64,000 nucleotides of DNA, from positions 62,001 through 126,000 of IMG/VR virus record IMGVR_UViG_3300042562_001598. The stretch is one strand, 5' to 3'. Below, piece after piece: positions 1 through 64,000 of the stretch. A program made the translations under genes and the position numbers. The notes under the pieces are model-generated. The model did not search any database. It saw only the letters and a program-made list of their open reading frames with translations, and had not been told where the DNA came from. The stretch's first letter is position 1. Each line of letters starts with the position of its first letter.

Positions 1-2
1 CG

Positions 3-560
3 TCAACATATACCCTTAAAGTTACTGATAGTAATAGTTGTGTTAAAACTCAAAGTGTTGTAATTAATGGTTCTGTGATTTTAGGTTCTTACCAAACATA
101 TGAAATATGTGAGGATATTTTTAGTGATACAACTACATTAGGTAAAAAAGGTCCTAAAGAAATGTTAAACGAAGGATTTTATGATTTAACTTCAGATTTT
201 ACGGATTGTATTCTTAATAACGCCATTTTTACTGTTATGGTTGACATAAGTGGAGTTACGGCATCAACCGAGTTTTATACAGGGTATACTTTAAATGATT
301 ATCCTACTGATAGTGTATATGAAACCGAATTATCTAATTTAATTGAGAGTTATCCACAAATTGGGGATGTTATTCTTATTCATTCTGAAAATACTATTGT
401 GATAAAAACAAGTTGTGAAACTGAATATTTGGTTGATACGAGTATTAAAACATATCTTAAGATTAATTATGATATTTCTTGTGTTGTTGCGGATTGTGTA
501 CCACCTGTGCCTTGTACAACAGATTTTGTTATGAGTGGTTATAGTTATAATATTTCTTAA
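3..560 (+). CDS. Partial (5'-truncated) Cys/Thr-rich virion/adhesin-like protein with SprB-like repeat end
   Basis: Frame is open from the window start (STYTLKVTDSNSCVKTQSV...), so the GTG at 75 is not the real start; YTLKVTDSNSC resembles the end of a SprB repeat. Confidence 0.6.
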   Translation, partial: STYTLKVTDSNSCVKTQSVVINGSVILGSYQTYEICEDIFSDTTTLGKKGPKEMLNEGFYDLTSDFTDCILNNAIFTVMVDISGVTASTEFYTGYTLNDYPTDSVYETELSNLIESYPQIGDVILIHSENTIVIKTSCETEYLVDTSIKTYLKINYDISCVVADCVPPVPCTTDFVMSGYSYNIS

Positions 561-571
561 ATAAATTACAT

Positions 572-871
572 ATGACATCAATTGATTTATATTCTATTAG
601 TGGTTTAAATTATCCATATACTGTTTATGTTTGTGATGTATATGGAAATCAGTGTATTTTAGTGTCAGTTATTTCTTCAAATGTTCCACCATATAATACA
701 ATATTATTACCACCATTATTTGACCACGCGCCTGCGGTTGGAATCAAAATCATCACATCAGATGGTTGTGAAAGATTTAAGGTCTTTAATTGTGTTTTAA
801 TTTATAAACAATTCCAAGATTTGGAGTTATTTGAGTTTATGGATGGTATTCAATATGATTTCCAAAATTAA
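572..871 (+). CDS. Small Cys-containing beta-rich putative structural protein (paralogue of 8767..8982)
   Basis: ISGLNYPYTVYVCDVYGNQC...IKIITSDGCE matches [19 protein letters not shown]...[10 protein letters not shown]. Confidence 0.55.
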   Translation: MTSIDLYSISGLNYPYTVYVCDVYGNQCILVSVISSNVPPYNTILLPPLFDHAPAVGIKIITSDGCERFKVFNCVLIYKQFQDLELFEFMDGIQYDFQN

Positions 872-942
872 AGTATTTATTAATATGGAAAATTATTTAA
901 TTTGTCAATAATTTTCTTATAATTTATTGAATATTAAAATTT

Positions 943-1947
943 ATGGGTTTTATTAATGAATGTGGTGTTATTACAATATTTCCTATGTCGGTTGAATGTG
1001 GTGATTATACTAATCCGACAACTCCAATTTCAAATAACGGGGAGGTATCAATTAATATAACAGGTGGAACACCGCCTTATGATATTACTTGGACGAATAA
1101 TGGTAGTAAAACAGCTACATTAATTAATTTACCACCTGGTAATTATACCGCGACAGTTACTGATTACTGGAAAGACTTTACAGGGGTTACTACATGTGTT
1201 TTAAGTGCTCAATCTTATAATTATTTATTGAATCAATGTTGTCCACCAACATTATATTGGAAATTACCTAATTTAACACCTACTAATTTAACAGGTGCTA
1301 CAGTGACAGGTGATTGTACAGGTCTTAATGTTATTATATCGGGAATGACTAATGATTTAAGAAATTGTTATTGTGATTACGAAATACCGACTTGTATTAC
1401 CGATAAGTATAGTGCTGAAACTCAAACTTGTGGAAGAAAAACTATTAAATATAATGCTGGTAGTGGAGTTTATTATTGGTTTGTACAAAACTTGGATTAT
1501 AACTTTTCTGTTTATAAGATAGAACCAAGTGTAACTTCAGGTAGTTATAACATATATAATTATAGTGGTTGTTGTTCTCAATCATATATGACAGGATTTA
1601 CTAATAATAGTGTTTTTAGTTCAGATTGTGGTCCATTCACAGGAACTGGGTTATTTGATTGGTATAACAGAACTGTTTTAAATGTTGGGTTAAATAATAA
1701 TTATTTATTCTACCCTTATTACAATAGTGGAACGACCAAATGTATGGTGAGTGGTGGTAGTAACCAAGAAATTGTTACAATATCATCAAATTATAATGTT
1801 TTAGGTAAATATATTAAAATTGTTAAAACACCAAATGATATTTCATATAATGTTACATCATTAGTTGATTTACCACCAACAGTGACTTGGACACCGGGTA
1901 TAATCTATAGTGGTTGCTCTTGGGATTATTTCTATAATAGAAGTTAA
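943..1947 (+). CDS. SprB-repeat-containing Cys-rich putative tail/adhesin protein
   Basis: NGEVSINITGGTPPYDITW...NLPPGNYTATVTD is a SprB-like repeat; T/S/G/C-rich. Confidence 0.65.
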   Translation: MGFINECGVITIFPMSVECGDYTNPTTPISNNGEVSINITGGTPPYDITWTNNGSKTATLINLPPGNYTATVTDYWKDFTGVTTCVLSAQSYNYLLNQCCPPTLYWKLPNLTPTNLTGATVTGDCTGLNVIISGMTNDLRNCYCDYEIPTCITDKYSAETQTCGRKTIKYNAGSGVYYWFVQNLDYNFSVYKIEPSVTSGSYNIYNYSGCCSQSYMTGFTNNSVFSSDCGPFTGTGLFDWYNRTVLNVGLNNNYLFYPYYNSGTTKCMVSGGSNQEIVTISSNYNVLGKYIKIVKTPNDISYNVTSLVDLPPTVTWTPGIIYSGCSWDYFYNRS

Positions 1948-1965
1948 AATAAAAAAAAATAATAT

Positions 1966-4221
1966 ATGGCGTTTTCAGCTTCAACATGTGTAACAAATTT
2001 AGGTGGTATTGATATTAATTCTACCGTTAAAATACGAACCTATCCTGGTGAGATTCAAATAGGCGGTGATATTATATTATCGGCTATGACGGGAGTTAAT
2101 TGTCCTTATACAATTACTGGTATTCCAAACGGAACTACAGAATTACAAATATATGTACCCGGGACTAATGTTTGTGGGTATATAGATATTTCTGATAATG
2201 ATTTATGTAATACTTGTGATTTAGGGTTTGATTCTTTTACATCATCAACCATTGGAAATATAGTTGTTGGTAATTTAACAGGTAGTTGTCAAAACCCCAT
2301 AACGGATTATCGTATTCTTTGGTTTGGTCCTAGTGAGTCTATGGAGGTTGTCTCAACAAATGTTGCTCGTATATCGGGTAAAGGCTCTGCTTTCACTTAT
2401 AATTATCAACATCCTTTAACCGGAATTAGTTCTTTACCTATGGAACAAGGGTATTACAGACCTGTAATAGACAAAGTTAGAATCAATGGGGTTAATTTTT
2501 CATATACCGGAGGGACAGGTTATGTTCCGGCAGATTTGGAATGTTTTGATAGTTTACCTGTTTATGTTTCAGGTTATACTTGTGAAAATGGTAAGGAGAC
2601 GATAGGTGATTACACACATAGAGTTAATTTTACATCAACAGGAAGTGGTTTAAGTCCAACACCTCTTACATCAACTTTCATATTATCTGGTGGTACTACC
2701 AATTTTTTCGCTTGGAAATTTAAAGGAGAGATTATTCCTGACCAATTAAAATTAACATTTTTTGGAACTGAGTATGGTTTAGAACCAATAATTTTGGAAT
2801 GGTGGGAAGTTGGAAGTATTCCCAGTTTAAATACTGCGATAATTCAAAATACCAATACTTTTCCAAAATCTGCAAACACTATTAGTTATATTTCTAAAGT
2901 GACTACTTTAACTGGTCTAACGATAAATGATGGTGATAGGATATTGTTAGAAGTTATTCCTTCTAAAACAAATTTTAATACTAATTGGGATTTTTATTTT
3001 ACTTGTTTAGAAACATTTAATTGTGATACATGTTTAGATAGTTATGAGAATGAAAGTTATAAAATTGTTGGTAGTTCTATTACTGGAATTACAGGTACCT
3101 GTGGTAATATTGATATTAGTGTAACTATTAGTGGTTGTAATGAATCAACCCTTTTAAATTCTGATTTAATTAAATATTTTTATCAAAACCCCCCGGAATC
3201 TAATGTTATAAATAACCATTATTATGTTAGACCTTTTACTTTCCCTTTAAACAACTTTTCTGATTTAAGATTTAATGGGTACAGATGTTCACCTAGGGGT
3301 TTTGGGGGTATTATAAATTGTTCAAATTCAGGTAATTATATTTCTTTTGAAAAAACTGTTACCACAATACCACCAATTCAAGGGAATATTTATATGGAAT
3401 TTAGTGGAAGTTCTAGTTTAACAGATTTTAACTCTTTTTATAATGGTTATTTATATTGGAAAAATAGTCCAAGTTATTCTGGTTCTACTGATAATACAAA
3501 TTATGATTATTATCGTTATTGGATATTACCGATATCTACAGCAACAGGTGATACTTATTGTGGTGATAGTACTACTTATTATGATTATTATATTCATTAT
3601 CCGACAGCTGTTGTAACAACAGGATTAACAGGTAGTGGTTATTGGTTAAATATAACTATGCCAACAATTAGTGATGGTATTTTACCAAATAGTTGTGAGT
3701 TACAATGTGATTATTGGAGAATTGAAAGAGTAGGTATAATAAATACTTCCTCAACAGGTTCAACTAATAATCGTAAAATTTATAGTAATCGGGGTGCTAA
3801 ATATCAATCACCATTTCAAATATGGGATACTGGTCGGAGTAATAATCCTAGTACTAGTGGTGAGATTATTAGTTATTTACGGGTGAATAATAATATGTTA
3901 AATACAATACCTTCATCGGGTAGTAGTAATACTTTAATACATAGTTTGTCTGGTCAAACATGTGATTATAGTTCTTACGGGGTTTTTAATACCAATGGTA
4001 GAACACCACCGACAGATGACGGTTTATATTATTATGAAAAAAATTTATATGCGGTTAAATTACAATTAACAAACCCTTCGGATGTTAGAGATTTTGATAT
4101 TTATATGTCACCAATTAATAACTTTGTCTACTCTGGTTATCCCGGAAACCCAAACTATGAATTAGCCTATAGTTATTCAGGGGGAAGTGTTGTTTATTCA
4201 AGTTCAACTTACATAATTTAA
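1966..4221 (+). CDS. Large T/S/G/C-rich putative tail fibre/structural protein
   Basis: 751 aa, beta-rich low-charge composition with TG/SG repeats, within the structural cluster. Confidence 0.55.
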   Translation: MAFSASTCVTNLGGIDINSTVKIRTYPGEIQIGGDIILSAMTGVNCPYTITGIPNGTTELQIYVPGTNVCGYIDISDNDLCNTCDLGFDSFTSSTIGNIVVGNLTGSCQNPITDYRILWFGPSESMEVVSTNVARISGKGSAFTYNYQHPLTGISSLPMEQGYYRPVIDKVRINGVNFSYTGGTGYVPADLECFDSLPVYVSGYTCENGKETIGDYTHRVNFTSTGSGLSPTPLTSTFILSGGTTNFFAWKFKGEIIPDQLKLTFFGTEYGLEPIILEWWEVGSIPSLNTAIIQNTNTFPKSANTISYISKVTTLTGLTINDGDRILLEVIPSKTNFNTNWDFYFTCLETFNCDTCLDSYENESYKIVGSSITGITGTCGNIDISVTISGCNESTLLNSDLIKYFYQNPPESNVINNHYYVRPFTFPLNNFSDLRFNGYRCSPRGFGGIINCSNSGNYISFEKTVTTIPPIQGNIYMEFSGSSSLTDFNSFYNGYLYWKNSPSYSGSTDNTNYDYYRYWILPISTATGDTYCGDSTTYYDYYIHYPTAVVTTGLTGSGYWLNITMPTISDGILPNSCELQCDYWRIERVGIINTSSTGSTNNRKIYSNRGAKYQSPFQIWDTGRSNNPSTSGEIISYLRVNNNMLNTIPSSGSSNTLIHSLSGQTCDYSSYGVFNTNGRTPPTDDGLYYYEKNLYAVKLQLTNPSDVRDFDIYMSPINNFVYSGYPGNPNYELAYSYSGGSVVYSSSTYII

Positions 4222-4234
4222 AAAATAAAAAACA

Positions 4235-5251
4235 ATGTATAATACAACTCTATATAATTTTTGTTTAACCTCAAGCGTGGACAATACACAAATTCACTTC
4301 AACCCTAATGGGGCTGACGATAATGATTTTAATAAATGGATTTCAGATGACTTAACCTATTCTGTCATATGGAATAATACAATTAATCGTTGGCAAGTAA
4401 CAGGTGGGACATTGGATTATTCAATATATTCAGGAACTGAATATCCCCCACTTAACGGATGGTATATTTTAGGTGCTAGTGGGTCTGTAACAGCAAATGA
4501 GGGTGTTTGTCCGACTTTAAATACTAACACGGTATCAGTTAATCTTAATCACCCACTTTGTTCTTGTGATGGGTCCATAATCGTTAATACATCCGGAGGT
4601 TATCCACCATATTTATATTCTATAGATAATGGGGTGTCGTATATTGATTTTCCGTTATTTACTAATTTATGTTCAGGTTTATATACTGTAAAGGTTGTTG
4701 ATGTATCTGGAAATACTTTAACTAATCCGGTTACATTAAATCCACCTACACCACCAACGACATATTCATTAAAGTTGTCAACAACAAGTACTACTATAGT
4801 GAATACACCGACAACTATGACAACATTATATTCAAGTGTTGTTAATGTAACACCAACATTACCTGATGGAGTTACATTAACCTTTAATTTAAGTCATAAT
4901 GATTTATTTACGATATCACCAAGTGGTAATACTGCGACGATAGTTACAAATAGTGTAATGACTAAAAATGAGGTAACTCAAGTATTAACTAATAGTGGGA
5001 CAACAACAGGAGCAACTAATTTTAATTTAACTCAAGGTTGTCAAGGTTTATTATTATACCAAACAGGGTTAACTGAAAATTGGAATACTGTAAGTATGAC
5101 AAATAGTGATACGATAGTTATTAATACGACAACAACAATTAATAAAAATGTAATATTAACCCCTTGTGATATTGCGACATCAAATGACACTTACGTCATT
5201 AGTAACGCAAGTATTTCGGGTTGTGGTTGTTGTAATGTAATTATTAATTAA
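4235..5251 (+). CDS. SprB-repeat-containing Thr-rich putative tail/adhesin protein
   Basis: CDGSIIVNTSGGYPPYLYSIDNG...FTNLCSGLYTVKVVD SprB-like repeat; C-terminal GCGCC. Confidence 0.65.
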   Translation: MYNTTLYNFCLTSSVDNTQIHFNPNGADDNDFNKWISDDLTYSVIWNNTINRWQVTGGTLDYSIYSGTEYPPLNGWYILGASGSVTANEGVCPTLNTNTVSVNLNHPLCSCDGSIIVNTSGGYPPYLYSIDNGVSYIDFPLFTNLCSGLYTVKVVDVSGNTLTNPVTLNPPTPPTTYSLKLSTTSTTIVNTPTTMTTLYSSVVNVTPTLPDGVTLTFNLSHNDLFTISPSGNTATIVTNSVMTKNEVTQVLTNSGTTTGATNFNLTQGCQGLLLYQTGLTENWNTVSMTNSDTIVINTTTTINKNVILTPCDIATSNDTYVISNASISGCGCCNVIIN

Positions 5252-5278
5252 AAAAAATAATAAAGATATTTATCAAAT

Positions 5279-7534
5279 ATGGGATTTATAATTAAAAATA
5301 CATCGGGGTTGATTAGTACACGATTAACGGATGCAGGTAGGTTGAAATTATCACAAGGAAATTTCAACATTTCTTATTTTCAGGTTGGTGATAGTGAGGT
5401 ATCTTACAATTCATTACCTAATACTTACAATCAATTTACTACTAATATATTAGAACCTAATTTCAATTCACAGAATTTAGCTGGTGTTCCGCAATCAAAT
5501 ATGCAGAATGTAAAATATCCTTATTATGTGGATGGGACTACAGGTAATACATACGGGATTCCAACGATGGCTTCAGCTCCAAGTTCTATTTACAATAGAG
5601 CTGCAATGAGAGGATTTTTTACTGGTGATACAACGGCAACAACAATTAATTGGAGTGCTTTAACTAGTAATGAATATGTTATTAATTCTAATTATATTGT
5701 TGAAATGTCAGGTTTAACTGGTGGAACAACAATTAAGGTTATAACTTCTGGTTGTAATTCAAATAGTGTTAGATTACCTTTAAGTGGTGATTTAATTACT
5801 ATATACTATAATGGACTTGGTAAAAGTAATTGTTATTGTAATCAGTCAAGTAGTGCTTGTACTATGTCAATGAATAGTTGTTATCCAATGATGACTTATA
5901 GAATTATTGATGTTTGTTTGGATGTATTAACATTGGATAGAAAAACACCTGATTTTAGTTATTTAAGTGGAACTTGTTATTACGCTAGAACTTTAGTTTA
6001 TCCACCAAATATGACATCATTATATGATAGTAGTACACCATCAGAACATTGGAGTGATAGTGTATTAAACTTTGAGTCTACTTGTTATGTTGATGAATTT
6101 GATGTTAAGGTTTGGAATATGAATATTCCGTGGTCTGAAAATCCAGCTGGGTTGATATCTACTCAAAACAAAGATTATACTAATTTTGGGTCTATAACTT
6201 ATTTGGGTACTAAAGAATACCTTGGTTATATGTCAAATAGTGGTCAAACAGATACTAGTTCTACTTATTATGTAAATTCATTTGGTGAGATTGTAACCGT
6301 TGAACCTAAAGACCAAAAAGCTATTGCAATTATACATTATACTAATCAGTCAATTGATTTATTTTATGGTGAAAAATTTGCGTTAGAACCTTATGATGCT
6401 AATACACCTGAAGAAAATACTGGTGAAGCAAGAAACTTTAAGTTACATTTACCTTGGTTGATGTGGCATAAAAATCCTGAATGTTGTTTGGGACAAACTT
6501 TTTGGGTTGACCCAGCTGGTTTTGATGACAAAAACTTATTTGAGGTTCAATATATTGAATCAACAAAAAATACGGATATGAATAAACCAGGTATTAGATA
6601 TTATCATTTATGGGATAAAAACGCTAATCCGGATGGATATCCAAATAGAGTTGGGAAAGTATTTCCTGACCAAAAAATCATTGTGATTGATGATGAAGAA
6701 ATAATTGCTGCGATGTCATATAAGTCAAATCGTAATTGGACTTTACCGGCACCTAAAGTTTCTTTACTCACACCAAATACTTGTGACTCAACAACAAATC
6801 AAAGTTCCACAGGTATATTAACGGATGATACCGAGTATTTGTATGTGACTTATAGATTAAGTAACTCAACAACCTTTACGGACTCATTACATTGTAATTA
6901 TTATTCAAAAATACAAGGTCCTAATAATCTGTGTTCTGGATTACCAAGTCAAAATGTTGGTGTAAGATTTGGGGGTGAGTTTAATTGTTTAAATCAAATT
7001 CCTGAAGGTTCATCGGTGTTACAAAATGGTTTTTATGCTGATAAATTTGAAATTATTTGTCAAAAAATGAATAGTGATGGTAGACCAGATTCGTCAGAAT
7101 GGAAAATACTTGATTTTACTGACCAAATTAGTGGTTCAAGTATAAATGATTTTATAACTATGAGTGGATTAACAGGTTCAACATTTGTAATAACACAAGA
7201 GGATTATACTAACGCCCCTTATTATGATTTAAGTGATGATATTATTTTACCAACGGGTTCAACAATGTCACTTAATTTTGGTGATGAATATTATTTTTAT
7301 GGGTCTATTGAGACGGATATTCAAGCAACGATTTATGAAATGAAATATAAGGTTAATTTAGGTCAATCTGAATTTCAAGCAACTTCAAATCCGACTTGGT
7401 CAAATGGTGAAACATCATATATTACTGAAGTTGGTCTTTACGATAAGGATTTTAATCTTATGATTATATCAAAGCTACAATCTCCTGTTTTACGACAGGG
7501 AATTCAACAGTTTTTAGTAAAATTTGATTTTTAA
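5279..7534 (+). CDS. Baseplate/tail-collar-fibre-like structural protein
   Basis: N-terminal RLTDAGRLKLSQG..ISYFQVGDSE and C-terminal YITEVGLYDKDFNLMIISKLQSPVLR resemble the two ends of the phage tail-collar fibre domain; TATTTAT upstream. Confidence 0.6.
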   Translation: MGFIIKNTSGLISTRLTDAGRLKLSQGNFNISYFQVGDSEVSYNSLPNTYNQFTTNILEPNFNSQNLAGVPQSNMQNVKYPYYVDGTTGNTYGIPTMASAPSSIYNRAAMRGFFTGDTTATTINWSALTSNEYVINSNYIVEMSGLTGGTTIKVITSGCNSNSVRLPLSGDLITIYYNGLGKSNCYCNQSSSACTMSMNSCYPMMTYRIIDVCLDVLTLDRKTPDFSYLSGTCYYARTLVYPPNMTSLYDSSTPSEHWSDSVLNFESTCYVDEFDVKVWNMNIPWSENPAGLISTQNKDYTNFGSITYLGTKEYLGYMSNSGQTDTSSTYYVNSFGEIVTVEPKDQKAIAIIHYTNQSIDLFYGEKFALEPYDANTPEENTGEARNFKLHLPWLMWHKNPECCLGQTFWVDPAGFDDKNLFEVQYIESTKNTDMNKPGIRYYHLWDKNANPDGYPNRVGKVFPDQKIIVIDDEEIIAAMSYKSNRNWTLPAPKVSLLTPNTCDSTTNQSSTGILTDDTEYLYVTYRLSNSTTFTDSLHCNYYSKIQGPNNLCSGLPSQNVGVRFGGEFNCLNQIPEGSSVLQNGFYADKFEIICQKMNSDGRPDSSEWKILDFTDQISGSSINDFITMSGLTGSTFVITQEDYTNAPYYDLSDDIILPTGSTMSLNFGDEYYFYGSIETDIQATIYEMKYKVNLGQSEFQATSNPTWSNGETSYITEVGLYDKDFNLMIISKLQSPVLRQGIQQFLVKFDF

Positions 7535-7535
7535 T

Positions 7536-8138
7536 ATGAGAAAAACTCTAAAAGAAAGTCCTAAAGTATTAGGATTAGATGTGTCAAGTAAAACAATTGG
7601 TATCGCATTATTTGATATTGAAAGTAAAGAATTATTGGAATTAACCCATGTATCTCCAATACCAAAACCAAAAAAGGAGAATAAAATTGAGGAATTATTG
7701 GTTAAAGCTGATATTTTTAGGTCAAAACTTTTAACCTATCAAAATTTGGGAATTACTAAAGTGGTTATTGAAGAACCATTAATGAATTCAAATAATGTAT
7801 ACACTGTCGCTACATTACTTAGATTTAATACTTTAATATGTCGTGAGATTTATGATGTGTTGGGAATTGTTCCTGAATTTATTTCAACATACAATTCAAG
7901 GAAATTTGCGTTTCCTGATTTGGTACAATTAAACGATAAAGGTAAAAAAGTTTTATTTGGTGGATTACCAAAAGACATTGATAAAAAAATGATTATTTGG
8001 GAATTGGTCGCGAAAATGGAACCACAGATAACTTGGTTATATACAAGAAATAATACACTCAAAAAAGAAAACTTTGACCAAACAGACGCTTACGCTTGTG
8101 TTGTCGGACAAATGAGAATGGATGAGGTTTGGAAATAA
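7536..8138 (+). CDS. RuvC-like Holliday junction resolvase (RNase H fold)
   Basis: VLGLDVSSKTIGIA, VVIEEP and FDQTDAYA acidic catalytic motifs; ATG at 7536 preferred over the upstream TTG. Confidence 0.8.
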   Translation: MRKTLKESPKVLGLDVSSKTIGIALFDIESKELLELTHVSPIPKPKKENKIEELLVKADIFRSKLLTYQNLGITKVVIEEPLMNSNNVYTVATLLRFNTLICREIYDVLGIVPEFISTYNSRKFAFPDLVQLNDKGKKVLFGGLPKDIDKKMIIWELVAKMEPQITWLYTRNNTLKKENFDQTDAYACVVGQMRMDEVWK

Positions 8139-8171
8139 AAAAAATATCGGTTAATAGCCGATATTTTTTTT
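8137..8171. terminator. Bidirectional intrinsic terminator between convergent genes
   Basis: A-run, ATATCGGT-taat-AGCCGATAT hairpin, T-run. Confidence 0.8.
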
Positions 8172-8183
8172 ATATTAAGTTTT

Positions 8184-8765
8184 TTATTCAGGACATATGA
8201 TGTCACCATCTATCACATCAAATCTAACATTACTAACAAAATTACAAGGACGAACAACTGGTGTTGGTGTAGGTGTCGGAGTTGGTGTAGGGGTAGGCGT
8301 AGGAGTAGGGTCAACACTAATAGTTGCGTCAATACCAAGATTTAAACAATAATTTGTTGGTGTTGGTGTTGGTGTTGGTGTTGGAGTTGGTGTCGGCGTT
8401 GGTGTCGGCGTTGGTGTTGGTAATACAACATCACAATCAAACATAGCACTAAAATCCAATAAACTACAATTATTAGTTGGTGTTGGTGTAGGTGGGGGAC
8501 AGGTATTACTATTAAAGTATGTATCACAAAGGTCTGGACAAGTTGATACGCAAGGTGATTTACCAGCTAATAAACAACTACCATCCAAAACTGATGATAA
8601 ACACCATTGAGTATTACCTGAAGAATAGTATATAAATAAACTATTTGACTCTCCGGTCCAATATAATTGACCATTATGAGTACCGGCAGAATAATAATTA
8701 TTATCGTATGAGTAATATCCGGTGTCGCTTATACAATAAGCTGAAAAACATGTTTCTGTTGTCAT
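8184..8765 (-). CDS. Cys-rich protein with (Pro-Thr)n linkers, putative structural/decoration protein
   Basis: Three PT-repeat tracts separating Cys-containing segments. Confidence 0.6.
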
Positions 8766-8766
8766 A

Positions 8767-8982
8767 TTAAAGTGTTAAAATTTTGATAATTTCACAACCA
8801 TTATCGTCAATCACCTTTAATTTATATGATAATTGATTTAACATAATAGATGGAACATCAATATCTGCGGGAAATGTTGAAATTGTTGCACGATAAATAC
8901 ATTGAGTTGAAGTGTTACTACAGATATAAATATCAAATGGTGTCGCCCCAGTAATATCGTTTATTGTTATAGTTATTGGCAT
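8767..8982 (-). CDS. Small Cys-containing putative structural protein (paralogue of 572..871)
   Basis: Similar to 572..871; TATTTAT on the - strand at 8997-9003. Confidence 0.55.
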
Positions 8983-9064
8983 TTTAGGTTTTATTAATAA
9001 ATATAGTGTAAAAAAAAATCTTATAAAGTTTTGATAATCTAATTTTTTTAATTAATATTGCAGT

Positions 9065-9958
9065 ATGGATGAATTTGATGTAATATTAGAAATACTATCT
9101 GACTTCTTGGGAGACCCAAAGAAGGTGTATGAACATAGTTCACAAATATCGTTCAACTGCCCAAATTGTGATGGTGATGAGAATAAAGGTAATTTAGAAG
9201 TTAATATTGAAAAGGGTGTATTCAAGTGCTGGAGTTGTGAATCCGAGGGAACACACGGAACAGTTGGTAAATTATTTGATTTATATGGTAACTCGCAATT
9301 AAAAAAAGAGTATGAGATTATACGACCTGATGAGTTCAAGAAAGTTGAGAAGAAAGTTGAGAAGTTAAGATTACCTGATAGTTATACTTTATTCAAGGAT
9401 AGTAGTCCGAGATACCCAATAAGAAATCAAGCTTACAATTACTTAAAAAATAGAGGTATAACAGATGAAATTATTGAAAAATACAATATTGGTTTTTGCG
9501 ATACGGGAAGTCATTCCGGGAGAATAGTTATACCATCGTATAATAAGAAAGGTGAATTAAATTATTATATTGCAAGGTCTTGGGATGTTAATAGTCGTGC
9601 CAAATATAAAAACCCGAAAACACCAAAAGATGAAATTATCTTCAACGAGAACTTAATTAAGTGGAGTATGGATATATATTTGGTTGAAGGAGCATTTGAT
9701 TCGGTATTTAAGTCAAATAGTATTCCGATGTTGGGAAAACACATGTCAACATTATTATTTGAAACATTATATGATAGAGCGAAAGCTAATATCATTATCG
9801 CATTAGATGGTGACGCTTACGATAGTGCGTTAAAATTATATCACACCTTAAATGGTGGTGAATTATATGGTAGAATAAAAATAGTTAAACTGCCTAAAGA
9901 TAAAGATATTGCCGACCTTAAAGGGGAAATTGATGAATATTATATTGAAATAAAATGA
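9065..9958 (+). CDS. DNA primase (Zn finger + TOPRIM)
   Basis: CPNC...CWSC zinc-binding domain, YLKNRGI, RIVIP, EGAFD and LDGD TOPRIM motifs. Confidence 0.9.
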   Translation: MDEFDVILEILSDFLGDPKKVYEHSSQISFNCPNCDGDENKGNLEVNIEKGVFKCWSCESEGTHGTVGKLFDLYGNSQLKKEYEIIRPDEFKKVEKKVEKLRLPDSYTLFKDSSPRYPIRNQAYNYLKNRGITDEIIEKYNIGFCDTGSHSGRIVIPSYNKKGELNYYIARSWDVNSRAKYKNPKTPKDEIIFNENLIKWSMDIYLVEGAFDSVFKSNSIPMLGKHMSTLLFETLYDRAKANIIIALDGDAYDSALKLYHTLNGGELYGRIKIVKLPKDKDIADLKGEIDEYYIEIK

Positions 9959-10290
9959 TAGGTGAAATGGTTGGTATATATTTGACACAAAACTTGGGTA
10001 GTCTAACCAAGGTAGAAATTCCTTTGTTTAAAAATATACCTAATAAGTTTTATTACGATAAAAATTTAGAATTACAATTTGAGTTTGACCAACACAATTA
10101 TGTGTGGGTAAATCCTTATCTTTGGATTTTTATTGGTGATATGTTCTCATTAGAAGATGATGAAATTTCATTACATATCAGAGACTGGTTAATGAAAAAT
10201 TTAGAGATTAATTATAAATTTGAGGTCCAATCAAATTACACTAACAATACCTTTTGGAATAACATACAAAAAACACTATGGGAGAATTAA
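9955..10290 (+). CDS. Hypothetical protein, paralogue family with 46820..47167 and 53005..53397
   Basis: Shared pattern LT..(L/F)G.L...IP..F.Y...F..F....I...(I/T)(K/R)(D/E)WL. Confidence 0.5.
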   Translation: MIGEMVGIYLTQNLGSLTKVEIPLFKNIPNKFYYDKNLELQFEFDQHNYVWVNPYLWIFIGDMFSLEDDEISLHIRDWLMKNLEINYKFEVQSNYTNNTFWNNIQKTLWEN

Positions 10291-11147
10291 ACAATGTTGC
10301 TAAAGAGATTAGAGAGATAATCAAAAACAAACAACAAGAACTTCAGTTAACCTTTGTTGAGGATACGCATACCTACACAATGGCTGATAAAAATGGCGAA
10401 TTAAGAAGTGATTGGCCTTCGGTATCAAAAGTTATAAAACTATTCTATGATGAATTTCCAGCTCAAGAAATTTCGTTTAAGAAAGCTAAAGGTGACTTGG
10501 AAGTGCAACAACAACTGTTGGACGAATGGAAAGCTGCCGGTGATTACTCAACAAATATGGGTAGTAGAGTTCATTTCCTATTGGAACAAAAAACCATTGA
10601 TATGTTTGGGGGTTATAAAGAAGTTAGACAACCTATATTTGATTGTGACTTTGAACAAATCCTAAAAAGTGATGCGATGGTTTCAGCCGGAAGTGACTAC
10701 TTAGAATTAATGGTTAAACGGGGGGCTGTATTATTAGATACGGAGATGGTCTTGGGTTCACCTGAATTAAAATATACCGGTCAGCCAGATAAAGTGTGGT
10801 TGATAAATGGTAAAGATGATTCTGAGATAGGTTTGATAATCACAGACTGGAAAAGTAACAAGAAAAAGAACTTTGAGAGTAACCATTTTACAAAACCAAT
10901 GCGACCTCCATTTCAGAAACACCCAAATAACGCACTTGGTCATTACTTTACTCAACTACCATTTTATGCTAAATTATTATTAGATATGTTGAAAGGTAGT
11001 AAATATGAAGATATTAAACTCCTTGGATGTATTATTGTGTTGGTTAAAGATGATGGTAGTTATGAAGAATTTAGAGTTCCTAAAGAAGTTATAACAACAA
11101 TACTTGATATGGATATGAGTAATTATTTGACAACACTAAAAAAATAA
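10278..11147 (+). CDS. PD-(D/E)XK exonuclease (Cas4/RecB-like phage nuclease)
   Basis: HTY, SVS, GSRVH, E..., GQPD, ITDWKS and QLPFYA motifs. Confidence 0.8.
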   Translation: MGELNNVAKEIREIIKNKQQELQLTFVEDTHTYTMADKNGELRSDWPSVSKVIKLFYDEFPAQEISFKKAKGDLEVQQQLLDEWKAAGDYSTNMGSRVHFLLEQKTIDMFGGYKEVRQPIFDCDFEQILKSDAMVSAGSDYLELMVKRGAVLLDTEMVLGSPELKYTGQPDKVWLINGKDDSEIGLIITDWKSNKKKNFESNHFTKPMRPPFQKHPNNALGHYFTQLPFYAKLLLDMLKGSKYEDIKLLGCIIVLVKDDGSYEEFRVPKEVITTILDMDMSNYLTTLKK

Positions 11148-11155
11148 ATTATAAT
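11127..11155 (+). promoter_or_regulatory. Perfect sigma70-type promoter TTGACA-N17-TATAAT
   Basis: TTGACA 11127-32, 17-nt spacer, TATAAT 11150-55. Confidence 0.6.
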
Positions 11156-11243
11156 TTGAATATGGAAACAATAACATTTACTTGGGAGTGTAATTCAACA
11201 CTACCTAATTCGGAACAAATAAAAATTAATTATATTATTAACT

Positions 11244-11477
11244 ATGGAAATTAACCAACCAAGAATTGACTTAAAGAAACAACCGACGATGTCGTGTGAG
11301 GAATGTAAATCAGAAATCTTTCAAGAAATCGTATTGATTAAAAAAGTCCCTAAACTATTAACCGGAAGTCTTGAAGACACCATCGTGCCCTTTCCAAGTT
11401 ATCGTTGTGCTGATTGTGGTCATATGAATGAGGATTTTAGATTATTTGATGAAACTAATAAAACAAATTTGGTATAA
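11244..11477 (+). CDS. Small zinc-ribbon protein
   Basis: CEEC...CADCGH. Confidence 0.7.
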   Translation: MEINQPRIDLKKQPTMSCEECKSEIFQEIVLIKKVPKLLTGSLEDTIVPFPSYRCADCGHMNEDFRLFDETNKTNLV

Positions 11478-11499
11478 TTAAATAAAAGTATTATCTTTG
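11468..11499 (+). promoter_or_regulatory. Bacteroidota-type -33/-7 promoter
   Basis: TTTG-N20-TAtcTTTG. Confidence 0.7.
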
Positions 11500-11523
11500 T
11501 CAAACAATTAAAAACTACTTATT

Positions 11524-11778
11524 ATGGCTAAAGAGAAATTATACAGAAGCGTTAACGGAGAGTATTTATACCTATTCAATTGGATTGGTGGTGGATTCAA
11601 CGATGTGTGGGCTAAAAGTAAAAGAGAAGCTTATTCTAAGGTGGTGAGAGAACACAAAGAACACGAGAAGAAATACCCAACTCATGTTAAGTTGAGACCA
11701 GATTATAAGACTATGAGAAAATGCACTTATAGTGAATATCAGGAACAAAACAAAATGGGTTGGATGATGAGTATGTAA
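11524..11778 (+). CDS. Hypothetical protein
   Basis: 84-aa ORF downstream of a host-type promoter. Confidence 0.6.
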   Translation: MAKEKLYRSVNGEYLYLFNWIGGGFNDVWAKSKREAYSKVVREHKEHEKKYPTHVKLRPDYKTMRKCTYSEYQEQNKMGWMMSM

Positions 11779-12048
11779 AAACTACTTGAGTAAGTGGGAG
11801 TGGTGATATGAACGAAGACAATACTGCAAAAACAGAGAGAAATGCTCATACTCAAAATAATAGTGCCTTAAGATGCACTATTTAATGCAATTACATAAGA
11901 AAAACCAAGACGTGTATAATATAGTGCGATTTACTGCTCTTTTTATTGAAGTTTTAAAAATTAGTATTACATTTGCATGAAATAATGCTTTATAATGCAC
12001 TTGTCAGAATTAATAAAAACCAGCAAGTAATAAAACAAATTTGATTTA

Positions 12049-12222
12049 ATGAAAGACCAATATGTTATTATAGACCTTAGGAATATGGACTTTATGAAAG
12101 ATAAAGATGGTAAAATCAATTATTACGATACGGAAGAAGAAGCTTGTAGCGTATGTGGAATATATGAATTTGAGAACGCCTGGGTGATGAAATTAATTTA
12201 TAACCATATTGAACCGGAATAA
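12049..12222 (+). CDS. Hypothetical 57-aa protein (not in ORF track)
   Basis: MKDQYVIIDLRNMDFMKDKDGKINYYDTEEEACSVCGIYEFENAWVMKLIYNHIEPE; TTG-N19-TAcaTTTG at 11946-75. Confidence 0.55.
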   Translation: MKDQYVIIDLRNMDFMKDKDGKINYYDTEEEACSVCGIYEFENAWVMKLIYNHIEPE

Positions 12223-12233
12223 AATATAGACAT

Positions 12234-12482
12234 ATGAAAGCGAAATTAACTTTTGATTTAGATAATCCGGATGATGTTACAAAACACCTCCGAGCTGTAA
12301 AGTCTTTAGATTTAGCGGTCGCAATCTTTGATATTATCCAACTTAAAAAAAAGTTAGAGAGAAGATTTGAAAACCAAGATAATACTAACAATGATGTATT
12401 TGATGGTATTCAAGAATACGCTAACGAGATAGGTAATATCTTGGACGAACATAGTATTGACATTAATGAATTGTTAGATTAG
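12234..12482 (+). CDS. Hypothetical phage protein
   Basis: 82-aa ORF starting MKAKLTFDL. Confidence 0.6.
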   Translation: MKAKLTFDLDNPDDVTKHLRAVKSLDLAVAIFDIIQLKKKLERRFENQDNTNNDVFDGIQEYANEIGNILDEHSIDINELLD

Positions 12483-12486
12483 AACT

Positions 12487-12510
12487 ACCCTCTTTACGGA
12501 GGGTTTTTTT
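12487..12510 (+). terminator. Intrinsic terminator
   Basis: ACCCTCT-ttac-GGAGGGT followed by a T-run. Confidence 0.75.
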
Positions 12511-12557
12511 ATTTGACATTGATAAATTAATTTACTATTATTAGTAAAAACTATAAT

Positions 12558-13115
12558 ATGAAATTAAAAGAATTTATTGAAGTTGTTGTAGCTGGTAATA
12601 ATGATAATGTTACCGGGGTTACTTTATATGGTGAACAGTTACTACCTTATAAAGATATTATAAAAAAATGTGATGAGTTTAGTGGTTGTGATGAGTTAAT
12701 TATTTTAACGATGCCTGTTGCTAAGGGTAACAATGGTGAAATTTACAGTGCTCAAACTATTAAATTATCGGACTTAATGAAATTTAAAGGTAGGTGTTAT
12801 TTATTATCCTTGGATTTAACACCTACGATGTATAACCCTAACAAATTATTAACACCTGTTAAAAATGGTGCGGGTATTTCACCGACATTCTATAACCCTG
12901 AAACATTTGAGCCTTATAAACACATTATACTAACTTGGAGTCCGGAAATGGCTCAAGATTTAAGTGGTGTAAATCCTGAAGATACTCTAAAAAACAATAT
13001 TCGTATGTTGTTGGATGATGTTTTAGCGAACCCTGCGGAGTATCAAATTAAAGGTGATAGAGGTGTAATGATTAGAGGGATATTTGAGATTGATGAAACA
13101 ACAAAAAAACTATAA
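12558..13115 (+). CDS. Hypothetical protein
   Basis: 185-aa ORF; TTGACA-N17-TATTAT at 12513-41. Confidence 0.6.
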   Translation: MKLKEFIEVVVAGNNDNVTGVTLYGEQLLPYKDIIKKCDEFSGCDELIILTMPVAKGNNGEIYSAQTIKLSDLMKFKGRCYLLSLDLTPTMYNPNKLLTPVKNGAGISPTFYNPETFEPYKHIILTWSPEMAQDLSGVNPEDTLKNNIRMLLDDVLANPAEYQIKGDRGVMIRGIFEIDETTKKL

Positions 13116-13116
13116 T

Positions 13117-13896
13117 ATGATAAACACTATTGTTCATTTTTCTGATTTACATATCAGACTATACAAAGACCATGACTTATATCGGAAAATCCTAACAGAG
13201 ATGTTGGATAAGTTCAGAGAGATAAAACCTTGTAGAATTGTATTTACTGGTGACCTGGTCCATAGTAAGAATCAATTAACACCAGAACTTATTGATATTG
13301 TTGCTTGGTTATTAACTGAATGTTCATCAATAGCCAAAACAATACTAATACCGGGCAATCATGACGCCTTAATCAATAATAACGAGAGGTTAGATAGTAT
13401 AACCCCCATTGTTAATTCGTTAAACAATTCAAATATTGTTTATTATAAAGACCGGGGAGTTTATGAGGATGATAATGTATCTTGGTGTGTTTATTCACAA
13501 TTTCAAGGAAACATCCCCCCGGAGATTAACGAAGCTAAAGGTGTTAAGGTTGGGTTATTCCACGGACCTATTCAGGGAATGAAAACGGATTTAGGTTTTG
13601 ATTTTGGTGAAGAGGGTTATGAGATATCAAAATTTGATGGTTTAGATGTTGTTTTATGTGGGGATATCCATAAAAGACAGGAGTTTAAGATTAAAAATGG
13701 TAAGGGGTATATGATTGGTTCTACTTTACAGAATAATATGGGTGAGAATATAGATAAACACGGATTTGGTATTTTAGATATTAACACTATGAATTATGAT
13801 TATGTTGATTTGTATAACCCAAAACCATTTTTATCATTTAGAATAAACTCAATTGAGGATATAACAAATGAAGCTGAAAGATTAGTGAATGTTTAA
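13117..13896 (+). CDS. sbcD: SbcD/Mre11/gp47-like metallophosphoesterase nuclease
   Basis: SDLH, GDLVH, GNHD, FHG and GDIH motifs; near SbcC. Confidence 0.85.
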   Translation: MINTIVHFSDLHIRLYKDHDLYRKILTEMLDKFREIKPCRIVFTGDLVHSKNQLTPELIDIVAWLLTECSSIAKTILIPGNHDALINNNERLDSITPIVNSLNNSNIVYYKDRGVYEDDNVSWCVYSQFQGNIPPEINEAKGVKVGLFHGPIQGMKTDLGFDFGEEGYEISKFDGLDVVLCGDIHKRQEFKIKNGKGYMIGSTLQNNMGENIDKHGFGILDINTMNYDYVDLYNPKPFLSFRINSIEDITNEAERLVNV

Positions 13897-13913
13897 TATA
13901 ATAAATCATTACA

Positions 13914-14441
13914 ATGTCAAAATTAACTTATAACCGAAAAGGGGTTACTTATAATCCAATAAAATATTGGAAGACTGATTATGTGACTGAAGTTGCGATA
14001 TACCAAGGTAGTAGGGGTGAAAATCCGGAGTTGGACTTCATTGTAAAATACAAAGAGGAGAACAAAAGATTAAGAACCCCATCACATACTCATTGGATTG
14101 TGGATTTACTAGTAAAGTCAGAATACAGTAAGGAACTTCTATTATCGTATATTGATGATATGATTAAAATCTATGATGAAACAACTGCCTTTAAGAGTGT
14201 TGAGGATAGAAATTCGTATAGTTTAAAACATATTTCAAGGATTGGGTCAAAATACAATAGACTTAATGGTAATGGTTATTATACCATTGAAACACTAACC
14301 ACATTTATTGAGTTGTTCTCAATTTGCGAGAAACAGGCAACAGGTGCGTTTATGTTCCGGGGTTTATTAACATTGATTAAAGAATATTGTGAGGGTAAGA
14401 AAGACTTTTATCAGGTTGTGGGTTATTCAAAACGAGTTTAA
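13914..14441 (+). CDS. Hypothetical protein
   Basis: 175-aa ORF, no motif recognised. Confidence 0.6.
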   Translation: MSKLTYNRKGVTYNPIKYWKTDYVTEVAIYQGSRGENPELDFIVKYKEENKRLRTPSHTHWIVDLLVKSEYSKELLLSYIDDMIKIYDETTAFKSVEDRNSYSLKHISRIGSKYNRLNGNGYYTIETLTTFIELFSICEKQATGAFMFRGLLTLIKEYCEGKKDFYQVVGYSKRV

Positions 14442-14443
14442 TT

Positions 14444-15070
14444 ATGGATATCATTATTGACAAGAAACATCATAAGGACCTTACATCTTATTGTAAGTTA
14501 AACGACATAACAGATATTAATGACTTCGTAAATAAGTGTTTTAAGTCCGGATTTGACACAAAAAGGTATGGTCTTATAGGAAATACCCCAGAACCAAAAA
14601 CAATTGAAATTGAGGTCATAAAAGAAGTCCCGGTTGAAGTTATTAAGGAGGTTGAAAAGATTGTTGAAGTCCCAGGACCGGTTCGGGAGGTTGAAGTTAT
14701 CAAAGAGGTTGAAAAGATTGTGATTAAGGAGGTTTTCATTCAGGATTCCGTCCCAAATTTAGACAATATTTGGGACAAAGATAAGTTACTGGAAACAATA
14801 CAAGGGTTGGAAGATGATAAACAAAGACTTTCCACTAAAATTGATGAAATGACCAACGAGATACAAGAATTTTCCACTAAAACGGAAGAAACGGTAAAAA
14901 TTTTCCAAGATAACCAAAAATCTTTGCAAACCACTTTACTCAATCTGAAAAAAGAACTAAAATTGAAAGACGAAAAAATTTCAGAATTAGAAAATAAATT
15001 AACGACCCCCAATGCTGATGGACAGAGAGCCATTTATATGAACGGGTCAAACATTAAACAAACATTATAA
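14444..15070 (+). CDS. Coiled-coil protein with VIKEV(E/P) repeats
   Basis: EVIKEVPVEVIKEVEKIVEVP...VIKEVEKIVIKEV followed by a heptad-rich region. Confidence 0.6.
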   Translation: MDIIIDKKHHKDLTSYCKLNDITDINDFVNKCFKSGFDTKRYGLIGNTPEPKTIEIEVIKEVPVEVIKEVEKIVEVPGPVREVEVIKEVEKIVIKEVFIQDSVPNLDNIWDKDKLLETIQGLEDDKQRLSTKIDEMTNEIQEFSTKTEETVKIFQDNQKSLQTTLLNLKKELKLKDEKISELENKLTTPNADGQRAIYMNGSNIKQTL

Positions 15071-15071
15071 T

Positions 15072-15428
15072 ATGGTACAATTATTAGTATGGACGATTAT
15101 GGCTTATGGAATAACAAACATTGTTGTTTATGGAAGTATCTTCAATGGTCCAAGAGATTTTATTAGGGAATGGTCTGAATCCGATAAACCTTTTAACGAA
15201 TTTGCTGGATTTGTTAGGAATATGACATCATGTGTAATGTGTTTCGGCGTTTGGGTTGGCTTCTTTTTAGGACTTTTTATATATTCACCAGTCAATCAAT
15301 TACTTGGTGTAGATGTATATTCTTCTTGGTTCTTTGACGGAATGTTATCATCCGGGGGAGTATGGATTATTAATTCAATCGTAGAATGGTTTGAGGAAAA
15401 CAGACCAGTAAATAAACATAATAACTAA
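15072..15428 (+). CDS. Membrane protein, DUF1360-like
   Basis: Three hydrophobic segments and CVMCFGVW (CxxCxGxW). Confidence 0.55.
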   Translation: MVQLLVWTIMAYGITNIVVYGSIFNGPRDFIREWSESDKPFNEFAGFVRNMTSCVMCFGVWVGFFLGLFIYSPVNQLLGVDVYSSWFFDGMLSSGGVWIINSIVEWFEENRPVNKHNN

Positions 15429-15440
15429 AAATCAAATACA

Positions 15441-15647
15441 ATGGCAACATCTAAAAAAAGAGGGGGAGCAAAAGCTCACAAACAAAGAGTAGCGACAAGA
15501 AATCAAGCTATTAATTCAGCCAAAACTAAATTCCAAAAAGAGTATGCTGAAATGGTTAAAACTAAAATGGAAGAGTTGAAAGTTCAGTATGAAACACAAC
15601 AAGGTCAAAAAGAAATCACAGCAGAAGTTGTAGAAACAATTAAATAG
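15441..15647 (+). CDS. Small basic hypothetical protein
   Basis: SKKRGGAKAHKQRV basic N-terminus. Confidence 0.6.
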   Translation: MATSKKRGGAKAHKQRVATRNQAINSAKTKFQKEYAEMVKTKMEELKVQYETQQGQKEITAEVVETIK

Positions 15648-15658
15648 TAAATTATTTT

Positions 15659-17989
15659 ATGAAATACGATTTAGAAATAGAAAAATTAGATAATCCTTAT
15701 ATTCAAGTAGTCTGGGAAGATTTCGCTGAGAATTTTACACAAGAAAAGATTAAAAGTGTAAAACACTATTTTCAGAAAAAATATCTTACTAGTAATGTGA
15801 ATATTATTACAAAGACTAAAGTTACCCAGGAGACGACACATTCTGTTGATATTTCGTTTAATATCTTGGATAGTAATTATCAATTGGAATTGGTTAAATC
15901 GTATTTAAAATCAAAGAATAATGAAAATTATTACGATGAGGTTTGTGCGTTAAATGCCCAAGTGGATAACAATATGTTATTGACCCAAACCGAAGCAACA
16001 CCATTCAAGAAATGGTATATCAAAAACATTGAATTTTCAAACTTCTTATCTTATGGTGAGAATCAAAGATTGGATTTTGAGAAATGTGATGGTATATCTG
16101 TTGTGGAATCAAATCCCCCAAACTTTGGTGGTAAAACAGTTCTATCGGTTGATTTATTATTATTCTTATTCTTTAATGAAACAACAAAAACTTCAAAGGC
16201 TGAAGAAATTTTTAATAGATTTTCTGATAAGAATAAGGTATCTGTAAAGGGTGAAATAATCATTGATGGTGATGAATATGTTATTGTTAGAAACATTGAA
16301 AGAAAGAAGACTAAAGCCGGTGAATGGTCAGTTAAAACAGAATTAGATTTCTTTAAGAAACTATATGATGGTAGCTTACAAAATTTTACTGGTGAACAAA
16401 GAAGGGAGACTGAAAGTTTTATTAAAACATCTATTGGAACCAAGGACGATTTCTTGATGACTATACTAACTACCGCTAGTAATTTAGAGGAGTTAATTGA
16501 CGCTAAACCAACGGCCAGAGGTCAAGTATTATCCAGGTTCATGGGGTTGGACTTCCTTAAGAAAAAGGAAGAGGTTGGTAAAGAGTTATATAGTCAATTC
16601 TCAAAATCAATGTTATCAAACATTTATAATACTGAATCACTAAAAACTGATAACGAAAATTGTCAAGACAATATCACAACATTACTTGACCAGAACAATG
16701 AATTAAATCCAAAACTAGTTGATGTTATGGAGAGAATTCTTAAAGGTCATGATTATAGAGATTCTTTATTAAAGAATAAACATACTGATATTGATGCTGA
16801 AATTAGTAGGTTATCACCGGATACGGTTAATTCTGAAATTGATACATTAAAATTTGATAAGGGAAAAGTTGTTACACAATTAGAAAACCTGAAAGTGGTG
16901 GAACCAACATCGTTTTATCATGAAGATGAACACGATAAGGTTAAAGAAGAATATGATATTGCTTACAAGGAAAAAGTTGTTGTTGATAACAAAATAAAAA
17001 CCTTGGAAGAATTGAAAAGTTCTGTTGGTGATGGGATTAAATGTGAACATTGTGGTATTGAGCTAATGAACGCAACAATTACTCAATCAAAAATTGGGGA
17101 ACTTGACGGATTTATCATACGCAAAGACGAAATTTTGGGGTTAATGACTGATTTATCCACCAAAGAACAAAGTTTTACCAAACTAAAAAAAGAATTTGAT
17201 GAATATGAGAAAAACAAACTCATCAAAGAAAAGTACGAATTAAATATTGAATCTTATGATTTGAAAATCAAGAACTTAAGTGACAAGTTATCCAGGTATT
17301 ACGAACTTCAGGAGAAGATATCCGAAAACCAAAAAACTGAAACCTTATTGATTAAAGCCGGTCTTAAAATTGATGAACTTGAAAAAGAGAAATATTCTAT
17401 CAAAAAAACAATTGATGATAACATTAATAAAGTCGGTATAAATAACGATAAGATTAAAGAGAATAATATTAAGATAAATAAAATCGCTGAAGAATCTGAA
17501 AAGGAAAAAATTTATAAAATCTATTTAGAAATTTATGGTAAAAATGGTATAACTAAATCAATTATGAAGACTATGATGCCACTTATAAATTCTGAACTTC
17601 AAAGGTTATTACAGGATAGTTGTCACTTTAGACTTGAGGTTAAAATCAATGATAAGAACGAGGTTGATTTCGTTATGGTAGATAACAATTCCCAAGTTGA
17701 AAAGAGTATGTCATCCGGGTCTGGGTATGAAAGAACCATTGCTTCATTAGCTCTTAGAGCCGTGTTAAGTAAAATATGTTCATTGCCAAAACCAAATATT
17801 ATGGTAATGGATGAGGTGTTTGGTAAGATTTCCAACGATAACCTGGAAATGGTTGGGGAATTCTTTATCAAAATTAAAGAATACTTTGAAAGGATATTCC
17901 TTATTACTCATAACCCTTTGGTTAACAATTGGGCTGATAATGTTGTTAAGATTAAAAAGGAAGATAACATTAGTTATGTTAGTCAGTAA
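15659..17989 (+). CDS. sbcC: SbcC/Rad50/gp46-like SMC ATPase
   Basis: NFLSYG, Walker A NFGGKT, zinc hook CEHC, signature SGSGYE, Walker B MDEVFG, ITH. Confidence 0.9.
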   Translation: MKYDLEIEKLDNPYIQVVWEDFAENFTQEKIKSVKHYFQKKYLTSNVNIITKTKVTQETTHSVDISFNILDSNYQLELVKSYLKSKNNENYYDEVCALNAQVDNNMLLTQTEATPFKKWYIKNIEFSNFLSYGENQRLDFEKCDGISVVESNPPNFGGKTVLSVDLLLFLFFNETTKTSKAEEIFNRFSDKNKVSVKGEIIIDGDEYVIVRNIERKKTKAGEWSVKTELDFFKKLYDGSLQNFTGEQRRETESFIKTSIGTKDDFLMTILTTASNLEELIDAKPTARGQVLSRFMGLDFLKKKEEVGKELYSQFSKSMLSNIYNTESLKTDNENCQDNITTLLDQNNELNPKLVDVMERILKGHDYRDSLLKNKHTDIDAEISRLSPDTVNSEIDTLKFDKGKVVTQLENLKVVEPTSFYHEDEHDKVKEEYDIAYKEKVVVDNKIKTLEELKSSVGDGIKCEHCGIELMNATITQSKIGELDGFIIRKDEILGLMTDLSTKEQSFTKLKKEFDEYEKNKLIKEKYELNIESYDLKIKNLSDKLSRYYELQEKISENQKTETLLIKAGLKIDELEKEKYSIKKTIDDNINKVGINNDKIKENNIKINKIAEESEKEKIYKIYLEIYGKNGITKSIMKTMMPLINSELQRLLQDSCHFRLEVKINDKNEVDFVMVDNNSQVEKSMSSGSGYERTIASLALRAVLSKICSLPKPNIMVMDEVFGKISNDNLEMVGEFFIKIKEYFERIFLITHNPLVNNWADNVVKIKKEDNISYVSQ

Positions 17990-18002
17990 AATAATTTTTA
18001 TT

Positions 18003-18037
18003 AATAACCATCAAATTACTTGATGGTTATTTTTTTT
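18003..18037 (+). terminator. Intrinsic terminator overlapping the -33 box of the next promoter
   Basis: AATAACCATCAA-attac-TTGATGGTTATT + T-run; TAcaTTTG at 18043-50. Confidence 0.75.
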
Positions 18038-18078
18038 ATGTTTACATTTGTACTCTAATCAAATACTAAAACAATAAA

Positions 18079-19062
18079 ATGGAAAATAGTTTATATCCTA
18101 AAGTTAGTTACGACCGAATGTTTATTTATGCTTGGTATGAGAAAACCAATGAATATGAAACTAAATTTGGTGAACACTGGGTGAAAGCAGATGTTGACCC
18201 TAAAACTGATATTGACAAATATGTTAGAAGTTCTATGAATAGACGAAAAGACCTTTTTGATGATGGGACTATTGTTGTTGAATCAATATGGGATGTAACA
18301 GAATATTCTAAAAAATATGATAAATATTACCCTAAATCACATGTTGATGATAAGATTCGTAAAGAAATCGGGTATGTTAAACAAAGTGAGGTTCATAATC
18401 TTCACTTTGCAATTTTAGTTGAGAAAGTAAATGAGATTCTTAACAAAGAAAATCAACAAAAACCTGAAGTAGGTTTATCTACAGCACAATACGATGATGC
18501 GGTTTTAGTTTTGAACGCTATTGACAATGGTAAACGTGTAATTTTTTCTGAATTAGCGGCAAGATATGGTAAAACGATTTGGTCTTCAGCGATAGCTGTT
18601 GAGACGGGTATTCCAATTGTTATTGTAGCTTCTTATGTGTTAACATCATTTACCTCGTTCAAAAATGATATTATGGATTTTCAACAATTTCAAAACATTA
18701 AGACTGTTGATACTTCGGATGGCGATTATAAAGAACAAATTAAAAAATACGTAGATGAAGGAAAACAAGTTATGGTATTTCTATCACTATGTAATGGTAT
18801 AGGTCGTAATGACCGTATTAACTTCTTAAATAACCTTAATGTTCAAAGATTAGTTTTTGTTGATGAAGCGGATTATGGTGCTCACCAAAAGAAACAATTT
18901 GAAGCTTTAAAGGCATTAGTGAGTAATGATGATATTTTGATATTAATGACCGGAACTAACTCAGATAGAGCTTCATCAGATTGGGATATTGATTTTATGT
19001 TGTCTACAACATATTTTGAACTTTTAGTCAATAAAAAAGAGTCCATGGCTTTGGTTAATTAA
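18079..19062 (+). CDS. SF2 helicase N-terminal (RecA1/ResIII-like) half with an N-terminal putative nuclease-like domain
   Basis: Q-motif-like LSTAQ, Walker A AARYGKT, Walker B FVDEADYG, motif III LMTGT; no motifs IV-VI. Confidence 0.75.
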   Translation: MENSLYPKVSYDRMFIYAWYEKTNEYETKFGEHWVKADVDPKTDIDKYVRSSMNRRKDLFDDGTIVVESIWDVTEYSKKYDKYYPKSHVDDKIRKEIGYVKQSEVHNLHFAILVEKVNEILNKENQQKPEVGLSTAQYDDAVLVLNAIDNGKRVIFSELAARYGKTIWSSAIAVETGIPIVIVASYVLTSFTSFKNDIMDFQQFQNIKTVDTSDGDYKEQIKKYVDEGKQVMVFLSLCNGIGRNDRINFLNNLNVQRLVFVDEADYGAHQKKQFEALKALVSNDDILILMTGTNSDRASSDWDIDFMLSTTYFELLVNKKESMALVN

Positions 19063-19104
19063 TATATTATAACTATTTTTGATAAAAAATAAAAAATCAA
19101 TATT

Positions 19105-20349
19105 ATGTTAAAGTTTTTCAAAAAAGATATTAAAAGAGATTTAATATACGCTTCAGTTCAGGGGTATCAATTAGATTTGAGACCGGTTGTTGAAAAAGCA
19201 AAACAACTTCATTCTAACCATGATGAATTACCATCTTGGCGTAAACTTGTGGAAAACCCTAAAAAAGGTAAAGGTTGGTTTGTTACATTACTGGAGGGCA
19301 TGTTCAAAGGAAAACATAATCTTAATGGAATTAATGTTGAGAATCTTGTGGATTCAACTAATGGAGAATTATCAAATCGTCGTGTTACTATGATGTTTTT
19401 TCCGGATAATACTAAAGTTGCTAATCTTATAACTATTGGTAAAATAGCCCAAGAAACTTTGGGAGGTTGGAAAATTAAAGTCCTTAACGGGATGACGGTT
19501 AAAGATAATTCTGAATGTGAACAAAAAGTTAAAGAATGTATAGAATCTACTGATGATAATGTTTTGATTATCTCATCTAAAATGGCTCAACGGTCTTTTT
19601 CCCAAAGTTTAATAACGGAAGTTTATTTAGCTTATGATAATGGTCAAGATGGTGCAACAATTCAAAAGATGTCCAGAGGTTTGACTTCAAATACTTCTGA
19701 TAAAATAGCTCGTATTTTTTCATTATCATTTGACCCTAATCGTGATGATAAAATAGATACTTTAGTATTTCAAGCAGCTTTAAATCAGGTTGAAAAGAAA
19801 GGTAAAACAGATATTCGAAAAGAATTACGAAGAGTGTATGAGTCAATTGACATTTATTCTTGTAATGATGATGGTGCGTTTAAGTTAAATGTTGATGATT
19901 ATGTCAAACAAGCACTTGAGAAAAAAGGTATTTTTCGTGTTATGGGTAAAAAGTCTGACCTTACTATGCTTAGTAAAGAACAACTAAATGCTTTGGCTCA
20001 AGGTAATGTGAGTTTTCTTCGTAATGAAATGAAAGAAAAAACTGAAATTGGTAAAACAAAAGACCCTTTACCTAAAAACATTGGTAAAACAGAAACGGAA
20101 AAACCTAATGATAAAGAAATTAACAAAGTTCGTGAGGTTATTATTAGTATTATTGAACATTCTGATATTATTATGTTAGCAGCTAAAAATCAGGGAGGTA
20201 AAAATATTATTGAAGCTTTAGCCATCATTGAAAAAAATAATTGGACTTCAATAATAGAAAAAGAATTTGAAGTGAGATATGATGTTATTAAGTATGTATT
20301 TACGATGGGGGTTATAAAGAATGAGTGGGTTGATATTCTTCACGGATAA
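19105..20349 (+). CDS. Putative SF2 helicase C-terminal (RecA2) half
   Basis: VLIISSKMAQRSFS (motif V-like), IQKMSRGLT (motif VI-like); own promoter TTTG-N20-TAttTTTG at 19050-81. Confidence 0.55.
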   Translation: MLKFFKKDIKRDLIYASVQGYQLDLRPVVEKAKQLHSNHDELPSWRKLVENPKKGKGWFVTLLEGMFKGKHNLNGINVENLVDSTNGELSNRRVTMMFFPDNTKVANLITIGKIAQETLGGWKIKVLNGMTVKDNSECEQKVKECIESTDDNVLIISSKMAQRSFSQSLITEVYLAYDNGQDGATIQKMSRGLTSNTSDKIARIFSLSFDPNRDDKIDTLVFQAALNQVEKKGKTDIRKELRRVYESIDIYSCNDDGAFKLNVDDYVKQALEKKGIFRVMGKKSDLTMLSKEQLNALAQGNVSFLRNEMKEKTEIGKTKDPLPKNIGKTETEKPNDKEINKVREVIISIIEHSDIIMLAAKNQGGKNIIEALAIIEKNNWTSIIEKEFEVRYDVIKYVFTMGVIKNEWVDILHG

Positions 20350-20398
20350 TTTTGGATATTAAATATTATTACCTATTTTTGTAAAAAAAAAAGAAATT

Positions 20399-21574
20399 AT
20401 GTTTTCACGAATAAAATTTGATATTAGTGCTATGGTTACTGATATTTATAGTAAAATACCTCAAGAGATGTTTGAGTCTGATGTAACTACTTTTGTAGAT
20501 ATACAAGCGGCTGGATTACAATTTATCATTCCTTTAATAGAGATACTTCGTAAGAAAGGACATTCTGACGATAACATTCGTAATAGAGTGTATGCTTATG
20601 CCGAGAATGATTTATATTTAAATTACGTTATGTTTAAATATAAGGGCTTACCAATAACGTATAAAATATATGATGAAAAAATTAATATGAAATTTGATGT
20701 TGTAATTGGTAATCCACCTTATAATAAACAAGTTGGACCTAAAAAAACTCAACCTGTGTGGCCTAAATTTGTTGAAAAATCTTTTGATATGTGTAAGGAA
20801 GACGGTTACGTTAGTTTAATACATCCAAATGGATGGAGAAATTTTGATGGAAAGTTTAAGGATATTCAAAAATTATTATTATCTAAATGTGTTAAATATA
20901 TTAATATGAATTCACCTAGTGATGGTGTAGAAGTATTTAAAGCTCAAATTGCTTTTGATTATTATCTTATACAAAATAAAAGTCATGAAAATGAATTGGT
21001 TGATATTGTTGATTATGATGATAAATTACACAATATTGACATTAGAAATTTTGATTTTATACCAAATAGTAATATAGATTTAGTTTATTCTTTAGTTGCT
21101 AAAGAAGGTGAGGAGACTGTTAAAATTTTACATAGTTATTCTGATTATGAAACCAGAAAAAATTATATGTCAAAAGTTAGGACTGAAGAACATATTTACC
21201 CTTGTGTGTATACTGTAAAAACTAATGACACATTAACATATTTTTATAGCAATAAAAACGATAACGGACATTTTGGCGTTCCCAAAGTAATATGGGGTAA
21301 CGGTGCTAGTTATGGTGTGATTATTGACGAAAATGGTGAATATGGTTTGACACAGTTCTCATACGCTATTGTTGATGAACCTAATAATTTACCGTTAATA
21401 AAAAAAGTATTGCAAAGTAAGTGTTTTATTCAGAATATTATGGGGTATTATGGTGGTACAACGTTAATAATATTTAACAGAAAAATTATCTCAACATTTC
21501 GTAAAGATTTTTGGAAAGAATTTCTTGATGAAAATAACAATGTTATAGAACCAAAACTTACAGATGTTAAATAA
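20399..21574 (+). CDS. N6-adenine DNA methyltransferase catalytic/TRD part (Eco57I-like)
   Basis: MKFDVVIGNPPY motif IV, GYVSLIHP..W; degenerate motif I (FVDIQAAGLQF); promoter TTTG-N19-TAttTTTG at 20351-81. Confidence 0.8.
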   Translation: MFSRIKFDISAMVTDIYSKIPQEMFESDVTTFVDIQAAGLQFIIPLIEILRKKGHSDDNIRNRVYAYAENDLYLNYVMFKYKGLPITYKIYDEKINMKFDVVIGNPPYNKQVGPKKTQPVWPKFVEKSFDMCKEDGYVSLIHPNGWRNFDGKFKDIQKLLLSKCVKYINMNSPSDGVEVFKAQIAFDYYLIQNKSHENELVDIVDYDDKLHNIDIRNFDFIPNSNIDLVYSLVAKEGEETVKILHSYSDYETRKNYMSKVRTEEHIYPCVYTVKTNDTLTYFYSNKNDNGHFGVPKVIWGNGASYGVIIDENGEYGLTQFSYAIVDEPNNLPLIKKVLQSKCFIQNIMGYYGGTTLIIFNRKIISTFRKDFWKEFLDENNNVIEPKLTDVK

Positions 21575-21986
21575 ATATAAAAAACATATAAGAGACAGAG
21601 TTTATATGTCGGGTATTGATAGAGATAAACTTAGAATTAAACAAACTGCTGAGGTATTTACACCTCAGCATCTTGTTATAACAACATTAGATAAATTGGA
21701 ATTAGAAAATCCGGAATTATTTACTGACCCAACAAAAACTTTTATAGATAATAGTTGTGGTGATGGTGAGTTCCTGGGGGAGATTGTAATACGAAAGATG
21801 GAACGTAGTGGTTGTACATTAGAACAAGCTTTATCAACCACTTATGGTGTTGATATAATGGAAGATAATATTGAGGAATGTAAAAAGAGATTGGCTGGTC
21901 CTACACCTACTGAAGAAATATACAGAATCCTTAATAAAAATATTGTTTGTCACGATGGTTTAACTTATAATTACGATTTTAATTAA
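21564..21986 (+). CDS. Stand-alone SAM-binding N-terminal part of an N6-adenine methyltransferase
   Basis: AEVFTP (motif X), FIDNSCGDGEFL (motif I), YGVDI, NIVCHDGL; no NPPY. Confidence 0.75.
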   Translation: MLNKYKKHIRDRVYMSGIDRDKLRIKQTAEVFTPQHLVITTLDKLELENPELFTDPTKTFIDNSCGDGEFLGEIVIRKMERSGCTLEQALSTTYGVDIMEDNIEECKKRLAGPTPTEEIYRILNKNIVCHDGLTYNYDFN

Positions 21987-22040
21987 AAAAATTTGGTAAT
22001 TCAAAAAAAGGTGTTATCTTTGATAAAAATAAATGACACT

Positions 22041-22601
22041 ATGAAAACTCAAACAAAATACATCTTATTTGTTTTTACTAAACAAGATAATTTAAATGAA
22101 TTAGTAACATTGATTGCTGAAGAACTTACACCAATTTCTTATTCCCCTAAGATTAATTATTATTATGATAATCAATCTATGATATTCACATTTGATTCCC
22201 AGGAAGAATTTGGTGATATTAAAGAGTATGTTGACATTCTGTTTGACGACTTAGATATGACATATGTGTTATTACCTTACAACACTGACAATATGTCATA
22301 CAATACACCTATTGATGTGTCAAATCATTTATTTGACCTAAATTTACCTGAAGATGTGTCAGGTAATATTGATGCGGGGCGAAAATTGTTACATGATGAA
22401 TTAACTGACAACGTTATGTCATTTTTCAAAAAGATTGAATTTAATGAAGAAATTGACGAAGATGATGATGAAGATATTTTATTAAAACAAATAAAACCAT
22501 TACCTTTGACCTTGGACAACATTTTAGATAAAATAAATGATTGCGGGATTTCTTCTCTAACAAATGATGAATTAAATTTATTAAACAAATACTCTAAATA
22601 A
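22041..22601 (+). CDS. Hypothetical acidic protein
   Basis: ATG at 22041 follows TTTG-N19-TAtcTTTG; C-terminal LDNILDKINDCGISSLT. Confidence 0.6.
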   Translation: MKTQTKYILFVFTKQDNLNELVTLIAEELTPISYSPKINYYYDNQSMIFTFDSQEEFGDIKEYVDILFDDLDMTYVLLPYNTDNMSYNTPIDVSNHLFDLNLPEDVSGNIDAGRKLLHDELTDNVMSFFKKIEFNEEIDEDDDEDILLKQIKPLPLTLDNILDKINDCGISSLTNDELNLLNKYSK

Positions 22602-22604
22602 TAT

Positions 22605-23405
22605 ATGAAAACTAAAAGCTATTCAATTCCGATTAATCAAGAAGAAATTAATGTTTATCTTAAAGATATTCGTAAGATAAAAGTTATGACTCCTGAACGA
22701 GAGAGAGAACTATCAGCACTTATAAGTTCTGGGACATTAACTGAAAAAGAAATTCAACAAGTTAATAAGGAACTTTTGGAAGGTAACTTACGATTTGTAA
22801 TTACGGTCGCTAAACAATATCAAAACCAAGGATTACCATTTCCTGACTTAATCGCTGAAGGTAATTTAGGTCTTATGAAAGCCATTCATAATTTTGACTG
22901 GTCAAAAAACCTAAGATTTATTTCTTATGCTGTATGGTGGGTTAAACAATCTATTTTACAATCATTGAATGATAATGCTAGAACTATACGACTACCGGTT
23001 AATGTTGTTCAGGATTTACATCGTGCTAAGAAAGAGATTGAAAATAATGGTGGAAAACTTGAAGATAAGTTTCAAAATTTACCATCAATGATATGTTTAG
23101 ATATGAGTATTAATGAAGATGGTGACACTTTAGTTGACATAATTAAAAACGACCAAGCGGATATGCCGGATGAAATATTTAATAGTAAGGATTTATTAAA
23201 ACAAAAACTTATGTCTTTATTACATATGTTAAATGAAAGAGAAAAAATCATTATTGAGGATTATTTTGGATTGTCGGGTGCACCAAGAACACTTGAGGAT
23301 ATTGGTAATGATTTTGGATTAACTAAAGAAAGGGTTAGACAAATCAAAGAGAAGTCAATTAGATTTTTAAGAAACAATTCTAAAGAATTATTTGATTATG
23401 TATAA
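22605..23405 (+). CDS. RNA polymerase sigma70-family factor, Bacteroidota primary-sigma-like
   Basis: YLKDI (1.2), NLRFVITVAKQYQNQGL, DLIAEGNLGL, FISYAVWW, RTIRLP (region 2), TLEDIG...LTKERVRQI (region 4). Confidence 0.92.
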   Translation: MKTKSYSIPINQEEINVYLKDIRKIKVMTPERERELSALISSGTLTEKEIQQVNKELLEGNLRFVITVAKQYQNQGLPFPDLIAEGNLGLMKAIHNFDWSKNLRFISYAVWWVKQSILQSLNDNARTIRLPVNVVQDLHRAKKEIENNGGKLEDKFQNLPSMICLDMSINEDGDTLVDIIKNDQADMPDEIFNSKDLLKQKLMSLLHMLNEREKIIIEDYFGLSGAPRTLEDIGNDFGLTKERVRQIKEKSIRFLRNNSKELFDYV

Positions 23406-23425
23406 GATTAAATGAAAAAATATAG

Positions 23426-23458
23426 AAACCTTCTATTTATTATAATAGAAGGTTTTTT
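23426..23458 (+). terminator. Intrinsic terminator containing a TATTTAT motif
   Basis: AAACCTTCTATT...AATAGAAGGTTT + T-run. Confidence 0.7.
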
Positions 23459-23482
23459 ATTTTTAGTAAAAAAGAAATATTT

Positions 23483-23755
23483 ATGAAAACAATTGTTAAT
23501 TTTATTGATGTATGGGGTAACCGAATAGTATTTTTACTAGTATTGGTTATTTTTATGAAAACTTGTACCACAAATGGGAAAGTTGATAAGGTGGCTCAAA
23601 GAGTGGATTCTTTAGAGGTAACACTAACTGAAGGTATTAAGATTGAGGGCTTAAAATCTGAAAAAAGAATGATTCAGTCAACGGATAGAAAAATTTTAGA
23701 TGTTCAACGACAGACTGAAATTGATAAAGAATTAAACAAACTTATAAAGAAATAA
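23483..23755 (+). CDS. Small N-terminally membrane-anchored protein
   Basis: Hydrophobic IVFLLVLVIF followed by KTC and a coiled coil. Confidence 0.6.
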   Translation: MKTIVNFIDVWGNRIVFLLVLVIFMKTCTTNGKVDKVAQRVDSLEVTLTEGIKIEGLKSEKRMIQSTDRKILDVQRQTEIDKELNKLIKK

Positions 23756-24693
23756 TGAATTTAATTTGGAAGTGGTTAAAAGAAAATCCGATAAGGTCAA
23801 TGTTTTTAATACCAATTTTATTGGTTACGGTAATATCCATATCACATGTTGTTGCTTGGTATTCATTATCTAACCCAATTAGTTGGGCTATTTATCTATC
23901 TATAGCTATTGAAGCGGCTGCGATGACAGCATTGGTAGCTGCAACTAATAGAATTAAAGGTGGAGTCTGGATAATGTTTGGTTTAGTAACTTTAATTCAG
24001 ATGATTGGTAATATATTCTTCTCATATAAAGAGATTGATTCTAATAGTGACTTATTTAAGTCTTGGGTTGAATTAACTAGTCCTATTTGGGAACTGTTAG
24101 GTTCTGATATTAACGATGTGGTGTCATTAAAAAGATGGTTAGCGTTTTTAGAAGGTGGGTTATTACCTATAATTTCTTTAACTTCTTTGCACTTTTTTGT
24201 TAAATATGATGAACTTGACCTGGAGAATAAAAAAGTTTTAAATGAAGTTTTTGAAGAAAAAAAAAATGAATCTGAAGATTTAGATGATTCTATTAATGAA
24301 TCAATTGATGTTGAAGTTATGGAATCTGAAGATTTAGAAACTGAAGATATTCTTGAATCTGAAGTGTTAAAACTTGAAAGTAATATTGAAGAAGTTATAG
24401 AGGATGAGGTTCAAGATGTCACCGACACAAATGTCACCGACACAAATGTCGGAGACATAACTGAAAGTGTTACTAACACTGACCTTATCAGTGAAGAACA
24501 ACAAAGAATAATTGATAATACTAATTTAAGTAATTTAGAGTATGTTAAAAAAATGCTCGGAATTCCAAACCCTATTACACAAACTACAGAACCGGAAATT
24601 GAAAAAGAAGACGAAATTATAATTGATGACAATACTAATGATGGTGAAATTTCAGATAATAAAGTAAGACTAACTTATACAAAAAATAGTTAA
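23755..24693 (+). CDS. Four-TM membrane protein with acidic C-terminal tail
   Basis: About four hydrophobic helices then an E/D-rich tail; 15-bp tandem duplication at 24416-24450. Confidence 0.6.
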   Translation: MNLIWKWLKENPIRSMFLIPILLVTVISISHVVAWYSLSNPISWAIYLSIAIEAAAMTALVAATNRIKGGVWIMFGLVTLIQMIGNIFFSYKEIDSNSDLFKSWVELTSPIWELLGSDINDVVSLKRWLAFLEGGLLPIISLTSLHFFVKYDELDLENKKVLNEVFEEKKNESEDLDDSINESIDVEVMESEDLETEDILESEVLKLESNIEEVIEDEVQDVTDTNVTDTNVGDITESVTNTDLISEEQQRIIDNTNLSNLEYVKKMLGIPNPITQTTEPEIEKEDEIIIDDNTNDGEISDNKVRLTYTKNS

Positions 24694-24720
24694 TCATAAA
24701 TATTTTTAATTCATCATAAA

Positions 24721-25317
24721 ATGGTTGAAATAATTAAATATGGTAAGTTCAAACCTAAAGGAAAACAAAAAAAGAAACGACAAATAATATTAACTCATAC
24801 CTCAAGAAATATTAATGATTATCTATTGATGTTAAAACATAGGTATAATGGGAAATATAGTAGAATACCCAATTATATTATAACTCAAGATGGTAAAGTA
24901 TTACAATTATTGGGTAATGGGGAGTACTCAACATATTTTCAAGATTTAAATGTTGATAGAAATTCGGTTATTATATGTTTAGAAAATTTGGGATGGTTAC
25001 AAAAAGAACCAATGACAGGTAATTATATTAATTGGATTGGTGATATTTATAAAGGAAATACCATTGATAAAAAATGGAGAGACTATTATTTTTGGCATCC
25101 ATATTCAGATAGTCAAATGAACTCGTTAAGTTTTTTATGTAAAAAAATATTAAAAGAAATTTCGATTAAAACACAAATTATAAGTAATAATACTAAAATA
25201 ACTAATATTGAAAAACATGAAGGGATTGTAACGAGAAGTAATTTTAATCTTAATTTTACAGATGTTAGTCCCGCATTTAATTTTGATAACTTTATAAAAC
25301 AAATAGAAAATGAATAG
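24721..25317 (+). CDS. N-acetylmuramoyl-L-alanine amidase (Amidase_2)-fold protein, possibly inactive
   Basis: IILTHTS, PNYII..DGKVLQL, NSVIICLEN, YSDSQ..SL, DVSPAF. Confidence 0.7.
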   Translation: MVEIIKYGKFKPKGKQKKKRQIILTHTSRNINDYLLMLKHRYNGKYSRIPNYIITQDGKVLQLLGNGEYSTYFQDLNVDRNSVIICLENLGWLQKEPMTGNYINWIGDIYKGNTIDKKWRDYYFWHPYSDSQMNSLSFLCKKILKEISIKTQIISNNTKITNIEKHEGIVTRSNFNLNFTDVSPAFNFDNFIKQIENE

Positions 25318-25885
25318 TTCACACGATGAAATTAAAAAATTACTAAAAGCTTCAAGAACCTTATTAAGTAATGATAAATTAAATGAAGACATTAATACTA
25401 TTAGAAAACAATATAGTCTTCTAACTGAAGATGATACTACTACTAAATTAGATTTGTCTAAATCTGTTGAAGATAAAATTGATGATGATACCGAAAGTAG
25501 TGATGATAAATCTCAAACTTATAGAATTTCAGGTGGATTATTATCATTACATGGTAAAAGTCAAACAGACTTAGAATTAACTACAGATGAAAAATTAGCG
25601 TTCCAAGAAACTATGGATGATTTTGTTGCGGAAGTTGCGGATTTAGTTGATTTCAATAAGTTAAATGTTTATCCAAATAATGTTGAATGGTCTGGTAAAA
25701 TTATTGACGCTAATATTGATTTCTTCTTTTCAATAGGTGAGGAAAATGGTGTTTATATTAATGGTGATATGATAAAAACGGATGATGAATTTTTAGAAAT
25801 GATTAATAAATTAAAAACTTTTTACGAAAAATTTAAATCAAAATGGGCTACTATATTAGCTGATAGAAAAAAAACGATTAAGTAA
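25310..25885 (+). CDS. Hypothetical putative virion protein
   Basis: N-terminal leader with LNE/LLTE motifs. Confidence 0.55.
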   Translation: MNSSHDEIKKLLKASRTLLSNDKLNEDINTIRKQYSLLTEDDTTTKLDLSKSVEDKIDDDTESSDDKSQTYRISGGLLSLHGKSQTDLELTTDEKLAFQETMDDFVAEVADLVDFNKLNVYPNNVEWSGKIIDANIDFFFSIGEENGVYINGDMIKTDDEFLEMINKLKTFYEKFKSKWATILADRKKTIK

Positions 25886-25886
25886 T

Positions 25887-26516
25887 ATGAAGAATTTTTT
25901 AAATTCTATTGACCTTAAAACTCTATTAATTATAGGGTTAATAATTTTATTAGTATTTAGTAAAGGTTGTAAAGACGATAATGATGTTAAAGGTGGTACT
26001 ACAACTATTGGAGGTAAAACATATCAAGATGTCAAACATACAGTGGATACTATTATAGTTCCAAAAATTCAAATTGAATACAGACCTGGTAAGACTATTT
26101 ATAAAGAGAGACCTATATTTGTTTCAATGCCAAGAGAAGTTGATACTGCGTTTATATTAAAAGATTATTATTCTAAAGTTGTTTATAAAGACACTTTAAA
26201 GTTAAAAGATAGTTTAGGTTACATATCAGTTATTGATACTATTAGTGAGAATAAAATAAAAGGTAGAGTTTGGAATTCACAGGTTAATCAAATAATAATT
26301 AAAGATACTAAAATAGTTAAAGAAATACCGGTTAATCAATTATATATTGGGGGTGTTGCCGGATTTGATAGAGTTAATATTGTTAATTATGTTGGTCCTA
26401 CTTTAACATTGAAAACAAAAAAAGATAAGTTATATTCTTTAGGTGTTGGATATGGAACAAATAAACAAATATCTATCCAAGGTGGGATATTTTGGAAAAT
26501 AAAACTAAAAAAATAA
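25887..26516 (+). CDS. Lipoprotein/membrane-anchored protein, spanin-like candidate
   Basis: Hydrophobic signal + SKGC; DT repeats; C-terminal amphipathic beta strands ending GIFWKIKLKK. Confidence 0.5.
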   Translation: MKNFLNSIDLKTLLIIGLIILLVFSKGCKDDNDVKGGTTTIGGKTYQDVKHTVDTIIVPKIQIEYRPGKTIYKERPIFVSMPREVDTAFILKDYYSKVVYKDTLKLKDSLGYISVIDTISENKIKGRVWNSQVNQIIIKDTKIVKEIPVNQLYIGGVAGFDRVNIVNYVGPTLTLKTKKDKLYSLGVGYGTNKQISIQGGIFWKIKLKK

Positions 26517-26761
26517 TGGCACTTACATCTACAGAAAAAAAAGAAATTGAAGTCTTGATTAGAAAAGAAATTAAAGATTTCTTGGGGTCTAACACTGTTC
26601 AACAACATGAACAAAAGATTATTGATATGTTATCTAAAGAATTGAAACGAGGTAAACTTGAAGGTGATGTTAAAGACATTGTTGTAAAAGTTTTTAGAGA
26701 ATTCTATAACTTTATGTGGACTCAAAGAGGGTATTGGGAACCAAGACTAAAAAACGCTTAA
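26516..26761 (+). CDS. Hypothetical protein
   Basis: ATG overlaps the previous stop (TAATG). Confidence 0.6.
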   Translation: MALTSTEKKEIEVLIRKEIKDFLGSNTVQQHEQKIIDMLSKELKRGKLEGDVKDIVVKVFREFYNFMWTQRGYWEPRLKNA

Positions 26762-26762
26762 A

Positions 26763-27266
26763 ATGGGAAATTTTACAGATAATTTAAAAAGTGCTATTCC
26801 AGGTGAGATGGCTAAAGCTGGTGTGCTTAGTAAAGGTACTGAAGGTATGTTAGCTTCAAGTGAATTTGTTAGAGGTTTAGGTGAAGACGAAGAAGTTGAA
26901 GAAGCGACAGGCGCTGGTTCAGCTGGGCAAATATCTCAACCATTATTTTCTAAAGTTGAAGCTACTGAAGCGACAGGGTCTGGGTCTTCAGGTTCATATG
27001 AAACTCCGGCGGCTTGGGCTAAAACTATGAGTAAAAAAAATTGGAGAGGTAAATCAAAACCATTAATACCTGGAGGTAAATTCGTCCAAGTAAAATCTAA
27101 ATGTAAAAAGTTTCCATATTGTAATCAGGGTGATATTAAAGCTTTGAAAATATTTGAGGATGAAACGATTAAAAAAATTATTAGTAAAGTGAGTAAATCA
27201 CATAACATAAGTGAAAATGTTATTAAAACTATTTTAGCTTATGAATATGAACAAATTAAAAAATAA
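26763..27266 (+). CDS. Hypothetical putative virion protein
   Basis: Repeated EATG(A/S)GS(A/S)G; CKKFPYCNQG. Confidence 0.55.
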   Translation: MGNFTDNLKSAIPGEMAKAGVLSKGTEGMLASSEFVRGLGEDEEVEEATGAGSAGQISQPLFSKVEATEATGSGSSGSYETPAAWAKTMSKKNWRGKSKPLIPGGKFVQVKSKCKKFPYCNQGDIKALKIFEDETIKKIISKVSKSHNISENVIKTILAYEYEQIKK

Positions 27267-27290
27267 AGATATTTATAATAAAACTTAAAA

Positions 27291-28481
27291 ATGAAAAAAT
27301 TAAATACAACTTACTTAGATAATTTAATTGGAAAAATATTAAATGAGACTTTAGAAGAAAAAGCTGATAAACTGGTTTCAAAAATAAATGAACTTGGTGG
27401 TATTGGTTCAGATGATGAATTCTCTGAAGACGAATGGATTGATGTTAATAATTTGGAGGAAGGTGAAGTGGGAGATTTTCCGAAACACCAAGCTTTTGAT
27501 TATGTTGAGGAAGAAGAAGGTAATGAGGATGAAAAACCTGGTTATGTTAACCAATTAGATGATGAAACTTGCAAATATCATATGAAAAATTTTGGTCCTG
27601 ACGATGAAATGACTAAGGAATTTTGTAAATCTGAAATGACTGAAACTTTAAAAGGGAAACAAAAAGTTTTGGATAAAAACAAAAACAATAAGATTGATTC
27701 TGAAGACTTTAAGTTATTAAGAAAAGGTGTTCAAAATGAATCTGTATGTCCTAAATGTGGGATGGAAGATTGTAAATGTAATCACAAAAAAACAACTAAA
27801 GAGTCTATTAAATTAACTGAATCTGAAATGGTTAATTTAATTGAAAAAATAATATTAGAACAAAAAACTCAAGACAATATAAAAAGTATTGGAATGGCTA
27901 AAGGTTATGACAAATACAACCAAGTTCATAAAAAATCAGGTAAAGAAAATGAGGATAGTCTTAAAGATGTTGCTAAAAAAATGAAAGATTATGTTGCAGC
28001 TGGTTCTAAAGGTGAATATACTGAAAATCCTACACATTTCCCAAAAGGTAATGGTGAGTTAGCGAAAATGTCAAAAAAAACTTATACGATGTCAGACGCT
28101 GGTAAAGAATTCATTGATGACTTTATGAGACCAGGTATGGAGAATTTAGATTATGATGAAATTCACCCTAATGACGAATGGATGAAAAAAACTATTGAAG
28201 GTTCATCTGAAACAGGTAATAGTTCAGAATATGCTAACGCTGTGAAAACAGATGTTAATTCAAGGATTAATAAAAAGAGAGAAGAAAATAAATTCGCTAA
28301 AGCTAAACGAATGGCTTATAACAAATCTAAACAACCTGTTGTTATGGATAAAACTGGTGAAGAAACAGGAAAAGGTCTTAACATTAAGACTGAATCGGTT
28401 AATGATAAGACTCAAAACAAAATTAATGAAGAATTTGATAAAATGAAATCATTAATATCTTACAATAGGAAGACTCAATAA
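27291..28481 (+). CDS. Putative head-internal/core protein with EF-hand-like and Cys motifs
   Basis: TATTTAT at 27270; ILNE, LTESE...IILEQ and INEE motifs; LDKNKNNKIDSEDF; CPKCGMEDCKC. Confidence 0.55.
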   Translation: MKKLNTTYLDNLIGKILNETLEEKADKLVSKINELGGIGSDDEFSEDEWIDVNNLEEGEVGDFPKHQAFDYVEEEEGNEDEKPGYVNQLDDETCKYHMKNFGPDDEMTKEFCKSEMTETLKGKQKVLDKNKNNKIDSEDFKLLRKGVQNESVCPKCGMEDCKCNHKKTTKESIKLTESEMVNLIEKIILEQKTQDNIKSIGMAKGYDKYNQVHKKSGKENEDSLKDVAKKMKDYVAAGSKGEYTENPTHFPKGNGELAKMSKKTYTMSDAGKEFIDDFMRPGMENLDYDEIHPNDEWMKKTIEGSSETGNSSEYANAVKTDVNSRINKKREENKFAKAKRMAYNKSKQPVVMDKTGEETGKGLNIKTESVNDKTQNKINEEFDKMKSLISYNRKTQ

Positions 28482-28531
28482 TTTACATATTAAAAAACAC
28501 CTCTATAATTCTCCATATACATAAAAACTAT

Positions 28532-28999
28532 ATGGAGAATTTTTTTAATTATATTACAAAACCATTAACCTCTGATGATGTGGATACTTGGTTACGAATT
28601 AACAACATAATACCTGAAAAACTGGAATTGTTTTCAGACTTTTCTCATTCCTTAAATTTCTTGATTTTAGACACTTATTTAGGTGAAAACAACCTCAATA
28701 ATGAAACTAAAATAACTTTAACGGAAAATGATAATACAGCTCATTTTGAGTGGTGTTGGGGTAAAGTTATTGATAACTTCAATAAAGAAAATATAGAATT
28801 CTACTCTGAAGGAGACCACTACGATTACTTCCTATCATTCTTCAACGAGGTATTTTATAATCAACGAGATTCAACGATTAGACAAACAATAGGTGACTTT
28901 TTCAAGGATTTATTTAATCTTGATAAGTCATTTACTAAATCTGATTTAGATATGATTACAACAATATATAAATTATTGGATAAACATATTAAAAAATAA
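28532..28999 (+). CDS. Hypothetical protein
   Basis: 155-aa ORF; TTTACA-N16-TATAAT upstream. Confidence 0.6.
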   Translation: MENFFNYITKPLTSDDVDTWLRINNIIPEKLELFSDFSHSLNFLILDTYLGENNLNNETKITLTENDNTAHFEWCWGKVIDNFNKENIEFYSEGDHYDYFLSFFNEVFYNQRDSTIRQTIGDFFKDLFNLDKSFTKSDLDMITTIYKLLDKHIKK

Positions 29000-29067
29000 C
29001 TTTACAATTAGGGAAAATAAAATTATTTTTCATTCTATAAACAATAAATTAATAAAAAACAAATTAG

Positions 29068-29244
29068 ATGGAAACATTAGAACAAATCAAAGTTTTGACT
29101 GAAGAATTATCAGTTAATGTTACTAAATTTTACAAAGGTAACGATAGTGCTGGAACTAGAGCTAGAAAAACTTCTCAAGAACTTAAAACTTTATTACAGA
29201 CATTAAGAACTGAAATTTTAGACAAAAGAAAAAAAATTGAGTAA
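29068..29244 (+). CDS. Histone H1-like (Hc1 family) small protein (not in ORF track)
   Basis: 58 aa METLEQIKVLTEELSVNVTKFYKGNDSAGTRARKTSQELKTLLQTLRTEILDKRKKIE; GNxSAGTRARK signature. Confidence 0.8.
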   Translation: METLEQIKVLTEELSVNVTKFYKGNDSAGTRARKTSQELKTLLQTLRTEILDKRKKIE

Positions 29245-29432
29245 TGAGCGATATTAATACATTATATTTATTTGTATTTATTTTCTCAATACTGGTTATT
29301 TTAAGGTCAGTTATCAAGTTAATAAGTTCACTATTTAAAGAAGTACCTGAAAAATACTCATTATATTATGGTGAACTTATATTTCTTGGTTTGTCAATAT
29401 CATACATAACAACATACATTATACAACATTAA
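29244..29432 (+). CDS. Small two-TM membrane protein
   Basis: Two hydrophobic segments; TAATG coupling. Confidence 0.6.
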   Translation: MSDINTLYLFVFIFSILVILRSVIKLISSLFKEVPEKYSLYYGELIFLGLSISYITTYIIQH

Positions 29433-29434
29433 CT

Positions 29435-29875
29435 ATGAGTTTATATAAAGAATTTTCCGCATTACTACCTTACTTACAATCTGTAAGAAAATTACAGAAT
29501 TATTTAAGTTTTGATGTTAGTTTTCCGTTATCTTGGAAATTACCTAAAAAATATATTGAGGAGGACAAGGTGATGGAACAAGAAGCTAAAATAAAGGATA
29601 ACCGTCTATTTTCTTTTGTTTCTGAAATAACTGAAGATGGTATTGAAAAGATTACTCAAAACATTCAAAATATTATAAAATATAATTTAGAAAGAGAAGA
29701 AAAAGAAACTTTGTTTAAGAATAAAGTTGATGAGTTAAAAGTTATTTTTGAAAAACAAAACTTAAGAAATCTTAAAAATTTAAAATTTGATTTACTGAAT
29801 AGTATTAATATTGATTTAGATGATGAACAAGAAGAACACAAAAAACCTAATGTGGTTGGAGAAAGAGAAGATTAA
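29435..29875 (+). CDS. Hypothetical protein
   Basis: 146-aa ORF. Confidence 0.6.
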   Translation: MSLYKEFSALLPYLQSVRKLQNYLSFDVSFPLSWKLPKKYIEEDKVMEQEAKIKDNRLFSFVSEITEDGIEKITQNIQNIIKYNLEREEKETLFKNKVDELKVIFEKQNLRNLKNLKFDLLNSINIDLDDEQEEHKKPNVVGERED

Positions 29876-30011
29876 AGATGATATCCGATTAACAAATGAT
29901 AAGGATAAACTTATTAATCAAATTAAACAATTAGGTAAAGATAATATTTTACCTAAACCACCTAAAAAAATAACATTATGGCAGAAGATAAAGAGGATAC
30001 TATTGGGGTAA
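29820..30011 (+). CDS. Hypothetical small protein
   Basis: ORF ending TLWQKIKRILLG; start uncertain. Confidence 0.5.
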   Translation: MMNKKNTKNLMWLEKEKIKDDIRLTNDKDKLINQIKQLGKDNILPKPPKKITLWQKIKRILLG

Positions 30012-30334
30012 TGGAAAAATTGGCGTTAATTTCTGACGCCATTGATTCCTTATTTCCGAAAGGGAAAAGAGTGATTTTACTTGAGTTAGGTAAAGATGAA
30101 TATCAATCTGTTAGTCAAAATTTCAGAATGGGTGACAGAGGTAATAAAAAATTTAGTATTGATATTTCAGGGACTGAATTTATTTTTTTGTCGGATGAGT
30201 TGTTAATTGACGGTGTAGATACACTTTTGAATAACCCCTCCCAACCAGTAAATCGTATAAGTATTTTCTCTGGGCTGTTGAAGAGTCTTTCACAAACATA
30301 CAATCGTATTTTTTCTCGGAAAAAAATAGATTAG
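29978..30334 (+). CDS. Hypothetical protein
   Basis: ORF whose 3' end overlaps the convergent gene. Confidence 0.5.
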   Translation: MAEDKEDTIGVMEKLALISDAIDSLFPKGKRVILLELGKDEYQSVSQNFRMGDRGNKKFSIDISGTEFIFLSDELLIDGVDTLLNNPSQPVNRISIFSGLLKSLSQTYNRIFSRKKID

Positions 30335-30854
30335 ATATTGTATCAATAAATCTTAAAGAATCTTTTTCATTCTTAAAGGTAAATAATTTAAGGTCGTCAT
30401 CATTTTGTAAGACGATTTTATTATTTAATTTAGATAATAATTTAAGACCTGGTTTATTCAGGTATTTTTTAATGAACTCTTTAGAGTTCATTTTTTTATT
30501 TTGTGACAAATCTAAAAATAATTCTTCTGTTTTATATTTTACAATTTTAGAAATGGTATATTCATTATCGTCAAGATTTATTTTAACTTGACGACCATAA
30601 TCATCTTTAAGATAAATGGGTGTGTGATTTTTTGGGGTTTTTTCTATGTAAGCAATTTCGTATTCTGAATAATATCCATTTTCATATTGTTTTTCAAATA
30701 TTACTTCGTTGGATTCTTTAATAAGTTTATCAAAAAACTCATCACCTTTTTTACGAGTGATAAATTTTTTGATAACTTTTTTTTGGGATTTATTCTTGAA
30801 TAGAATAATCCGGAAGTTGTAATTTATTTTATTATTTTCGGGTAAATTTGACAT
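30180..30854 (-). CDS. Hypothetical basic protein
   Basis: Long ORF downstream of dnaJ. Confidence 0.6.
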   Translation of the reverse strand: MSNLPENNKINYNFRIILFKNKSQKKVIKKFITRKKGDEFFDKLIKESNEVIFEKQYENGYYSEYEIAYIEKTPKNHTPIYLKDDYGRQVKINLDDNEYTISKIVKYKTEELFLDLSQNKKMNSKEFIKKYLNKPGLKLLSKLNNKIVLQNDDDLKLFTFKNEKDSLRFIDTISNLFFSEKKYDCMFVKDSSTAQRKYLYDLLVGRGYSKVYLHRQLTTHPTKK

Positions 30855-31749
30855 ATAATTTAATAAATAGGTCACCACTATTAAAAAATCCTTTTGATTT
30901 AACTCTCAAAGGTTTTGAGGTGTCAAATTCTGAAGGTAGTTTAATTGAGATATTACCTTTTGGATGTGGTATGGTTAATGAAGGTTTATTTAAGTCTTCA
31001 AGATTAAGGAATGAGTTATAAACCAAATCATTACCGGATTTCTCAAAATCACTTTCAGGTTGTAAATTAACTTTAAGAACTAGATTACCGTACATTCCAT
31101 CATTAAAATTACCTTTACCTTGTAATTTAAGGAATTGTCCATTATCAATTCCGTGTGGTAATTTAATTGAAATAGTTTCAATGACATTTTTAGTTGTTTC
31201 ACCATGACAAGTATTACATACATTTTTATATGTAAATCCATTACCATAACAGGAATTACAAGCTTGTCTAACCATTTGGATAAACATACCAGTTCCCATC
31301 CTTTTTACTGTAAATCCTTGACCATTACAACCATTGCAATTTGTTCGTTCACCACCTTGACCATTACATGTATCACATTTATGTTTTCTTGAGAATGTGA
31401 TGGTTTTATCGTTACCATTGTATGACTCTAATGTTCCAACATGAACATCAACAATAGTGTCAGGAACAACCCTTTGTTGTTGTGTATGAAAATGATTACC
31501 AAACATTTCATCAAAGGGATTAAATCCTCCACCACCCATATTTGCGAATGGGTTTCTTCTTTGATTATCGTATTGATTTCGTTTATTTTCGTCACCTATC
31601 GTATCAAATGCTACAGAAATTTTCTTAAACATTTCCTCATCACCACCTTTATCGGGGTGATGTTGGATTGCTTTTTTCTTATACGCTTTTTTTATTTCTT
31701 CTTGGGTTGCGGTTTCTGAGACCTCAAGAGTTTCATAATAATTTTCCAC
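30832..31749 (-). CDS. dnaJ: DnaJ co-chaperone (J domain + Zn finger + C-terminal domain)
   Basis: YYETLEV...HHPDKGGD, G/F region, four CxxCxGxG-type repeats; GTG start. Confidence 0.92.
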   Translation of the reverse strand: MENYYETLEVSETATQEEIKKAYKKKAIQHHPDKGGDEEMFKKISVAFDTIGDENKRNQYDNQRRNPFANMGGGGFNPFDEMFGNHFHTQQQRVVPDTIVDVHVGTLESYNGNDKTITFSRKHKCDTCNGQGGERTNCNGCNGQGFTVKRMGTGMFIQMVRQACNSCYGNGFTYKNVCNTCHGETTKNVIETISIKLPHGIDNGQFLKLQGKGNFNDGMYGNLVLKVNLQPESDFEKSGNDLVYNSFLNLEDLNKPSLTIPHPKGNISIKLPSEFDTSKPLRVKSKGFFNSGDLFIKLYVKFTRK

Positions 31750-31760
31750 TGATGATGTTA

Positions 31761-31985
31761 TTAAAACAATGCGATTATATCCTTAAATAATTTTATTGAA
31801 CCATAGATAGCTGCGAATAAAATATAAGATGATAATACAATCATAGACCAATGGGTTGTACTTAAACCTTTTTTACAAGAGCTACAACCTTTTTCTTTTG
31901 TTGTACTAACTGATTCTGATACATTTATTGGGTCAATAATTTCAAAATTTTTGATATCAGAATCTGGGATTTCAATGATTTTCAT
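31761..31985 (-). CDS. Small protein with CxxC and C-terminal TM
   Basis: GCSSCKK and a hydrophobic C-terminal helix. Confidence 0.55.
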   Translation of the reverse strand: MKIIEIPDSDIKNFEIIDPINVSESVSTTKEKGCSSCKKGLSTTHWSMIVLSSYILFAAIYGSIKLFKDIIALF

Positions 31986-32136
31986 AATATTAATATTTTT
32001 TAGTTTAATACTTAAATATAGTAATTAATTAAAATAAATCCAACAATTGAGTGTTGATTTTTTTATTTTATGTTTAGTGAGTTTAAATATTGATATTTTT
32101 CTTAAAACCTTATATTTATAATAAAAACTAAATAAA

Positions 32137-33591
32137 ATGAATTTCATTAAATTATTATCTAATCTGATAGTTGAAGATTCTAAATTTGAGAATCTATATA
32201 ACAAATACGTTGAGGTTAAAGACAAAAAAAACCCAGAAGTTAAGAAAAAGGGATTACCTTTTGATATGTTTAAAAAATTAATATTTGCTGACCCAACAAC
32301 AAGAGTTCCCCAAGGTTTTGATGTTGACGGTGCTCAAGTAGCGGACATGGATTCTGTTAAAGTTGGTAAATATGTTCAATGGATTATCAATACTTTTGGT
32401 AAGTTACCAACAACTATTACTGATGTTGAACCTGGAACACCTGAATATAAAGAACAAGTTAAAGAATTGGTTAGATTATATTTGGAGGATTTGGACCACT
32501 TGAAAACTTTATTGGAGAAGTATGAAAGGTTTAAAGGTAGTTTACAAGACCCTACTAAAAAAGATATTAATAAAGTTAATTCTGTTGAAGAATTAATGAC
32601 TTTACCTATCGTTGTTTCAGACGAAGGTGATACGATAGAATTAGATTTATATCGTGGTAAAAAAGTTAAAAAAGTTAAAGGAGAAGATTCAACATCTCCA
32701 GCTCAAGATAAATTTAAATTCCCTGGTGCTGAAATATTAAGAGATAACGGTGAGTATACATTAATTAAAATTGCTGACAAAGGACAAATAGGTTCTGATG
32801 CGGCGTCTTATTTTGGTGGTTATGATGGTAAAGCACAGGCTGGTGAAACTAACTGGTGTACAGCTGCTAAAGACTCCGGTTACTCAAAAACTTATAGAAA
32901 CCAAGGTCCTTTATATATTTTCATTGCTAATGACCCTAAAGGTCAAGTTGGTGAAAAAACTGGATTACCTTCAGAAAGATACCAATTCCACTTTCCTAGT
33001 AACCAATTTAGAGATAGATTTCAAAACAGTGGAAATATTGATGTTGTTAAATTTATGAATGGTTCGTTTGCGGATTTTAAAGATTTATTAAAAACTGAAT
33101 TTTTACGAATTGGTGGAACTACTAGTGGTGGAGACGGTGGAAGACTTAGTGGTAGTAAAATAGAAATTAAATTCCCTGGGAATGTTTCATTATACGAACA
33201 AATATATGGTGTTGAAAAAGATTTACAAGGACAATTCAACGAGATAATTAATACATTGCCGGATGATATTGAATCATTGGTGATTAAAAACACTACAAGT
33301 ATGGATGTAGCTTTAGATGTTCCTGAATCTATTGGTAATTATAAAAATTTACAAACTTTAACTCTACTTAATTTGGTTAAAACATTACCTGAATCAATTG
33401 GTAATTTGACAGATTTACAATATTTGATTTTAACTGACAACCCTTCAATTGAGAAGATACCTGCAAGTGTTGCTAAATTACAGGATTTAGTTTTTATTAA
33501 CTTACAAAGAAGTAACCGTGGTGTAGAAATACCAGCTGAGGTTAAGGAGTTATTAGAGGATTCTTCAGATGGTTTTTACGCTATGAAGTAA
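32137..33591 (+). CDS. Leucine-rich-repeat protein with uncharacterised WCT-motif domain (late copy)
   Basis: VPESIGNYKNLQTL / LPESIGNLTDLQYL / IPASVAKLQDL LRRs; TATTTAT at 32113; leader MNFIKLLSNLIVE. Confidence 0.8.
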   Translation: MNFIKLLSNLIVEDSKFENLYNKYVEVKDKKNPEVKKKGLPFDMFKKLIFADPTTRVPQGFDVDGAQVADMDSVKVGKYVQWIINTFGKLPTTITDVEPGTPEYKEQVKELVRLYLEDLDHLKTLLEKYERFKGSLQDPTKKDINKVNSVEELMTLPIVVSDEGDTIELDLYRGKKVKKVKGEDSTSPAQDKFKFPGAEILRDNGEYTLIKIADKGQIGSDAASYFGGYDGKAQAGETNWCTAAKDSGYSKTYRNQGPLYIFIANDPKGQVGEKTGLPSERYQFHFPSNQFRDRFQNSGNIDVVKFMNGSFADFKDLLKTEFLRIGGTTSGGDGGRLSGSKIEIKFPGNVSLYEQIYGVEKDLQGQFNEIINTLPDDIESLVIKNTTSMDVALDVPESIGNYKNLQTLTLLNLVKTLPESIGNLTDLQYLILTDNPSIEKIPASVAKLQDLVFINLQRSNRGVEIPAEVKELLEDSSDGFYAMK

Positions 33592-33647
33592 AATACTTTG
33601 ATTTCATATTTTTTTTATCTATCTTTGATATTATAAATAAATTTGAG

Positions 33648-35036
33648 ATGAACACAACAACAAAAACCTTAAGTAGGTTTCAAATTTTATACGATAGATA
33701 TGTTAGAAAAGGTGGTATTGATACTGCCTTTTCTAGTTTATCAAAAACACATTTATCTTTTGATGTGTTAAAGTTATTGATATCTTACGACCCCACCACA
33801 AAAACCCCAAATGATTTTGATTACGCTAAAGCTTCCGTTGATGATATGACGGATGTTAAAGTTGGTCAATATACTAAATGGTTTATAAAACATTATTTGA
33901 ACCCGGAGATTACGGAATTAATTGAAATTAATCAGGGTATTGATTATCTTACTGAAGATGTTAATAGTGAGAGATATCAATTAGTTATTAAGGAATACCG
34001 TAGAAGATTTGAGGAAGATTTGATGGGTGTTAAAAACGATTTAGTTAATTACAGAAAATATAAATTTCACATTCCGGAAGACAAAAGAGACATTAACAAA
34101 CTCAATACTCATTTATTGAGTAAAGTTATTAATGATATCCCTAGTAATATTATTGAGAAGAAGAATAGGGAGACCTTAAAGAATGAAATACGATTGGTTC
34201 GTGAGGGTTTTTATCATCCTGGTGCGACAATTGAGATTCAGGGGTCTGAATATACTTTAATTAAGATTGAGGGCGATGGTGACAAACAAGCTGAAGCCGC
34301 TTCTTGGTATGGGGGTTATTACGATTTTATAAATGGTGAGAGTAAATGGTGTACTTCACCACCTGACTCTAATTTTTTCCGAACTTATATTAAGCAAGGA
34401 CCTCTTTATATTATATTAAAGAATAAAGATGAACTTAGTAAGAGAACTGGGTTACCTATTGAGAGATATCAATTTCATTTTCAAAGTAATCAATTTATGG
34501 ATAGACATAATCAACCAATACCGCTGGTTCAGTATTTTAATGGTCATCTAAAGGATTTTAAGGACTATTTTAAGAAAGATTTTACTAAAGCCTTAATGAG
34601 TGGTGACGGGAATAGAGTTGAGATTAATTACCCTGAAACATCATCAGGTAAGTTCGTCGCAATATATGGTTTTGATAATATATTTGATTCGTTACCGGAG
34701 GATATTAGTCATCTTATTATCAGTAATAAATCAAAAGAAAAAGTATCATTTAAAATACCTGAAACTATTAATAGATTTAAGAACCTAACCGCTTTATTAT
34801 TACAAAATATTGTTAGTGAATTACCTGAAAGTATCGGGGAATTAACTAAATTGAGATTTGTATCTTTATGTGGGAATAAGTCTTTGGAAGAAATACCAGA
34901 ATCTGTTGGAAATTTACCCGAATTACTTTTTATAAATCTTAAAGATTGTAATCCGAGACTAGTGATTCCTAAAAACATAACTGACAATATGTTATATGAA
35001 GGAAATGGTTATTATTGTAAAAAAAATATATTATGA
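33648..35036 (+). CDS. Leucine-rich-repeat protein, tandem paralogue (early copy)
   Basis: IPETINRFKNL / LPESIGELTKL / IPESVGNLPEL; same WCT, GPLYI and ERYQFHF motifs; TTTG-N19-TAtcTTTG at 33597-627. Confidence 0.8.
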   Translation: MNTTTKTLSRFQILYDRYVRKGGIDTAFSSLSKTHLSFDVLKLLISYDPTTKTPNDFDYAKASVDDMTDVKVGQYTKWFIKHYLNPEITELIEINQGIDYLTEDVNSERYQLVIKEYRRRFEEDLMGVKNDLVNYRKYKFHIPEDKRDINKLNTHLLSKVINDIPSNIIEKKNRETLKNEIRLVREGFYHPGATIEIQGSEYTLIKIEGDGDKQAEAASWYGGYYDFINGESKWCTSPPDSNFFRTYIKQGPLYIILKNKDELSKRTGLPIERYQFHFQSNQFMDRHNQPIPLVQYFNGHLKDFKDYFKKDFTKALMSGDGNRVEINYPETSSGKFVAIYGFDNIFDSLPEDISHLIISNKSKEKVSFKIPETINRFKNLTALLLQNIVSELPESIGELTKLRFVSLCGNKSLEEIPESVGNLPELLFINLKDCNPRLVIPKNITDNMLYEGNGYYCKKNIL

Positions 35037-35323
35037 AAAATGTAGAAGTAGAGTTATACCTCAATCAGTTTATTAAGTTTTTTGATAATAACCCTAACGA
35101 CCTAATGAATTTAATTGGGGATTTAGGTAAAGAAGAATTTTATCTTAAAGTTAAGGAACAATCATATTTGAATGTTGAGAATGGTGAGGAACCATCATTA
35201 ACCCAAAAACAACTTATTGCGATTGTTGTTAAGATGAAAAAACGAGATATTAATGATGATGAGGTTAAATTATTTGAGAAAATATTCAAGGATACAAAAT
35301 TTGGTCCATTATGTTTGAATTAG
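35033..35323 (+). CDS. Hypothetical protein
   Basis: 96-aa ORF ending CLN. Confidence 0.6.
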   Translation: MKNVEVELYLNQFIKFFDNNPNDLMNLIGDLGKEEFYLKVKEQSYLNVENGEEPSLTQKQLIAIVVKMKKRDINDDEVKLFEKIFKDTKFGPLCLN

Positions 35324-35377
35324 TTTTGTTTATTAATTAAAAAAAAATTACTTTTGTAAGGTTTAATACAATTTACG

Positions 35378-37105
35378 ATGGAAGAACTTTATAAATATAT
35401 AATTGAAACTTATCATGTTACAGAATATGATGATACAACTCCCGTCCAAAGGGAGATATCTGACGACCCATTTGAGGATAATGGTCGGTATTATGATATG
35501 GAAGGACTTGAGTATGTAATCAAAGGAAACTATACAACAAAAGAAAAATTTGAAGAAAACCTTAAAAACAAATTAGCTGTAGTTGAAATAAAAAGAAAAA
35601 GTGTTTACGTAACTAAAACTGAAGATAAAATTAGTTTTAAACTTTTCACATATAGTAGAAGACGACGACTAAATGGTCGGGGTTTTAAAAGTGATAATAG
35701 TGTTAGGTTTGTAACTTTTAATGTTAAGACTAATTCACTATATTCTGGACATATGACGAATTACACATCCAAAAAAAAGGTTAATAAAAGAATTCGTAGA
35801 AACAACTTTTGGGAAAGTCCTTTAAACTTGATAAAACATTTAATGAACACAATGTTTTATGGGAGTTTAAGTAATAAAAAACTTAAGGAAAAAATGACCG
35901 AAAAACACGAGGTTATCGGAATATCAATGAATATTTTTTTAAGTAATATCCCAGGTGTTGTTATTAACCCATCTTATAGTGATGATGAAAACTTATACAA
36001 AAGATATTTGGAATATTCAGGTATTAAGTATTCAAATAACTGGAAAGTGTTTATGGAGATTTTCCCCCAAGTTACAAAAAAAGATTTGGTAAAACACAAG
36101 TTAAAGTTTATTGATGCGTTTATGACTAAAAATGGTGTCAGTGGTGAAAAACTAAAAAGGGTTTTACATACGGTTAAAGAATGTAATATGGAGTCATTAC
36201 ATTATGCTTATCGTTTATTGGGGGAGAAATTTGTGAATTCCCAAAGTGATGACTTTATGAAACAGGTTATTGAGACCTCGGTGTTTAAATACTACTATAT
36301 GCCGGAGTTTGCATTTAAGAATGATAAAGAGAAAAGAAATGTTGTTGAGGTTATGAAGTTAGTTATGATGAAACATATAACATCTAACACTTTCAACGAC
36401 CATATAAATATGATAACCCAAATAAGATTATTTGAGGATTTTACTTGGAAGTCGAAAACTTATGATGAGTTTAATAATGAACATTATGATTTGACCAATA
36501 AGGTTAGTCATTATACTCAAGGGGATTTCACTAGAAAATATGATGAAAAATTTGTAAATACTATTGAGAAACCTATTGTGTTAGATTACATTTATTATCC
36601 AGTTGTATTAAAAACATCTATTGACTATAATTCGGAGTCGGTGACGCAATCAAATTGTGTTAAGACTTATATTAAAAGAGAGGAGTCAATAATCATTTCA
36701 CTTAGGAGAGATGAAATCACTGGTGAAAGAGTTACCATTGAATATATTGTAGGTCATAATGGTGAAAAAGTCTTTGACATTGTAAGAATCCAGACATTAG
36801 GTAGATTTAATCAAGGTATTGATGAAGTTTGGCATAATGTTGTGGCTAAATTAGATGATAGAATTAATGATTATTTATTACATAATGAGTTTACTTTACC
36901 GGTTATGAATGTTGTTGTAGGTGGTAGAGAATTTGATACTGAATGTGAGGTTACTGATAATATTAAAATGAAACATTATATGGACCAAAGTAATAGAACC
37001 GATTTTGGTTATCAACTAAAATGGGATAAAGATTTAAGTAGGTTAAAAGATAATGTAAATACTGATGACCAAGAAGAAACTCACGACTGGATTGATTTTT
37101 TTTAA
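35378..37105 (+). CDS. PcfJ-like domain protein
   Basis: ESVTQSNCVKTY...IISLRR...RVTIEY...IQTLGRFN; TTTG-N20-TActTTTG upstream. Confidence 0.7.
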   Translation: MEELYKYIIETYHVTEYDDTTPVQREISDDPFEDNGRYYDMEGLEYVIKGNYTTKEKFEENLKNKLAVVEIKRKSVYVTKTEDKISFKLFTYSRRRRLNGRGFKSDNSVRFVTFNVKTNSLYSGHMTNYTSKKKVNKRIRRNNFWESPLNLIKHLMNTMFYGSLSNKKLKEKMTEKHEVIGISMNIFLSNIPGVVINPSYSDDENLYKRYLEYSGIKYSNNWKVFMEIFPQVTKKDLVKHKLKFIDAFMTKNGVSGEKLKRVLHTVKECNMESLHYAYRLLGEKFVNSQSDDFMKQVIETSVFKYYYMPEFAFKNDKEKRNVVEVMKLVMMKHITSNTFNDHINMITQIRLFEDFTWKSKTYDEFNNEHYDLTNKVSHYTQGDFTRKYDEKFVNTIEKPIVLDYIYYPVVLKTSIDYNSESVTQSNCVKTYIKREESIIISLRRDEITGERVTIEYIVGHNGEKVFDIVRIQTLGRFNQGIDEVWHNVVAKLDDRINDYLLHNEFTLPVMNVVVGGREFDTECEVTDNIKMKHYMDQSNRTDFGYQLKWDKDLSRLKDNVNTDDQEETHDWIDFF

Positions 37106-37108
37106 GAT

Positions 37109-37426
37109 ATGGAAGAGATAAAGATAAGAAAACATTGTGTAAAATTATTTAAGGAACGATATGGTTCCTATCCTTCTATTGTTAATACTTATAACTCATT
37201 AAGTGGGGAAGTTATTAATAAATTAATTGACAAATCACACCTGTTATGGTATAATGATTATGTTGATTTAGATGGGGGTATAAATAATATTGAAAAATTA
37301 GTTGAATATGATTCAACAGGTATATTTATTTATATTAAGAATGGTAATGTTCTATTCTTAACAACAATAAACAAAAAAAACATTGTAGATTTTACGCTAC
37401 ATAATTTAATTAAAAAAAGTAAATAA
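37109..37426 (+). CDS. Hypothetical protein
   Basis: 105-aa ORF. Confidence 0.55.
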   Translation: MEEIKIRKHCVKLFKERYGSYPSIVNTYNSLSGEVINKLIDKSHLLWYNDYVDLDGGINNIEKLVEYDSTGIFIYIKNGNVLFLTTINKKNIVDFTLHNLIKKSK

Positions 37427-37427
37427 A

Positions 37428-37742
37428 ATGGAGATTACAACAGAAGAATTAAAAAGAAAAATTGAAAATGGTGAAAAATTGGTTATTGATTTTCACGCAG
37501 CATTTTGTGTACCTTGTAGACAAATGAAACCAATCTTTGAAAGAATTGCTACAGAATATCAAGAACAAAATTCAGATGTACAATTATACACTATGGATGT
37601 TGAAGCTAATATGGCGTTCGCAAAATCATTGGGTATTAGAAATATTCCTATGATTAAAACTTTTGCTAATGGTACTGAAACTTATTCTAGAGTGGGAACA
37701 CATACTGAAGAAGAAATTAAAAATGTTATTGAAACCGTATAA
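37428..37742 (+). CDS. Thioredoxin
   Basis: DFHAAFCVPCR, GIRNIP cis-Pro motif. Confidence 0.85.
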   Translation: MEITTEELKRKIENGEKLVIDFHAAFCVPCRQMKPIFERIATEYQEQNSDVQLYTMDVEANMAFAKSLGIRNIPMIKTFANGTETYSRVGTHTEEEIKNVIETV

Positions 37743-37744
37743 TT

Positions 37745-38029
37745 ATGGATAAATTATTAATTGTCTTTACGATGAAGGGTTGTCCTTATTGTGTTGAATT
37801 AAAAAATAAAATAAAGGAAAGTGATATTGATTTCGTTGAACGCGATATTGATAAACATAAGGATGAATATGATATGTTTGTTGAAATAACAGAAAACGAA
37901 TTTGTTCCAGCCTTTATGATTGTTGAAAGTCCTGACAAAGAACCAACTTCATTGTTATTTGCACCGGAAAGAGATTTTAATGAAATTGATGAAGGTTTGA
38001 CAATTATTAAAGAACATTTTAATAAATAA
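37745..38029 (+). CDS. Glutaredoxin/NrdH-like redoxin
   Basis: GCPYC, FVP. Confidence 0.85.
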   Translation: MDKLLIVFTMKGCPYCVELKNKIKESDIDFVERDIDKHKDEYDMFVEITENEFVPAFMIVESPDKEPTSLLFAPERDFNEIDEGLTIIKEHFNK

Positions 38030-38060
38030 AAAATCCCCTTAATTGGGGATTTTCTTTTTA
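38029..38060. terminator. Bidirectional terminator
   Basis: AAAATCCCC-ttaatt-GGGGATTTT between convergent genes. Confidence 0.75.
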
Positions 38061-38885
38061 GAATACTACTAAGTCTTTTACTCTATCTCTTATCAACCAG
38101 GGTTTATCTCCAAATGGTATTGTGATATCTTCAATGATATCGTAAGATAAAATACCATGTTGAAATTTACTAATGTTAAAATCAAAAACATCCAATATCA
38201 AAGATTTAATGGTTTCTTCTTTATATATTCCATTTGATTTAATTCTAATATTAAAATCTTCATCTTTATTTTGAGATAATGAAAACTTAAATGTTATTTC
38301 TGACGCACCAATAATATCAAAAATTTGGTTACAAATATATTCTGAATAATAAAGATTACTTCTACCCATAGATAAGCTATGTCCATAAGGGAATTCTGAT
38401 GTTATATTTAAAGGATTGTAAGTGTAGTAATCAAGATTTGATACATTCTCTTCAGAGAAGTCAATTTCAGGTTCTAATTGGTGTGTATAGTTAACTGAAT
38501 GAAATTTATAATCAGTTGTTGAGTTTTGAACAAAATCGGTAACATCTTTATGGTAGTAAGGTCTAATATTGTTTGAATATAATGTGAAGAAATGTTCATC
38601 TTTTTTAACTAATTCGTGTTTATAGATGATTAAATCAATTATATTAATGTGTTCATAACCGAATATTGTTAATAGTGTTTTATATTCAGTCATAAATTCT
38701 TCTTTAACTGTCATTATGTCTAAGATTTCTTCACAATTTGTCATACCATTGACAACTAAAAAACGACCACAGTCAACCACTTCAATTACAACATCGTATT
38801 GTGTAGTTTTATTTATTTTTTTAACTATAAAATCTGCGAATAGATTTACAATTCCTCTGTTAGAATTTTTATTAATATACTTCAT
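38058..38885 (-). CDS. Degenerate S-adenosylmethionine synthetase (MAT/MetK)-like pseudo-enzyme
   Basis: Manual alignment to recalled MetK N- and C-domains (RS..Y...Y....I; L...FD; FG..PW...D); catalytic motifs absent. Confidence 0.6.
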   Translation of the reverse strand: MKYINKNSNRGIVNLFADFIVKKINKTTQYDVVIEVVDCGRFLVVNGMTNCEEILDIMTVKEEFMTEYKTLLTIFGYEHINIIDLIIYKHELVKKDEHFFTLYSNNIRPYYHKDVTDFVQNSTTDYKFHSVNYTHQLEPEIDFSEENVSNLDYYTYNPLNITSEFPYGHSLSMGRSNLYYSEYICNQIFDIIGASEITFKFSLSQNKDEDFNIRIKSNGIYKEETIKSLILDVFDFNISKFQHGILSYDIIEDITIPFGDKPWLIRDRVKDLVVF

Positions 38886-38934
38886 AATTTTTGTTTTATG
38901 TTAATTAATAAACAAAATAAAATATTATATAAAT

Positions 38935-38964
38935 AAAAAAAAGGAGAAATAATCTCCTTTTTTT
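38935..38964 (-). terminator. Intrinsic terminator
   Basis: A-run, GGAGA-aataa-TCTCC, T-run. Confidence 0.7.
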
Positions 38965-38983
38965 GTTAATGATTGTCGTTATA

Positions 38984-39127
38984 CTACTTTTTAGTATAAT
39001 AACGCTCAACTACTTTACGAACTGACTCTTGAATTGGCTGAGTTTGAGGTTGAGCCGGTGCTGGAGTTTGGTTAGTTTGTTGTGTAGTTTGTGTCTGATT
39101 TTGTTTATTTTTACAACCACATGACAT
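38984..39127 (-). CDS. 47-aa Gln/Thr/Pro-rich peptide with MSCGCK N-terminus (not in ORF track)
   Basis: MSCGCKNKQNQTQTTQQTNQTPAPAQPQTQPIQESVRKVVERYYTKK; TATTTAT on - strand at 39160-66, terminator downstream. Confidence 0.65.
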   Translation of the reverse strand: MSCGCKNKQNQTQTTQQTNQTPAPAQPQTQPIQESVRKVVERYYTKK

Positions 39128-39241
39128 AGTACTAAAGTGTTAGAAGTTTATTGATAATGATAAATATCAATCAAAATAGATTAATGTCAAGATTACAAAT
39201 AATATATTGATATATTTATAAAAATATGATACATTTGCCTT

Positions 39242-40582
39242 ATGAAAAAAATTAAATTAACCGAACAAGGTTTACATAAATTAATCAGAACTATTGTTGA
39301 ACAAGTTGAGGAAACATACCTTAAAGTTCCGGCTGAACAATATCGTGATTTATTAGAAAAAGCGAGTAATGACCCAAGTCTTTTAGCCAGAATAAAAACT
39401 TTAAAGGGGAAGTCACTTATTATTGTTGGAGATTTGAAATTAAAAGGTTTACCGATTGATAATTTAGGAAACATTAAAGTTGTTCAAGGTTCATTAGATA
39501 TTAGTGATACAAATATCAGAGACCTTAAAGGTGTTGAGGTAACAGGTTATGTTACGGATTGGAATACACCATTCGCTAAAATAAGAGAAAGAGCTCAGGA
39601 GAGAAAGAAATATGAAGAAGCTGAAAGTAATAGAGAGGATGATGTTTGGAATCGTACTAATGAGAATATTGATGATGTAGGGTTAAAGGCTAACGCTTTA
39701 TTTGAACATTTAGTTAGTATTGGTGTTATTGATGAGTTAACTGAAGATGATATTGCGGAAATAGAAACTTTACAAAACAGAAGTAATTCATTACAAGAGA
39801 GATTTGCAGAAACAGAAGACTCGGAAGAGACTAATAGATTACGTGATGAAATTTCTGATATTGATGAAAGAATTGATGAAATTAGAGGTGAAAAACAAGA
39901 TATCTATAATATTATAAACACTAGTTACCAAGCCTATGGTCTTACTCATTTTGAGGTTTTAGGATTAGGTCGTGAGTATTCAGTTGGAACTGAATATGAA
40001 ATGGATGCTGCGGCATATGAGTATATGGAGAGCATGATTGACGACATTGGTGTTGAAGGTTATAGAGATGATGTTCTTGAAGATTTTTTAGATATTGATG
40101 ACTTACTTGATTCTGAAAGAGAACATTATGAGTATGATGTTAGTGATAGTCCGGAATCTTATTTTAATGCTGATGATTATGAATTAACTCCAGAACAAGA
40201 AGAAAGAAAAGAACAACTTGAGTCTGAAATTGAGACCTATGAAGAACGATTATCTGAATACGAAGAAGGGTCTGACGAATACGACCAAATTCAAGAACAT
40301 TTAGAGACTTTACAAGAAGAATTAGATAGTATTGAGGTTGATATGGAACCAACCCAAGAAATGATTGATAGAGTTGTAGAAGATAGATTAGATGATATTA
40401 AGAGAGACCCAGCTGGTCACATAAAAGATATGGGATATGACCTTAAAGATTATGTTGACAAAGACGCATTAATTAAATATGTGATTCAACAAGATGGATA
40501 CGGTTTAATGTCAGGGTATGATGGAGATGTTGATGAAGTAAGAATTGGTAGTGAACTATATTATGTAATAAGAGAAAATTAA
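39242..40582 (+). CDS. Very acidic protein with N-terminal leader and short LRR/L-domain-like repeats
   Basis: MKKIKLTEQGL...IVEQ leader; VGDLKL...VQGSLDI...VTG repeats; D/E-rich coiled coils. Confidence 0.65.
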   Translation: MKKIKLTEQGLHKLIRTIVEQVEETYLKVPAEQYRDLLEKASNDPSLLARIKTLKGKSLIIVGDLKLKGLPIDNLGNIKVVQGSLDISDTNIRDLKGVEVTGYVTDWNTPFAKIRERAQERKKYEEAESNREDDVWNRTNENIDDVGLKANALFEHLVSIGVIDELTEDDIAEIETLQNRSNSLQERFAETEDSEETNRLRDEISDIDERIDEIRGEKQDIYNIINTSYQAYGLTHFEVLGLGREYSVGTEYEMDAAAYEYMESMIDDIGVEGYRDDVLEDFLDIDDLLDSEREHYEYDVSDSPESYFNADDYELTPEQEERKEQLESEIETYEERLSEYEEGSDEYDQIQEHLETLQEELDSIEVDMEPTQEMIDRVVEDRLDDIKRDPAGHIKDMGYDLKDYVDKDALIKYVIQQDGYGLMSGYDGDVDEVRIGSELYYVIREN

Positions 40583-41352
40583 TGGACAAATTAAGAAATA
40601 AAAAAGTATCATTTATTATGAATACAGATTGGATTTTTGACGGAGTTTTAGATTCCGAACAAAAACAATATGTATTACTTGATTATTTCCAAAAAATGAA
40701 TAAATACCTCGAGGATATGAAGATATATCCTATGTTTATTGAATTATCATTACATTTGGGTAATATACAAACATTATTAACTCAAAATAAAATATTATAT
40801 GTTGATAGACAATTCACCTCAAATGATGATGAATTAATATTATCAGACTTAAAATTGAAAGATATCCCAGTCTTAGCTGACGAGGAGGTTGAAGAATACC
40901 ATAAGATATTAAAAATGGCTCAACCACAATTACATGACTACTTCAACTTTGCGAAATCAATATGGAGCGTAGCTTATGATTCAGTGGAAGTAACATTAAA
41001 AAAGAATAAAAATAATTTAAAAAGTAAATCAGGTTTTTTTTATTATAAATCAAAAGATAAATTGTATATTTGGCGATATGTAACAAAGAAAGTTTATAAA
41101 GTTAAAAATCAAACAAGAACATCATTAACTTTAGTGTATGAAGGTTTACAAAATGATTTGACAATACAAGATAATATATTTAAATTTTCTAAAACTTACG
41201 ATAAGAATAACGAAGAGAGTTATCCAGTATTTGAAGTATCGTCTGATGACATATTTCCATTACAAGAAACACTAATTCCTATGTTCAAAAGAAAAGTTGT
41301 TGCTTATATAAAACAAAACGGAAGTGTTAAACGAAATATCAAATTAGAATGA
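40582..41352 (+). CDS. Hypothetical protein
   Basis: 256-aa ORF with DSEQKQYVLLDY and FPLQETLIP motifs. Confidence 0.6.
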   Translation: MDKLRNKKVSFIMNTDWIFDGVLDSEQKQYVLLDYFQKMNKYLEDMKIYPMFIELSLHLGNIQTLLTQNKILYVDRQFTSNDDELILSDLKLKDIPVLADEEVEEYHKILKMAQPQLHDYFNFAKSIWSVAYDSVEVTLKKNKNNLKSKSGFFYYKSKDKLYIWRYVTKKVYKVKNQTRTSLTLVYEGLQNDLTIQDNIFKFSKTYDKNNEESYPVFEVSSDDIFPLQETLIPMFKRKVVAYIKQNGSVKRNIKLE

Positions 41353-41570
41353 GTATAAATAAAAGAATTGTGAATTTTAATATGGTTATTAACTATATTA
41401 ATTGTAACTTGCCACTCAATTCATTATTCAACACTGATACACTAATTTTAACGGATGATGAAACATCCGAAATATATAAGTGGGTAAAAAAAGGAAAAAC
41501 AAACGAACAAGTCAAATCAAAAATTATTAAACATTATGGAAAAAACTCAAGCCAATTTGTTGTTAGCTAA
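41349..41570 (+). CDS. Hypothetical protein
   Basis: 73-aa ORF with ATGA coupling. Confidence 0.5.
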   Translation: MSINKRIVNFNMVINYINCNLPLNSLFNTDTLILTDDETSEIYKWVKKGKTNEQVKSKIIKHYGKNSSQFVVS

Positions 41571-41724
41571 ATTAAGACAACCTATTCACATTAATTATGT
41601 ATCTAAATACATTCTTAAAGAAAGTATTGAACAAACGAAAGTCATCTTAAATAAATTAATTGAAGATGGTGTTGTTGAAGAATATGTAAAAACTAAAGAC
41701 TATTACGTCGTTAAAAACAGTTAA
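41536..41724 (+). CDS. Small putative winged-helix protein
   Basis: ILNKLIEDGVVEE...YY wHTH-like pattern. Confidence 0.45.
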   Translation: MEKTQANLLLAKLRQPIHINYVSKYILKESIEQTKVILNKLIEDGVVEEYVKTKDYYVVKNS

Positions 41725-41725
41725 T

Positions 41726-41947
41726 ATGGAAAAAGAAATGGTTAAAAACCCTAGTCATTATGGGGGAGCCGATAATCAATATGAGGCCATAAAAGTAATT
41801 GAGGCGTGGGACTTAGACTTCCATTTAGGTAATACTGTCAAATATATTTCAAGGGCTGGAAAGAAAGATACCGATAAAGAAATACAAGACCTAAAGAAAG
41901 CTGCATGGTACTTGGAAAGAAAAATCAAAAATTTGGAGAACATTTAG
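41726..41947 (+). CDS. DUF3310 (SaV-like) protein
   Basis: VKNPSHY, EAIKVIE, FHLGNTVKYISRAGKK, DLKKAAWYL. Confidence 0.85.
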   Translation: MEKEMVKNPSHYGGADNQYEAIKVIEAWDLDFHLGNTVKYISRAGKKDTDKEIQDLKKAAWYLERKIKNLENI

Positions 41948-41991
41948 TTCTCCTTTTTGTTTTACAGTATATTTATTAATAAACTATTATT

Positions 41992-42396
41992 ATGAAAAAC
42001 AGATTTATAATTTCGGAAGAAGAAAAGAAAAGTATACTTGGACTACACGAAACATTCAAGAACACTGAAATATTAAAAGAACAGGAAGAAGTTCTTAACC
42101 AAAATTTTATTATGGCCGTACAAGATTTCTTAAACCAAACTCAAGGAACTAAATTAGTTGTTGATGGGTTAAGTGGACCTGGTTCTAAAACTGAAGAAGC
42201 TGTTATGGAATATCAATCTAAAATAGGTGCAGTCCCTACAGATGGTAAAATAGGTTCTGAAACTATTGCTAAAATGAAAGTTAAAGACCCTCGTAATTTT
42301 GAGAAATTTGAGGAAATGATTGCTAAACATGGTGACTTTATGGAAAAATTAAGTCATTTAGCAAATCAAGGATTAAATAAACTAAAGTTTGAATAA
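41992..42396 (+). CDS. Peptidoglycan-binding domain protein with N-terminal leader
   Basis: VQDFLN...LVVDGLSGP..TEEAVMEYQ...DGKIGSET; leader MKNRFIISEEEK; TATTTAT at 41970. Confidence 0.75.
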   Translation: MKNRFIISEEEKKSILGLHETFKNTEILKEQEEVLNQNFIMAVQDFLNQTQGTKLVVDGLSGPGSKTEEAVMEYQSKIGAVPTDGKIGSETIAKMKVKDPRNFEKFEEMIAKHGDFMEKLSHLANQGLNKLKFE

Positions 42397-43499
42397 TGAA
42401 TAGATTAGTACTAACTGAAAAAGAATTCAGAGATAAAACAAGACAAATATTCAAGGAAGAACAATATAAGATTGCTGAAGAAAAATTTAATAATTTAACT
42501 AAAGTTGATAAAATATTTGTTGTTGAATTCTTAAAAGAAATTTACCCTGATAAAAGTGTTTTATTGAATGAAGATAAATGGTATAACACATTAGGTGATA
42601 TTGCTGGTATATTTGACCCCACCGGTATTATTGATGTTGTTAATGGTATTAGTTATTGGAGACAGGGTGATAAGTTATTTGCTTTATTATCTTGGATATC
42701 CGCGATTCCGTTCTTGGGTGACGCTATAGCTAAACCTGTTATTAGTGTTATGAAAGTAGGTGGTGATAGTGCTAAAGTATTTAAGAGTGCTGTTATTGCT
42801 GGTGATGCCGCAAAAATGGCTAAAACCGCTAAAGAAATGGGTGGACCTGTTGCTAAACTTGTTGAGACCTCACCTATGTGGGCTAGCAAATTGATTGCTG
42901 CTTTACGAGGTTCTATAGGTAAAGTTCCATTTTTGGGAACTAGATTTGTTGGATTAGTTGAGGAATTTTTACAAATATTTGTTAAAGGTTCTAAAGGACT
43001 TGAAGGTTCTGCAAAATTAGTAGGTAAATTAGAAACTAAAGGTTTATCTCAAGTTGAGAAACAAGCTTTATTAAATCAGATAGCTAAAGAAAGTAAATTT
43101 AGAGGGTTTAGAGACTATAAAAATATAAACCCTACATTATTCTCCAGGGTAGCCGGTGGTGTTCCTAGATTGTGGGGAAATAGAGCTACAAGGTCATTAA
43201 TGAGAAGAACTAAATGGTATTTGGGTTTATTGGATTCTGTTGGTGTTGGTAATTTTGTTGGTCCTGAAGAATTGGAAAAACAGATTCCTAATTTGGAACA
43301 AAAAGTTGCTAAATATAGTAAGACACAAAAATCACAAGATTTATGGAATGAAGAATTTGGTGATGTTAAAGATGGTGAGACACCAATAAAACCTGTGACC
43401 TCTGTCGCACCTGAAAAACCAACTGGTGATACTAATACTGACCCAATTGGTAGTTTTATTAGTTCTTTAATGGGTGGTGCGATAAAATCAATGATATAA
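42396..43499 (+). CDS. Protein with pre-toxin (PT-TG-like) hydrophobic segment and N-terminal leader
   Basis: DIAGIFDPTGIIDVVNGISYWRQGDKLFALLSWISAIPFLGD. Confidence 0.5.
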   Translation: MNRLVLTEKEFRDKTRQIFKEEQYKIAEEKFNNLTKVDKIFVVEFLKEIYPDKSVLLNEDKWYNTLGDIAGIFDPTGIIDVVNGISYWRQGDKLFALLSWISAIPFLGDAIAKPVISVMKVGGDSAKVFKSAVIAGDAAKMAKTAKEMGGPVAKLVETSPMWASKLIAALRGSIGKVPFLGTRFVGLVEEFLQIFVKGSKGLEGSAKLVGKLETKGLSQVEKQALLNQIAKESKFRGFRDYKNINPTLFSRVAGGVPRLWGNRATRSLMRRTKWYLGLLDSVGVGNFVGPEELEKQIPNLEQKVAKYSKTQKSQDLWNEEFGDVKDGETPIKPVTSVAPEKPTGDTNTDPIGSFISSLMGGAIKSMI

Positions 43500-43510
43500 A
43501 ATAGTACAAA

Positions 43511-44941
43511 ATGAAGATTAAAAAAAATACACAAGTTATTATTGAAAGTGGGTTAAGAAATATTCGTTCTCTTGCTGATAGATACAAAAAAGCTAAAATA
43601 TATTTTCATCAAGATTTAGATGGTGTGGTTAGTGCAATTGCTATGAAGGAATACCTGAATAATAATGGTATTAAAGTAGTTGATTGTGAAGTTATTCAAT
43701 ATGGTGATAAAGAATTTGCGGTTAAGAAAGCTGATGCTAAAGGTGAAGTTATGCCTGTTTTAGTCGATTTTGCCCACGGCAAGCCAATGTTCATAATTCA
43801 CACCGACCACCACGATAGACAAGCTGGAGCTGAAGATACAGGTTCAACCTCTTTTAGACAAGCTCGTTCTAATGTTGAAACAATATCACAAATTGTATCA
43901 CCAAAAGAATTATTTACAAATGCTGACATCTTATTAATTTCAACGGTTGACTCCGCAAATTATGCGATGAATGATATTAGTGTTGATGAGGTTATTAACT
44001 ATATTTTTAAGTTAGATAAAGGCAAATCAATTGAGAAGAATAAAATGTTGATGGGTCTAGTAACAAATAAATTATTGTTAGCCTTTAAAAACAAACCAAG
44101 ATTTTTGGAAAGATTAGTGATGGACTCAACCCCATCTTTATTAAATATTTTACAGAATATCAAAAAAATTATGGTTGAGAAGGGCTATGCTAAAGTAGAA
44201 CAACTACAAAAGAACAAGGAAACTTATATTAAACAAATGGCTAATAGTCCTGCTGTGAAAGTTATGGGGAATATCATAGTTCAATGGGGTGGAGGAAATA
44301 TGTTTTCACCAGGTTCTTACGATAGATACACACCATTTAAAAATAATCCTGAAGCTGATTTTTTAGTGATTGGTTGGGGTGATATAGGGTTGGTTCAAGC
44401 ATCTTGTAATCCATATAAGAAAGATAGGGCTTTAAAAGGGATTGATTTAGGAAAAATTAAAGATATTGTTCTTTCAAAATGGGAAAGTAGATTGAAGTTA
44501 AAAGATATTTCATTATCAACACTTAAATGGATGTCTGAAAATAGTAAAGATTTTAATGAAGAATCAATAGGATTTACATTTAAAGATTTTGTTGCGATTT
44601 ATGGTGAAGATTTCAAAAAAATAGATAATGGTCGTGACTTATTAACTAAAATTGGTTATAGCATGATTAAACCTTATATATCAATGAGTGAAGAAGAAAA
44701 ACAATTGATGGAAAATATAAATATTACAGCTTGGGATGTTATTGATAAAGTCAGTGGTGGTCATAAATGTATTACTAATATTTCAGGATTGAATTATTTA
44801 GGTAAAGATTTACAAAGACCTGGTGATGAAGACATTATGTATGTTAAAGATATTGATAAACAAGCGACTATTAAATTCACAAAAATGATTCAGGATGAGT
44901 TTGTAAGAGTGTTACAAGAGAAAATTGAATCAGAGAAATAA
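43511..44941 (+). CDS. DHH-family phosphoesterase
   Basis: HQDLDG, VDF, HTDHH and SGGHK motifs. Confidence 0.75.
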   Translation: MKIKKNTQVIIESGLRNIRSLADRYKKAKIYFHQDLDGVVSAIAMKEYLNNNGIKVVDCEVIQYGDKEFAVKKADAKGEVMPVLVDFAHGKPMFIIHTDHHDRQAGAEDTGSTSFRQARSNVETISQIVSPKELFTNADILLISTVDSANYAMNDISVDEVINYIFKLDKGKSIEKNKMLMGLVTNKLLLAFKNKPRFLERLVMDSTPSLLNILQNIKKIMVEKGYAKVEQLQKNKETYIKQMANSPAVKVMGNIIVQWGGGNMFSPGSYDRYTPFKNNPEADFLVIGWGDIGLVQASCNPYKKDRALKGIDLGKIKDIVLSKWESRLKLKDISLSTLKWMSENSKDFNEESIGFTFKDFVAIYGEDFKKIDNGRDLLTKIGYSMIKPYISMSEEEKQLMENINITAWDVIDKVSGGHKCITNISGLNYLGKDLQRPGDEDIMYVKDIDKQATIKFTKMIQDEFVRVLQEKIESEK

Positions 44942-44944
44942 AAT

Positions 44945-44975
44945 AAAAAATGACCTATTATAGGTCATTTTTTTA
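44945..44975. terminator. Bidirectional terminator
   Basis: AAAAAATGACCTA-tta-TAGGTCATTTTTT. Confidence 0.8.
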
Positions 44976-45317
44976 TTATACAGATATTCTATCCCCAATT
45001 TTAATACCTAACTTCTTACAGGTATTACCATCAACCTCAAGGATTGTATCTCCGTGACCGCAGTAGTTATTGCAATCTTTTGTTTTACATGGGGGGCAAT
45101 TATGGTGGATATTAGTTATTACATTATCTTGGATGAATATGATATCTAGTGGTATTACACAATTTTTCATATAGAAACAATGTGGCCCATCTGACATAAG
45201 GAATAACATCCCGTTTACTTTATCATTAAATTTTTTACCCATCATACCTTCGGACCATTGTTCTTGGGTTAACATGGTCTTTACATTGAAGGTGTTGTTT
45301 TTTATTTTTATCTTCAT
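44976..45317 (-). CDS. DUF192 family protein
   Basis: GMM, GMLF, FYMKN..IPLDIIFI, PC, LEV..N, GIKIGD. Confidence 0.85.
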   Translation of the reverse strand: MKIKIKNNTFNVKTMLTQEQWSEGMMGKKFNDKVNGMLFLMSDGPHCFYMKNCVIPLDIIFIQDNVITNIHHNCPPCKTKDCNNYCGHGDTILEVDGNTCKKLGIKIGDRISV

Positions 45318-45344
45318 ATTTATAAATATAACAAATTACTGAAA

Positions 45345-45758
45345 ATGGTTAAAAAAAGATACGCAGGTGTTTTAGTAAAATCAAACGATAAGGTTTTATT
45401 ATGTAAAAGAAATAACAAGGGGAGTTTACCTGGGGAATGGTCAATTCCTTGTGGTGGTCTTGATAAAGATGAGAATCCTGTTGAAGGTGCCGCAAGAGAA
45501 TATTATGAGGAAACTAATAATAAGATAAGTGCTCCTTTAGAGTTATGTGGTATTATTACTCGTTATGGTCGTGATGGTATAAATAAAAAGGGTGAATTAT
45601 CAGTATATTTGATGGATGTTGATGAGGATATCATGCCGGATTTGGAAAACGCAAAGGACGGAAATGAACATACAGACTGTGGTTATTATAGTTTAGACGA
45701 CTTACCAACACCCTTGGGGAGTGAATTAGAGGGGATTATTAGAAGAATGTTAAAATAA
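45345..45758 (+). CDS. NUDIX hydrolase
   Basis: Nudix box GGLDKDENPVEGAAREYYEET. Confidence 0.85.
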   Translation: MVKKRYAGVLVKSNDKVLLCKRNNKGSLPGEWSIPCGGLDKDENPVEGAAREYYEETNNKISAPLELCGIITRYGRDGINKKGELSVYLMDVDEDIMPDLENAKDGNEHTDCGYYSLDDLPTPLGSELEGIIRRMLK

Positions 45759-45799
45759 TGCTAAATCATTTACTTTTATAAAGTATTGTTGTATTTATA

Positions 45800-45873
45800 T
45801 ATTCACACTACTACCTCTCCTTTCGATAGATTTAGAATCTCGTCAATCTAAAAAATTGATGAGATTTTTTTTT
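45800..45873 (+). ncRNA. Candidate small RNA (late promoter to terminator, no ORF)
   Basis: TATTTAT 45792-98, C/U-rich CACACTACTACCTCTCCTTTCG, then AATCTCGTCAAT/ATTGATGAGATT + T-run. Confidence 0.35.
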
Positions 45874-45917
45874 GTTTTATATTGAAATTATGTTTATCTT
45901 TGAAAAAAATAAATGAG

Positions 45918-46193
45918 ATGACAACTACAAAATTTAATATAAGAATTGAGAACGAGAAATTTGGTTCATTGTTGAATGAGACATTCATTGATGCAACACA
46001 ATTCAAATTATTCTTGAAGATGATTCAAGGTTGTATTGCCTTGAAAAACGATTTAACATTCTTTAACGGAACCGACTTCTTGGTTCATATCCCTAATAGA
46101 ATTTTAGTTGATTCTATTATTGTAACTAATAATGTTGAATATGATTTGGCTGACCATATGAGAAGTAAGGTGGAGGCTTTGGTGACTAAATAA
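45918..46193 (+). CDS. Hypothetical protein
   Basis: ATG after TTTG-N20-TAtcTTTG (45871-902). Confidence 0.6.
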   Translation: MTTTKFNIRIENEKFGSLLNETFIDATQFKLFLKMIQGCIALKNDLTFFNGTDFLVHIPNRILVDSIIVTNNVEYDLADHMRSKVEALVTK

Positions 46194-46280
46194 AATTGAC
46201 TAATGGGGAAAATTATCTTATTATTTTTTACAATAAACTTTTGTTATGGTTTTAATATATTTATTGTTAAAGACATAACT

Positions 46281-46709
46281 ATGGGTAAGAAATTTATAAT
46301 TACGGAAGAAGAAAAGAACGAAATAAAAACATTATATAACATTAATGAACAAGGTAATACTTTTGTTAAAAGATACAATAAGTTTATTACTTATGTTGAT
46401 GATATGAAAAGTGTTGAAAATGGGGGAGACTTCATTGTTAAGTTTAGTAATGGACTTGTGTTTATAACTAATATGGGTAATTCAAAAATGGTTCAGTTCG
46501 CTCAAGATGGAGGTGTTACTAAAGGAACTATGGAGGGTAAAGAATATCAAATGATTGAGTGTAAACAATCGGATGGAAAAGATGTTGTATTTTTATTGTT
46601 CAACGATGGGAAACTAAGGGTATCATTAACATCTTTAATAATAAAACAAATGGAACTAACTGATATTCCTAATAATCCTGAAGAGAATTACATTGAATTC
46701 TACAAATAA
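46281..46709 (+). CDS. Hypothetical protein with N-terminal leader
   Basis: MGKKFIITEEEKNEIKTLYNINEQ; TATTTAT at 46258. Confidence 0.6.
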   Translation: MGKKFIITEEEKNEIKTLYNINEQGNTFVKRYNKFITYVDDMKSVENGGDFIVKFSNGLVFITNMGNSKMVQFAQDGGVTKGTMEGKEYQMIECKQSDGKDVVFLLFNDGKLRVSLTSLIIKQMELTDIPNNPEENYIEFYK

Positions 46710-46819
46710 TAGTTTGCTTATTTATATAAAATAAGATGGTGGAGTGGTTAACTTATGTTGACCCCAAAAAAAAGGAGGTAACTATTACCTCTTTTTTCTT
46801 TTTTATTATATTTATAAAT

Positions 46820-47167
46820 ATGAAAGTCATTATTACAGAGAATAGAATATATAATATTGCTAAAAAAGAGTTAACCAAGAAGTTTGGTGATTTAATTCTG
46901 TTTAAGGATGAAAAATTCCCAAATAGGGTTTTCTATATTGACGAACAACAAAAAGTTTATTTTGATAATAATAAAATTGATGATAATGTCAGAATTAATT
47001 ATCATATTTTTGGACCATTTTTAGAAGACACCTTTCAATTTGAGTATGAACAAATACTACAAGTTACAAAGGAATGGTTAGAGGAACATTACAATTTAGA
47101 AATAAATAAATTATACGCGGTTAATCCTATTACTGAGATTCGTTGGAGAAATATTACGAATAGATAA
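46820..47167 (+). CDS. Hypothetical protein with MKVIITE leader (family with 53005, 9955)
   Basis: TATTTATAAATA at 46809-20; clear similarity to 53005..53397. Confidence 0.65.
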   Translation: MKVIITENRIYNIAKKELTKKFGDLILFKDEKFPNRVFYIDEQQKVYFDNNKIDDNVRINYHIFGPFLEDTFQFEYEQILQVTKEWLEEHYNLEINKLYAVNPITEIRWRNITNR

Positions 47168-47184
47168 AATAAATAAAAAACAAT

Positions 47185-47502
47185 ATGGGAAATATAATTA
47201 TCACAGAAAAACAATTAAACTTATTGGTTGATAAGTTTAAGAACAATATAAATGAAGAACACGAAGGTGGTTCTTACATGGCTAAAGAACAACTATACAC
47301 TATAGCGACTTTAGCTATGAAGATGTGGGAAAAAATGGAAGATGGTGACCAATTAGAGGATTGGCAAGAAACTAAAATCGCACAATCAGAACAATCAATA
47401 ATATCTGTTGTTAAACATTTTATGTATGGTGAAACTGAAACCAAAGATACTAATAGTGGTATGGATAGATTAGATTTTGGTGATATTATAATAGGTCAAT
47501 AA
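47185..47502 (+). CDS. Putative head-associated protein with leader
   Basis: MGNIIITEKQL...INEE; YMAKEQL...LEDWQETKIAQ. Confidence 0.55.
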   Translation: MGNIIITEKQLNLLVDKFKNNINEEHEGGSYMAKEQLYTIATLAMKMWEKMEDGDQLEDWQETKIAQSEQSIISVVKHFMYGETETKDTNSGMDRLDFGDIIIGQ

Positions 47503-47521
47503 ATAATAAAAAAATAAAAAT

Positions 47522-48130
47522 ATGAGTGATATCACAAAACAATTCAAGGATAATTTAGCTAAAGAAGTTAACAAGACGGTTATTAACGAAAAAATGTCAA
47601 AAGAGACTGGTTCTGATAATACATTAACAAATGTTAACAACATTGCAGTTTATCTATTGGATGATAAAACAATAAAAATCATTACTGAAAGAATTAAAGA
47701 TGAGTATGCCGCTCATTATTATTACAGAGCTGCAGCTAATTGGTGTAGAGATATGAATTATAAAAAAGCTGCTGAATTCTTCTCTAATGAAGCTGACGAT
47801 GAGTTAACTCACGCAAAAACATTACAGGAGTATATGGTTGATTTTAATATTATACCTGAAATACCTCAAGCTAAAATTAAACACGAATTTAATAATTTAA
47901 TAGATGTTGTTTATGGTGCTTATAAAATGGAGTTGGGTCTTATGAATTCTTATAATAAAAACTCGCAAGAGTTATTTAATAGTGATATCACTACTTACGA
48001 TTTATTTACTAAATTCAGAAAAATACAAAAAAATGCGGTTGTTGAATATAATGATTTGATTAACGCAAGTAACTTAATTGATAAGAAAGATAAATTTCAA
48101 GTTCTTTATTTTGAACAGACTTATTTTTAA
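47522..48130 (+). CDS. Ferritin-like protein
   Basis: DEYAAHYYY, AAEFF..EADDELTHA, E, Q ferroxidase-pattern residues; N-terminal extension ending VINE. Confidence 0.8.
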   Translation: MSDITKQFKDNLAKEVNKTVINEKMSKETGSDNTLTNVNNIAVYLLDDKTIKIITERIKDEYAAHYYYRAAANWCRDMNYKKAAEFFSNEADDELTHAKTLQEYMVDFNIIPEIPQAKIKHEFNNLIDVVYGAYKMELGLMNSYNKNSQELFNSDITTYDLFTKFRKIQKNAVVEYNDLINASNLIDKKDKFQVLYFEQTYF

Positions 48131-48134
48131 TTAA

Positions 48135-48572
48135 ATGGAAAAAGTTTTCTTTGGTCAAGACTATCAATTTGGGCATTGCCACTATTTCGCTGAATACTTG
48201 AAAAAAGTATTTGAAAAGGTATTACCTAATGAGGAGATAAAGTATCATTTAATATTAGCTGAAAGAACTGATAGACAAGGTGAAAACATTGACGATGTAT
48301 TGGTTCATGCTTATCTTAAAGTTGGTGGTTATTTAATTGACTCTGAAGGTGTGTATGATATTTCTATTGCTTCAGAGAGGGAAAAAGACTGGGCGGATAA
48401 AGAAAAAGATTTAACACCGGATGGTTATAATTTTGAGACCTGGGAAGAAGAATCCGATGAGATACCAGAATTTTACTTTAATAGATTTTGTTCAAAGAAT
48501 AAACTAAAACAAGATGTTATTGATTTTATAAAACGAGATGATGTTGAAGAATTAATAAACAGTTTAAGATAA
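48135..48572 (+). CDS. Hypothetical protein (possible Cys-His-Asp fold)
   Basis: GHCHYFA...VHAY...LIDSEG. Confidence 0.55.
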   Translation: MEKVFFGQDYQFGHCHYFAEYLKKVFEKVLPNEEIKYHLILAERTDRQGENIDDVLVHAYLKVGGYLIDSEGVYDISIASEREKDWADKEKDLTPDGYNFETWEEESDEIPEFYFNRFCSKNKLKQDVIDFIKRDDVEELINSLR

Positions 48573-48630
48573 CAATTAAAAATTATTACCAGCCAAATGT
48601 TACTATTAATTAATACATTTGGCTGACAAT

Positions 48631-48662
48631 AAAAAACCCATTCATAACGAATGGGTTTTTTT
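48631..48662. terminator. Bidirectional terminator
   Basis: AAAAAACCCATTC-ataac-GAATGGGTTTTTT; a second hairpin CAGCCAAATGT/ACATTTGGCTG lies at about 48590-48625. Confidence 0.8.
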
Positions 48663-49249
48663 TATAGTGTGCGATATTTTGTATAGTCAGTTGATGTTGG
48701 TTTTTCATTCTTAAAGTAATAGATTTCAACCTTATTACTATATCTTATTTTTTTATAATAACCATCAGGAACAACACCACCGGTTTTTAGTCTAATTGAT
48801 TTTAATGAGAATATACATTGGATTTCAACATATACCTTAAACTTTTGGGATAAGTCCCTCTCATGTTGTTCTAAAAGTCTCCAGGTGGTTCTATTTAATG
48901 TTTGTTCTTGTAACGAACAATTCAAGTATGAGAATGTTTTACGTAACATTTCTTTGGAACAATTAAAGTCGGCAGCCGCAGCCATATGACCTTTATCCCA
49001 TATATTGTTTTTATAATCCTTATCGTCTGATGTCTTTATACTATCATTAGTGTAGAAATCCATACCAGTTCTTGATACTTTACCATTCGGACATAATACA
49101 CTATATTTAACTAATTTTGGTTGTTCTAATACTTCAGAATATACAACCTCAAATATGTCACTTTTTACGGTAATATTATCTCTTAATTTCTTTTGAGAAT
49201 AAACGGATAAGGATAAAAGGGTTACTAAGGTTAAAAATATTGTTTTCAT
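48662..49249 (-). CDS. DNA/RNA non-specific endonuclease (NucA/EndoG-like) with signal peptide
   Basis: WDKGHMA, TFSYLN..LQ..LNR..WRLLE, VPDGYYK; N-terminal hydrophobic signal. Confidence 0.88.
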   Translation of the reverse strand: MKTIFLTLVTLLSLSVYSQKKLRDNITVKSDIFEVVYSEVLEQPKLVKYSVLCPNGKVSRTGMDFYTNDSIKTSDDKDYKNNIWDKGHMAAAADFNCSKEMLRKTFSYLNCSLQEQTLNRTTWRLLEQHERDLSQKFKVYVEIQCIFSLKSIRLKTGGVVPDGYYKKIRYSNKVEIYYFKNEKPTSTDYTKYRTL

Positions 49250-49297
49250 ATACATAAATATCGTCACTTCACTATATTTATTACTAAACTGATTGTA

Positions 49298-50908
49298 ATG
49301 AATTTAATAAAATCAATAAAAGCTTTAATAACTGAAGCGTCAAAGAAGAAAATCCTAATGGATAAACTTGGGTTTAATGAAAACCAAGCGGAAATGTTAG
49401 ATAGTTTATGTGGACCCTTAGCTGTATGGATGGGTAATAAATTACTTAAGTTTTTTTCTGATTATCATGGGGGTATGACTCAAGAATTAAACCCTGAAGA
49501 ATTAAAAAAGACATCAATTAATTTGGTTAATCAAAACAATTTAGTTCGCAGACAACGAGAACAAATAGTATCCATTATGGATTATATTAGAGTTGGGTTA
49601 GACGGAAATGTTTCAACGATTAAAGATTTATTTTATGATGAGTTATATAACGAATCAAATCAGTGGCATCAATCTTTGGGAACCAAAGATGGTGATATTA
49701 ATTATAAAGAAGAACATCCTATTGTTGTTGATTTTAGAAATGAAGATGGTCTTGGGTTTTATTGGGTTGATACAGAAACTAATGATTGTTCGGAAGAATC
49801 CCGGAGAATGGGACATTGTGGTAGAACAGATAGAAGTAATAGCGTTTATTCTTTGAGAGAATTTAAGAAACTTAAAGATAAATATACGATTAACAAAAGT
49901 CACTTGACTGCGGCGATTGGTGATAGAGATGGTATATTATACCAATTAAAGGGTCCTCACAACTCAAAACCGAAAGAAGAATACCATAACTACATATTAC
50001 CATTGTTTTATGTTTTGGGGGGTGATGGTGGAGAAGCTGGATACTTAATTCAAGGGTTTGGTTCAGAATATCAAAGTCAAGAAGATTTCAAGCTTACTGA
50101 TTTACCTGAAGAGGTGCTAAAATCATTATATAGTAATAGACCTGAATTGTTTAACACAAGAAGTTTAAAGAACAAATTAGCAGAATTAGGTCTTATAGAA
50201 AAACCTGAGTACGATTATAATGTAACCATTGATATTGACCCAGGTCGTCTTTCATATTATATTGATGGTGATTATAAAGTGGGAAGTTATAAAAAGAAAA
50301 CACCTGCTGGTAATGATTATAGTGTTGATGTTTTTTTATTTGATAAAATAATGGGTGGTGATACCTGGGAATTTTGTGGTTCAGATTCTGATGATTGGTC
50401 TGGTGCTCTACAATATTATGTGAATAGTGAAAACGAAAAGCGAATTGAGGAAATGGTTAAGGAAATGGCTTCAAGTAATAATCCAGATTTTGATGAGGAT
50501 GAATTTAACGAATTAAGTCTTGATGAAAAAATTGAGGAATATGATGAAGATTACGATATTAGAAACGCTTTAAACAGGGCTTATGATGATGCTTGTTGTA
50601 GTGAATATACTGATTATTTGTATGATACATTAAGAGGTGCGGTTGAGGAGTATGGTAAGATTATTAGATTTGATGATGAACGAGTTATTTTTGAGGTTAA
50701 TATAGAAAGTTATATAAATGAACTTGATGATGAGATTTTTGACGAACATCTTGAAAACTGTAATGATGATTTAGCATGTGTTTTTGAGGAGATGATTGGT
50801 CAAGGTGATGTTGATAAACCTGAATATAGTACTGACGACCGGTGGTCTCCGGATATTGATTATGGAAACTATAATGAAATATTGAGTGACCGACTATCGG
50901 ATATATAA
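49298..50908 (+). CDS. PcfJ-like domain protein with leader and acidic C-terminus
   Basis: EESRRMGHCG, VYSLRE, SHLTAAI, YQLKGPHNSKP; leader MNLIKSIKALITEA; TATTTAT at 49275. Confidence 0.65.
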   Translation: MNLIKSIKALITEASKKKILMDKLGFNENQAEMLDSLCGPLAVWMGNKLLKFFSDYHGGMTQELNPEELKKTSINLVNQNNLVRRQREQIVSIMDYIRVGLDGNVSTIKDLFYDELYNESNQWHQSLGTKDGDINYKEEHPIVVDFRNEDGLGFYWVDTETNDCSEESRRMGHCGRTDRSNSVYSLREFKKLKDKYTINKSHLTAAIGDRDGILYQLKGPHNSKPKEEYHNYILPLFYVLGGDGGEAGYLIQGFGSEYQSQEDFKLTDLPEEVLKSLYSNRPELFNTRSLKNKLAELGLIEKPEYDYNVTIDIDPGRLSYYIDGDYKVGSYKKKTPAGNDYSVDVFLFDKIMGGDTWEFCGSDSDDWSGALQYYVNSENEKRIEEMVKEMASSNNPDFDEDEFNELSLDEKIEEYDEDYDIRNALNRAYDDACCSEYTDYLYDTLRGAVEEYGKIIRFDDERVIFEVNIESYINELDDEIFDEHLENCNDDLACVFEEMIGQGDVDKPEYSTDDRWSPDIDYGNYNEILSDRLSDI

Positions 50909-51040
50909 TTTGACTTTCAACTAAAATTGATTATTATTCTTCTTCATTAAAGAAATGATTATGGAAAGAGAATATAGAAAAGGAACAATTTTTTTAGTAA
51001 GTTTAATGATTATTATAATAACAACTTTACTCATAATATT

Positions 51041-51262
51041 ATGAAATATTTGATAAATACAAAAGACAAAACAATAACCCTATTGGATAGTGGTGATAAT
51101 CTTACAGATGTTAAGGGTTTATTGGAAACCTTCAAGGACTATACTTTGACACCAAATATTGATAATACGGAGAATAAAACGACTATTAAACCTAAAAAAA
51201 TACATCCAGTATCATATAGAGAAGGTTATATTGATGGTATTCAGTCAGTTGTAGGTAATTAG
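51041..51262 (+). CDS. Hypothetical protein; C-terminus shared with 51579..51875
   Basis: Ends YREGYIDGIQSVVGN. Confidence 0.55.
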   Translation: MKYLINTKDKTITLLDSGDNLTDVKGLLETFKDYTLTPNIDNTENKTTIKPKKIHPVSYREGYIDGIQSVVGN

Positions 51263-51486
51263 AATTTTTTTTATAAAATAATTCACTTTTGTTTTGGTGG
51301 AATGGAATTTAATTGTATTTTTGTGGTGTAGAAATGAAACAACAACCATAAAAAAAATATAGAAATTATGAAAACTACTACCTTCACAATGCAAGAAATC
51401 TGGATGGCTTCAAGACCAAATGTTCAAAAGAACAAAAAGAAGTATGTGAGAAAAGATAAACACAAAAAAAACGAGAAATAATAATG
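51219..51486 (+). repeat. Direct repeat copy 1 (268 bp)
   Basis: Near-identical to 51832..52098 (4 substitutions and a 1-nt A-run indel seen). Confidence 0.95.
51368..51481 (+). CDS. 37-aa basic peptide, ArfA-like, copy 1
   Basis: MKTTTFTMQEIWMASRPNVQKNKKKYVRKDKHKKNEK after TTTG-N19-TAttTTTG. Confidence 0.55.
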   Translation: MKTTTFTMQEIWMASRPNVQKNKKKYVRKDKHKKNEK

Positions 51487-51578
51487 AACAAGTAAAAAAA
51501 GTTATTGAAACATTGCAAGCACTAATTCAATAATTTTATGTTTTATACACCTTGTTATGTTTAGTTAATTTTAATAAT

Positions 51579-51875
51579 ATGGATTTTACTGGAGCATATA
51601 AACATTATAATGAACAATTAAAAGAAAGATTTAATTCTGAAATCAGTATTGAAGAGTATATTAATACTCGTGTATTTAAACGGACATTAAAGAAAAAATA
51701 CGTTGGTAAATATGTAAGATACTTATTTGGTGATATTGTAAATGTTTATTATGTTACGAAAAAATTTGAGTATCCAATAACTGTATATAAATTAGATAGA
51801 TTTAACAAAGGTAAGATATTACGGACTTACCGAGAAGGTTATATTGATGGTATCCAGTCAATTGTAGGTAATTAG
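51579..51875 (+). CDS. Hypothetical protein; C-terminus shared with 51041..51262
   Basis: Ends YREGYIDGIQSIVGN. Confidence 0.55.
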   Translation: MDFTGAYKHYNEQLKERFNSEISIEEYINTRVFKRTLKKKYVGKYVRYLFGDIVNVYYVTKKFEYPITVYKLDRFNKGKILRTYREGYIDGIQSIVGN

Positions 51876-52098
51876 AATTTTTTTTATAAAATAATTCACT
51901 TTTGTTTTGGTGGAATGAAATTTAGTTGTATTTTTGTGGTGTAGAAATGAAACAACAACCATAAAAAAATATAGAAATTATGAAAACTACTACCTTCACA
52001 ATGCAAGAAATCTGGATGGCTTCAAGACCAAATGTTCAAAAGAACAAAAAGAAGTATGTGAGAAAAGATAAACACAAAAAAAACGAGAAATAATAATG
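51832..52098 (+). repeat. Direct repeat copy 2 (267 bp)
   Basis: Near-identical to 51219..51486. Confidence 0.95.
51980..52093 (+). CDS. 37-aa basic peptide, ArfA-like, copy 2
   Basis: Identical peptide to 51368..51481. Confidence 0.55.
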   Translation: MKTTTFTMQEIWMASRPNVQKNKKKYVRKDKHKKNEK

Positions 52099-52374
52099 GC
52101 AACATTAGAAACTCAATATAGGAACTATTTATTAGATAATCCTAATTCTCAAATAACTTTTGAGCAATGGAAAAGTGATATATTGATGCCCCCAATTAAA
52201 GTTACCTTAAAGGACATAGATAAGAAGTTAAAAGAAGATTTCTTACGGTCAAAGGGTTGGTCAACTGTATGGCATGATGACAATTGGGTTGATAATCAAA
52301 ATCCTGATTTAGTTGGGACGACATTAGACAAGGCTTATCAATATGCTAAAGAGAATTTAGACTTATATATGTAA
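52096..52374 (+). CDS. Hypothetical protein
   Basis: 92-aa ORF. Confidence 0.6.
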   Translation: MATLETQYRNYLLDNPNSQITFEQWKSDILMPPIKVTLKDIDKKLKEDFLRSKGWSTVWHDDNWVDNQNPDLVGTTLDKAYQYAKENLDLYM

Positions 52375-52402
52375 GTCATAACAAGTTAAAAAAAAATAGA
52401 AG

Positions 52403-52648
52403 ATGAGTAAACCAATTTTTATTGTTAGATTTCCTTATTACACTAGTGAGGAGAATGCGTTGAAACAGATTACACAAATAAAACAAAGTAACATCAGTGA
52501 GGAGTATAACATTTTGGGTATTAAGGATGATACTTTAGATGGTGGTGTTAAATTTGAGTGTTATAATTCTGAGTATACAGAAATTGAGTTTAAGGCGTTA
52601 GAGGAGCGAGTTTTAACCCTTATGGATAAAACTGATGATGTAATATAG
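52403..52648 (+). CDS. Hypothetical protein
   Basis: 81-aa ORF. Confidence 0.6.
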   Translation: MSKPIFIVRFPYYTSEENALKQITQIKQSNISEEYNILGIKDDTLDGGVKFECYNSEYTEIEFKALEERVLTLMDKTDDVI

Positions 52649-52650
52649 TA

Positions 52651-52833
52651 ATGGAAGAATTAGATAAGCATGACGCCTACAATTGGATTGTAGGTGTTAT
52701 TCGTTCTTGCGATACGCTGGAACAATTTGAAACTACTGAGAATTTGGTTTTAAACTTTAATAATTTATTTCAGGACGAGGTATTATATAATGAGTTAATG
52801 GAAATGTTGGACTATTATAAGATAAAAGAATAA
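52651..52833 (+). CDS. Hypothetical protein
   Basis: 60-aa ORF. Confidence 0.55.
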   Translation: MEELDKHDAYNWIVGVIRSCDTLEQFETTENLVLNFNNLFQDEVLYNELMEMLDYYKIKE

Positions 52834-52834
52834 T

Positions 52835-52996
52835 ATGAGAAGATTGTTGTGTTTTTTAGGGTTCCATAATTGGAGAAATATTCAGAATGAGAAACCTGAT
52901 GCTATTGATGGTGAGAAAATACATTATGTTAATTTACATATTTGTGAGGGATGTGATAAATATTCTGGTAAATATATGGGTTATGTTACAAAATAA
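52835..52996 (+). CDS. Small DUF1660-like Cys/His protein (not in ORF track)
   Basis: MRRLLCFLGFHNW...ICEGCDK. Confidence 0.55.
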   Translation: MRRLLCFLGFHNWRNIQNEKPDAIDGEKIHYVNLHICEGCDKYSGKYMGYVTK

Positions 52997-53004
52997 TAGA
53001 AATT

Positions 53005-53397
53005 ATGAAAGTGATTATCACTGAAAGACAAAGAAAACTATTATCCGAAGACGAGGATAGAGATTTTTTAGTTAAGAAAAAAATTGCAAAAAAAGAATTA
53101 ACAAAACGCTTTGGTGATTTGATACCTTATGAGACCAAAGATATTCCTGATTACTTTTTTTATATTGATGAAAATAAAAATATTTATTTTGAGTGTAATA
53201 AAAAAAATGGTGAAGTCTGGGTAGATAATAAAACAATTAGGTCATTTTTAAAAGAAATTTTTTCATTTAATTACAAACAAATTCAACAGGTTATAAAAGA
53301 ATGGTTGGGAGAACATTACAAATTAGATGTGACAAAAACCATCAGGTCTCCCAATACTGTGCATCAATATGTTGCGAGAACATTACAAAATAAATAA
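53005..53397 (+). CDS. Hypothetical protein with MKVIITERQ leader (family with 46820, 9955)
   Basis: IAKKELTK(R/K)FGDLI...FYIDE...KEWL.EHY.L shared with 46820. Confidence 0.65.
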   Translation: MKVIITERQRKLLSEDEDRDFLVKKKIAKKELTKRFGDLIPYETKDIPDYFFYIDENKNIYFECNKKNGEVWVDNKTIRSFLKEIFSFNYKQIQQVIKEWLGEHYKLDVTKTIRSPNTVHQYVARTLQNK

Positions 53398-53404
53398 TTG
53401 ATAT

Positions 53405-53779
53405 ATGAATAGATTACCTGAAGGGGTTAAGAATTACCTAATTGATTTAGATGGGACTGTATGTGATGACATCCCCAATGAGGAGGCTTATAAGATGGCT
53501 ACGGCTAAAGTTTATCCTGGTGCTTTAGAGACATTAAATAAATGGTATGATGAGGGTCATATTATAACTTTTTTTACCTCTAGAACTGAAGAACATCGTG
53601 AGATGACTGAGACCTGGTTGAAAGAACATGGGTTTAAGTATCACGGGATGGTTATGAATAAACCTAGGTTTGGTAATTATCACTGGATTGATAATCATAT
53701 TGTAAGGGCTACTAGATATAATGGTGTGTGGTCTGACTTAGTTGAAAAGGAAATGAAGATTGAAGTTTTCAACGAATAA
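53405..53779 (+). CDS. HAD-superfamily phosphatase (capless)
   Basis: IDLDGT, FTSR, KP, WIDN motifs. Confidence 0.8.
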   Translation: MNRLPEGVKNYLIDLDGTVCDDIPNEEAYKMATAKVYPGALETLNKWYDEGHIITFFTSRTEEHREMTETWLKEHGFKYHGMVMNKPRFGNYHWIDNHIVRATRYNGVWSDLVEKEMKIEVFNE

Positions 53780-53799
53780 ACGGAATTAATAATTAAAAA

Positions 53800-53946
53800 A
53801 TGACTTGGAGAATTGAAAAAAGTGAGTATGATTGGCGAGTAGTTTATGACGAAAAGACTAATAAAAATGTGGTTGAGATTGGTGCTCCATCAATGTATAT
53901 GATTACTAAGGAGATGTTTTACGCTAAACAAAAATATGTTAATTAA
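53800..53946 (+). CDS. Hypothetical 48-aa protein (not in ORF track)
   Basis: MTWRIEKSEYDWRVVYDEK...; TAATG coupling to the next gene. Confidence 0.5.
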   Translation: MTWRIEKSEYDWRVVYDEKTNKNVVEIGAPSMYMITKEMFYAKQKYVN

Positions 53947-54152
53947 TGTCAAAAAAAACTAAATATCTGATTTTATCTATTTGTATTATTGTTGTATTGT
54001 ATATTGCAAATTACCAAAGGGGTACTTGGTTTGAGTGGATATTAATAATTCCTACAATATATCTTATGTATTTCTTATTTACTCAGTTGAGTACAATCTT
54101 ACTAATTGGATATTATAAACTTAAAAATAAAATTAATAGAAGAAAATTATGA
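53946..54152 (+). CDS. Small two-TM membrane protein
   Basis: Two hydrophobic helices; architecture like 54149. Confidence 0.55.
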   Translation: MSKKTKYLILSICIIVVLYIANYQRGTWFEWILIIPTIYLMYFLFTQLSTILLIGYYKLKNKINRRKL

Positions 54153-54340
54153 AAGCAAATTTATTTATTACTTTAGGTTGTTTTATATCAATACTAGGGT
54201 TATCCTTTTTTCAAGAAGAAGAATGGTTTAGTTATGTAATTATTTTTCCTTTTTTGTATATCATTTATACATTTATAATTGGAATGATTTCATGGGTAAA
54301 CAGAACTATTGAAAGATATAAAGAAGAAAAAAACAAATAA
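54149..54340 (+). CDS. Small two-TM membrane protein
   Basis: Two hydrophobic helices; WF..IIxP.xY pattern shared with 53946. Confidence 0.55.
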   Translation: MKANLFITLGCFISILGLSFFQEEEWFSYVIIFPFLYIIYTFIIGMISWVNRTIERYKEEKNK

Positions 54341-54810
54341 TGAGAAAACTTATTAAACAGGGAAATCACATCAGTAATTACATCCCCAAGTTAACATTCT
54401 CAAATAGTATAAAAGGTTTTGTAACCTTTGAGGGTGATTTTTCATATACAATTGAAAAACAGAAAGACACCAATAAGTTAATTGGGTTATCTGATAACTG
54501 GTCTCACCATAAAGATAGTATCCGGATAGGATGGAGATGGAATACTAAAAGTGAATGTCTCGAATTGATGTCAATACTATATAGTGGTGGTAAACGAGAG
54601 ATAAACTCTTTAATGTTATTACCTAATAACAAAAATGTTACAATTAATTATGAAGTTGAGATTTTACCCGAACATTATAGTATTACTATTAATGGAAGTA
54701 ATTTCTTAATTGATAGAACATCAAGTTGGTGTTTTATAAGAGTTGTGTTACAACCTTATTTTGGAGGAACCACTGTGGCTCCAAAAGATTTTAAGTTTAA
54801 TTTCTTTTAA
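54340..54810 (+). CDS. Hypothetical beta-rich protein
   Basis: NKLIGLSD...HHKDSIRIGWRW...PYFGG. Confidence 0.6.
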   Translation: MRKLIKQGNHISNYIPKLTFSNSIKGFVTFEGDFSYTIEKQKDTNKLIGLSDNWSHHKDSIRIGWRWNTKSECLELMSILYSGGKREINSLMLLPNNKNVTINYEVEILPEHYSITINGSNFLIDRTSSWCFIRVVLQPYFGGTTVAPKDFKFNFF

Positions 54811-54891
54811 AAAATAACAAATAATTTTAACCCGGAGGTATTTAATCTTTGGGTTTTTTTATTTATATTTAATTATTAAAAATATATATAT

Positions 54892-55866
54892 ATGGGTAAT
54901 AAAACATTAAAGGTGGTTAGTTTATTTTCAGGGTACGGAACACAAGAATTGGCTCTGAAATATCTTGGGGTTAACTATGAGAATATTGCTAATTGTGATA
55001 TCTTAAAATCGGCTAATGAAGCTTACGATAGTTTACATACTACAGAGTGTGGTAACTTGGGGGATGTGTCAAAGATTGATGAAACACAATTCCCGGATTG
55101 TGATTTCTTAACATATTCATTCCCATGTCAGGATATCTCAATCTCTGGTGTTCAGAAAGGTATTAAAAAAGGAACTAGGTCAGGTTTATTATTTGAGGTT
55201 GAACGAATCGTTGAATACAATAAACCAAAGTATTTGTTAATGGAGAATGTTAAGAACTTGGTATCAAAAAACCATATTGAAGCGTTTTCTGAATACATTC
55301 GTAATTTGGAAGAATTGGGTTATGGAAATCACTGGATGATATTAAACGGAGCTGATTATGGTTGCCCCCAAAATAGAGAAAGGGTTTTTATGTTTTCTGT
55401 ATTGGGTGAGAGTAATGAGGTTGTTCGTGAAAAAATGTTGGGGGTCTTGAACCTTAAGGAAGAAAGGGTTCCGATGAAATGTTATATTGAGGATGATGCT
55501 GATGAAAAGTTATTTATCAATCCCCCATTTGAGTGGAATGATTCCAAGGTAAAGTCGGTGTGTAAATTAATTGCTAGAAGAAGTGATATTAAGTATGACC
55601 AGACCCGTAGGATATATTCAACTGAAGCTTGTTCTCCTTGTTTAACAACATCGGGTTCACCTCAGATAATGTTGGAGGATAAGAGAATAAGAACATTAAC
55701 TGCAAGGGAAGGTTATCGTTTTATGGGTGTTAAAGATGAGGATATTGATAAGTTATTGACAACCAAATTATCAACCAATCAACATATTGCTTTGGCTGGT
55801 AACTCAATATGTGTTCCGGTTATGAGTGCAATATTCCAACAATTCTTTGAGGAATATCAAAACTAA
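54892..55866 (+). CDS. dcm: C5-cytosine DNA methyltransferase
   Basis: LFSGYG (I), SFPCQD (IV), MENV (VI), QNRERV (VIII), AGNS (X). Confidence 0.92.
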   Translation: MGNKTLKVVSLFSGYGTQELALKYLGVNYENIANCDILKSANEAYDSLHTTECGNLGDVSKIDETQFPDCDFLTYSFPCQDISISGVQKGIKKGTRSGLLFEVERIVEYNKPKYLLMENVKNLVSKNHIEAFSEYIRNLEELGYGNHWMILNGADYGCPQNRERVFMFSVLGESNEVVREKMLGVLNLKEERVPMKCYIEDDADEKLFINPPFEWNDSKVKSVCKLIARRSDIKYDQTRRIYSTEACSPCLTTSGSPQIMLEDKRIRTLTAREGYRFMGVKDEDIDKLLTTKLSTNQHIALAGNSICVPVMSAIFQQFFEEYQN

Positions 55867-55947
55867 AAAAAATGTGATAATATTAATCCCTGGACTTGTA
55901 GTTTGGGGATTTTTTATTTATATTTGTAGAGAAAAAAATATACAGTT

Positions 55948-56178
55948 ATGAAAAAAGAAAAACCAATATTGGAGAAACATACTAGAAAATCAATATCTGC
56001 GGGATTGAGACAATTTGATTTTTTAGCTAAAGACGATGATTTTATTGAAGTTACTCAATGGACTAATGGGGAAGGTTTTGATATTAATATTTCTTCTCAA
56101 GGTGAAAAGTATATTGCAATTACATACGGAGAATTTAAAGCAATTAAAGAAATGATTAAACAACTAAATAAAGAATAA
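55948..56178 (+). CDS. Hypothetical protein
   Basis: FIEVTQWTNGEGFDI; TAtaTTTG upstream. Confidence 0.6.
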   Translation: MKKEKPILEKHTRKSISAGLRQFDFLAKDDDFIEVTQWTNGEGFDINISSQGEKYIAITYGEFKAIKEMIKQLNKE

Positions 56179-56179
56179 G

Positions 56180-56512
56180 ATGAGCGGAGGCAGATGGGAT
56201 TATATTCAATATAGATTTATTGATATAACAGAAGATATTGAAAAACTTATTGAGATTAACGGTAAAGAAAAGACAAAAGAAGAGTTGAAAGAGGAATCTT
56301 GGAGAGACCCTGATTGGTATGAAAAATACCCTGAAGATAATTTCCATACTGAATATCCGGAAGAAGTTATTGAGGAGTTTAAGAAAGGTCTTGAGGTTAT
56401 TAAACAAGCTCAAATATATATTCAACGACTTGATTGGTTATTATCCGGTGATGACGGTGAGGAATCATTCTTAAGAAGATTGAAAGAAGATATAAACGAT
56501 TTAAACAAATAA
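56180..56512 (+). CDS. Hypothetical phage protein
   Basis: MSGGRWDY...DWLLSGDDGEESF. Confidence 0.65.
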   Translation: MSGGRWDYIQYRFIDITEDIEKLIEINGKEKTKEELKEESWRDPDWYEKYPEDNFHTEYPEEVIEEFKKGLEVIKQAQIYIQRLDWLLSGDDGEESFLRRLKEDINDLNK

Positions 56513-56513
56513 T

Positions 56514-57149
56514 ATGAACAAATTATTAATATTATTGATTACGGTAGGTTGTATATCCTTTATAACACCTAATAAAAAAATATTATTTGTTGGAGATTCT
56601 ATCACAACTATTGAACATAAAGGGATTGTTATCAAATCTAATTACCCCTACTTAATAAAAAGAGAATTACGACCAAAAGGTATTGGAGTTGATGTTGTTG
56701 CAATTGGAGGTAAGAGAACAAAGTGGATGTTAGATAACCTAATTGTGAAACTAAAAACCAACAAATATGATAGGGTCTATATTTACGGGGGAATCAACGA
56801 TATGTTTAGTGGTGTTTCAGAAAAAGCTGCATTAAACAACATTCAGAAGATGGTGGATGTTGTTAATAAAAGTGGGTCGGATGCGTTTGTAATTGTTGGG
56901 TATGATGCTAAGTATTTTATGGATAGTGATAAACTAAGAAGAACTCCATATGTACCTACAAAATTAGGAATGATTGCTTTAAAAGACAAATATATTAGAT
57001 ATCAAAATTTAATACCTACAACAATTAAAAACGCGACAATTATTAAAAAATTTAATATATCTAGTAAACTAACGAAAGATGGTATTCATCCAACTGGTCG
57101 TGGTCAAAGAATAATCGCAACTAACATATTAAAAACTATAAACAATTAA
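56514..57149 (+). CDS. SGNH/GDSL hydrolase with signal peptide
   Basis: FVGDSIT, GG, GGIND and DGIHP blocks. Confidence 0.88.
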   Translation: MNKLLILLITVGCISFITPNKKILFVGDSITTIEHKGIVIKSNYPYLIKRELRPKGIGVDVVAIGGKRTKWMLDNLIVKLKTNKYDRVYIYGGINDMFSGVSEKAALNNIQKMVDVVNKSGSDAFVIVGYDAKYFMDSDKLRRTPYVPTKLGMIALKDKYIRYQNLIPTTIKNATIIKKFNISSKLTKDGIHPTGRGQRIIATNILKTINN

Positions 57150-57150
57150 A

Positions 57151-57993
57151 ATGAACAAATTAAAATTAATATTTAAGGAGAATTGGGTTGCAATATTATT
57201 CTCTTATGGGTTATTCACAATGCAATCAATCTTTATGTTAATTTATCCCAAGGTCCTTGGTGTAACAATGGATAAGTTAATTGCCAAGGACTATTATTTT
57301 ATGTATTATCTATTGCTGACCTTTGCTGGGATGATGTTCTTCGGGTATGTTAGTAGAATTTATGATACCAGGGTGTTCTCAAAGATATATAGAAACTTTG
57401 CATCAGTTGAAACTAATAAACAATATGAGAATGATGTTGATACCACCAAAATAAACGGAAGGGTGAATTTAATGTCAAGTGTTATTTCCTTCTTTGAGAG
57501 GGATATGTTTATGATAATGAATAGTATATATGGGGTTTTGGTTTCAGTATATTTCATATCCTTGGTTGATATTACAATGGTTGGTTATTTAGTTATTAGT
57601 GCTGTTTTAACATTAGGAGTGACTTATTACTATTCACCTAAAATAGCTAAGATAACGATGCTCAATAATGATTTATCTGAAGAACAGACCGATGTTATAT
57701 CCTCAAGAAAAATATCACTGGTTAATGACTTTTTACATAGAGGTCAAAAGTTGAAAATAAAATTATCAAACCTGGATGCGAAGTTTTCTTTATTAATCCA
57801 AATCATTGCCTACGGAACCGTAACATCATTAATTACTTATTATGTTATATCAAATAATGTAACAGTTGGGGGAGCGTTTTCAACATATAGATACCTGTTT
57901 GACTTCTGTATCGCAATTGCAAGTGTTCCATCAATTATTGAATCGTTCATCAATATAAAAGATGTTATTAAAAGACTGGAAACAGAAAATTAA
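57151..57993 (+). CDS. ABC transporter six-TM domain protein (no ATPase domain)
   Basis: About six TM helices, YPKVLG..MD, RIYDTRVFSKIY, FFERD. Confidence 0.65.
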   Translation: MNKLKLIFKENWVAILFSYGLFTMQSIFMLIYPKVLGVTMDKLIAKDYYFMYYLLLTFAGMMFFGYVSRIYDTRVFSKIYRNFASVETNKQYENDVDTTKINGRVNLMSSVISFFERDMFMIMNSIYGVLVSVYFISLVDITMVGYLVISAVLTLGVTYYYSPKIAKITMLNNDLSEEQTDVISSRKISLVNDFLHRGQKLKIKLSNLDAKFSLLIQIIAYGTVTSLITYYVISNNVTVGGAFSTYRYLFDFCIAIASVPSIIESFINIKDVIKRLETEN

Positions 57994-58080
57994 AAAAAAA
58001 TAAAAATAAATTAGGATTATATTGTAAAAAAGAATTACATTTGTCATGTGATAATTAAGTCTAAAAAAAAAACAAAGGTT

Positions 58081-58323
58081 ATGAAAACTTTACAAATGTC
58101 TGAAGAATTGAAAACTCAATATAATGTAGAAGACTTTCCAGTTGGTTTCTTAATTCACTTTAACGATGGTGAATCTTGGAAAGTTGTTAAGACTGGTATG
58201 AAATCTAATGAGATTAGTGCTAAACCGTATAACGAGTTAGCTAAAAATAGAAACATAAGTTTAGCGATAGATTTTAGTTTAGAATACTTGAATGATAATG
58301 TTAATAAAATAGATAAAATATGA
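58081..58323 (+). CDS. Hypothetical protein
   Basis: ATG after TAcaTTTG (58036-43). Confidence 0.55.
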   Translation: MKTLQMSEELKTQYNVEDFPVGFLIHFNDGESWKVVKTGMKSNEISAKPYNELAKNRNISLAIDFSLEYLNDNVNKIDKI

Positions 58324-58490
58324 ATAAAATTGTGTTAAACTCGGTTCTTTTTTTAATTATGGTGGTGGCGTTATATGTTATTAACATTATGACTTTTAGG
58401 GGTGAATATCCAATGATGTTTTTCGGAACATTATTAGTTAGTATTGTGATTTTAATATTGTTTCCTTATAACAAATTCTTTAAACGATAA
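58320..58490 (+). CDS. Small two-TM membrane protein (not in ORF track)
   Basis: MNKIVLNSVLFLIMVVALYVINIM...FFGTLLVSIVILILFPY. Confidence 0.5.
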   Translation: MNKIVLNSVLFLIMVVALYVINIMTFRGEYPMMFFGTLLVSIVILILFPYNKFFKR

Positions 58491-58493
58491 AAT

Positions 58494-58748
58494 ATGAATG
58501 AAAATCTTAAAATAATTGGAATTATTGTAATCTTGAGTGCGATAGTATCATTTGGTCTATTCTTTACGATTAAACATTACGAGAAAACATATAAAGTTGA
58601 GATTACTTTTTGTGATGGTCGTCCACCAATAGTGACTACCGTAGTGGATTTTAAAACACCATCTCGGTATAGAATTAGTAATGATAAACGAGCTGTGCCT
58701 GAATATAAAGGGTATCTTAATGTGTGTGATGTAAAAGTTGTTAATTAA
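58494..58748 (+). CDS. Membrane-anchored hypothetical protein
   Basis: N-terminal TM; two Cys. Confidence 0.55.
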   Translation: MNENLKIIGIIVILSAIVSFGLFFTIKHYEKTYKVEITFCDGRPPIVTTVVDFKTPSRYRISNDKRAVPEYKGYLNVCDVKVVN

Positions 58749-58766
58749 ATAAATAAATAAATAAAT

Positions 58767-59540
58767 ATGAAAAAAGTTTTAGTGTTATTAGTTGGTGTGT
58801 TATTTTTAGGTTCATGTCATCGTCCAGAACCAAATTATGAAGGTGTTCTTATGACAGATTATGGTAGGAATGGAATTGAGTCGTTCAAGGTTGTAACCGG
58901 AGCTCAAGGAATATTAGGGCCTGGAACTGAGTTGTATCAAGTTCCTATGTTTGAACAGAAAGCGGATGTTGATGCCGTTAGAGTATCTGCGAAAGATGCT
59001 GGTGTATTCACAATTGACCCTAGTTACTCTTATCAGGTAACCAGAACCAAAGGTCCTAATATCGTGTTAAACTATAAACATTTGGGAACTGGGGATGGGT
59101 TTTTAGATAATGTTGAAGAAAATGTATTAAATAAATTGGTAACAGATACATTCAGAGAAGAAGCGAGAAATTATACTACAGATTCCCTTATGAATAACCT
59201 TAATACCTTTGAGAAAAGAGTTGAGAAATCATTAACTATTAAGTTTAGTAATAAGTTCTTCACCTTAAACACTTTAACATCCGGGTTAACACCACCAAAG
59301 TCTATGGCTGAAGCAATTGAAGCTCGTAACAATGCTATTCAAAAGGCTAACCAGGTTAGGAATGAGTTGGAAACTTCTAAATTATACCAAGAAAAAGCGC
59401 GAATTGATGCTGAAACTGATAGAATTAAGTCAGCTGGTTTAACCAAAGAAGTCCTTCAACAAAAATGGATTGAGGCCATTAGAACCTCAAATAATAGAAT
59501 TATTATCACTGATGGTAGAACACCAATAATCTTAAACTAA
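58767..59540 (+). CDS. SPFH/Band-7/prohibitin-domain lipoprotein
   Basis: Lipobox LGSC, EGV...YG, VSAKDA, AIEARNNA coiled coil, LQQKWIEA. Confidence 0.8.
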   Translation: MKKVLVLLVGVLFLGSCHRPEPNYEGVLMTDYGRNGIESFKVVTGAQGILGPGTELYQVPMFEQKADVDAVRVSAKDAGVFTIDPSYSYQVTRTKGPNIVLNYKHLGTGDGFLDNVEENVLNKLVTDTFREEARNYTTDSLMNNLNTFEKRVEKSLTIKFSNKFFTLNTLTSGLTPPKSMAEAIEARNNAIQKANQVRNELETSKLYQEKARIDAETDRIKSAGLTKEVLQQKWIEAIRTSNNRIIITDGRTPIILN

Positions 59541-59547
59541 TACAATC

Positions 59548-59877
59548 ATGAAAAAACATTTTAGACTTACAGAAATTTATACAGTTCATGCAGCAACTAA
59601 ACCAGTTGAGTTGGATAGTGAAATGTTCCCAGACTTTAAGGGAGAAACCGAACAAGAGTTTTTTGATTATATTCTTCAAAACTATAGAGAACTTACAGAA
59701 GATGAAACATTATCGGAAGAGGTGAGTAATTTAATTAATGATTTAGCTTATGGTGATAAAGAAGAATATTACAACTCATCTTTCAACTATTATGAAGGTG
59801 AATTTCAGATGGGTGAATTGGACGAGAAACAACATAAAAATGGGTATTTTGACGCACAATATACTATTGACGAATAA
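59548..59877 (+). CDS. Hypothetical acidic protein
   Basis: 109-aa ORF. Confidence 0.55.
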   Translation: MKKHFRLTEIYTVHAATKPVELDSEMFPDFKGETEQEFFDYILQNYRELTEDETLSEEVSNLINDLAYGDKEEYYNSSFNYYEGEFQMGELDEKQHKNGYFDAQYTIDE

Positions 59878-59950
59878 AAAATAAAAATAAATTAGGTTTT
59901 TAATTAAATAAGAATTACTTTTGTTAAACAATAATAAAACGATAAAAAAT

Positions 59951-60958
59951 ATGAAAACAGAATTAACAGCTCAAGAACAAGAATTGACAAATGTGGTAAG
60001 AGAAGAATGGTTGAATTTAGCCTTTAATCAAAACACCAAAGGTATTAACAAGGAGTTATTTGAAAAAGGTATTACCTGGTTATACCAAAGATTCTTGGAA
60101 TTACCAAAACCGGAAGTTGTTTATTGCGATGGGTTAATTGAAGCGGTTATCAAAATCACTTTGGTGAAAGACTTTGACAAAGAAGTTGAGGATTATACAC
60201 CTGATATGATTGAACAATACAACAACAAAACTTTATCTCCAGAGTTTATGGAGAAATTCAAGGAGAATTATAACTTGAAGTCAACATATTGTGGATGGAG
60301 TAACTTCGGATGGGTATCGTTCTACGATTACTTTACAAGAATTGGAGTAATCAACCACGAGGACTTCAACAACTATAAGGATATCATCCAGTCTAATGTG
60401 TTTGAGACATTTGAGTTTGAGAATGTTGTATTCGCGGTTCAACCACCATCTGAAATCAACAGAAACGAAAATGGTCAGTTACATAATACTTCAGGTCATG
60501 CGTTAGCTTTCAAGGATGGTAGTAAGTTCTACTATGTTCATGGTCGTGAGATTGACGCTAACCTAGTAAAAGGTGACTTCACTAAAGAACAATTCTTAAC
60601 TGAAGAAAGTGAAGATATTCGTGGAGCAATGTTTGAGATTATTGAAGCTCAAGGTGAGGGTTCTATGATGACATTCCTTGGAGCTTACGAATATGGTACC
60701 GAAACAATTGTTCACGGAAATGGTGAGGAAGAAGTTTTAACCTTGTATAGAACTACGGAATCATTCCCTGAATTACAAGACATCAATGGTAAGACAGATG
60801 TTCCGTTATGTTGGTTGAGATTGGTTTGTCCATCAACAGGACAGAATTACTTAATCTCTACTGATGCGTCGTTCACTACACCATCTGAAGCTGCTAAATA
60901 CCACAGACCTGAAGAGGTTCCTTTTGAGTTGGGTTACTCATGGTTGAGTAGAAACTAA
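59951..60958 (+). CDS. DUF6745-like protein
   Basis: WVSFYDYF, GQLHN..GHAL.FKDG..YYVHG, LVCPSTGQNY; TActTTTG upstream. Confidence 0.7.
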   Translation: MKTELTAQEQELTNVVREEWLNLAFNQNTKGINKELFEKGITWLYQRFLELPKPEVVYCDGLIEAVIKITLVKDFDKEVEDYTPDMIEQYNNKTLSPEFMEKFKENYNLKSTYCGWSNFGWVSFYDYFTRIGVINHEDFNNYKDIIQSNVFETFEFENVVFAVQPPSEINRNENGQLHNTSGHALAFKDGSKFYYVHGREIDANLVKGDFTKEQFLTEESEDIRGAMFEIIEAQGEGSMMTFLGAYEYGTETIVHGNGEEEVLTLYRTTESFPELQDINGKTDVPLCWLRLVCPSTGQNYLISTDASFTTPSEAAKYHRPEEVPFELGYSWLSRN

Positions 60959-61072
60959 TAGACCTGGAAAAGTAATTAATAATAGGTTATGATTATCGTA
61001 AAATCATTGATATTTATAATAATATAACCTATTATTACTTTAACAACAACAATAATTAAAATACTATTAAAA

Positions 61073-61396
61073 ATGAAAAAGATATTAATAATGTTAATGA
61101 TGTTAGGGATAGCATCTTGCAAATCAACAAGTGGTGTTAGTGATTATGGATATGAAATGAAAGACAACACACTTTACCTTAAAGGGGTTGAAATTGGGTA
61201 TCTTGAAGCAGTTAAGTTACAAGATAAAGGTGGGGAAATAAGAAGAGAGGTTGTGTTTGTTATATATAATGAAACAGAACCAGTTGGTAGAGCTCGTGAA
61301 ATCATAACTTACTTAAAATCTCGTATTTCAAAATCAGATATTGAATTAAAAACACTTTATAAAAAAAATAATATAAATAAAATTAAATTAAACTAG
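61073..61396 (+). CDS. Putative lipoprotein
   Basis: MKKILIMLMMLGIASC lipobox. Confidence 0.65.
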   Translation: MKKILIMLMMLGIASCKSTSGVSDYGYEMKDNTLYLKGVEIGYLEAVKLQDKGGEIRREVVFVIYNETEPVGRAREIITYLKSRISKSDIELKTLYKKNNINKIKLN

Positions 61397-61398
61397 AT

Positions 61399-61785
61399 AT
61401 GGAAAAGTTAGAGTTCACAAACAAGTACAACGCACACCAAGGAGATTGTCAATTTCACTCAATCGCTAAACTACCTACAGGTGTAAAACAAGTGGAGAAA
61501 ACATTCTTCGCTAAATCAGAAAAGAGTGGTCACGCACACGCTTTATGTGGGGATTATGATTTATATGAAGATGAAAAAGGTTCACGATTCATCGTTGTAG
61601 GTTCAGATGGAGCTACATTGAACCACACAGGTTACAAAAACCTTATCCCAGAATATTGGGATAGAAATGAGGTTCTTCCGGTTGCTGACCACAAGCCGAC
61701 ACTTCTACCTATGGGTATCTACCATGTAGGTATTCAACGAAGAGTAAATCCCTTCAAATCCGTTTGGGAGAAAGTTAAAGATTAA
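61399..61785 (+). CDS. His-rich putative metal-binding protein (usual DUF6745 neighbour)
   Basis: HQGD, SGHAH, LNH, DH..LP.G.Y.V.IQR. Confidence 0.6.
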   Translation: MEKLEFTNKYNAHQGDCQFHSIAKLPTGVKQVEKTFFAKSEKSGHAHALCGDYDLYEDEKGSRFIVVGSDGATLNHTGYKNLIPEYWDRNEVLPVADHKPTLLPMGIYHVGIQRRVNPFKSVWEKVKD

Positions 61786-61808
61786 TCTTTAATGATGTTA
61801 AACTAAAG

Positions 61809-61840
61809 AAAAAGTCTCTATCAATATAGAGACTTTTTTT
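61809..61840 (+). terminator. Intrinsic terminator
   Basis: AAAAGTCTCTAT-caat-ATAGAGACTTTT. Confidence 0.8.
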
Positions 61841-61856
61841 ATATAAAACAATTATT

Positions 61857-62033
61857 ATGAAATTAGGAAAATATATTGGTCAAGAACTATTAGAAGACAT
61901 GGTTATAATTAATACTGTTGTTTACACAGAACTAGACAATACAGAATATGGTGGGTTAATTGATTCTACCTGGATTATATTCACTCACATTATGGAATTA
62001 ATTAATGATGAGGTAACCAACAAATTCCGTTAA
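61857..62033 (+). CDS. Hypothetical 58-aa protein (not in ORF track)
   Basis: MKLGKYIGQELLEDM...; terminator-like hairpin at 62035-63. Confidence 0.45.
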   Translation: MKLGKYIGQELLEDMVIINTVVYTELDNTEYGGLIDSTWIIFTHIMELINDEVTNKFR

Positions 62034-62147
62034 TAAAAAACCCCCAATATGATTGAGGGTTTTAAGGTTTACATATAATTAATTATAATTGTTTAATAAT
62101 ACAAAATCAAATATATTTGTGGTATATTTATTAATATATTTATTTTT

Positions 62148-62618
62148 ATGGAATTAAGTAAAGAAGAAGAAAGAGGTATTGATTTGGTCGTTAGAGCGGT
62201 ATCAAAGAAATATCCATTTATAAAGGGTTGGGTGTTAAATCAGGTTGTTAAAGCTGATAATACTGAACATACAATTATATTCATTGATATTCTTATTAAT
62301 ATGGGGGCTTATCTAAAGTATTTTGATTTATACCCTAGTAAGTTTTATATCAATTATAGTAATAAGAGTGAATTCCAATCATCGTCACTATGGCATTGGG
62401 GTAGTGAAGAAGAGGGTGGTAAATGGGTTGGGTCATATGATGAATCGCGTGAAAAATATGAGGAAAAATCAAATAATTTGAATCAACATATTCGTGAGAT
62501 GTTAAAAGATAGGTATAGTGAAATACCGGAAGAATATCAAAAATTGTATATAGGTTATGGTGGAGAACTTACACCATCATCACTATTAAACTTCCAATAC
62601 AGAATTGCAAATGATTGA
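62148..62618 (+). CDS. Hypothetical protein, tandem paralogue 1
   Basis: ELSKEEERGIDLVVRAVSKKYPFIKGW. Confidence 0.65.
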   Translation: MELSKEEERGIDLVVRAVSKKYPFIKGWVLNQVVKADNTEHTIIFIDILINMGAYLKYFDLYPSKFYINYSNKSEFQSSSLWHWGSEEEGGKWVGSYDESREKYEEKSNNLNQHIREMLKDRYSEIPEEYQKLYIGYGGELTPSSLLNFQYRIAND

Positions 62619-63078
62619 GTTAACAAATAATGAGAAAAAAGGGATTAACTTGAGTGTTAAAGGTCTTGCTAAAACATATCCTTTTGTTAAGGGGTGGGAT
62701 TATAATGAAAATTCTGATGATTATAGATACTCACTTTATATTAATCTATTAATTGACCCTATTGAATCAATTAATTTTATTCGTGAAAAATATGGGATTG
62801 AGTTTTATCCTTCAAGAACATTAATTGATATGATTACTAACAGACCTGACGAATACGAAACACCTGTTTTAATGTTGTATGCTTCGGTTGAAGGTGAAGG
62901 TGGTGAAATGATGGGTAGTAGTAATGAGGCTTGGTCTGATACATTTAATAAATTATATGATATAAAATTGGAGATGGTTGAAAGGTTAAATGACAAATAT
63001 AATATGTTACCTGATGAATATAAAGTTCCTAAAGCATTATCACTTCAGAGATATAGAATAACTCCAGAAAAAAAATAA
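62611..63078 (+). CDS. Hypothetical protein, tandem paralogue 2
   Basis: ELTNNEKKGINLSVKGLAKTYPFVKGW. Confidence 0.65.
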   Translation: MIELTNNEKKGINLSVKGLAKTYPFVKGWDYNENSDDYRYSLYINLLIDPIESINFIREKYGIEFYPSRTLIDMITNRPDEYETPVLMLYASVEGEGGEMMGSSNEAWSDTFNKLYDIKLEMVERLNDKYNMLPDEYKVPKALSLQRYRITPEKK

Positions 63079-63080
63079 TT

Positions 63081-63854
63081 ATGAATTTACAGGAAAATAT
63101 AGTAAGGATTAGAGAGATGATGCTTGCTGAGGAGATGGTGCAATCTGATGCTTGGAAAATGATTAAGAAATCAATAGATATTCTTAAGAAGAAAGATAAG
63201 GTTTTATTATTGAGTTGTTCCAATAGATACAATTGGAATGAAGAAAACATAGACATTCCAAAGTCAAAGATGATTGCAATGTATATCCAAGATGAGTTGG
63301 GTGATAAGGCGGTCTTAATTGATGTTCCAGAACTTAATATATTACCTTGTGAGGGCAATGTTTCAAGAAAGGATGGTAATAGTTGTGGTTTATTAAAAGC
63401 GTTGCTTAAAGATAAGGATAAGAACCCCTCCGGTAATCATAGATGTTGGGCAAGTTATAACAATCCTAAAGATGAGTTATGGAAAGTATCCAAGGAATTG
63501 TTTGAGTCTGACACTGTAATATTTTTTAGTTCTATAAGATGGGGACAGACTAATATGTATTACCAAAATTTAATTGAGAGGTTAACTTGGATTGAGAATA
63601 GACACGCAACACTTGGTGAATCAAATATAGTTAAGGATATTGAGAGTGGGTTTATTTGTACAGGTCAAAACTGGAATGGTGAGAATGTTACTGGAACTCA
63701 ATTAAAGGTACACGAATTTTATGGGTTTAAACCGAATGATGATTTATATTGGAATTGGCAATACACTAAAGATGTTAATGATGAGACGAAAAAATCTTAT
63801 AAGGAATCACATAAAAAATTCATAAAAGACACGAAGATACCTGAAAATAAATAA
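63081..63854 (+). CDS. Flavodoxin-fold / NADPH-dependent FMN reductase-like protein with leader
   Basis: VLLLSCSNR, LNILPCEG, D.VIFFSSIRWG, LIERL; leader MNLQENIVRIREMMLAEE. Confidence 0.7.
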   Translation: MNLQENIVRIREMMLAEEMVQSDAWKMIKKSIDILKKKDKVLLLSCSNRYNWNEENIDIPKSKMIAMYIQDELGDKAVLIDVPELNILPCEGNVSRKDGNSCGLLKALLKDKDKNPSGNHRCWASYNNPKDELWKVSKELFESDTVIFFSSIRWGQTNMYYQNLIERLTWIENRHATLGESNIVKDIESGFICTGQNWNGENVTGTQLKVHEFYGFKPNDDLYWNWQYTKDVNDETKKSYKESHKKFIKDTKIPENK

Positions 63855-63872
63855 AAAATTTGTTTTATAATT

Positions 63873-64000
63873 ATGAAATTACAGGAAAATATAGACAGAA
63901 TGAAATCAATGATGGGTTTAATTGGTGAGGGTACGGATAAACTTACCAATAAATTAATTGATAATTTTAGTAAAGAGTTTAATTACACTAGATTAGCTAA
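63873..64000 (+). CDS. Partial CDS (3'-truncated) with MKLQENIDRMKSMMGLIGE leader
   Basis: Open to the window end; same leader type as 63081. Confidence 0.6.
   Translation, partial: MKLQENIDRMKSMMGLIGEGTDKLTNKLIDNFSKEFNYTRLA

Follow-up and report, generated by a model that had tools for sequence, protein, structure and literature searches.

A reduced viral relative of SAM synthetase (MAT/MetK), encoded in the syntenic core of a clade of freshwater jumbo phages

The window analysed here, a 64,000-nucleotide stretch of DNA (positions 62,001 to 126,000 of the 282,192-bp IMG/VR record IMGVR_UViG_3300042562_001598), encodes a reduced, strongly diverged descendant of the SAM synthetases (MAT/MetK) that has kept the three-repeat fold of these enzymes. 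As judged from its sequence, this protein cannot be a SAM synthetase, because the MAT residues for ATP, methionine and metals are deleted or replaced. The family to which it belongs is a new branch of the MAT superfamily, a viral pseudo-MAT, and is unannotated in Pfam and PHROGs. The literature searched describes no catalytically dead MAT paralogue and contains no paper on a pseudo-MAT family. The gene is located as follows:

38058..38885, minus strand: MAT-like (pseudo-MAT) open reading frame (ORF), ATG start, 275 amino acids, stop codon 38058-38060

The sequence of the ORF is exactly that quoted in the initial annotation of this DNA. We revealed 736 homologues of the MAT-like ORF at the 90%-cluster level. 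An exhaustive HMMER scan yielded 192 clusters at 50% identity, of which 120 had E-values under 1e-10; the proteins are about 205-277 aa long. The homologues originate from viral or metagenomic contigs only. Zero family members were found in a search of 185,579 species genomes, a tblastn search with the MAT-like protein against 50,697 phage genomes gave no match, and the PHROGs search with the single sequence returned nothing meaningful. Purifying selection on the gene is strong, with a median dN/dS of 0.116 and a range of 0.047-0.307 (25 relatives; 74 pairs with 0.05<dS<1.5). The MAT-like ORF is a genuine, constrained gene. A chance resemblance or a non-gene was ruled out by the numbers of homologues, the dN/dS values, the AlphaFold model and the Foldseek matches.

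The relationship to MAT emerged from profiles built on diverse members of the family. With the single sequence, PF02773 (S-AdoMet_synt_C) alone was matched (E 0.072; 13.5 bits versus a cut-off of 25), and the gathering scores of the Pfam families S-AdoMet_synt_N, _M and _C were not reached. The phmmer search of PDB with this sequence gave a chance match only, the MetK HMM did not recover the ORF at E<=1, and a profile of close homologues (alignment A1) found no MAT in PDB. A profile of 84 diverse sequences (A2) matched MATs and nothing else in PDB: 6rjs and 6rk5 at E 1.3e-3, and 5t8s at E 2.7. These matches are collinear, with profile positions 12-67 corresponding to MAT 20-78 and positions 156-230 to MAT 262-338; the result was reproduced with a profile of 116 sequences (A4). 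PF02773 was matched individually by 11 of the 84 members (best E 4.3e-5) and any other family by two members at most; S-AdoMet_synt_N and _M were absent among the 25 families most often matched by these 84 members.

Comparison of A4 with an alignment of 41 MetKs (E. coli MetK and MetKs from viral contigs) by hhalign gave E 9e-5 and aligned residues 14-272 of the query to MetK 25-377; the match to the single E. coli MetK was weak (probability 2%). Overall identity between the MAT-like protein and MetK is 10-14%. The segments paired by HMMER (family / MAT) include lvNlfADfIl / ICDQISDAIL; ieVtdc..ffvvkGkt / CEVLACNRLIVIAGEIT; mgRsllYyleyia.n / vDRSASYFARWIAKN; and ilDvFDf / IKKSFNF. Near the C-terminus, hhalign pairs KPWL of the MAT-like protein with FPWE of MetK. 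The initial annotation had aligned the N- and C-terminal parts to MetK by eye, and HMMER and hhalign arrived at the same registers.

The structure predicted by AlphaFold2 with A4 has a pLDDT of 96.2 and a pTM of 0.92; the model obtained with the shallow close-homologue alignment A1 was poor (pLDDT 57). Foldseek comparison of the A4-based model with PDB, a check proposed earlier for this ORF, returned 154 matches below 1e-3, and the best 50 of these 154 were all MAT (E 6e-13 to 3e-11; probability 1.0; TM on query 0.56-0.66). These 50 are bacterial, plant and human MATs and include the MetK chain of the T3 SAM-lyase complex 8bb1. From the profile comparisons and this model, we regard the assignment to the MAT fold as secure.

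The MAT-like protein shares the three-repeat beta-alpha-beta-beta-alpha-beta fold of MetK/MAT (PF00438, PF02772, PF02773; PDB 6rjs, 7r3b, 1xra, 8bb1 chain A), collinear from the N- to the C-terminus. Echoes of MetK are found in helix 1, strands 2-3, the DRS-AAY-type helix, the FFDL-type helix and the FPWE/KPWL motif. The protein differs from MetK in its length (275 versus about 384 aa), in the absence of catalytic and substrate-binding residues and in signatures of its own, namely S-x-F-P-x-G-x-S-x3-G-R, NS-x-x-G-x-VNLFADF and KS-x-ILDVFDF. In BFVD, one viral match was found, A0A6J5L9B3, an unannotated 208-aa protein of an uncultured Caudovirales phage (E 7.6e-12; TM 0.65 on target; 18% identity to the MAT-like protein). 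This protein probably belongs to the family as a short member; in its smaller size it resembles the half of the family without residues about 118-155. The nearest clusters in a protein-language-model atlas are MAT families, some of them short and viral (193, 239 and 309 aa), which we record as a lead only.

The following parts were delineated in the MAT-like protein:

38616..38885, minus strand: first MAT repeat, residues 1-90, corresponding to S-AdoMet_synt_N (HMMER alignment, model secondary structure)
38406..38615, minus strand: reduced middle repeat, residues 91-160 (model secondary structure, conservation, hhalign map)
38361..38399, minus strand: signature loop S-x-F-P-[HY]-G-[YHF]-S-x3-G-R, residues 163-175 (family conservation)
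38061..38360, minus strand: third MAT repeat, residues 176-275 (161-275 for the repeat including the signature loop), corresponding to S-AdoMet_synt_C (PF02773, HMMER, hhalign)

In the model, the first repeat consists of strand 3-4, helix 9-24, strands 32-38 and 42-49, helices 57-74 and strand 81-87, and the GHPDK motif is replaced by N5-x-x-S8-N9-x-G11. The middle repeat comprises strand 97-103, helix 113-121 and strands 128-133 and 137-141. It carries the conserved loop F-Y-N-S-x-R-P-x-Y and has no counterpart of GAGDQG, Lys165 or the GRK region; in roughly half of the family members, the stretch of residues about 118-155 varies or is lacking. Most of the central domain had initially been described as missing. 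The hhalign map bears this out insofar as 98 MetK residues, nearly all between MetK 105 and 270, are without counterpart and the full-size central domain of a protein of ~380-400 aa is not kept, but the repeat is pared down rather than absent, since its strands and helix remain.

The signature loop is the most conserved element of the family, with S163, F165, P166 and G168 present in 88-99%. It aligns equally weakly to two segments of MetK, GGPxGDxGLTGRK (E 0.24) and the P-loop/DRS segment HGGGAFSGKDPSKVDRS (E 0.11); the former register, itself weak at E 0.24, would make R175 the equivalent of Arg244. The third repeat continues with helix 175-192, strands 196-202 and 214-217 and helix 223-233, followed by KS-x-ILDVFDF and KPWL.

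The survey of catalytic positions covered 15 residues that are invariant or nearly so across the MetK set, 12 of which lie within the hhalign alignment. Among these 12, the equivalent of Glu42 alone survives (E in 41% of the family), while Glu55, Gln98, Asp118, Lys165, Phe230, Asp238, Arg244, Lys245, Lys265, Lys269 and Asp271 are replaced or deleted. The other three, His14, Asp16 and Lys17, fall outside this alignment; in our reading, the HMMER register would put them on S8, R10 and G11. The motifs GHPDK, GAGDQG, TGRK, SGKD, HGGG and DRS occur in 0 of 269 family proteins. These results agree well with the initial view of a MAT/MetK derivative whose catalytic machinery has been lost. That the protein might still be an active, extremely divergent SAM synthetase has next to no probability: the MAT fold is present and R175 could stand for Arg244 in one of the two equally weak alignments, but apart from Glu42 and Arg244 none of the 15 residues has an equivalent, and the P-loop is deleted. 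Archaeal MATs, too, keep these catalytic residues. The possibility was rejected on the catalytic-residue map and the absence of the motifs from the 269 proteins.

Weighted conservation in the family is concentrated in the hydrophobic cores of repeats 1 and 3 and in three loops, each of which precedes the first helix of a repeat. The conserved loop residues are N5/S8/N9/G11; N105/R108/P109/Y111; and S163-F165-P166-G168-S170-G174-R175. D84, I86 and Y88 are conserved in the adjoining strand 81-88, D84 and Y88 being near-invariant, and Y88 is aligned to the methionine-binding Gln98 of MetK. In MAT, the three loops before the first helices converge on the substrate pocket, on the flat face of the sheet. 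We infer that the conserved loops and strand of the MAT-like protein sit at the place where this pocket forms; the placement is based on the MetK alignment, the secondary structure of the model and strand periodicity rather than on measured distances. Ser, Asn, Arg, Tyr, His and Gly abound in the conserved patch, which lacks the carboxylates by which MAT holds Mg2+ and K+. Positions 33, 35, 37, 43, 45 and 48, which are predicted from the alignment and strand periodicity to face the dimer sheet surface of MAT, are variable in the family. The conservation looks like a local, pocket-like patch of loops and not like a whole MAT dimer face.

A binder of the whole MetK face should be conserved across that face, which a protein with a local site of its own need not be. 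Because the conservation is local, we favour a homodimer with a pocket of its own, as a tentative reading that falls somewhat short of being probable. The MAT-like protein would pair as a MAT-style homodimer with a remodelled pocket, furnished with the residues of the conserved patch and with few metal-binding carboxylates. This pocket would accommodate, and might also act on, either a new small ligand, probably anionic, or a short segment of a partner protein. The protein would serve the phage clade in a housekeeping capacity and would not poison host MetK as a subunit. None of the homologues points to a ligand, and the conserved patch could equally be an epitope for binding MetK, facing the very conserved active-site surface of that enzyme. 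If a new ligand is bound, the family shows how the MAT scaffold can be repurposed. Few enzymes in biology are as conserved as MAT; the family described here is large and, under strong purifying selection, has retained the fold while discarding the chemistry. Either way, hundreds of 'hypothetical proteins' receive a fold-level annotation and biochemistry a concrete target.

Apart from the MAT-like protein, the window encodes a DNA primase, an exonuclease, an SbcC-like protein, a sigma-70-family factor, DnaJ, thioredoxin, glutaredoxin and the following two enzymes:

20399-21574: DNA methyltransferase, Eco57I-type
54892-55866: DNA methyltransferase, phrog_116 (E 6e-74)

The source is a bacteriophage with at least two SAM-dependent DNA methyltransferases, and the earlier statement that the phage carries methyltransferases of its own is correct. 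More DNA methyltransferases were present in the flanks of related loci.

The MAT-like gene was located at 66 loci in IMG/VR, on contigs of up to 321 kb. The gene order is common to all 66: genes g575 and g105 and those for thioredoxin and glutaredoxin on the plus strand, the MAT-like gene and a 47-aa ORF on the minus strand, and g446 and g256. A patchy distribution, as of an accessory gene, was not seen, the MAT-like gene occupying the same syntenic position in 66/66 loci. Its identity among loci (38-58%) is within the range of its neighbours. A clade of freshwater jumbo phages (contigs of 215-321 kb) has the MAT-like gene as part of its syntenic core, and lake-water metagenomes of the years 2016 to 2025 contain the same sequence repeatedly. 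Even at 25-27% identity, the homologues face a convergent glutaredoxin gene, while the genes upstream of them differ. We take this adjacency for an ancient gene order, inherited by descent within one large phage clade; the MAT-like gene may also be functionally linked to the redoxins.

SprB repeats in two ORFs and an absent Shine-Dalgarno sequence hint at a host from the Bacteroidota, which is a weak lead; comparison of the phage DnaJ gave no pointer to a host. One 'RNA' run with part of the region yielded no sign of expression and probably represents DNA of a relative.

The function suggested initially was that of a dominant-negative or regulatory pseudo-subunit of host MetK, with a possible part in anti-defence or SAM control. 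Such a subunit would heterodimerise with host MetK via the flat face, kill both composite active sites, lower SAM and so disarm SAM-dependent defences such as type I restriction-modification (R-M) and BREX. The MAT fold with dead catalytic residues fits this suggestion. It is also sensible mechanistically, since MAT active sites are known to lie at subunit interfaces, and the conserved loops would be placed to face the conserved active-site surface of MetK. Even so, nothing computed here supports such a subunit as such, and on mild counter-evidence we consider it unlikely. The gene is a core gene that diverges like its neighbours and not a sporadic accessory one; the two or more DNA methyltransferases of the phage need SAM and would be starved if it were lowered; most positions predicted on the dimer face are variable; and the identity to MetK is very low. 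Moreover, pre-formed MetK dimers are stable, and subunit exchange during infection would be slow.

A precedent for such an effect is the T3 SAM lyase, which cleaves SAM and inhibits MetK, evading type I R-M and BREX (bioRxiv 10.1101/2023.02.27.530186; PMC8406200). The likeness, drawn as a functional analogy in the initial annotation, consists in a phage protein tied to the SAM/MetK node. The fold of the lyase is unrelated to that of the MAT-like protein: the match to 8bb1 is to its MetK chain, and no SAM lyase chain was present among the best 50 Foldseek matches or the sequence matches listed for the MAT-like protein. The T3 enzyme is the catalytic product of an early accessory gene, whereas the MAT-like protein is the non-catalytic product of a core gene, in a phage with its own methyltransferases. 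A broader version, in which the protein, as the first viral pseudo-MAT, plugs into host MetK or caps its active-site face and thereby switches off or re-tunes host SAM synthesis, possibly together with the 47-aa protein and its CxC motif, seems just as doubtful. If the pseudo-MAT binds MetK, phages would thereby control SAM in a new way, and subunit mimicry would be a route to the control of SAM-dependent defences and methylation.

An effect in the opposite direction, in which the dead paralogue binds an active MAT of host or phage, stabilises or de-represses it and so keeps SAM available for the methyltransferases, is quite improbable. Dead-paralogue activators of SAM-pathway enzymes do exist, such as the trypanosome AdoMetDC prozyme (PMC6221367). 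The MAT-like protein resembles it as a catalytically dead yet conserved derivative of an oligomeric enzyme of SAM metabolism that is under purifying selection, and the phage depends on SAM. Full-length metK is also common in viral contigs (126 relatives, some on contigs of 245-330 kb), but neither the 64-kb window nor the +/-10 kb flanks of the 66 related loci gave a match to the MetK profile. The MAT-like protein differs from the prozyme in being viral, not cellular, and in that an active paralogue was not found next to its gene. The reading also shares the weakness in interface conservation that burdens the poison subunit.

The MAT-like gene is flanked by the following elements:

37428-37742, plus strand: thioredoxin gene (Pfam), convergent with the MAT-like gene
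37745-38029, plus strand: glutaredoxin gene (Pfam), convergent with the MAT-like gene
38028..38055, no strand assigned: bidirectional terminator-like hairpin, common to the convergent glutaredoxin and MAT-like genes
38886..38935, minus strand: AT-rich conserved upstream region, a candidate promoter of the MAT-like gene itself (alignment of 12 diverse loci)
38936..38964, minus strand: intrinsic-terminator-like hairpin and T-run between the small ORF and the MAT-like ORF
38984..39127, minus strand: small conserved ORF, 47 aa, composed of MGCGCKNK, a Q/P/T-rich linker and IQESIRKVVEKYYKK

In 32 of 36 loci, the 47-aa ORF shares a strand with the MAT-like gene and lies directly upstream of it; in loci L140-L142, the distance upstream is about 2 kb. 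The protein atlas returned only viral hypothetical proteins for its product, which may be a partner of the MAT-like protein or a mere syntenic neighbour. A eukaryote-style myristoyl/palmitoyl reading of MGCGC was rejected, the genome being that of a bacteriophage with a sigma-70-family factor and a primase. A scaffolding or structural role that exploits no more than the stable MAT fold, for instance inside the virion or as a partner of the 47-aa protein, would agree with the conservation of this ORF in sequence, position and strand at nearly all loci and with the acidic character of the MAT-like protein (pI 4.98). We nevertheless think this very unlikely, as a conserved terminator separates the two ORFs, which are as far apart as 2 kb in the three loci just named, the neighbours include no structural-protein genes, and the sharply local conservation resembles a binding site and not a lattice contact.

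In the region upstream of the MAT-like ATG, the 12 diverse loci have two motifs in common: TATTTA(T/A), which directly follows the hairpin, and a box resembling (G)TATAA(T), about 8-10 nt ahead of the ATG; no Shine-Dalgarno sequence was identified in this region. The hairpin at 38936-38964 is kept across relatives although its stem sequence differs. Because this conserved hairpin and the AT-rich motifs lie between them, the 47-aa and MAT-like ORFs may form separate or differentially read-through transcription units. Altogether, three terminator-like sites were found in the region versus 0.4 expected from shuffled sequences.

The related loci nearly all carry a 47-aa ORF upstream of the MAT-like gene, and the two ORFs are separated by a hairpin:

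38984-39127, minus strand: conserved 47-aa protein, composed of MGCGCKNK, a Q/P/T-rich linker and the C-terminal helix IQESIRKVVEKYYKK
38936-38964, minus strand: hairpin resembling an intrinsic terminator, separating the small ORF from the MAT-like ORF; relatives among L087-L145 (related loci on viral contigs) have it around 9900-10000

In the related loci, the linker of the 47-aa protein is of low complexity and varies in length, and its C-terminal helix is invariant. The protein could possess a CxC metal or redox site. Its N-terminus is similar to a eukaryotic dual-acylation signal; this interpretation was rejected, given that the genome is that of a bacteriophage.

The hairpin was present in 12 diverse relatives with differing stem sequences (GGAG/CTCC, GGGG/CCCC, and GGGA/TCCC). 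It is followed by a conserved TATTTA(T/A) motif and then by a TATAAT-like box located about 8-10 nt 5' of the MAT-like ATG. Judging from these two motifs, the MAT-like gene may be expressed from a leaderless or short-leader mRNA. Phage-specific promoters are implied by the presence of a phage-encoded sigma factor:

22605-23405, plus strand: sigma-70-family factor with regions 1.2, 2 and 4 (phrog_351, E 1e-49)

The thioredoxin and glutaredoxin genes lie close to the gene of the 47-aa protein. In one contig from lake metagenome X2, position 38022 is fused directly to 39099, so that the MAT-like gene is absent and the small ORF largely so; the depth of this contig is 9.2 versus 35.5 for the main form. 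If real, this junction would represent a natural variant without the cassette; it may also be an artefact or belong to another organism, since its shorter side comprised only 21 letters and the likeness threshold was 90%.

Full-length metK is widespread among IMG/VR contigs, with viral contigs (loci L007-L086) yielding 126 relatives of E. coli MetK. Many are about 360 aa long, and the contigs that carry some of them measure 245-330 kb. These viral genes are a plausible ancestral source of the pseudo-MAT family. Several DNA methyltransferases, namely Eco57I-type, phrog_116, N6_N4_Mtase, and Dam-like MethyltransfD12 enzymes, occur in the phage clade, which is therefore heavily SAM-dependent:

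20399-21574 and 54892-55866, plus strand: DNA methyltransferases of the window
1164-2015 and 11396-12235 of the related locus L001: DNA methyltransferases

Other genes of the window include the following:

943-1947, 1966-4221, 4235-5251 and 5279-7534, plus strand: a two-gene layout, present twice
30832-31749, minus strand: phage-encoded full-length DnaJ (J domain, CXXCXGXG zinc-finger domain and C-terminal domain)
32137-33591 and 33648-35036, plus strand: two adjoining leucine-rich-repeat proteins (LRR_14)
58767-59540, plus strand: SPFH/Band 7 domain protein (Pfam E 1.5e-14; phrog_200 'lipoprotein')

Each pair of the two-gene layout consists of a 334- or 338-aa ORF with an SprB repeat (E 2.5e-6 and 2.2e-5, slightly below the Pfam cut-off), followed by a 751-aa ORF. 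BLASTP similarity between the two pairs is almost nil (E 0.004 and 0.03). The SprB repeats are a hint that the host belongs to the Bacteroidota. The DnaJ gene is among the few minus-strand genes of the window. The two LRR_14 proteins appear to be paralogues, and a single best match in the related loci is common to both.

What the first reader, a model, noticed from the sequence alone, without database searches (positions are those of the whole stretch)
51368..52093. Duplicated early-promoter cassette encoding an ArfA-like basic peptide
Seen: two identical 37-aa ORFs (below the ORF-track cut-off), each behind its own TTTG-N19-TAttTTTG promoter and a tiny MKQQP uORF. Established: the ribosome-rescue factor ArfA has a basic core of the form R...KKGKGSYxRKxKH that enters the mRNA channel. 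This peptide has RPNVQKNKKKYVRKDKHK. Inference: a phage ribosome-binding peptide for rescue or translation hijack, with doubled dosage.
Basis: partly seen in the sequence, partly recalled or inferred. Interest (0 to 1): 0.6.

Follow-up and report, generated by a model that had tools for sequence, protein, structure and literature searches.

The report
Duplicated phage cassette encoding ArfA-tailed mini-protein
A 282-kb phage of Bacteroidota-type hosts carries two copies of a small promoter-driven cassette for a real, conserved 37-residue protein whose basic tail matches, position for position, the part of the bacterial ribosome-rescue factor ArfA that plugs into the empty mRNA tunnel, so it may be the first virus-encoded protein of this kind, though no function has been tested.

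Summary
A 268/267-nt direct repeat (51219-51486 and 51832-52098) holds the last 14 codons of the upstream gene, a Bacteroidota-type promoter, a 5-codon mini-ORF and an identical 37-aa ORF.

The ORF is a real gene:
- 68 cluster representatives match it over its full length.
- Third-codon-position changes dominate among 26 distinct homologues.
- Close relatives carry the same cassette, with an intrinsic terminator.

The ArfA resemblance is more than composition:
- ArfA is the top hit of the family profile in the whole PDB (E 0.028).
- hhalign against an ArfA alignment gives P 9e-4.
- Only 1 of 20,000 tail-only shuffles of ArfA reaches the real score.
- The family's near-invariant residues fall on ArfA's conserved R26, K31, K34, Y39, R41, K42, K44 and H45.

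It is still not an ArfA family member. Pfam ArfA does not match, the KGKGS motif is missing, the N-terminus differs, and there is no non-stop-mRNA regulation.

The repeat-unique-repeat layout looks like cassette-mediated recombination (as with T4 PeSL elements) rather than selected double dosage.

Function is inferred only. My preferred reading is binding in a vacant ribosomal mRNA tunnel, for rescue or blockade. Generic nucleic-acid binding remains a serious rival.

The parts
51219..51486 (+). Repeat copy 1 (268 nt): last 44 nt of gene A, promoter, mini-ORF, 37-aa ORF, and the ATG of a vestigial ORF
51832..52098 (+). Repeat copy 2 (267 nt): last 44 nt of gene B, promoter, mini-ORF, 37-aa ORF, and the ATG of gene C
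51293..51323 (+). Bacteroidota-type promoter 1 (-33 TTTG, 19-nt spacer, -7 TATTTTTG)
   Evidence: 12 sites against 4.3 expected; the same architecture is found in relatives L019, L020 and L175
51906..51936 (+). Bacteroidota-type promoter 2
51334..51351 (+). Mini-ORF 1 (MKQQP, stop TAA). It starts 10 nt after the -7 box, so it is probably almost leaderless
   Evidence: ATGAAACAA at the same 10-nt spacing is conserved in L019, L020 and L175 while the flanking bases have diverged
51947..51964 (+). Mini-ORF 2 (MKQQP)
51368..51481 (+). 37-aa protein gene, copy 1. The protein has a short N-terminal helix (residues 8-15) and an extended basic tail with K21-N-K-K-K-Y26-x-R28-K29-x-K31-H32
51980..52093 (+). 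37-aa protein gene, copy 2 (identical at the nucleotide level)
51041..51262 (+). Gene A (73 aa, unknown function). Its last 14 codons lie in repeat copy 1. Its N-terminal 36 aa have a homologue in relative L175
51484..51495 (+). Vestigial ATG AAC AAG TAA, at the position where copy 2 has the start of gene C. It marks the right-hand junction of the repeat
51579..51875 (+). Gene B (98 aa, unknown function), the unique gene between the two cassettes. It shares only its last 16 residues with gene A
52096..52374 (+). Gene C (92 aa, unknown function), the first gene downstream of cassette 2. No terminator lies between them

Best explanation
SHOWN. The window is part of a 282-kb phage that carries Bacteroidota-type promoters. 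A 612-bp rearrangement has left two copies of an expression cassette: host-type promoter, 5'-proximal mini-ORF, then a 37-aa gene. The two copies bracket an unrelated small gene (B). The 37-aa product belongs to a conserved small-protein family found in metagenomic contigs whose neighbourhoods look like phage. The predicted protein has one short helix followed by an extended basic tail. The tail's near-invariant positions (R16, K21, K24, Y26, R28, K29, K31, H32) align with the conserved ArfA residues R26, K31, K34, Y39, R41, K42, K44 and H45. [quoted passage not shown]

INFERRED. The tail threads into a vacant mRNA tunnel of the host ribosome, so the protein senses or occupies ribosomes that have no mRNA downstream of the P site. 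I favour, modestly, an ArfA/ArfT-like outcome: release-factor-assisted recycling of ribosomes stalled on mRNAs truncated during infection. The alternative outcome is a plain tunnel plug that blocks host mRNA loading.

The duplication is best explained by recombination through the cassette. Single-crossover integration of a circular 'gene B + cassette' element, or an unequal exchange, gives exactly this repeat-unique-repeat layout, as shown for PeSL elements of T4-type phages. Extra dosage would be a side effect.
For: Real gene:
- 68 representatives of 50%-identity clusters match over the full length, best E 3e-9.
- Among 26 distinct homologous core sequences, differences by codon position are 0.25/0.20/0.55.
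- Relatives L019, L020 and L175 have the same promoter, mini-ORF and gene, followed by an intrinsic terminator.

ArfA-like tail:
- The family profile against all PDB sequences puts ArfA first (E 0.028), and 4 of the 6 hits are ArfA constructs.
- hhalign against an ArfA alignment gives P 9.4e-4, 23 columns, 48% identity.
- The family HMM scores E. coli ArfA at 17.4 bits. No whole-sequence shuffle of 20,000, and only 1 tail-only shuffle of 20,000, reaches that.
- In protein-language-model feature space, ArfA is one of only three Pfam families among the 30 nearest clusters.
- The column conservation of the family matches the ArfA invariant columns.

Literature:
- ArfA residues 25-29 pair with the RF2 beta-sheet; residues 31-48 sit in the mRNA tunnel; truncation after M40 abolishes activity (PMC5378476).
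- The Lys-His motif contacts the 16S rRNA backbone at U534 in both ArfA and BrfA (PMC6881298).

Structure and distribution:
- AlphaFold2 predicts a helix at residues 8-15 and a tail without regular structure, mean pLDDT 78.
- The exact tail motif occurs on at least five unrelated N-terminal regions, in small ORFs from MAGs labelled with different phyla. This fits a universally conserved target.

Duplication:
- Junction anatomy, single copy in relatives, and the PeSL precedent (PMC2839356, PMC4122927).
Against: - The Pfam ArfA model does not match, even at E<=10.
- The similarity covers only about 23 residues. It is weaker to divergent ArfAs: 9.4 and -0.9 bits for two non-enterobacterial ones. 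hhalign probability is only 22%.
- KGKGS is absent, and the N-terminus has no detectable similarity to the RF2-binding minidomain of ArfA.
- The phage itself has no RF-1 domain, S21, CCA-adding enzyme or PTH2 genes that would give a translation context.
- Some tail-bearing ORFs lie in virion modules. Two are fused to a DUF1064 / Holliday-junction-resolvase domain, which suggests DNA binding.
- There is no expression or binding evidence of any kind.
Confidence: 0.42

Rival explanations
1. The protein is a generic nucleic-acid-binding basic peptide. The tail would bind a DNA or RNA backbone non-specifically, for example as a nucleoid- or genome-associated, packaged or ejected protein, or as an RNA chaperone. 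The resemblance to ArfA would then be convergence on backbone binding.
For: - The tail is fused to a DUF1064 / Holliday-junction-resolvase (phrog_190) domain in L080 and L150.
- A family member lies among portal and connector genes in L172-L174.
- 99 tail-motif ORFs lie inside a scaffold-like gene next to portal and terminase genes in marine Flavobacteriia podovirus relatives.
- The ArfA tail itself binds mainly the rRNA backbone electrostatically (PMC5378476).
Against: - Non-specific basic tails usually conserve charge, not exact residues. Here Y26 is invariant, and R28, K29, K31 and H32 are 87-99% conserved across 69 sequences.
- The order of residues matters: only 1 of 20,000 tail shuffles reaches the real score.
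- Many members lie in early-like blocks of small genes behind their own promoter (window).
- Cultured relatives of the marine podoviruses lack the ORF, so it is accessory rather than a core virion part.
Confidence: 0.3
2. The peptide acts on some other conserved host target, such as RNA polymerase, the membrane or a defence system, or serves as an anti-defence or regulatory micro-protein. The tail would then be only a solubility or localisation element.
For: - No family annotation exists: DUF7230 and phrog_6310, phrog_18092 and phrog_2701 are all of unknown function.
- Genomic contexts are heterogeneous.
- The N-terminal helix (T-x-Q-E-I-W-x-A) is itself well conserved and could be the functional part.
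Against: - The tail is the most conserved part of the protein, and it is the part shared between sub-families with unrelated N-termini.
- The only structurally characterised protein it resembles is ArfA.
Confidence: 0.15
3. Only the promoter cassette matters, as a mobile regulatory or recombination module. The 37-aa ORF and the mini-ORF would be incidental, or the repeat would be an assembly artefact.
For: - The repeat-unique-repeat architecture resembles the PeSL regulatory cassettes of T4-type phages.
- No terminator separates the ORF from the downstream genes, so each cassette also drives genes B or C.
- Reads could not be inspected.
Against: - The ORF has full-length homologues in 68 clusters, with a wobble-dominated substitution pattern.
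- The ORF half of the repeat has no differences between the copies, while the other half has five.
- In relatives the ORF forms its own promoter-to-terminator unit.
Confidence: 0.05

Closest known systems
ArfA (alternative ribosome-rescue factor A, Pfam PF03889; E. coli YhdL)
   Same: - Both are small proteins with an extended basic C-terminal segment.
- Conserved residues coincide: R..V.KNKK, then Y.RK.KH including the Lys-His motif.
- Both proteins end a few residues after KH, as in the active truncated ArfA.
- ArfA is the top PDB hit of the family profile.
   Different: - There is a three-residue deletion where ArfA has GKG, so KGKGS is lost.
- The N-terminus is unrelated and shorter: 15 residues with one helix, against the 25-residue RF2-binding minidomain.
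- The gene has an ordinary stop codon, with no RNase III or terminator hairpin that would make a non-stop mRNA.
- It is phage-borne with Bacteroidota-type signals, not chromosomal in beta- or gamma-proteobacteria.
- The Pfam model does not match.
ArfT (Francisella) and BrfA (Bacillus), release-factor-dependent rescue factors
   Same: - All are 40-70-aa proteins that combine a basic tunnel-binding tail with a lineage-specific N-terminal part.
- BrfA shares only the Lys-His motif with ArfA (PMC6881298). ArfT is about 40 aa (PMC6299226).
- This shows that such factors arise repeatedly and escape homology searches.
   Different: - No sequence similarity to either was detected here. BrfA is in the PDB but was not hit.
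- The ArfT tail (KKGGSTNKK) is different.
Pfam DUF7230 (PF23876) and PHROGs 6310, 18092 and 2701 (all of unknown function)
   Same: - All are roughly 40-aa proteins whose C-terminal half matches the tail.
- 57 of 69 family members give weak DUF7230 hits, best E 4e-6.
   Different: - The window protein scores 14.6-16.3 bits against a cut-off of 27.
- The match covers the tail only.
- No function is attached to any of these families.
PeSL (promoter-early stem-loop) mobile regulatory cassettes of T4-type phages (PMC2839356, PMC4122927)
   Same: Nearly identical promoter-bearing cassettes flank a variable small gene. The repeat-unique-repeat layout is the expected product of recombination through the cassette.
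   Different: - Here the cassette is about 268 nt and carries a protein-coding gene plus a mini-ORF.
- No stem-loop is present in this genome.
- Only two copies exist in the genome.
Lambda bar-type minigenes and 5'-proximal upstream ORFs
   Same: A 3-5-codon ORF sits at the very 5' end of the transcript. The ATG AAA CAA start is conserved in three relatives at the same distance from the promoter.
   Different: - There is no evidence of peptidyl-tRNA drop-off or regulation.
- The leader is unstructured.
- The mini-ORF is absent from more distant family members.

Membership tests
ArfA (PF03889) | Match to the curated family model above its gathering score | tested here: not met
   hmmscan lists no ArfA hit at E<=10. 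A six-frame search of the whole phage genome with PF03889 gives no match at E<=10.
ArfA (PF03889) | Conserved KGKGS motif in the tunnel-binding tail | tested here: not met
   Alignments place a three-residue gap opposite the GKG of ArfA. The family has KNKK-KY where ArfA has KNKKGKGSY.
ArfA (PF03889) | Conserved basic positions of the tunnel segment, including Y-x-R-K-x-K-H (the Lys-His motif contacting 16S U534) | tested here: met
   Y26 is present in 69/69 sequences, R28 in 68, K29 in 67, K31 in 65 and H32 in 60. These align to ArfA Y39, R41, K42, K44 and H45. Shuffle control p is about 5e-5.
ArfA (PF03889) | Hydrophobic N-terminal minidomain (A18, L19, L24, F25) that engages the RF2 switch loop | tested here: not met
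   No alignment extends upstream of R16/R26. The N-terminus is 15 residues with one predicted helix at residues 8-15.
ArfA (PF03889) | Synthesis from a truncated non-stop mRNA (hairpin inside the ORF) under tmRNA control | tested here: not met
   An in-frame TAA lies five codons after KH. No hairpin or terminator is present in or after the ORF. No Rfam match.
ArfA (PF03889) | Binds non-stop 70S ribosomes and recruits RF2 for peptidyl-tRNA hydrolysis | not testable with these tools
   A co-fold of the peptide with a Flavobacteriaceae RF2 gave no verdict. This needs biochemistry.
DUF7230 (PF23876) | Match above the gathering score (27 bits) | tested here: not met
   The window protein scores 14.6 bits and 16.3/15.9 bits. 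57 of 69 relatives give sub-threshold or weak hits, best E 4.2e-6. The family is related through the tail but is not a clear member.
Bacteroidota sigma-A promoter | -33 TTTG and -7 TAnnTTTG separated by about 19 nt, upstream of a gene | tested here: met
   Exact matches at 51293-51323 and 51906-51936. The motif is enriched, 12 sites against 4.3 expected. It is conserved in relatives. Activity was not tested.
PeSL-type mobile regulatory cassette | Near-identical promoter cassettes flanking a variable ORF | tested here: met
   The two copies are 98% identical and bracket gene B, which has no relative in the syntenic phage L175.
PeSL-type mobile regulatory cassette | Stem-loop or terminator element joined to the promoter | tested here: not met
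   No terminator-like site lies in 50800-52650. Relatives L019 and L175 do have a terminator after the peptide gene.

The most novel reading that the evidence does not exclude
Phages of Bacteroidota hosts, and perhaps of other phyla (the contigs carrying the tail are labelled with several phyla), widely encode 'mini-ArfA' proteins. Each would have a universal mRNA-tunnel-binding tail (KNKKKYxRKxKH) joined to a lineage-specific N-terminal head. They would let the virus recycle, or commandeer, ribosomes left without mRNA when host or phage transcripts are cut during infection or by defence nucleases. In marine Flavobacteriia podoviruses the same protein appears to be overprinted in an alternative frame of the scaffold-like gene. 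This would be the first virus-encoded alternative ribosome-rescue (or tunnel-plug) factor, and a route to finding such factors in phyla where none is known.
Probability: 0.3. Interest if true: 0.85.

Novelty: new variant of a known kind. Interest (0 to 1): 0.62.

Why it matters
Release-factor-dependent rescue factors (ArfA, ArfT, BrfA) are tiny and lineage-restricted. They were each found by genetics, because homology searches fail, and reviews explicitly expect more of them (PMC8012679).

A conserved phage family that carries the ArfA tunnel-binding signature would have several consequences:
- It would show that viruses manipulate the 'empty mRNA tunnel' state of ribosomes.
- It would give a simple sequence signature for finding further factors.
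- It would provide short natural peptides that may bind the tunnels of many species, which is of interest for antibiotic design.

If the tail is instead a general nucleic-acid clamp, the family is still a widespread, unannotated phage micro-protein. This locus is also a clean example of cassette-mediated gene shuffling outside the T4 group.

Tried and rejected
Searches that found nothing:
- tblastn of the peptide and of two relatives against 50,697 cultured phage records found nothing. BLAST's low-complexity filter probably masks the tail, so this says little.
- A megablast of the locus against the same phage records found nothing.
- No tRNA genes were found, no Rfam match, and no stable leader structure. 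An RNA-element explanation is rejected.
- RF-1 domain, S21, PolyA_pol and PTH2 searches of the phage genome were all negative.
- NCBIfam: no family matches.

Alignment-based locus searches failed for lack of a conserved 7-10-column block. I used a degenerate DNA pattern instead.
- Swiss-Prot RF2 references for Bacteroidota were not held.

No verdict:
- The co-fold of the peptide with a Flavobacteriaceae RF2 gave no answer. I do not count it either way.

Corrected during the work:
- I first read the more than 120 viral-contig motif hits as strong phage enrichment and as evidence that the family sits in structural modules. In fact 99 of the 142 hits are one lineage in which the ORF is embedded in another gene. 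I withdraw the raw enrichment figure.
- The mini-ORF is not a family-wide feature. It is seen only in the closest relatives.
- A sample of 151 genomes around one MAG gave only 2 ArfA genes, so my ArfA alignment is dominated by enterobacteria.
Full report
1. WHAT IS IN THE SEQUENCE

The window is bases 62001-126000 of a 282-kb viral record that is estimated 96% complete. GC content is about 29% and almost all genes are on the + strand.

At the reported place there is a direct repeat, 51219-51486 and 51832-52098 (268 and 267 nt). Each copy contains, in order:
- the last 44 nt (14 codons plus stop) of the upstream gene;
- a promoter of the Bacteroidota type, TTTG-N19-TATTTTTG (51293-51323; 51906-51936);
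- 10 nt;
- a mini-ORF, ATG AAA CAA CAA CCA TAA (51334-51351; 51947-51964);
- 16 or 15 nt of A-rich leader;
- a 37-codon ORF (51368-51481; 51980-52093);
- a second TAA and an ATG.

In copy 2 that ATG starts gene C (52096-52374). In copy 1 it is followed by AAC AAG TAA, which is a vestige.

Between the copies lie 345 unique bases that hold most of gene B (51579-51875, 98 aa). Genes A (51041-51262) and B share only their last 16 residues.

The copies differ by four substitutions and one single-base indel. All five lie in the first 132 nt. The 136 nt that contain the ORF are identical. The chance that all five fall in that half is about 0.03.

The promoter pattern occurs 12 times in the window against 4.3 expected, and 0 of 100 shuffles reach 12. 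This is the only long direct repeat in the window, and there are only two copies in the genome.

2. IS THE 37-AA ORF A GENE?

Yes, on four lines of evidence.
- An exhaustive phmmer search of 1.84 billion cluster representatives found 68 proteins at E<=1e-3 (best 3e-9). They are 35-97 aa long and align over residues 1-36 at 50-75% identity.
- Conservation is position-specific: T7, Q9, E10, I11, W12, A14, R16, P17, V19, K21, N22, K23 and K24 are conserved. Y26 is present in 69 of 69 sequences, R28 in 68, K29 in 67, K31 in 65 and H32 in 60.
- In 26 distinct DNA versions of the 26-codon core, taken from fetched loci, pairwise differences fall 25%, 20% and 55% on codon positions 1, 2 and 3. This is the signature of purifying selection in this frame.
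- The closest relatives (L019, L020, L175; about 75% identity) carry a single copy of the same unit. It has TTTG-N19-TTACTTTTG, 10 nt, ATG AAA CAA TAA, 26 nt, the gene, and then a clear intrinsic terminator.

L175 is a true relative of this phage. It has homologues of the 536-aa upstream protein (44% identity) and of the N-terminal half of gene A.

AlphaFold2, run with the family alignment, predicts a helix at residues 8-15 and no regular structure in residues 16-37 (mean pLDDT 78).

3. THE ARFA QUESTION

Membership fails.
- Pfam ArfA gives no hit for the protein at E<=10, nor for the six-frame translation of the whole phage.
- NCBIfam gives nothing.
- The only family-level hits are weak and of unknown function: DUF7230 at 14.6 bits (cut-off 27), and phrog_6310, phrog_18092 and phrog_2701.

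Resemblance holds.
- A profile of the family, searched against all 177,635 distinct PDB sequences, returns ArfA as the best hit (E 0.028). Four of the six hits are ArfA constructs. No ribosomal protein, SmpB, ArfB or BrfA appears.
- I fetched E. coli arfA from the annotated K-12 record and collected relatives plus two divergent ArfAs. I aligned them and ran hhalign against the family. The result was P 9.4e-4, 23 columns, 48% identity and 22% probability.
- As a composition control, the family HMM scores E. coli ArfA at 17.4 bits. None of 20,000 whole-sequence shuffles reaches this, and only 1 of 20,000 shuffles confined to residues 26-50 does.
- Other enterobacterial ArfAs score 5.8-16.9 bits. 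The two divergent ArfAs score only 9.4 and -0.9 bits.
- A language-model feature search lists only three Pfam families among the 30 nearest clusters: Phage_L5_Gp78, DUF7230 and ArfA (score 0.90, 193 shared features). I treat this as a lead only.

The alignment is R16-x-x-V19-x-K21-N-K-K24-(gap of 3)-K-Y26-x-R28-K29-x-K31-H32 against ArfA R26-x-x-V29-x-K31-N-K-K34-G-K-G-S-Y39-x-R41-K42-x-K44-H45. The family's most conserved positions therefore coincide with ArfA's invariant ones.

The literature gives the meaning of these residues:
- ArfA residues 25-29 pair with the RF2 domain-2 sheet.
- Residues 31-48 fill the mRNA tunnel.
- K44-R48 reach the tunnel entrance at S3, S4 and S5.
- Truncation after M40 abolishes ribosome binding (PMC5378476).
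- The Lys-His pair contacts U534 in both ArfA and BrfA (PMC6881298).

The differences are also clear:
- The G-K-G of KGKGS is missing.
- The N-terminus is unrelated to the RF2-activating minidomain of ArfA.
- The gene ends at a normal stop codon five codons after KH, with no internal hairpin. The ArfA-type non-stop-mRNA control is therefore absent.

4. HOW WIDE IS THE TAIL MOTIF, AND WHERE DOES IT SIT?

A degenerate DNA pattern for K-N-K-K-K-Y-x-R-K-x-K-H gave 22 places in one genome each of 185,579 prokaryote species, all of them MAG contigs. In almost all cases the motif lies 3-9 residues before the stop of a 40-75-aa frame.

Important correction. Ninety-nine of these 142 hits are one lineage in which the frame is embedded, shifted by +2, in the acidic N-terminal part of a roughly 400-aa scaffold-like gene. 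That gene follows the terminase (phrog_6681) and portal (phrog_6547) genes. The phages involved are related to Flavobacterium Elemovirus, Maribacter phage Panino and Cellulophaga phages. The raw count is therefore not a measure of phage enrichment.

The remaining 43 hits are free-standing. They carry the same tail on at least five unrelated N-terminal regions, in contigs labelled Bacteroidota, Gammaproteobacteria, Campylobacterota, Clostridia, Patescibacteria and others. Two of them are fused to a DUF1064 / Holliday-junction-resolvase domain.

Contexts of full-length family members vary:
- blocks of small unknown genes behind their own promoter (this window);
- overlapping the start of a PolyA_pol-family (CCA-adding-type) gene, with ClpS nearby;
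- among portal and connector genes.

This phage itself has no RF-1 domain, S21, PolyA_pol or PTH2 genes. The neighbours of the cassette are of unknown function, apart from a DNA methyltransferase 3 kb downstream.

5. THE EMBEDDED MARINE ORF (SIDE FINDING)

Acidic GAA-rich coding sequence gives lysine-rich alternative frames for free. Panino shows such a frame without the motif, and Elemovirus has none. Even so, a codon-position test argues that the embedded frame is itself under selection.

In the 20 codons upstream of the motif, a region not constrained by my search pattern, differences among 76 sequences fall 46%, 29% and 25% on scaffold-frame positions 1, 2 and 3. In other words, the scaffold wobble position is the least variable and the peptide-frame wobble position is the most variable.

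In a control stretch of the same gene the values are 28%, 18% and 54%, at the same overall identity of 72-73%. This suggests an overprinted gene. It needs an unbiased sample to confirm, because the loci were chosen for having the motif.

6. THE MINI-ORF AND THE LEADER

ATG AAA CAA, starting exactly 10 nt after the -7 box, is identical in this phage and in L019, L020 and L175, while the bases on either side have diverged. The stop follows after 1 or 3 further codons. The frame relative to the main ORF is not conserved.

Other promoters of this type in the window end 18-25 nt before their ATG. The mini-ORF would therefore begin within a few nucleotides of the 5' end of the transcript.

The leader has essentially no structure (MFE 0 to -0.4 kcal/mol, less than shuffled controls), and no Rfam family matches. 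More distant family members have no such mini-ORF.

A 5'-terminal loading or re-initiation role is a reasonable guess. Nothing here tests it.

7. THE DUPLICATION

The layout is repeat, unique segment, repeat. The repeat runs from inside the 3' end of the upstream gene exactly to the ATG of the next gene, a vestigial three-codon frame follows copy 1, and relatives hold one copy.

A simple tandem duplication cannot create the unique segment. Two routes give this product directly:
- single-crossover integration of a circular 'unique + repeat' element at a resident cassette;
- unequal exchange between genomes that carry the cassette at different places.

That is the behaviour described for PeSL promoter cassettes in T4-type phages (PMC2839356, PMC4122927).

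No terminator follows either ORF here, so each cassette also drives the downstream genes. Double dosage of the peptide may result, but it need not be the selected feature.

8. MECHANISM AND ODDS

Shown:
- a real, conserved, promoter-proximal phage micro-protein;
- an ArfA-like tail, matched in residue order and not merely in composition;
- a recombination-type duplication.

Inferred: the tail occupies a vacant ribosomal mRNA tunnel.

I put about 0.42 on ribosome-tunnel binding. Within that, rescue through a release factor is somewhat more likely than a pure plug. I put 0.30 on generic nucleic-acid binding (virion- or DNA-associated), 0.15 on another target, and 0.05 on an incidental ORF or an artefact.

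A co-fold with a Flavobacteriaceae RF2 gave no verdict and is not used as evidence.

Searches of the held open-access literature found no report of a phage-encoded ArfA-like factor.

9. VERDICT

Its ArfA analogy is supported as 'works like', at the level of sequence statistics, but refuted as 'is a member of'. Its dosage idea is probably secondary.

I class the protein as a new variant of a known kind. It is of above-average interest because a simple biochemical test could reveal a virus-encoded factor that targets the empty mRNA tunnel.

Noticed in passing
L043-L162 (about 99 loci, for example L048:3157-3276, L045:6936-7055); also L027, L032, L033: In marine relatives of Flavobacteriia podoviruses, a 40-aa ORF with the same KNKKKYxRKxKH tail is embedded in the +2 frame of the acidic N-terminal region of the scaffold-like gene just after the portal gene. 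In the overlap the wobble position of the scaffold frame is the least variable (0.46/0.29/0.25). A control part of the same gene gives 0.28/0.18/0.54. This suggests an overprinted gene. The cultured relatives Elemovirus and Panino lack it.
   Followed up: partly
L080:4408-5007 and L150: A 200-aa protein in which a DUF1064 / Holliday-junction-resolvase-like nuclease domain (phrog_190) is fused to a C-terminal region ending in the same tail motif. This bears on whether the tail binds DNA or the ribosome.
   Followed up: partly
L014:5001-5126, L015, L016, L017: A 41-aa family member overlaps by 8 nt the start of a 526-557-aa PolyA_pol-family (CCA-adding-type) gene, with a ClpS gene about 2 kb downstream, on contigs up to 149 kb. 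The -7-like box TATATTTG sits 4 nt before its ATG, which suggests a leaderless mRNA.
   Followed up: no
L011:11217-11369: A relative of this phage (its homologue of the 536-aa upstream protein is 50% identical) encodes a 50-aa protein ending in ...YSRKNKHKKDWN. This is a second, more distant tail-bearing small protein, and it also weakly matches phrog_2701.
   Followed up: partly
window 52987-53010: The translation-start context of the peptide gene (AATAGAAATTATGAAA) recurs before the 130-aa gene at 53005. This looks like a preferred A-rich initiation region without a Shine-Dalgarno sequence, in keeping with a Bacteroidota-type host.
   Followed up: no
window 63075-63122 and 63867-63914: A 48-nt direct repeat (81% identity) covers the starts of two adjacent genes, which are probably tandem paralogues.
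   Followed up: no
window 11468, 19050, 20351, 21992, 33597, 35325, 45871 (+ strand): Further exact TTTG-N17-21-TAnnTTTG sites. Several of them end 18-25 nt before the ATG of the next gene (11524, 19105, 20399, 33648, 35378). This gives a usable promoter map for the phage.
   Followed up: partly
window 49298-50908 and L004-L011, L175: The 536-aa protein upstream of the cassette is conserved at 44-52% identity in at least nine other viral contigs. It has no Pfam family and only a weak phrog_29343 hit. It serves as a marker gene for this phage group.
   Followed up: no
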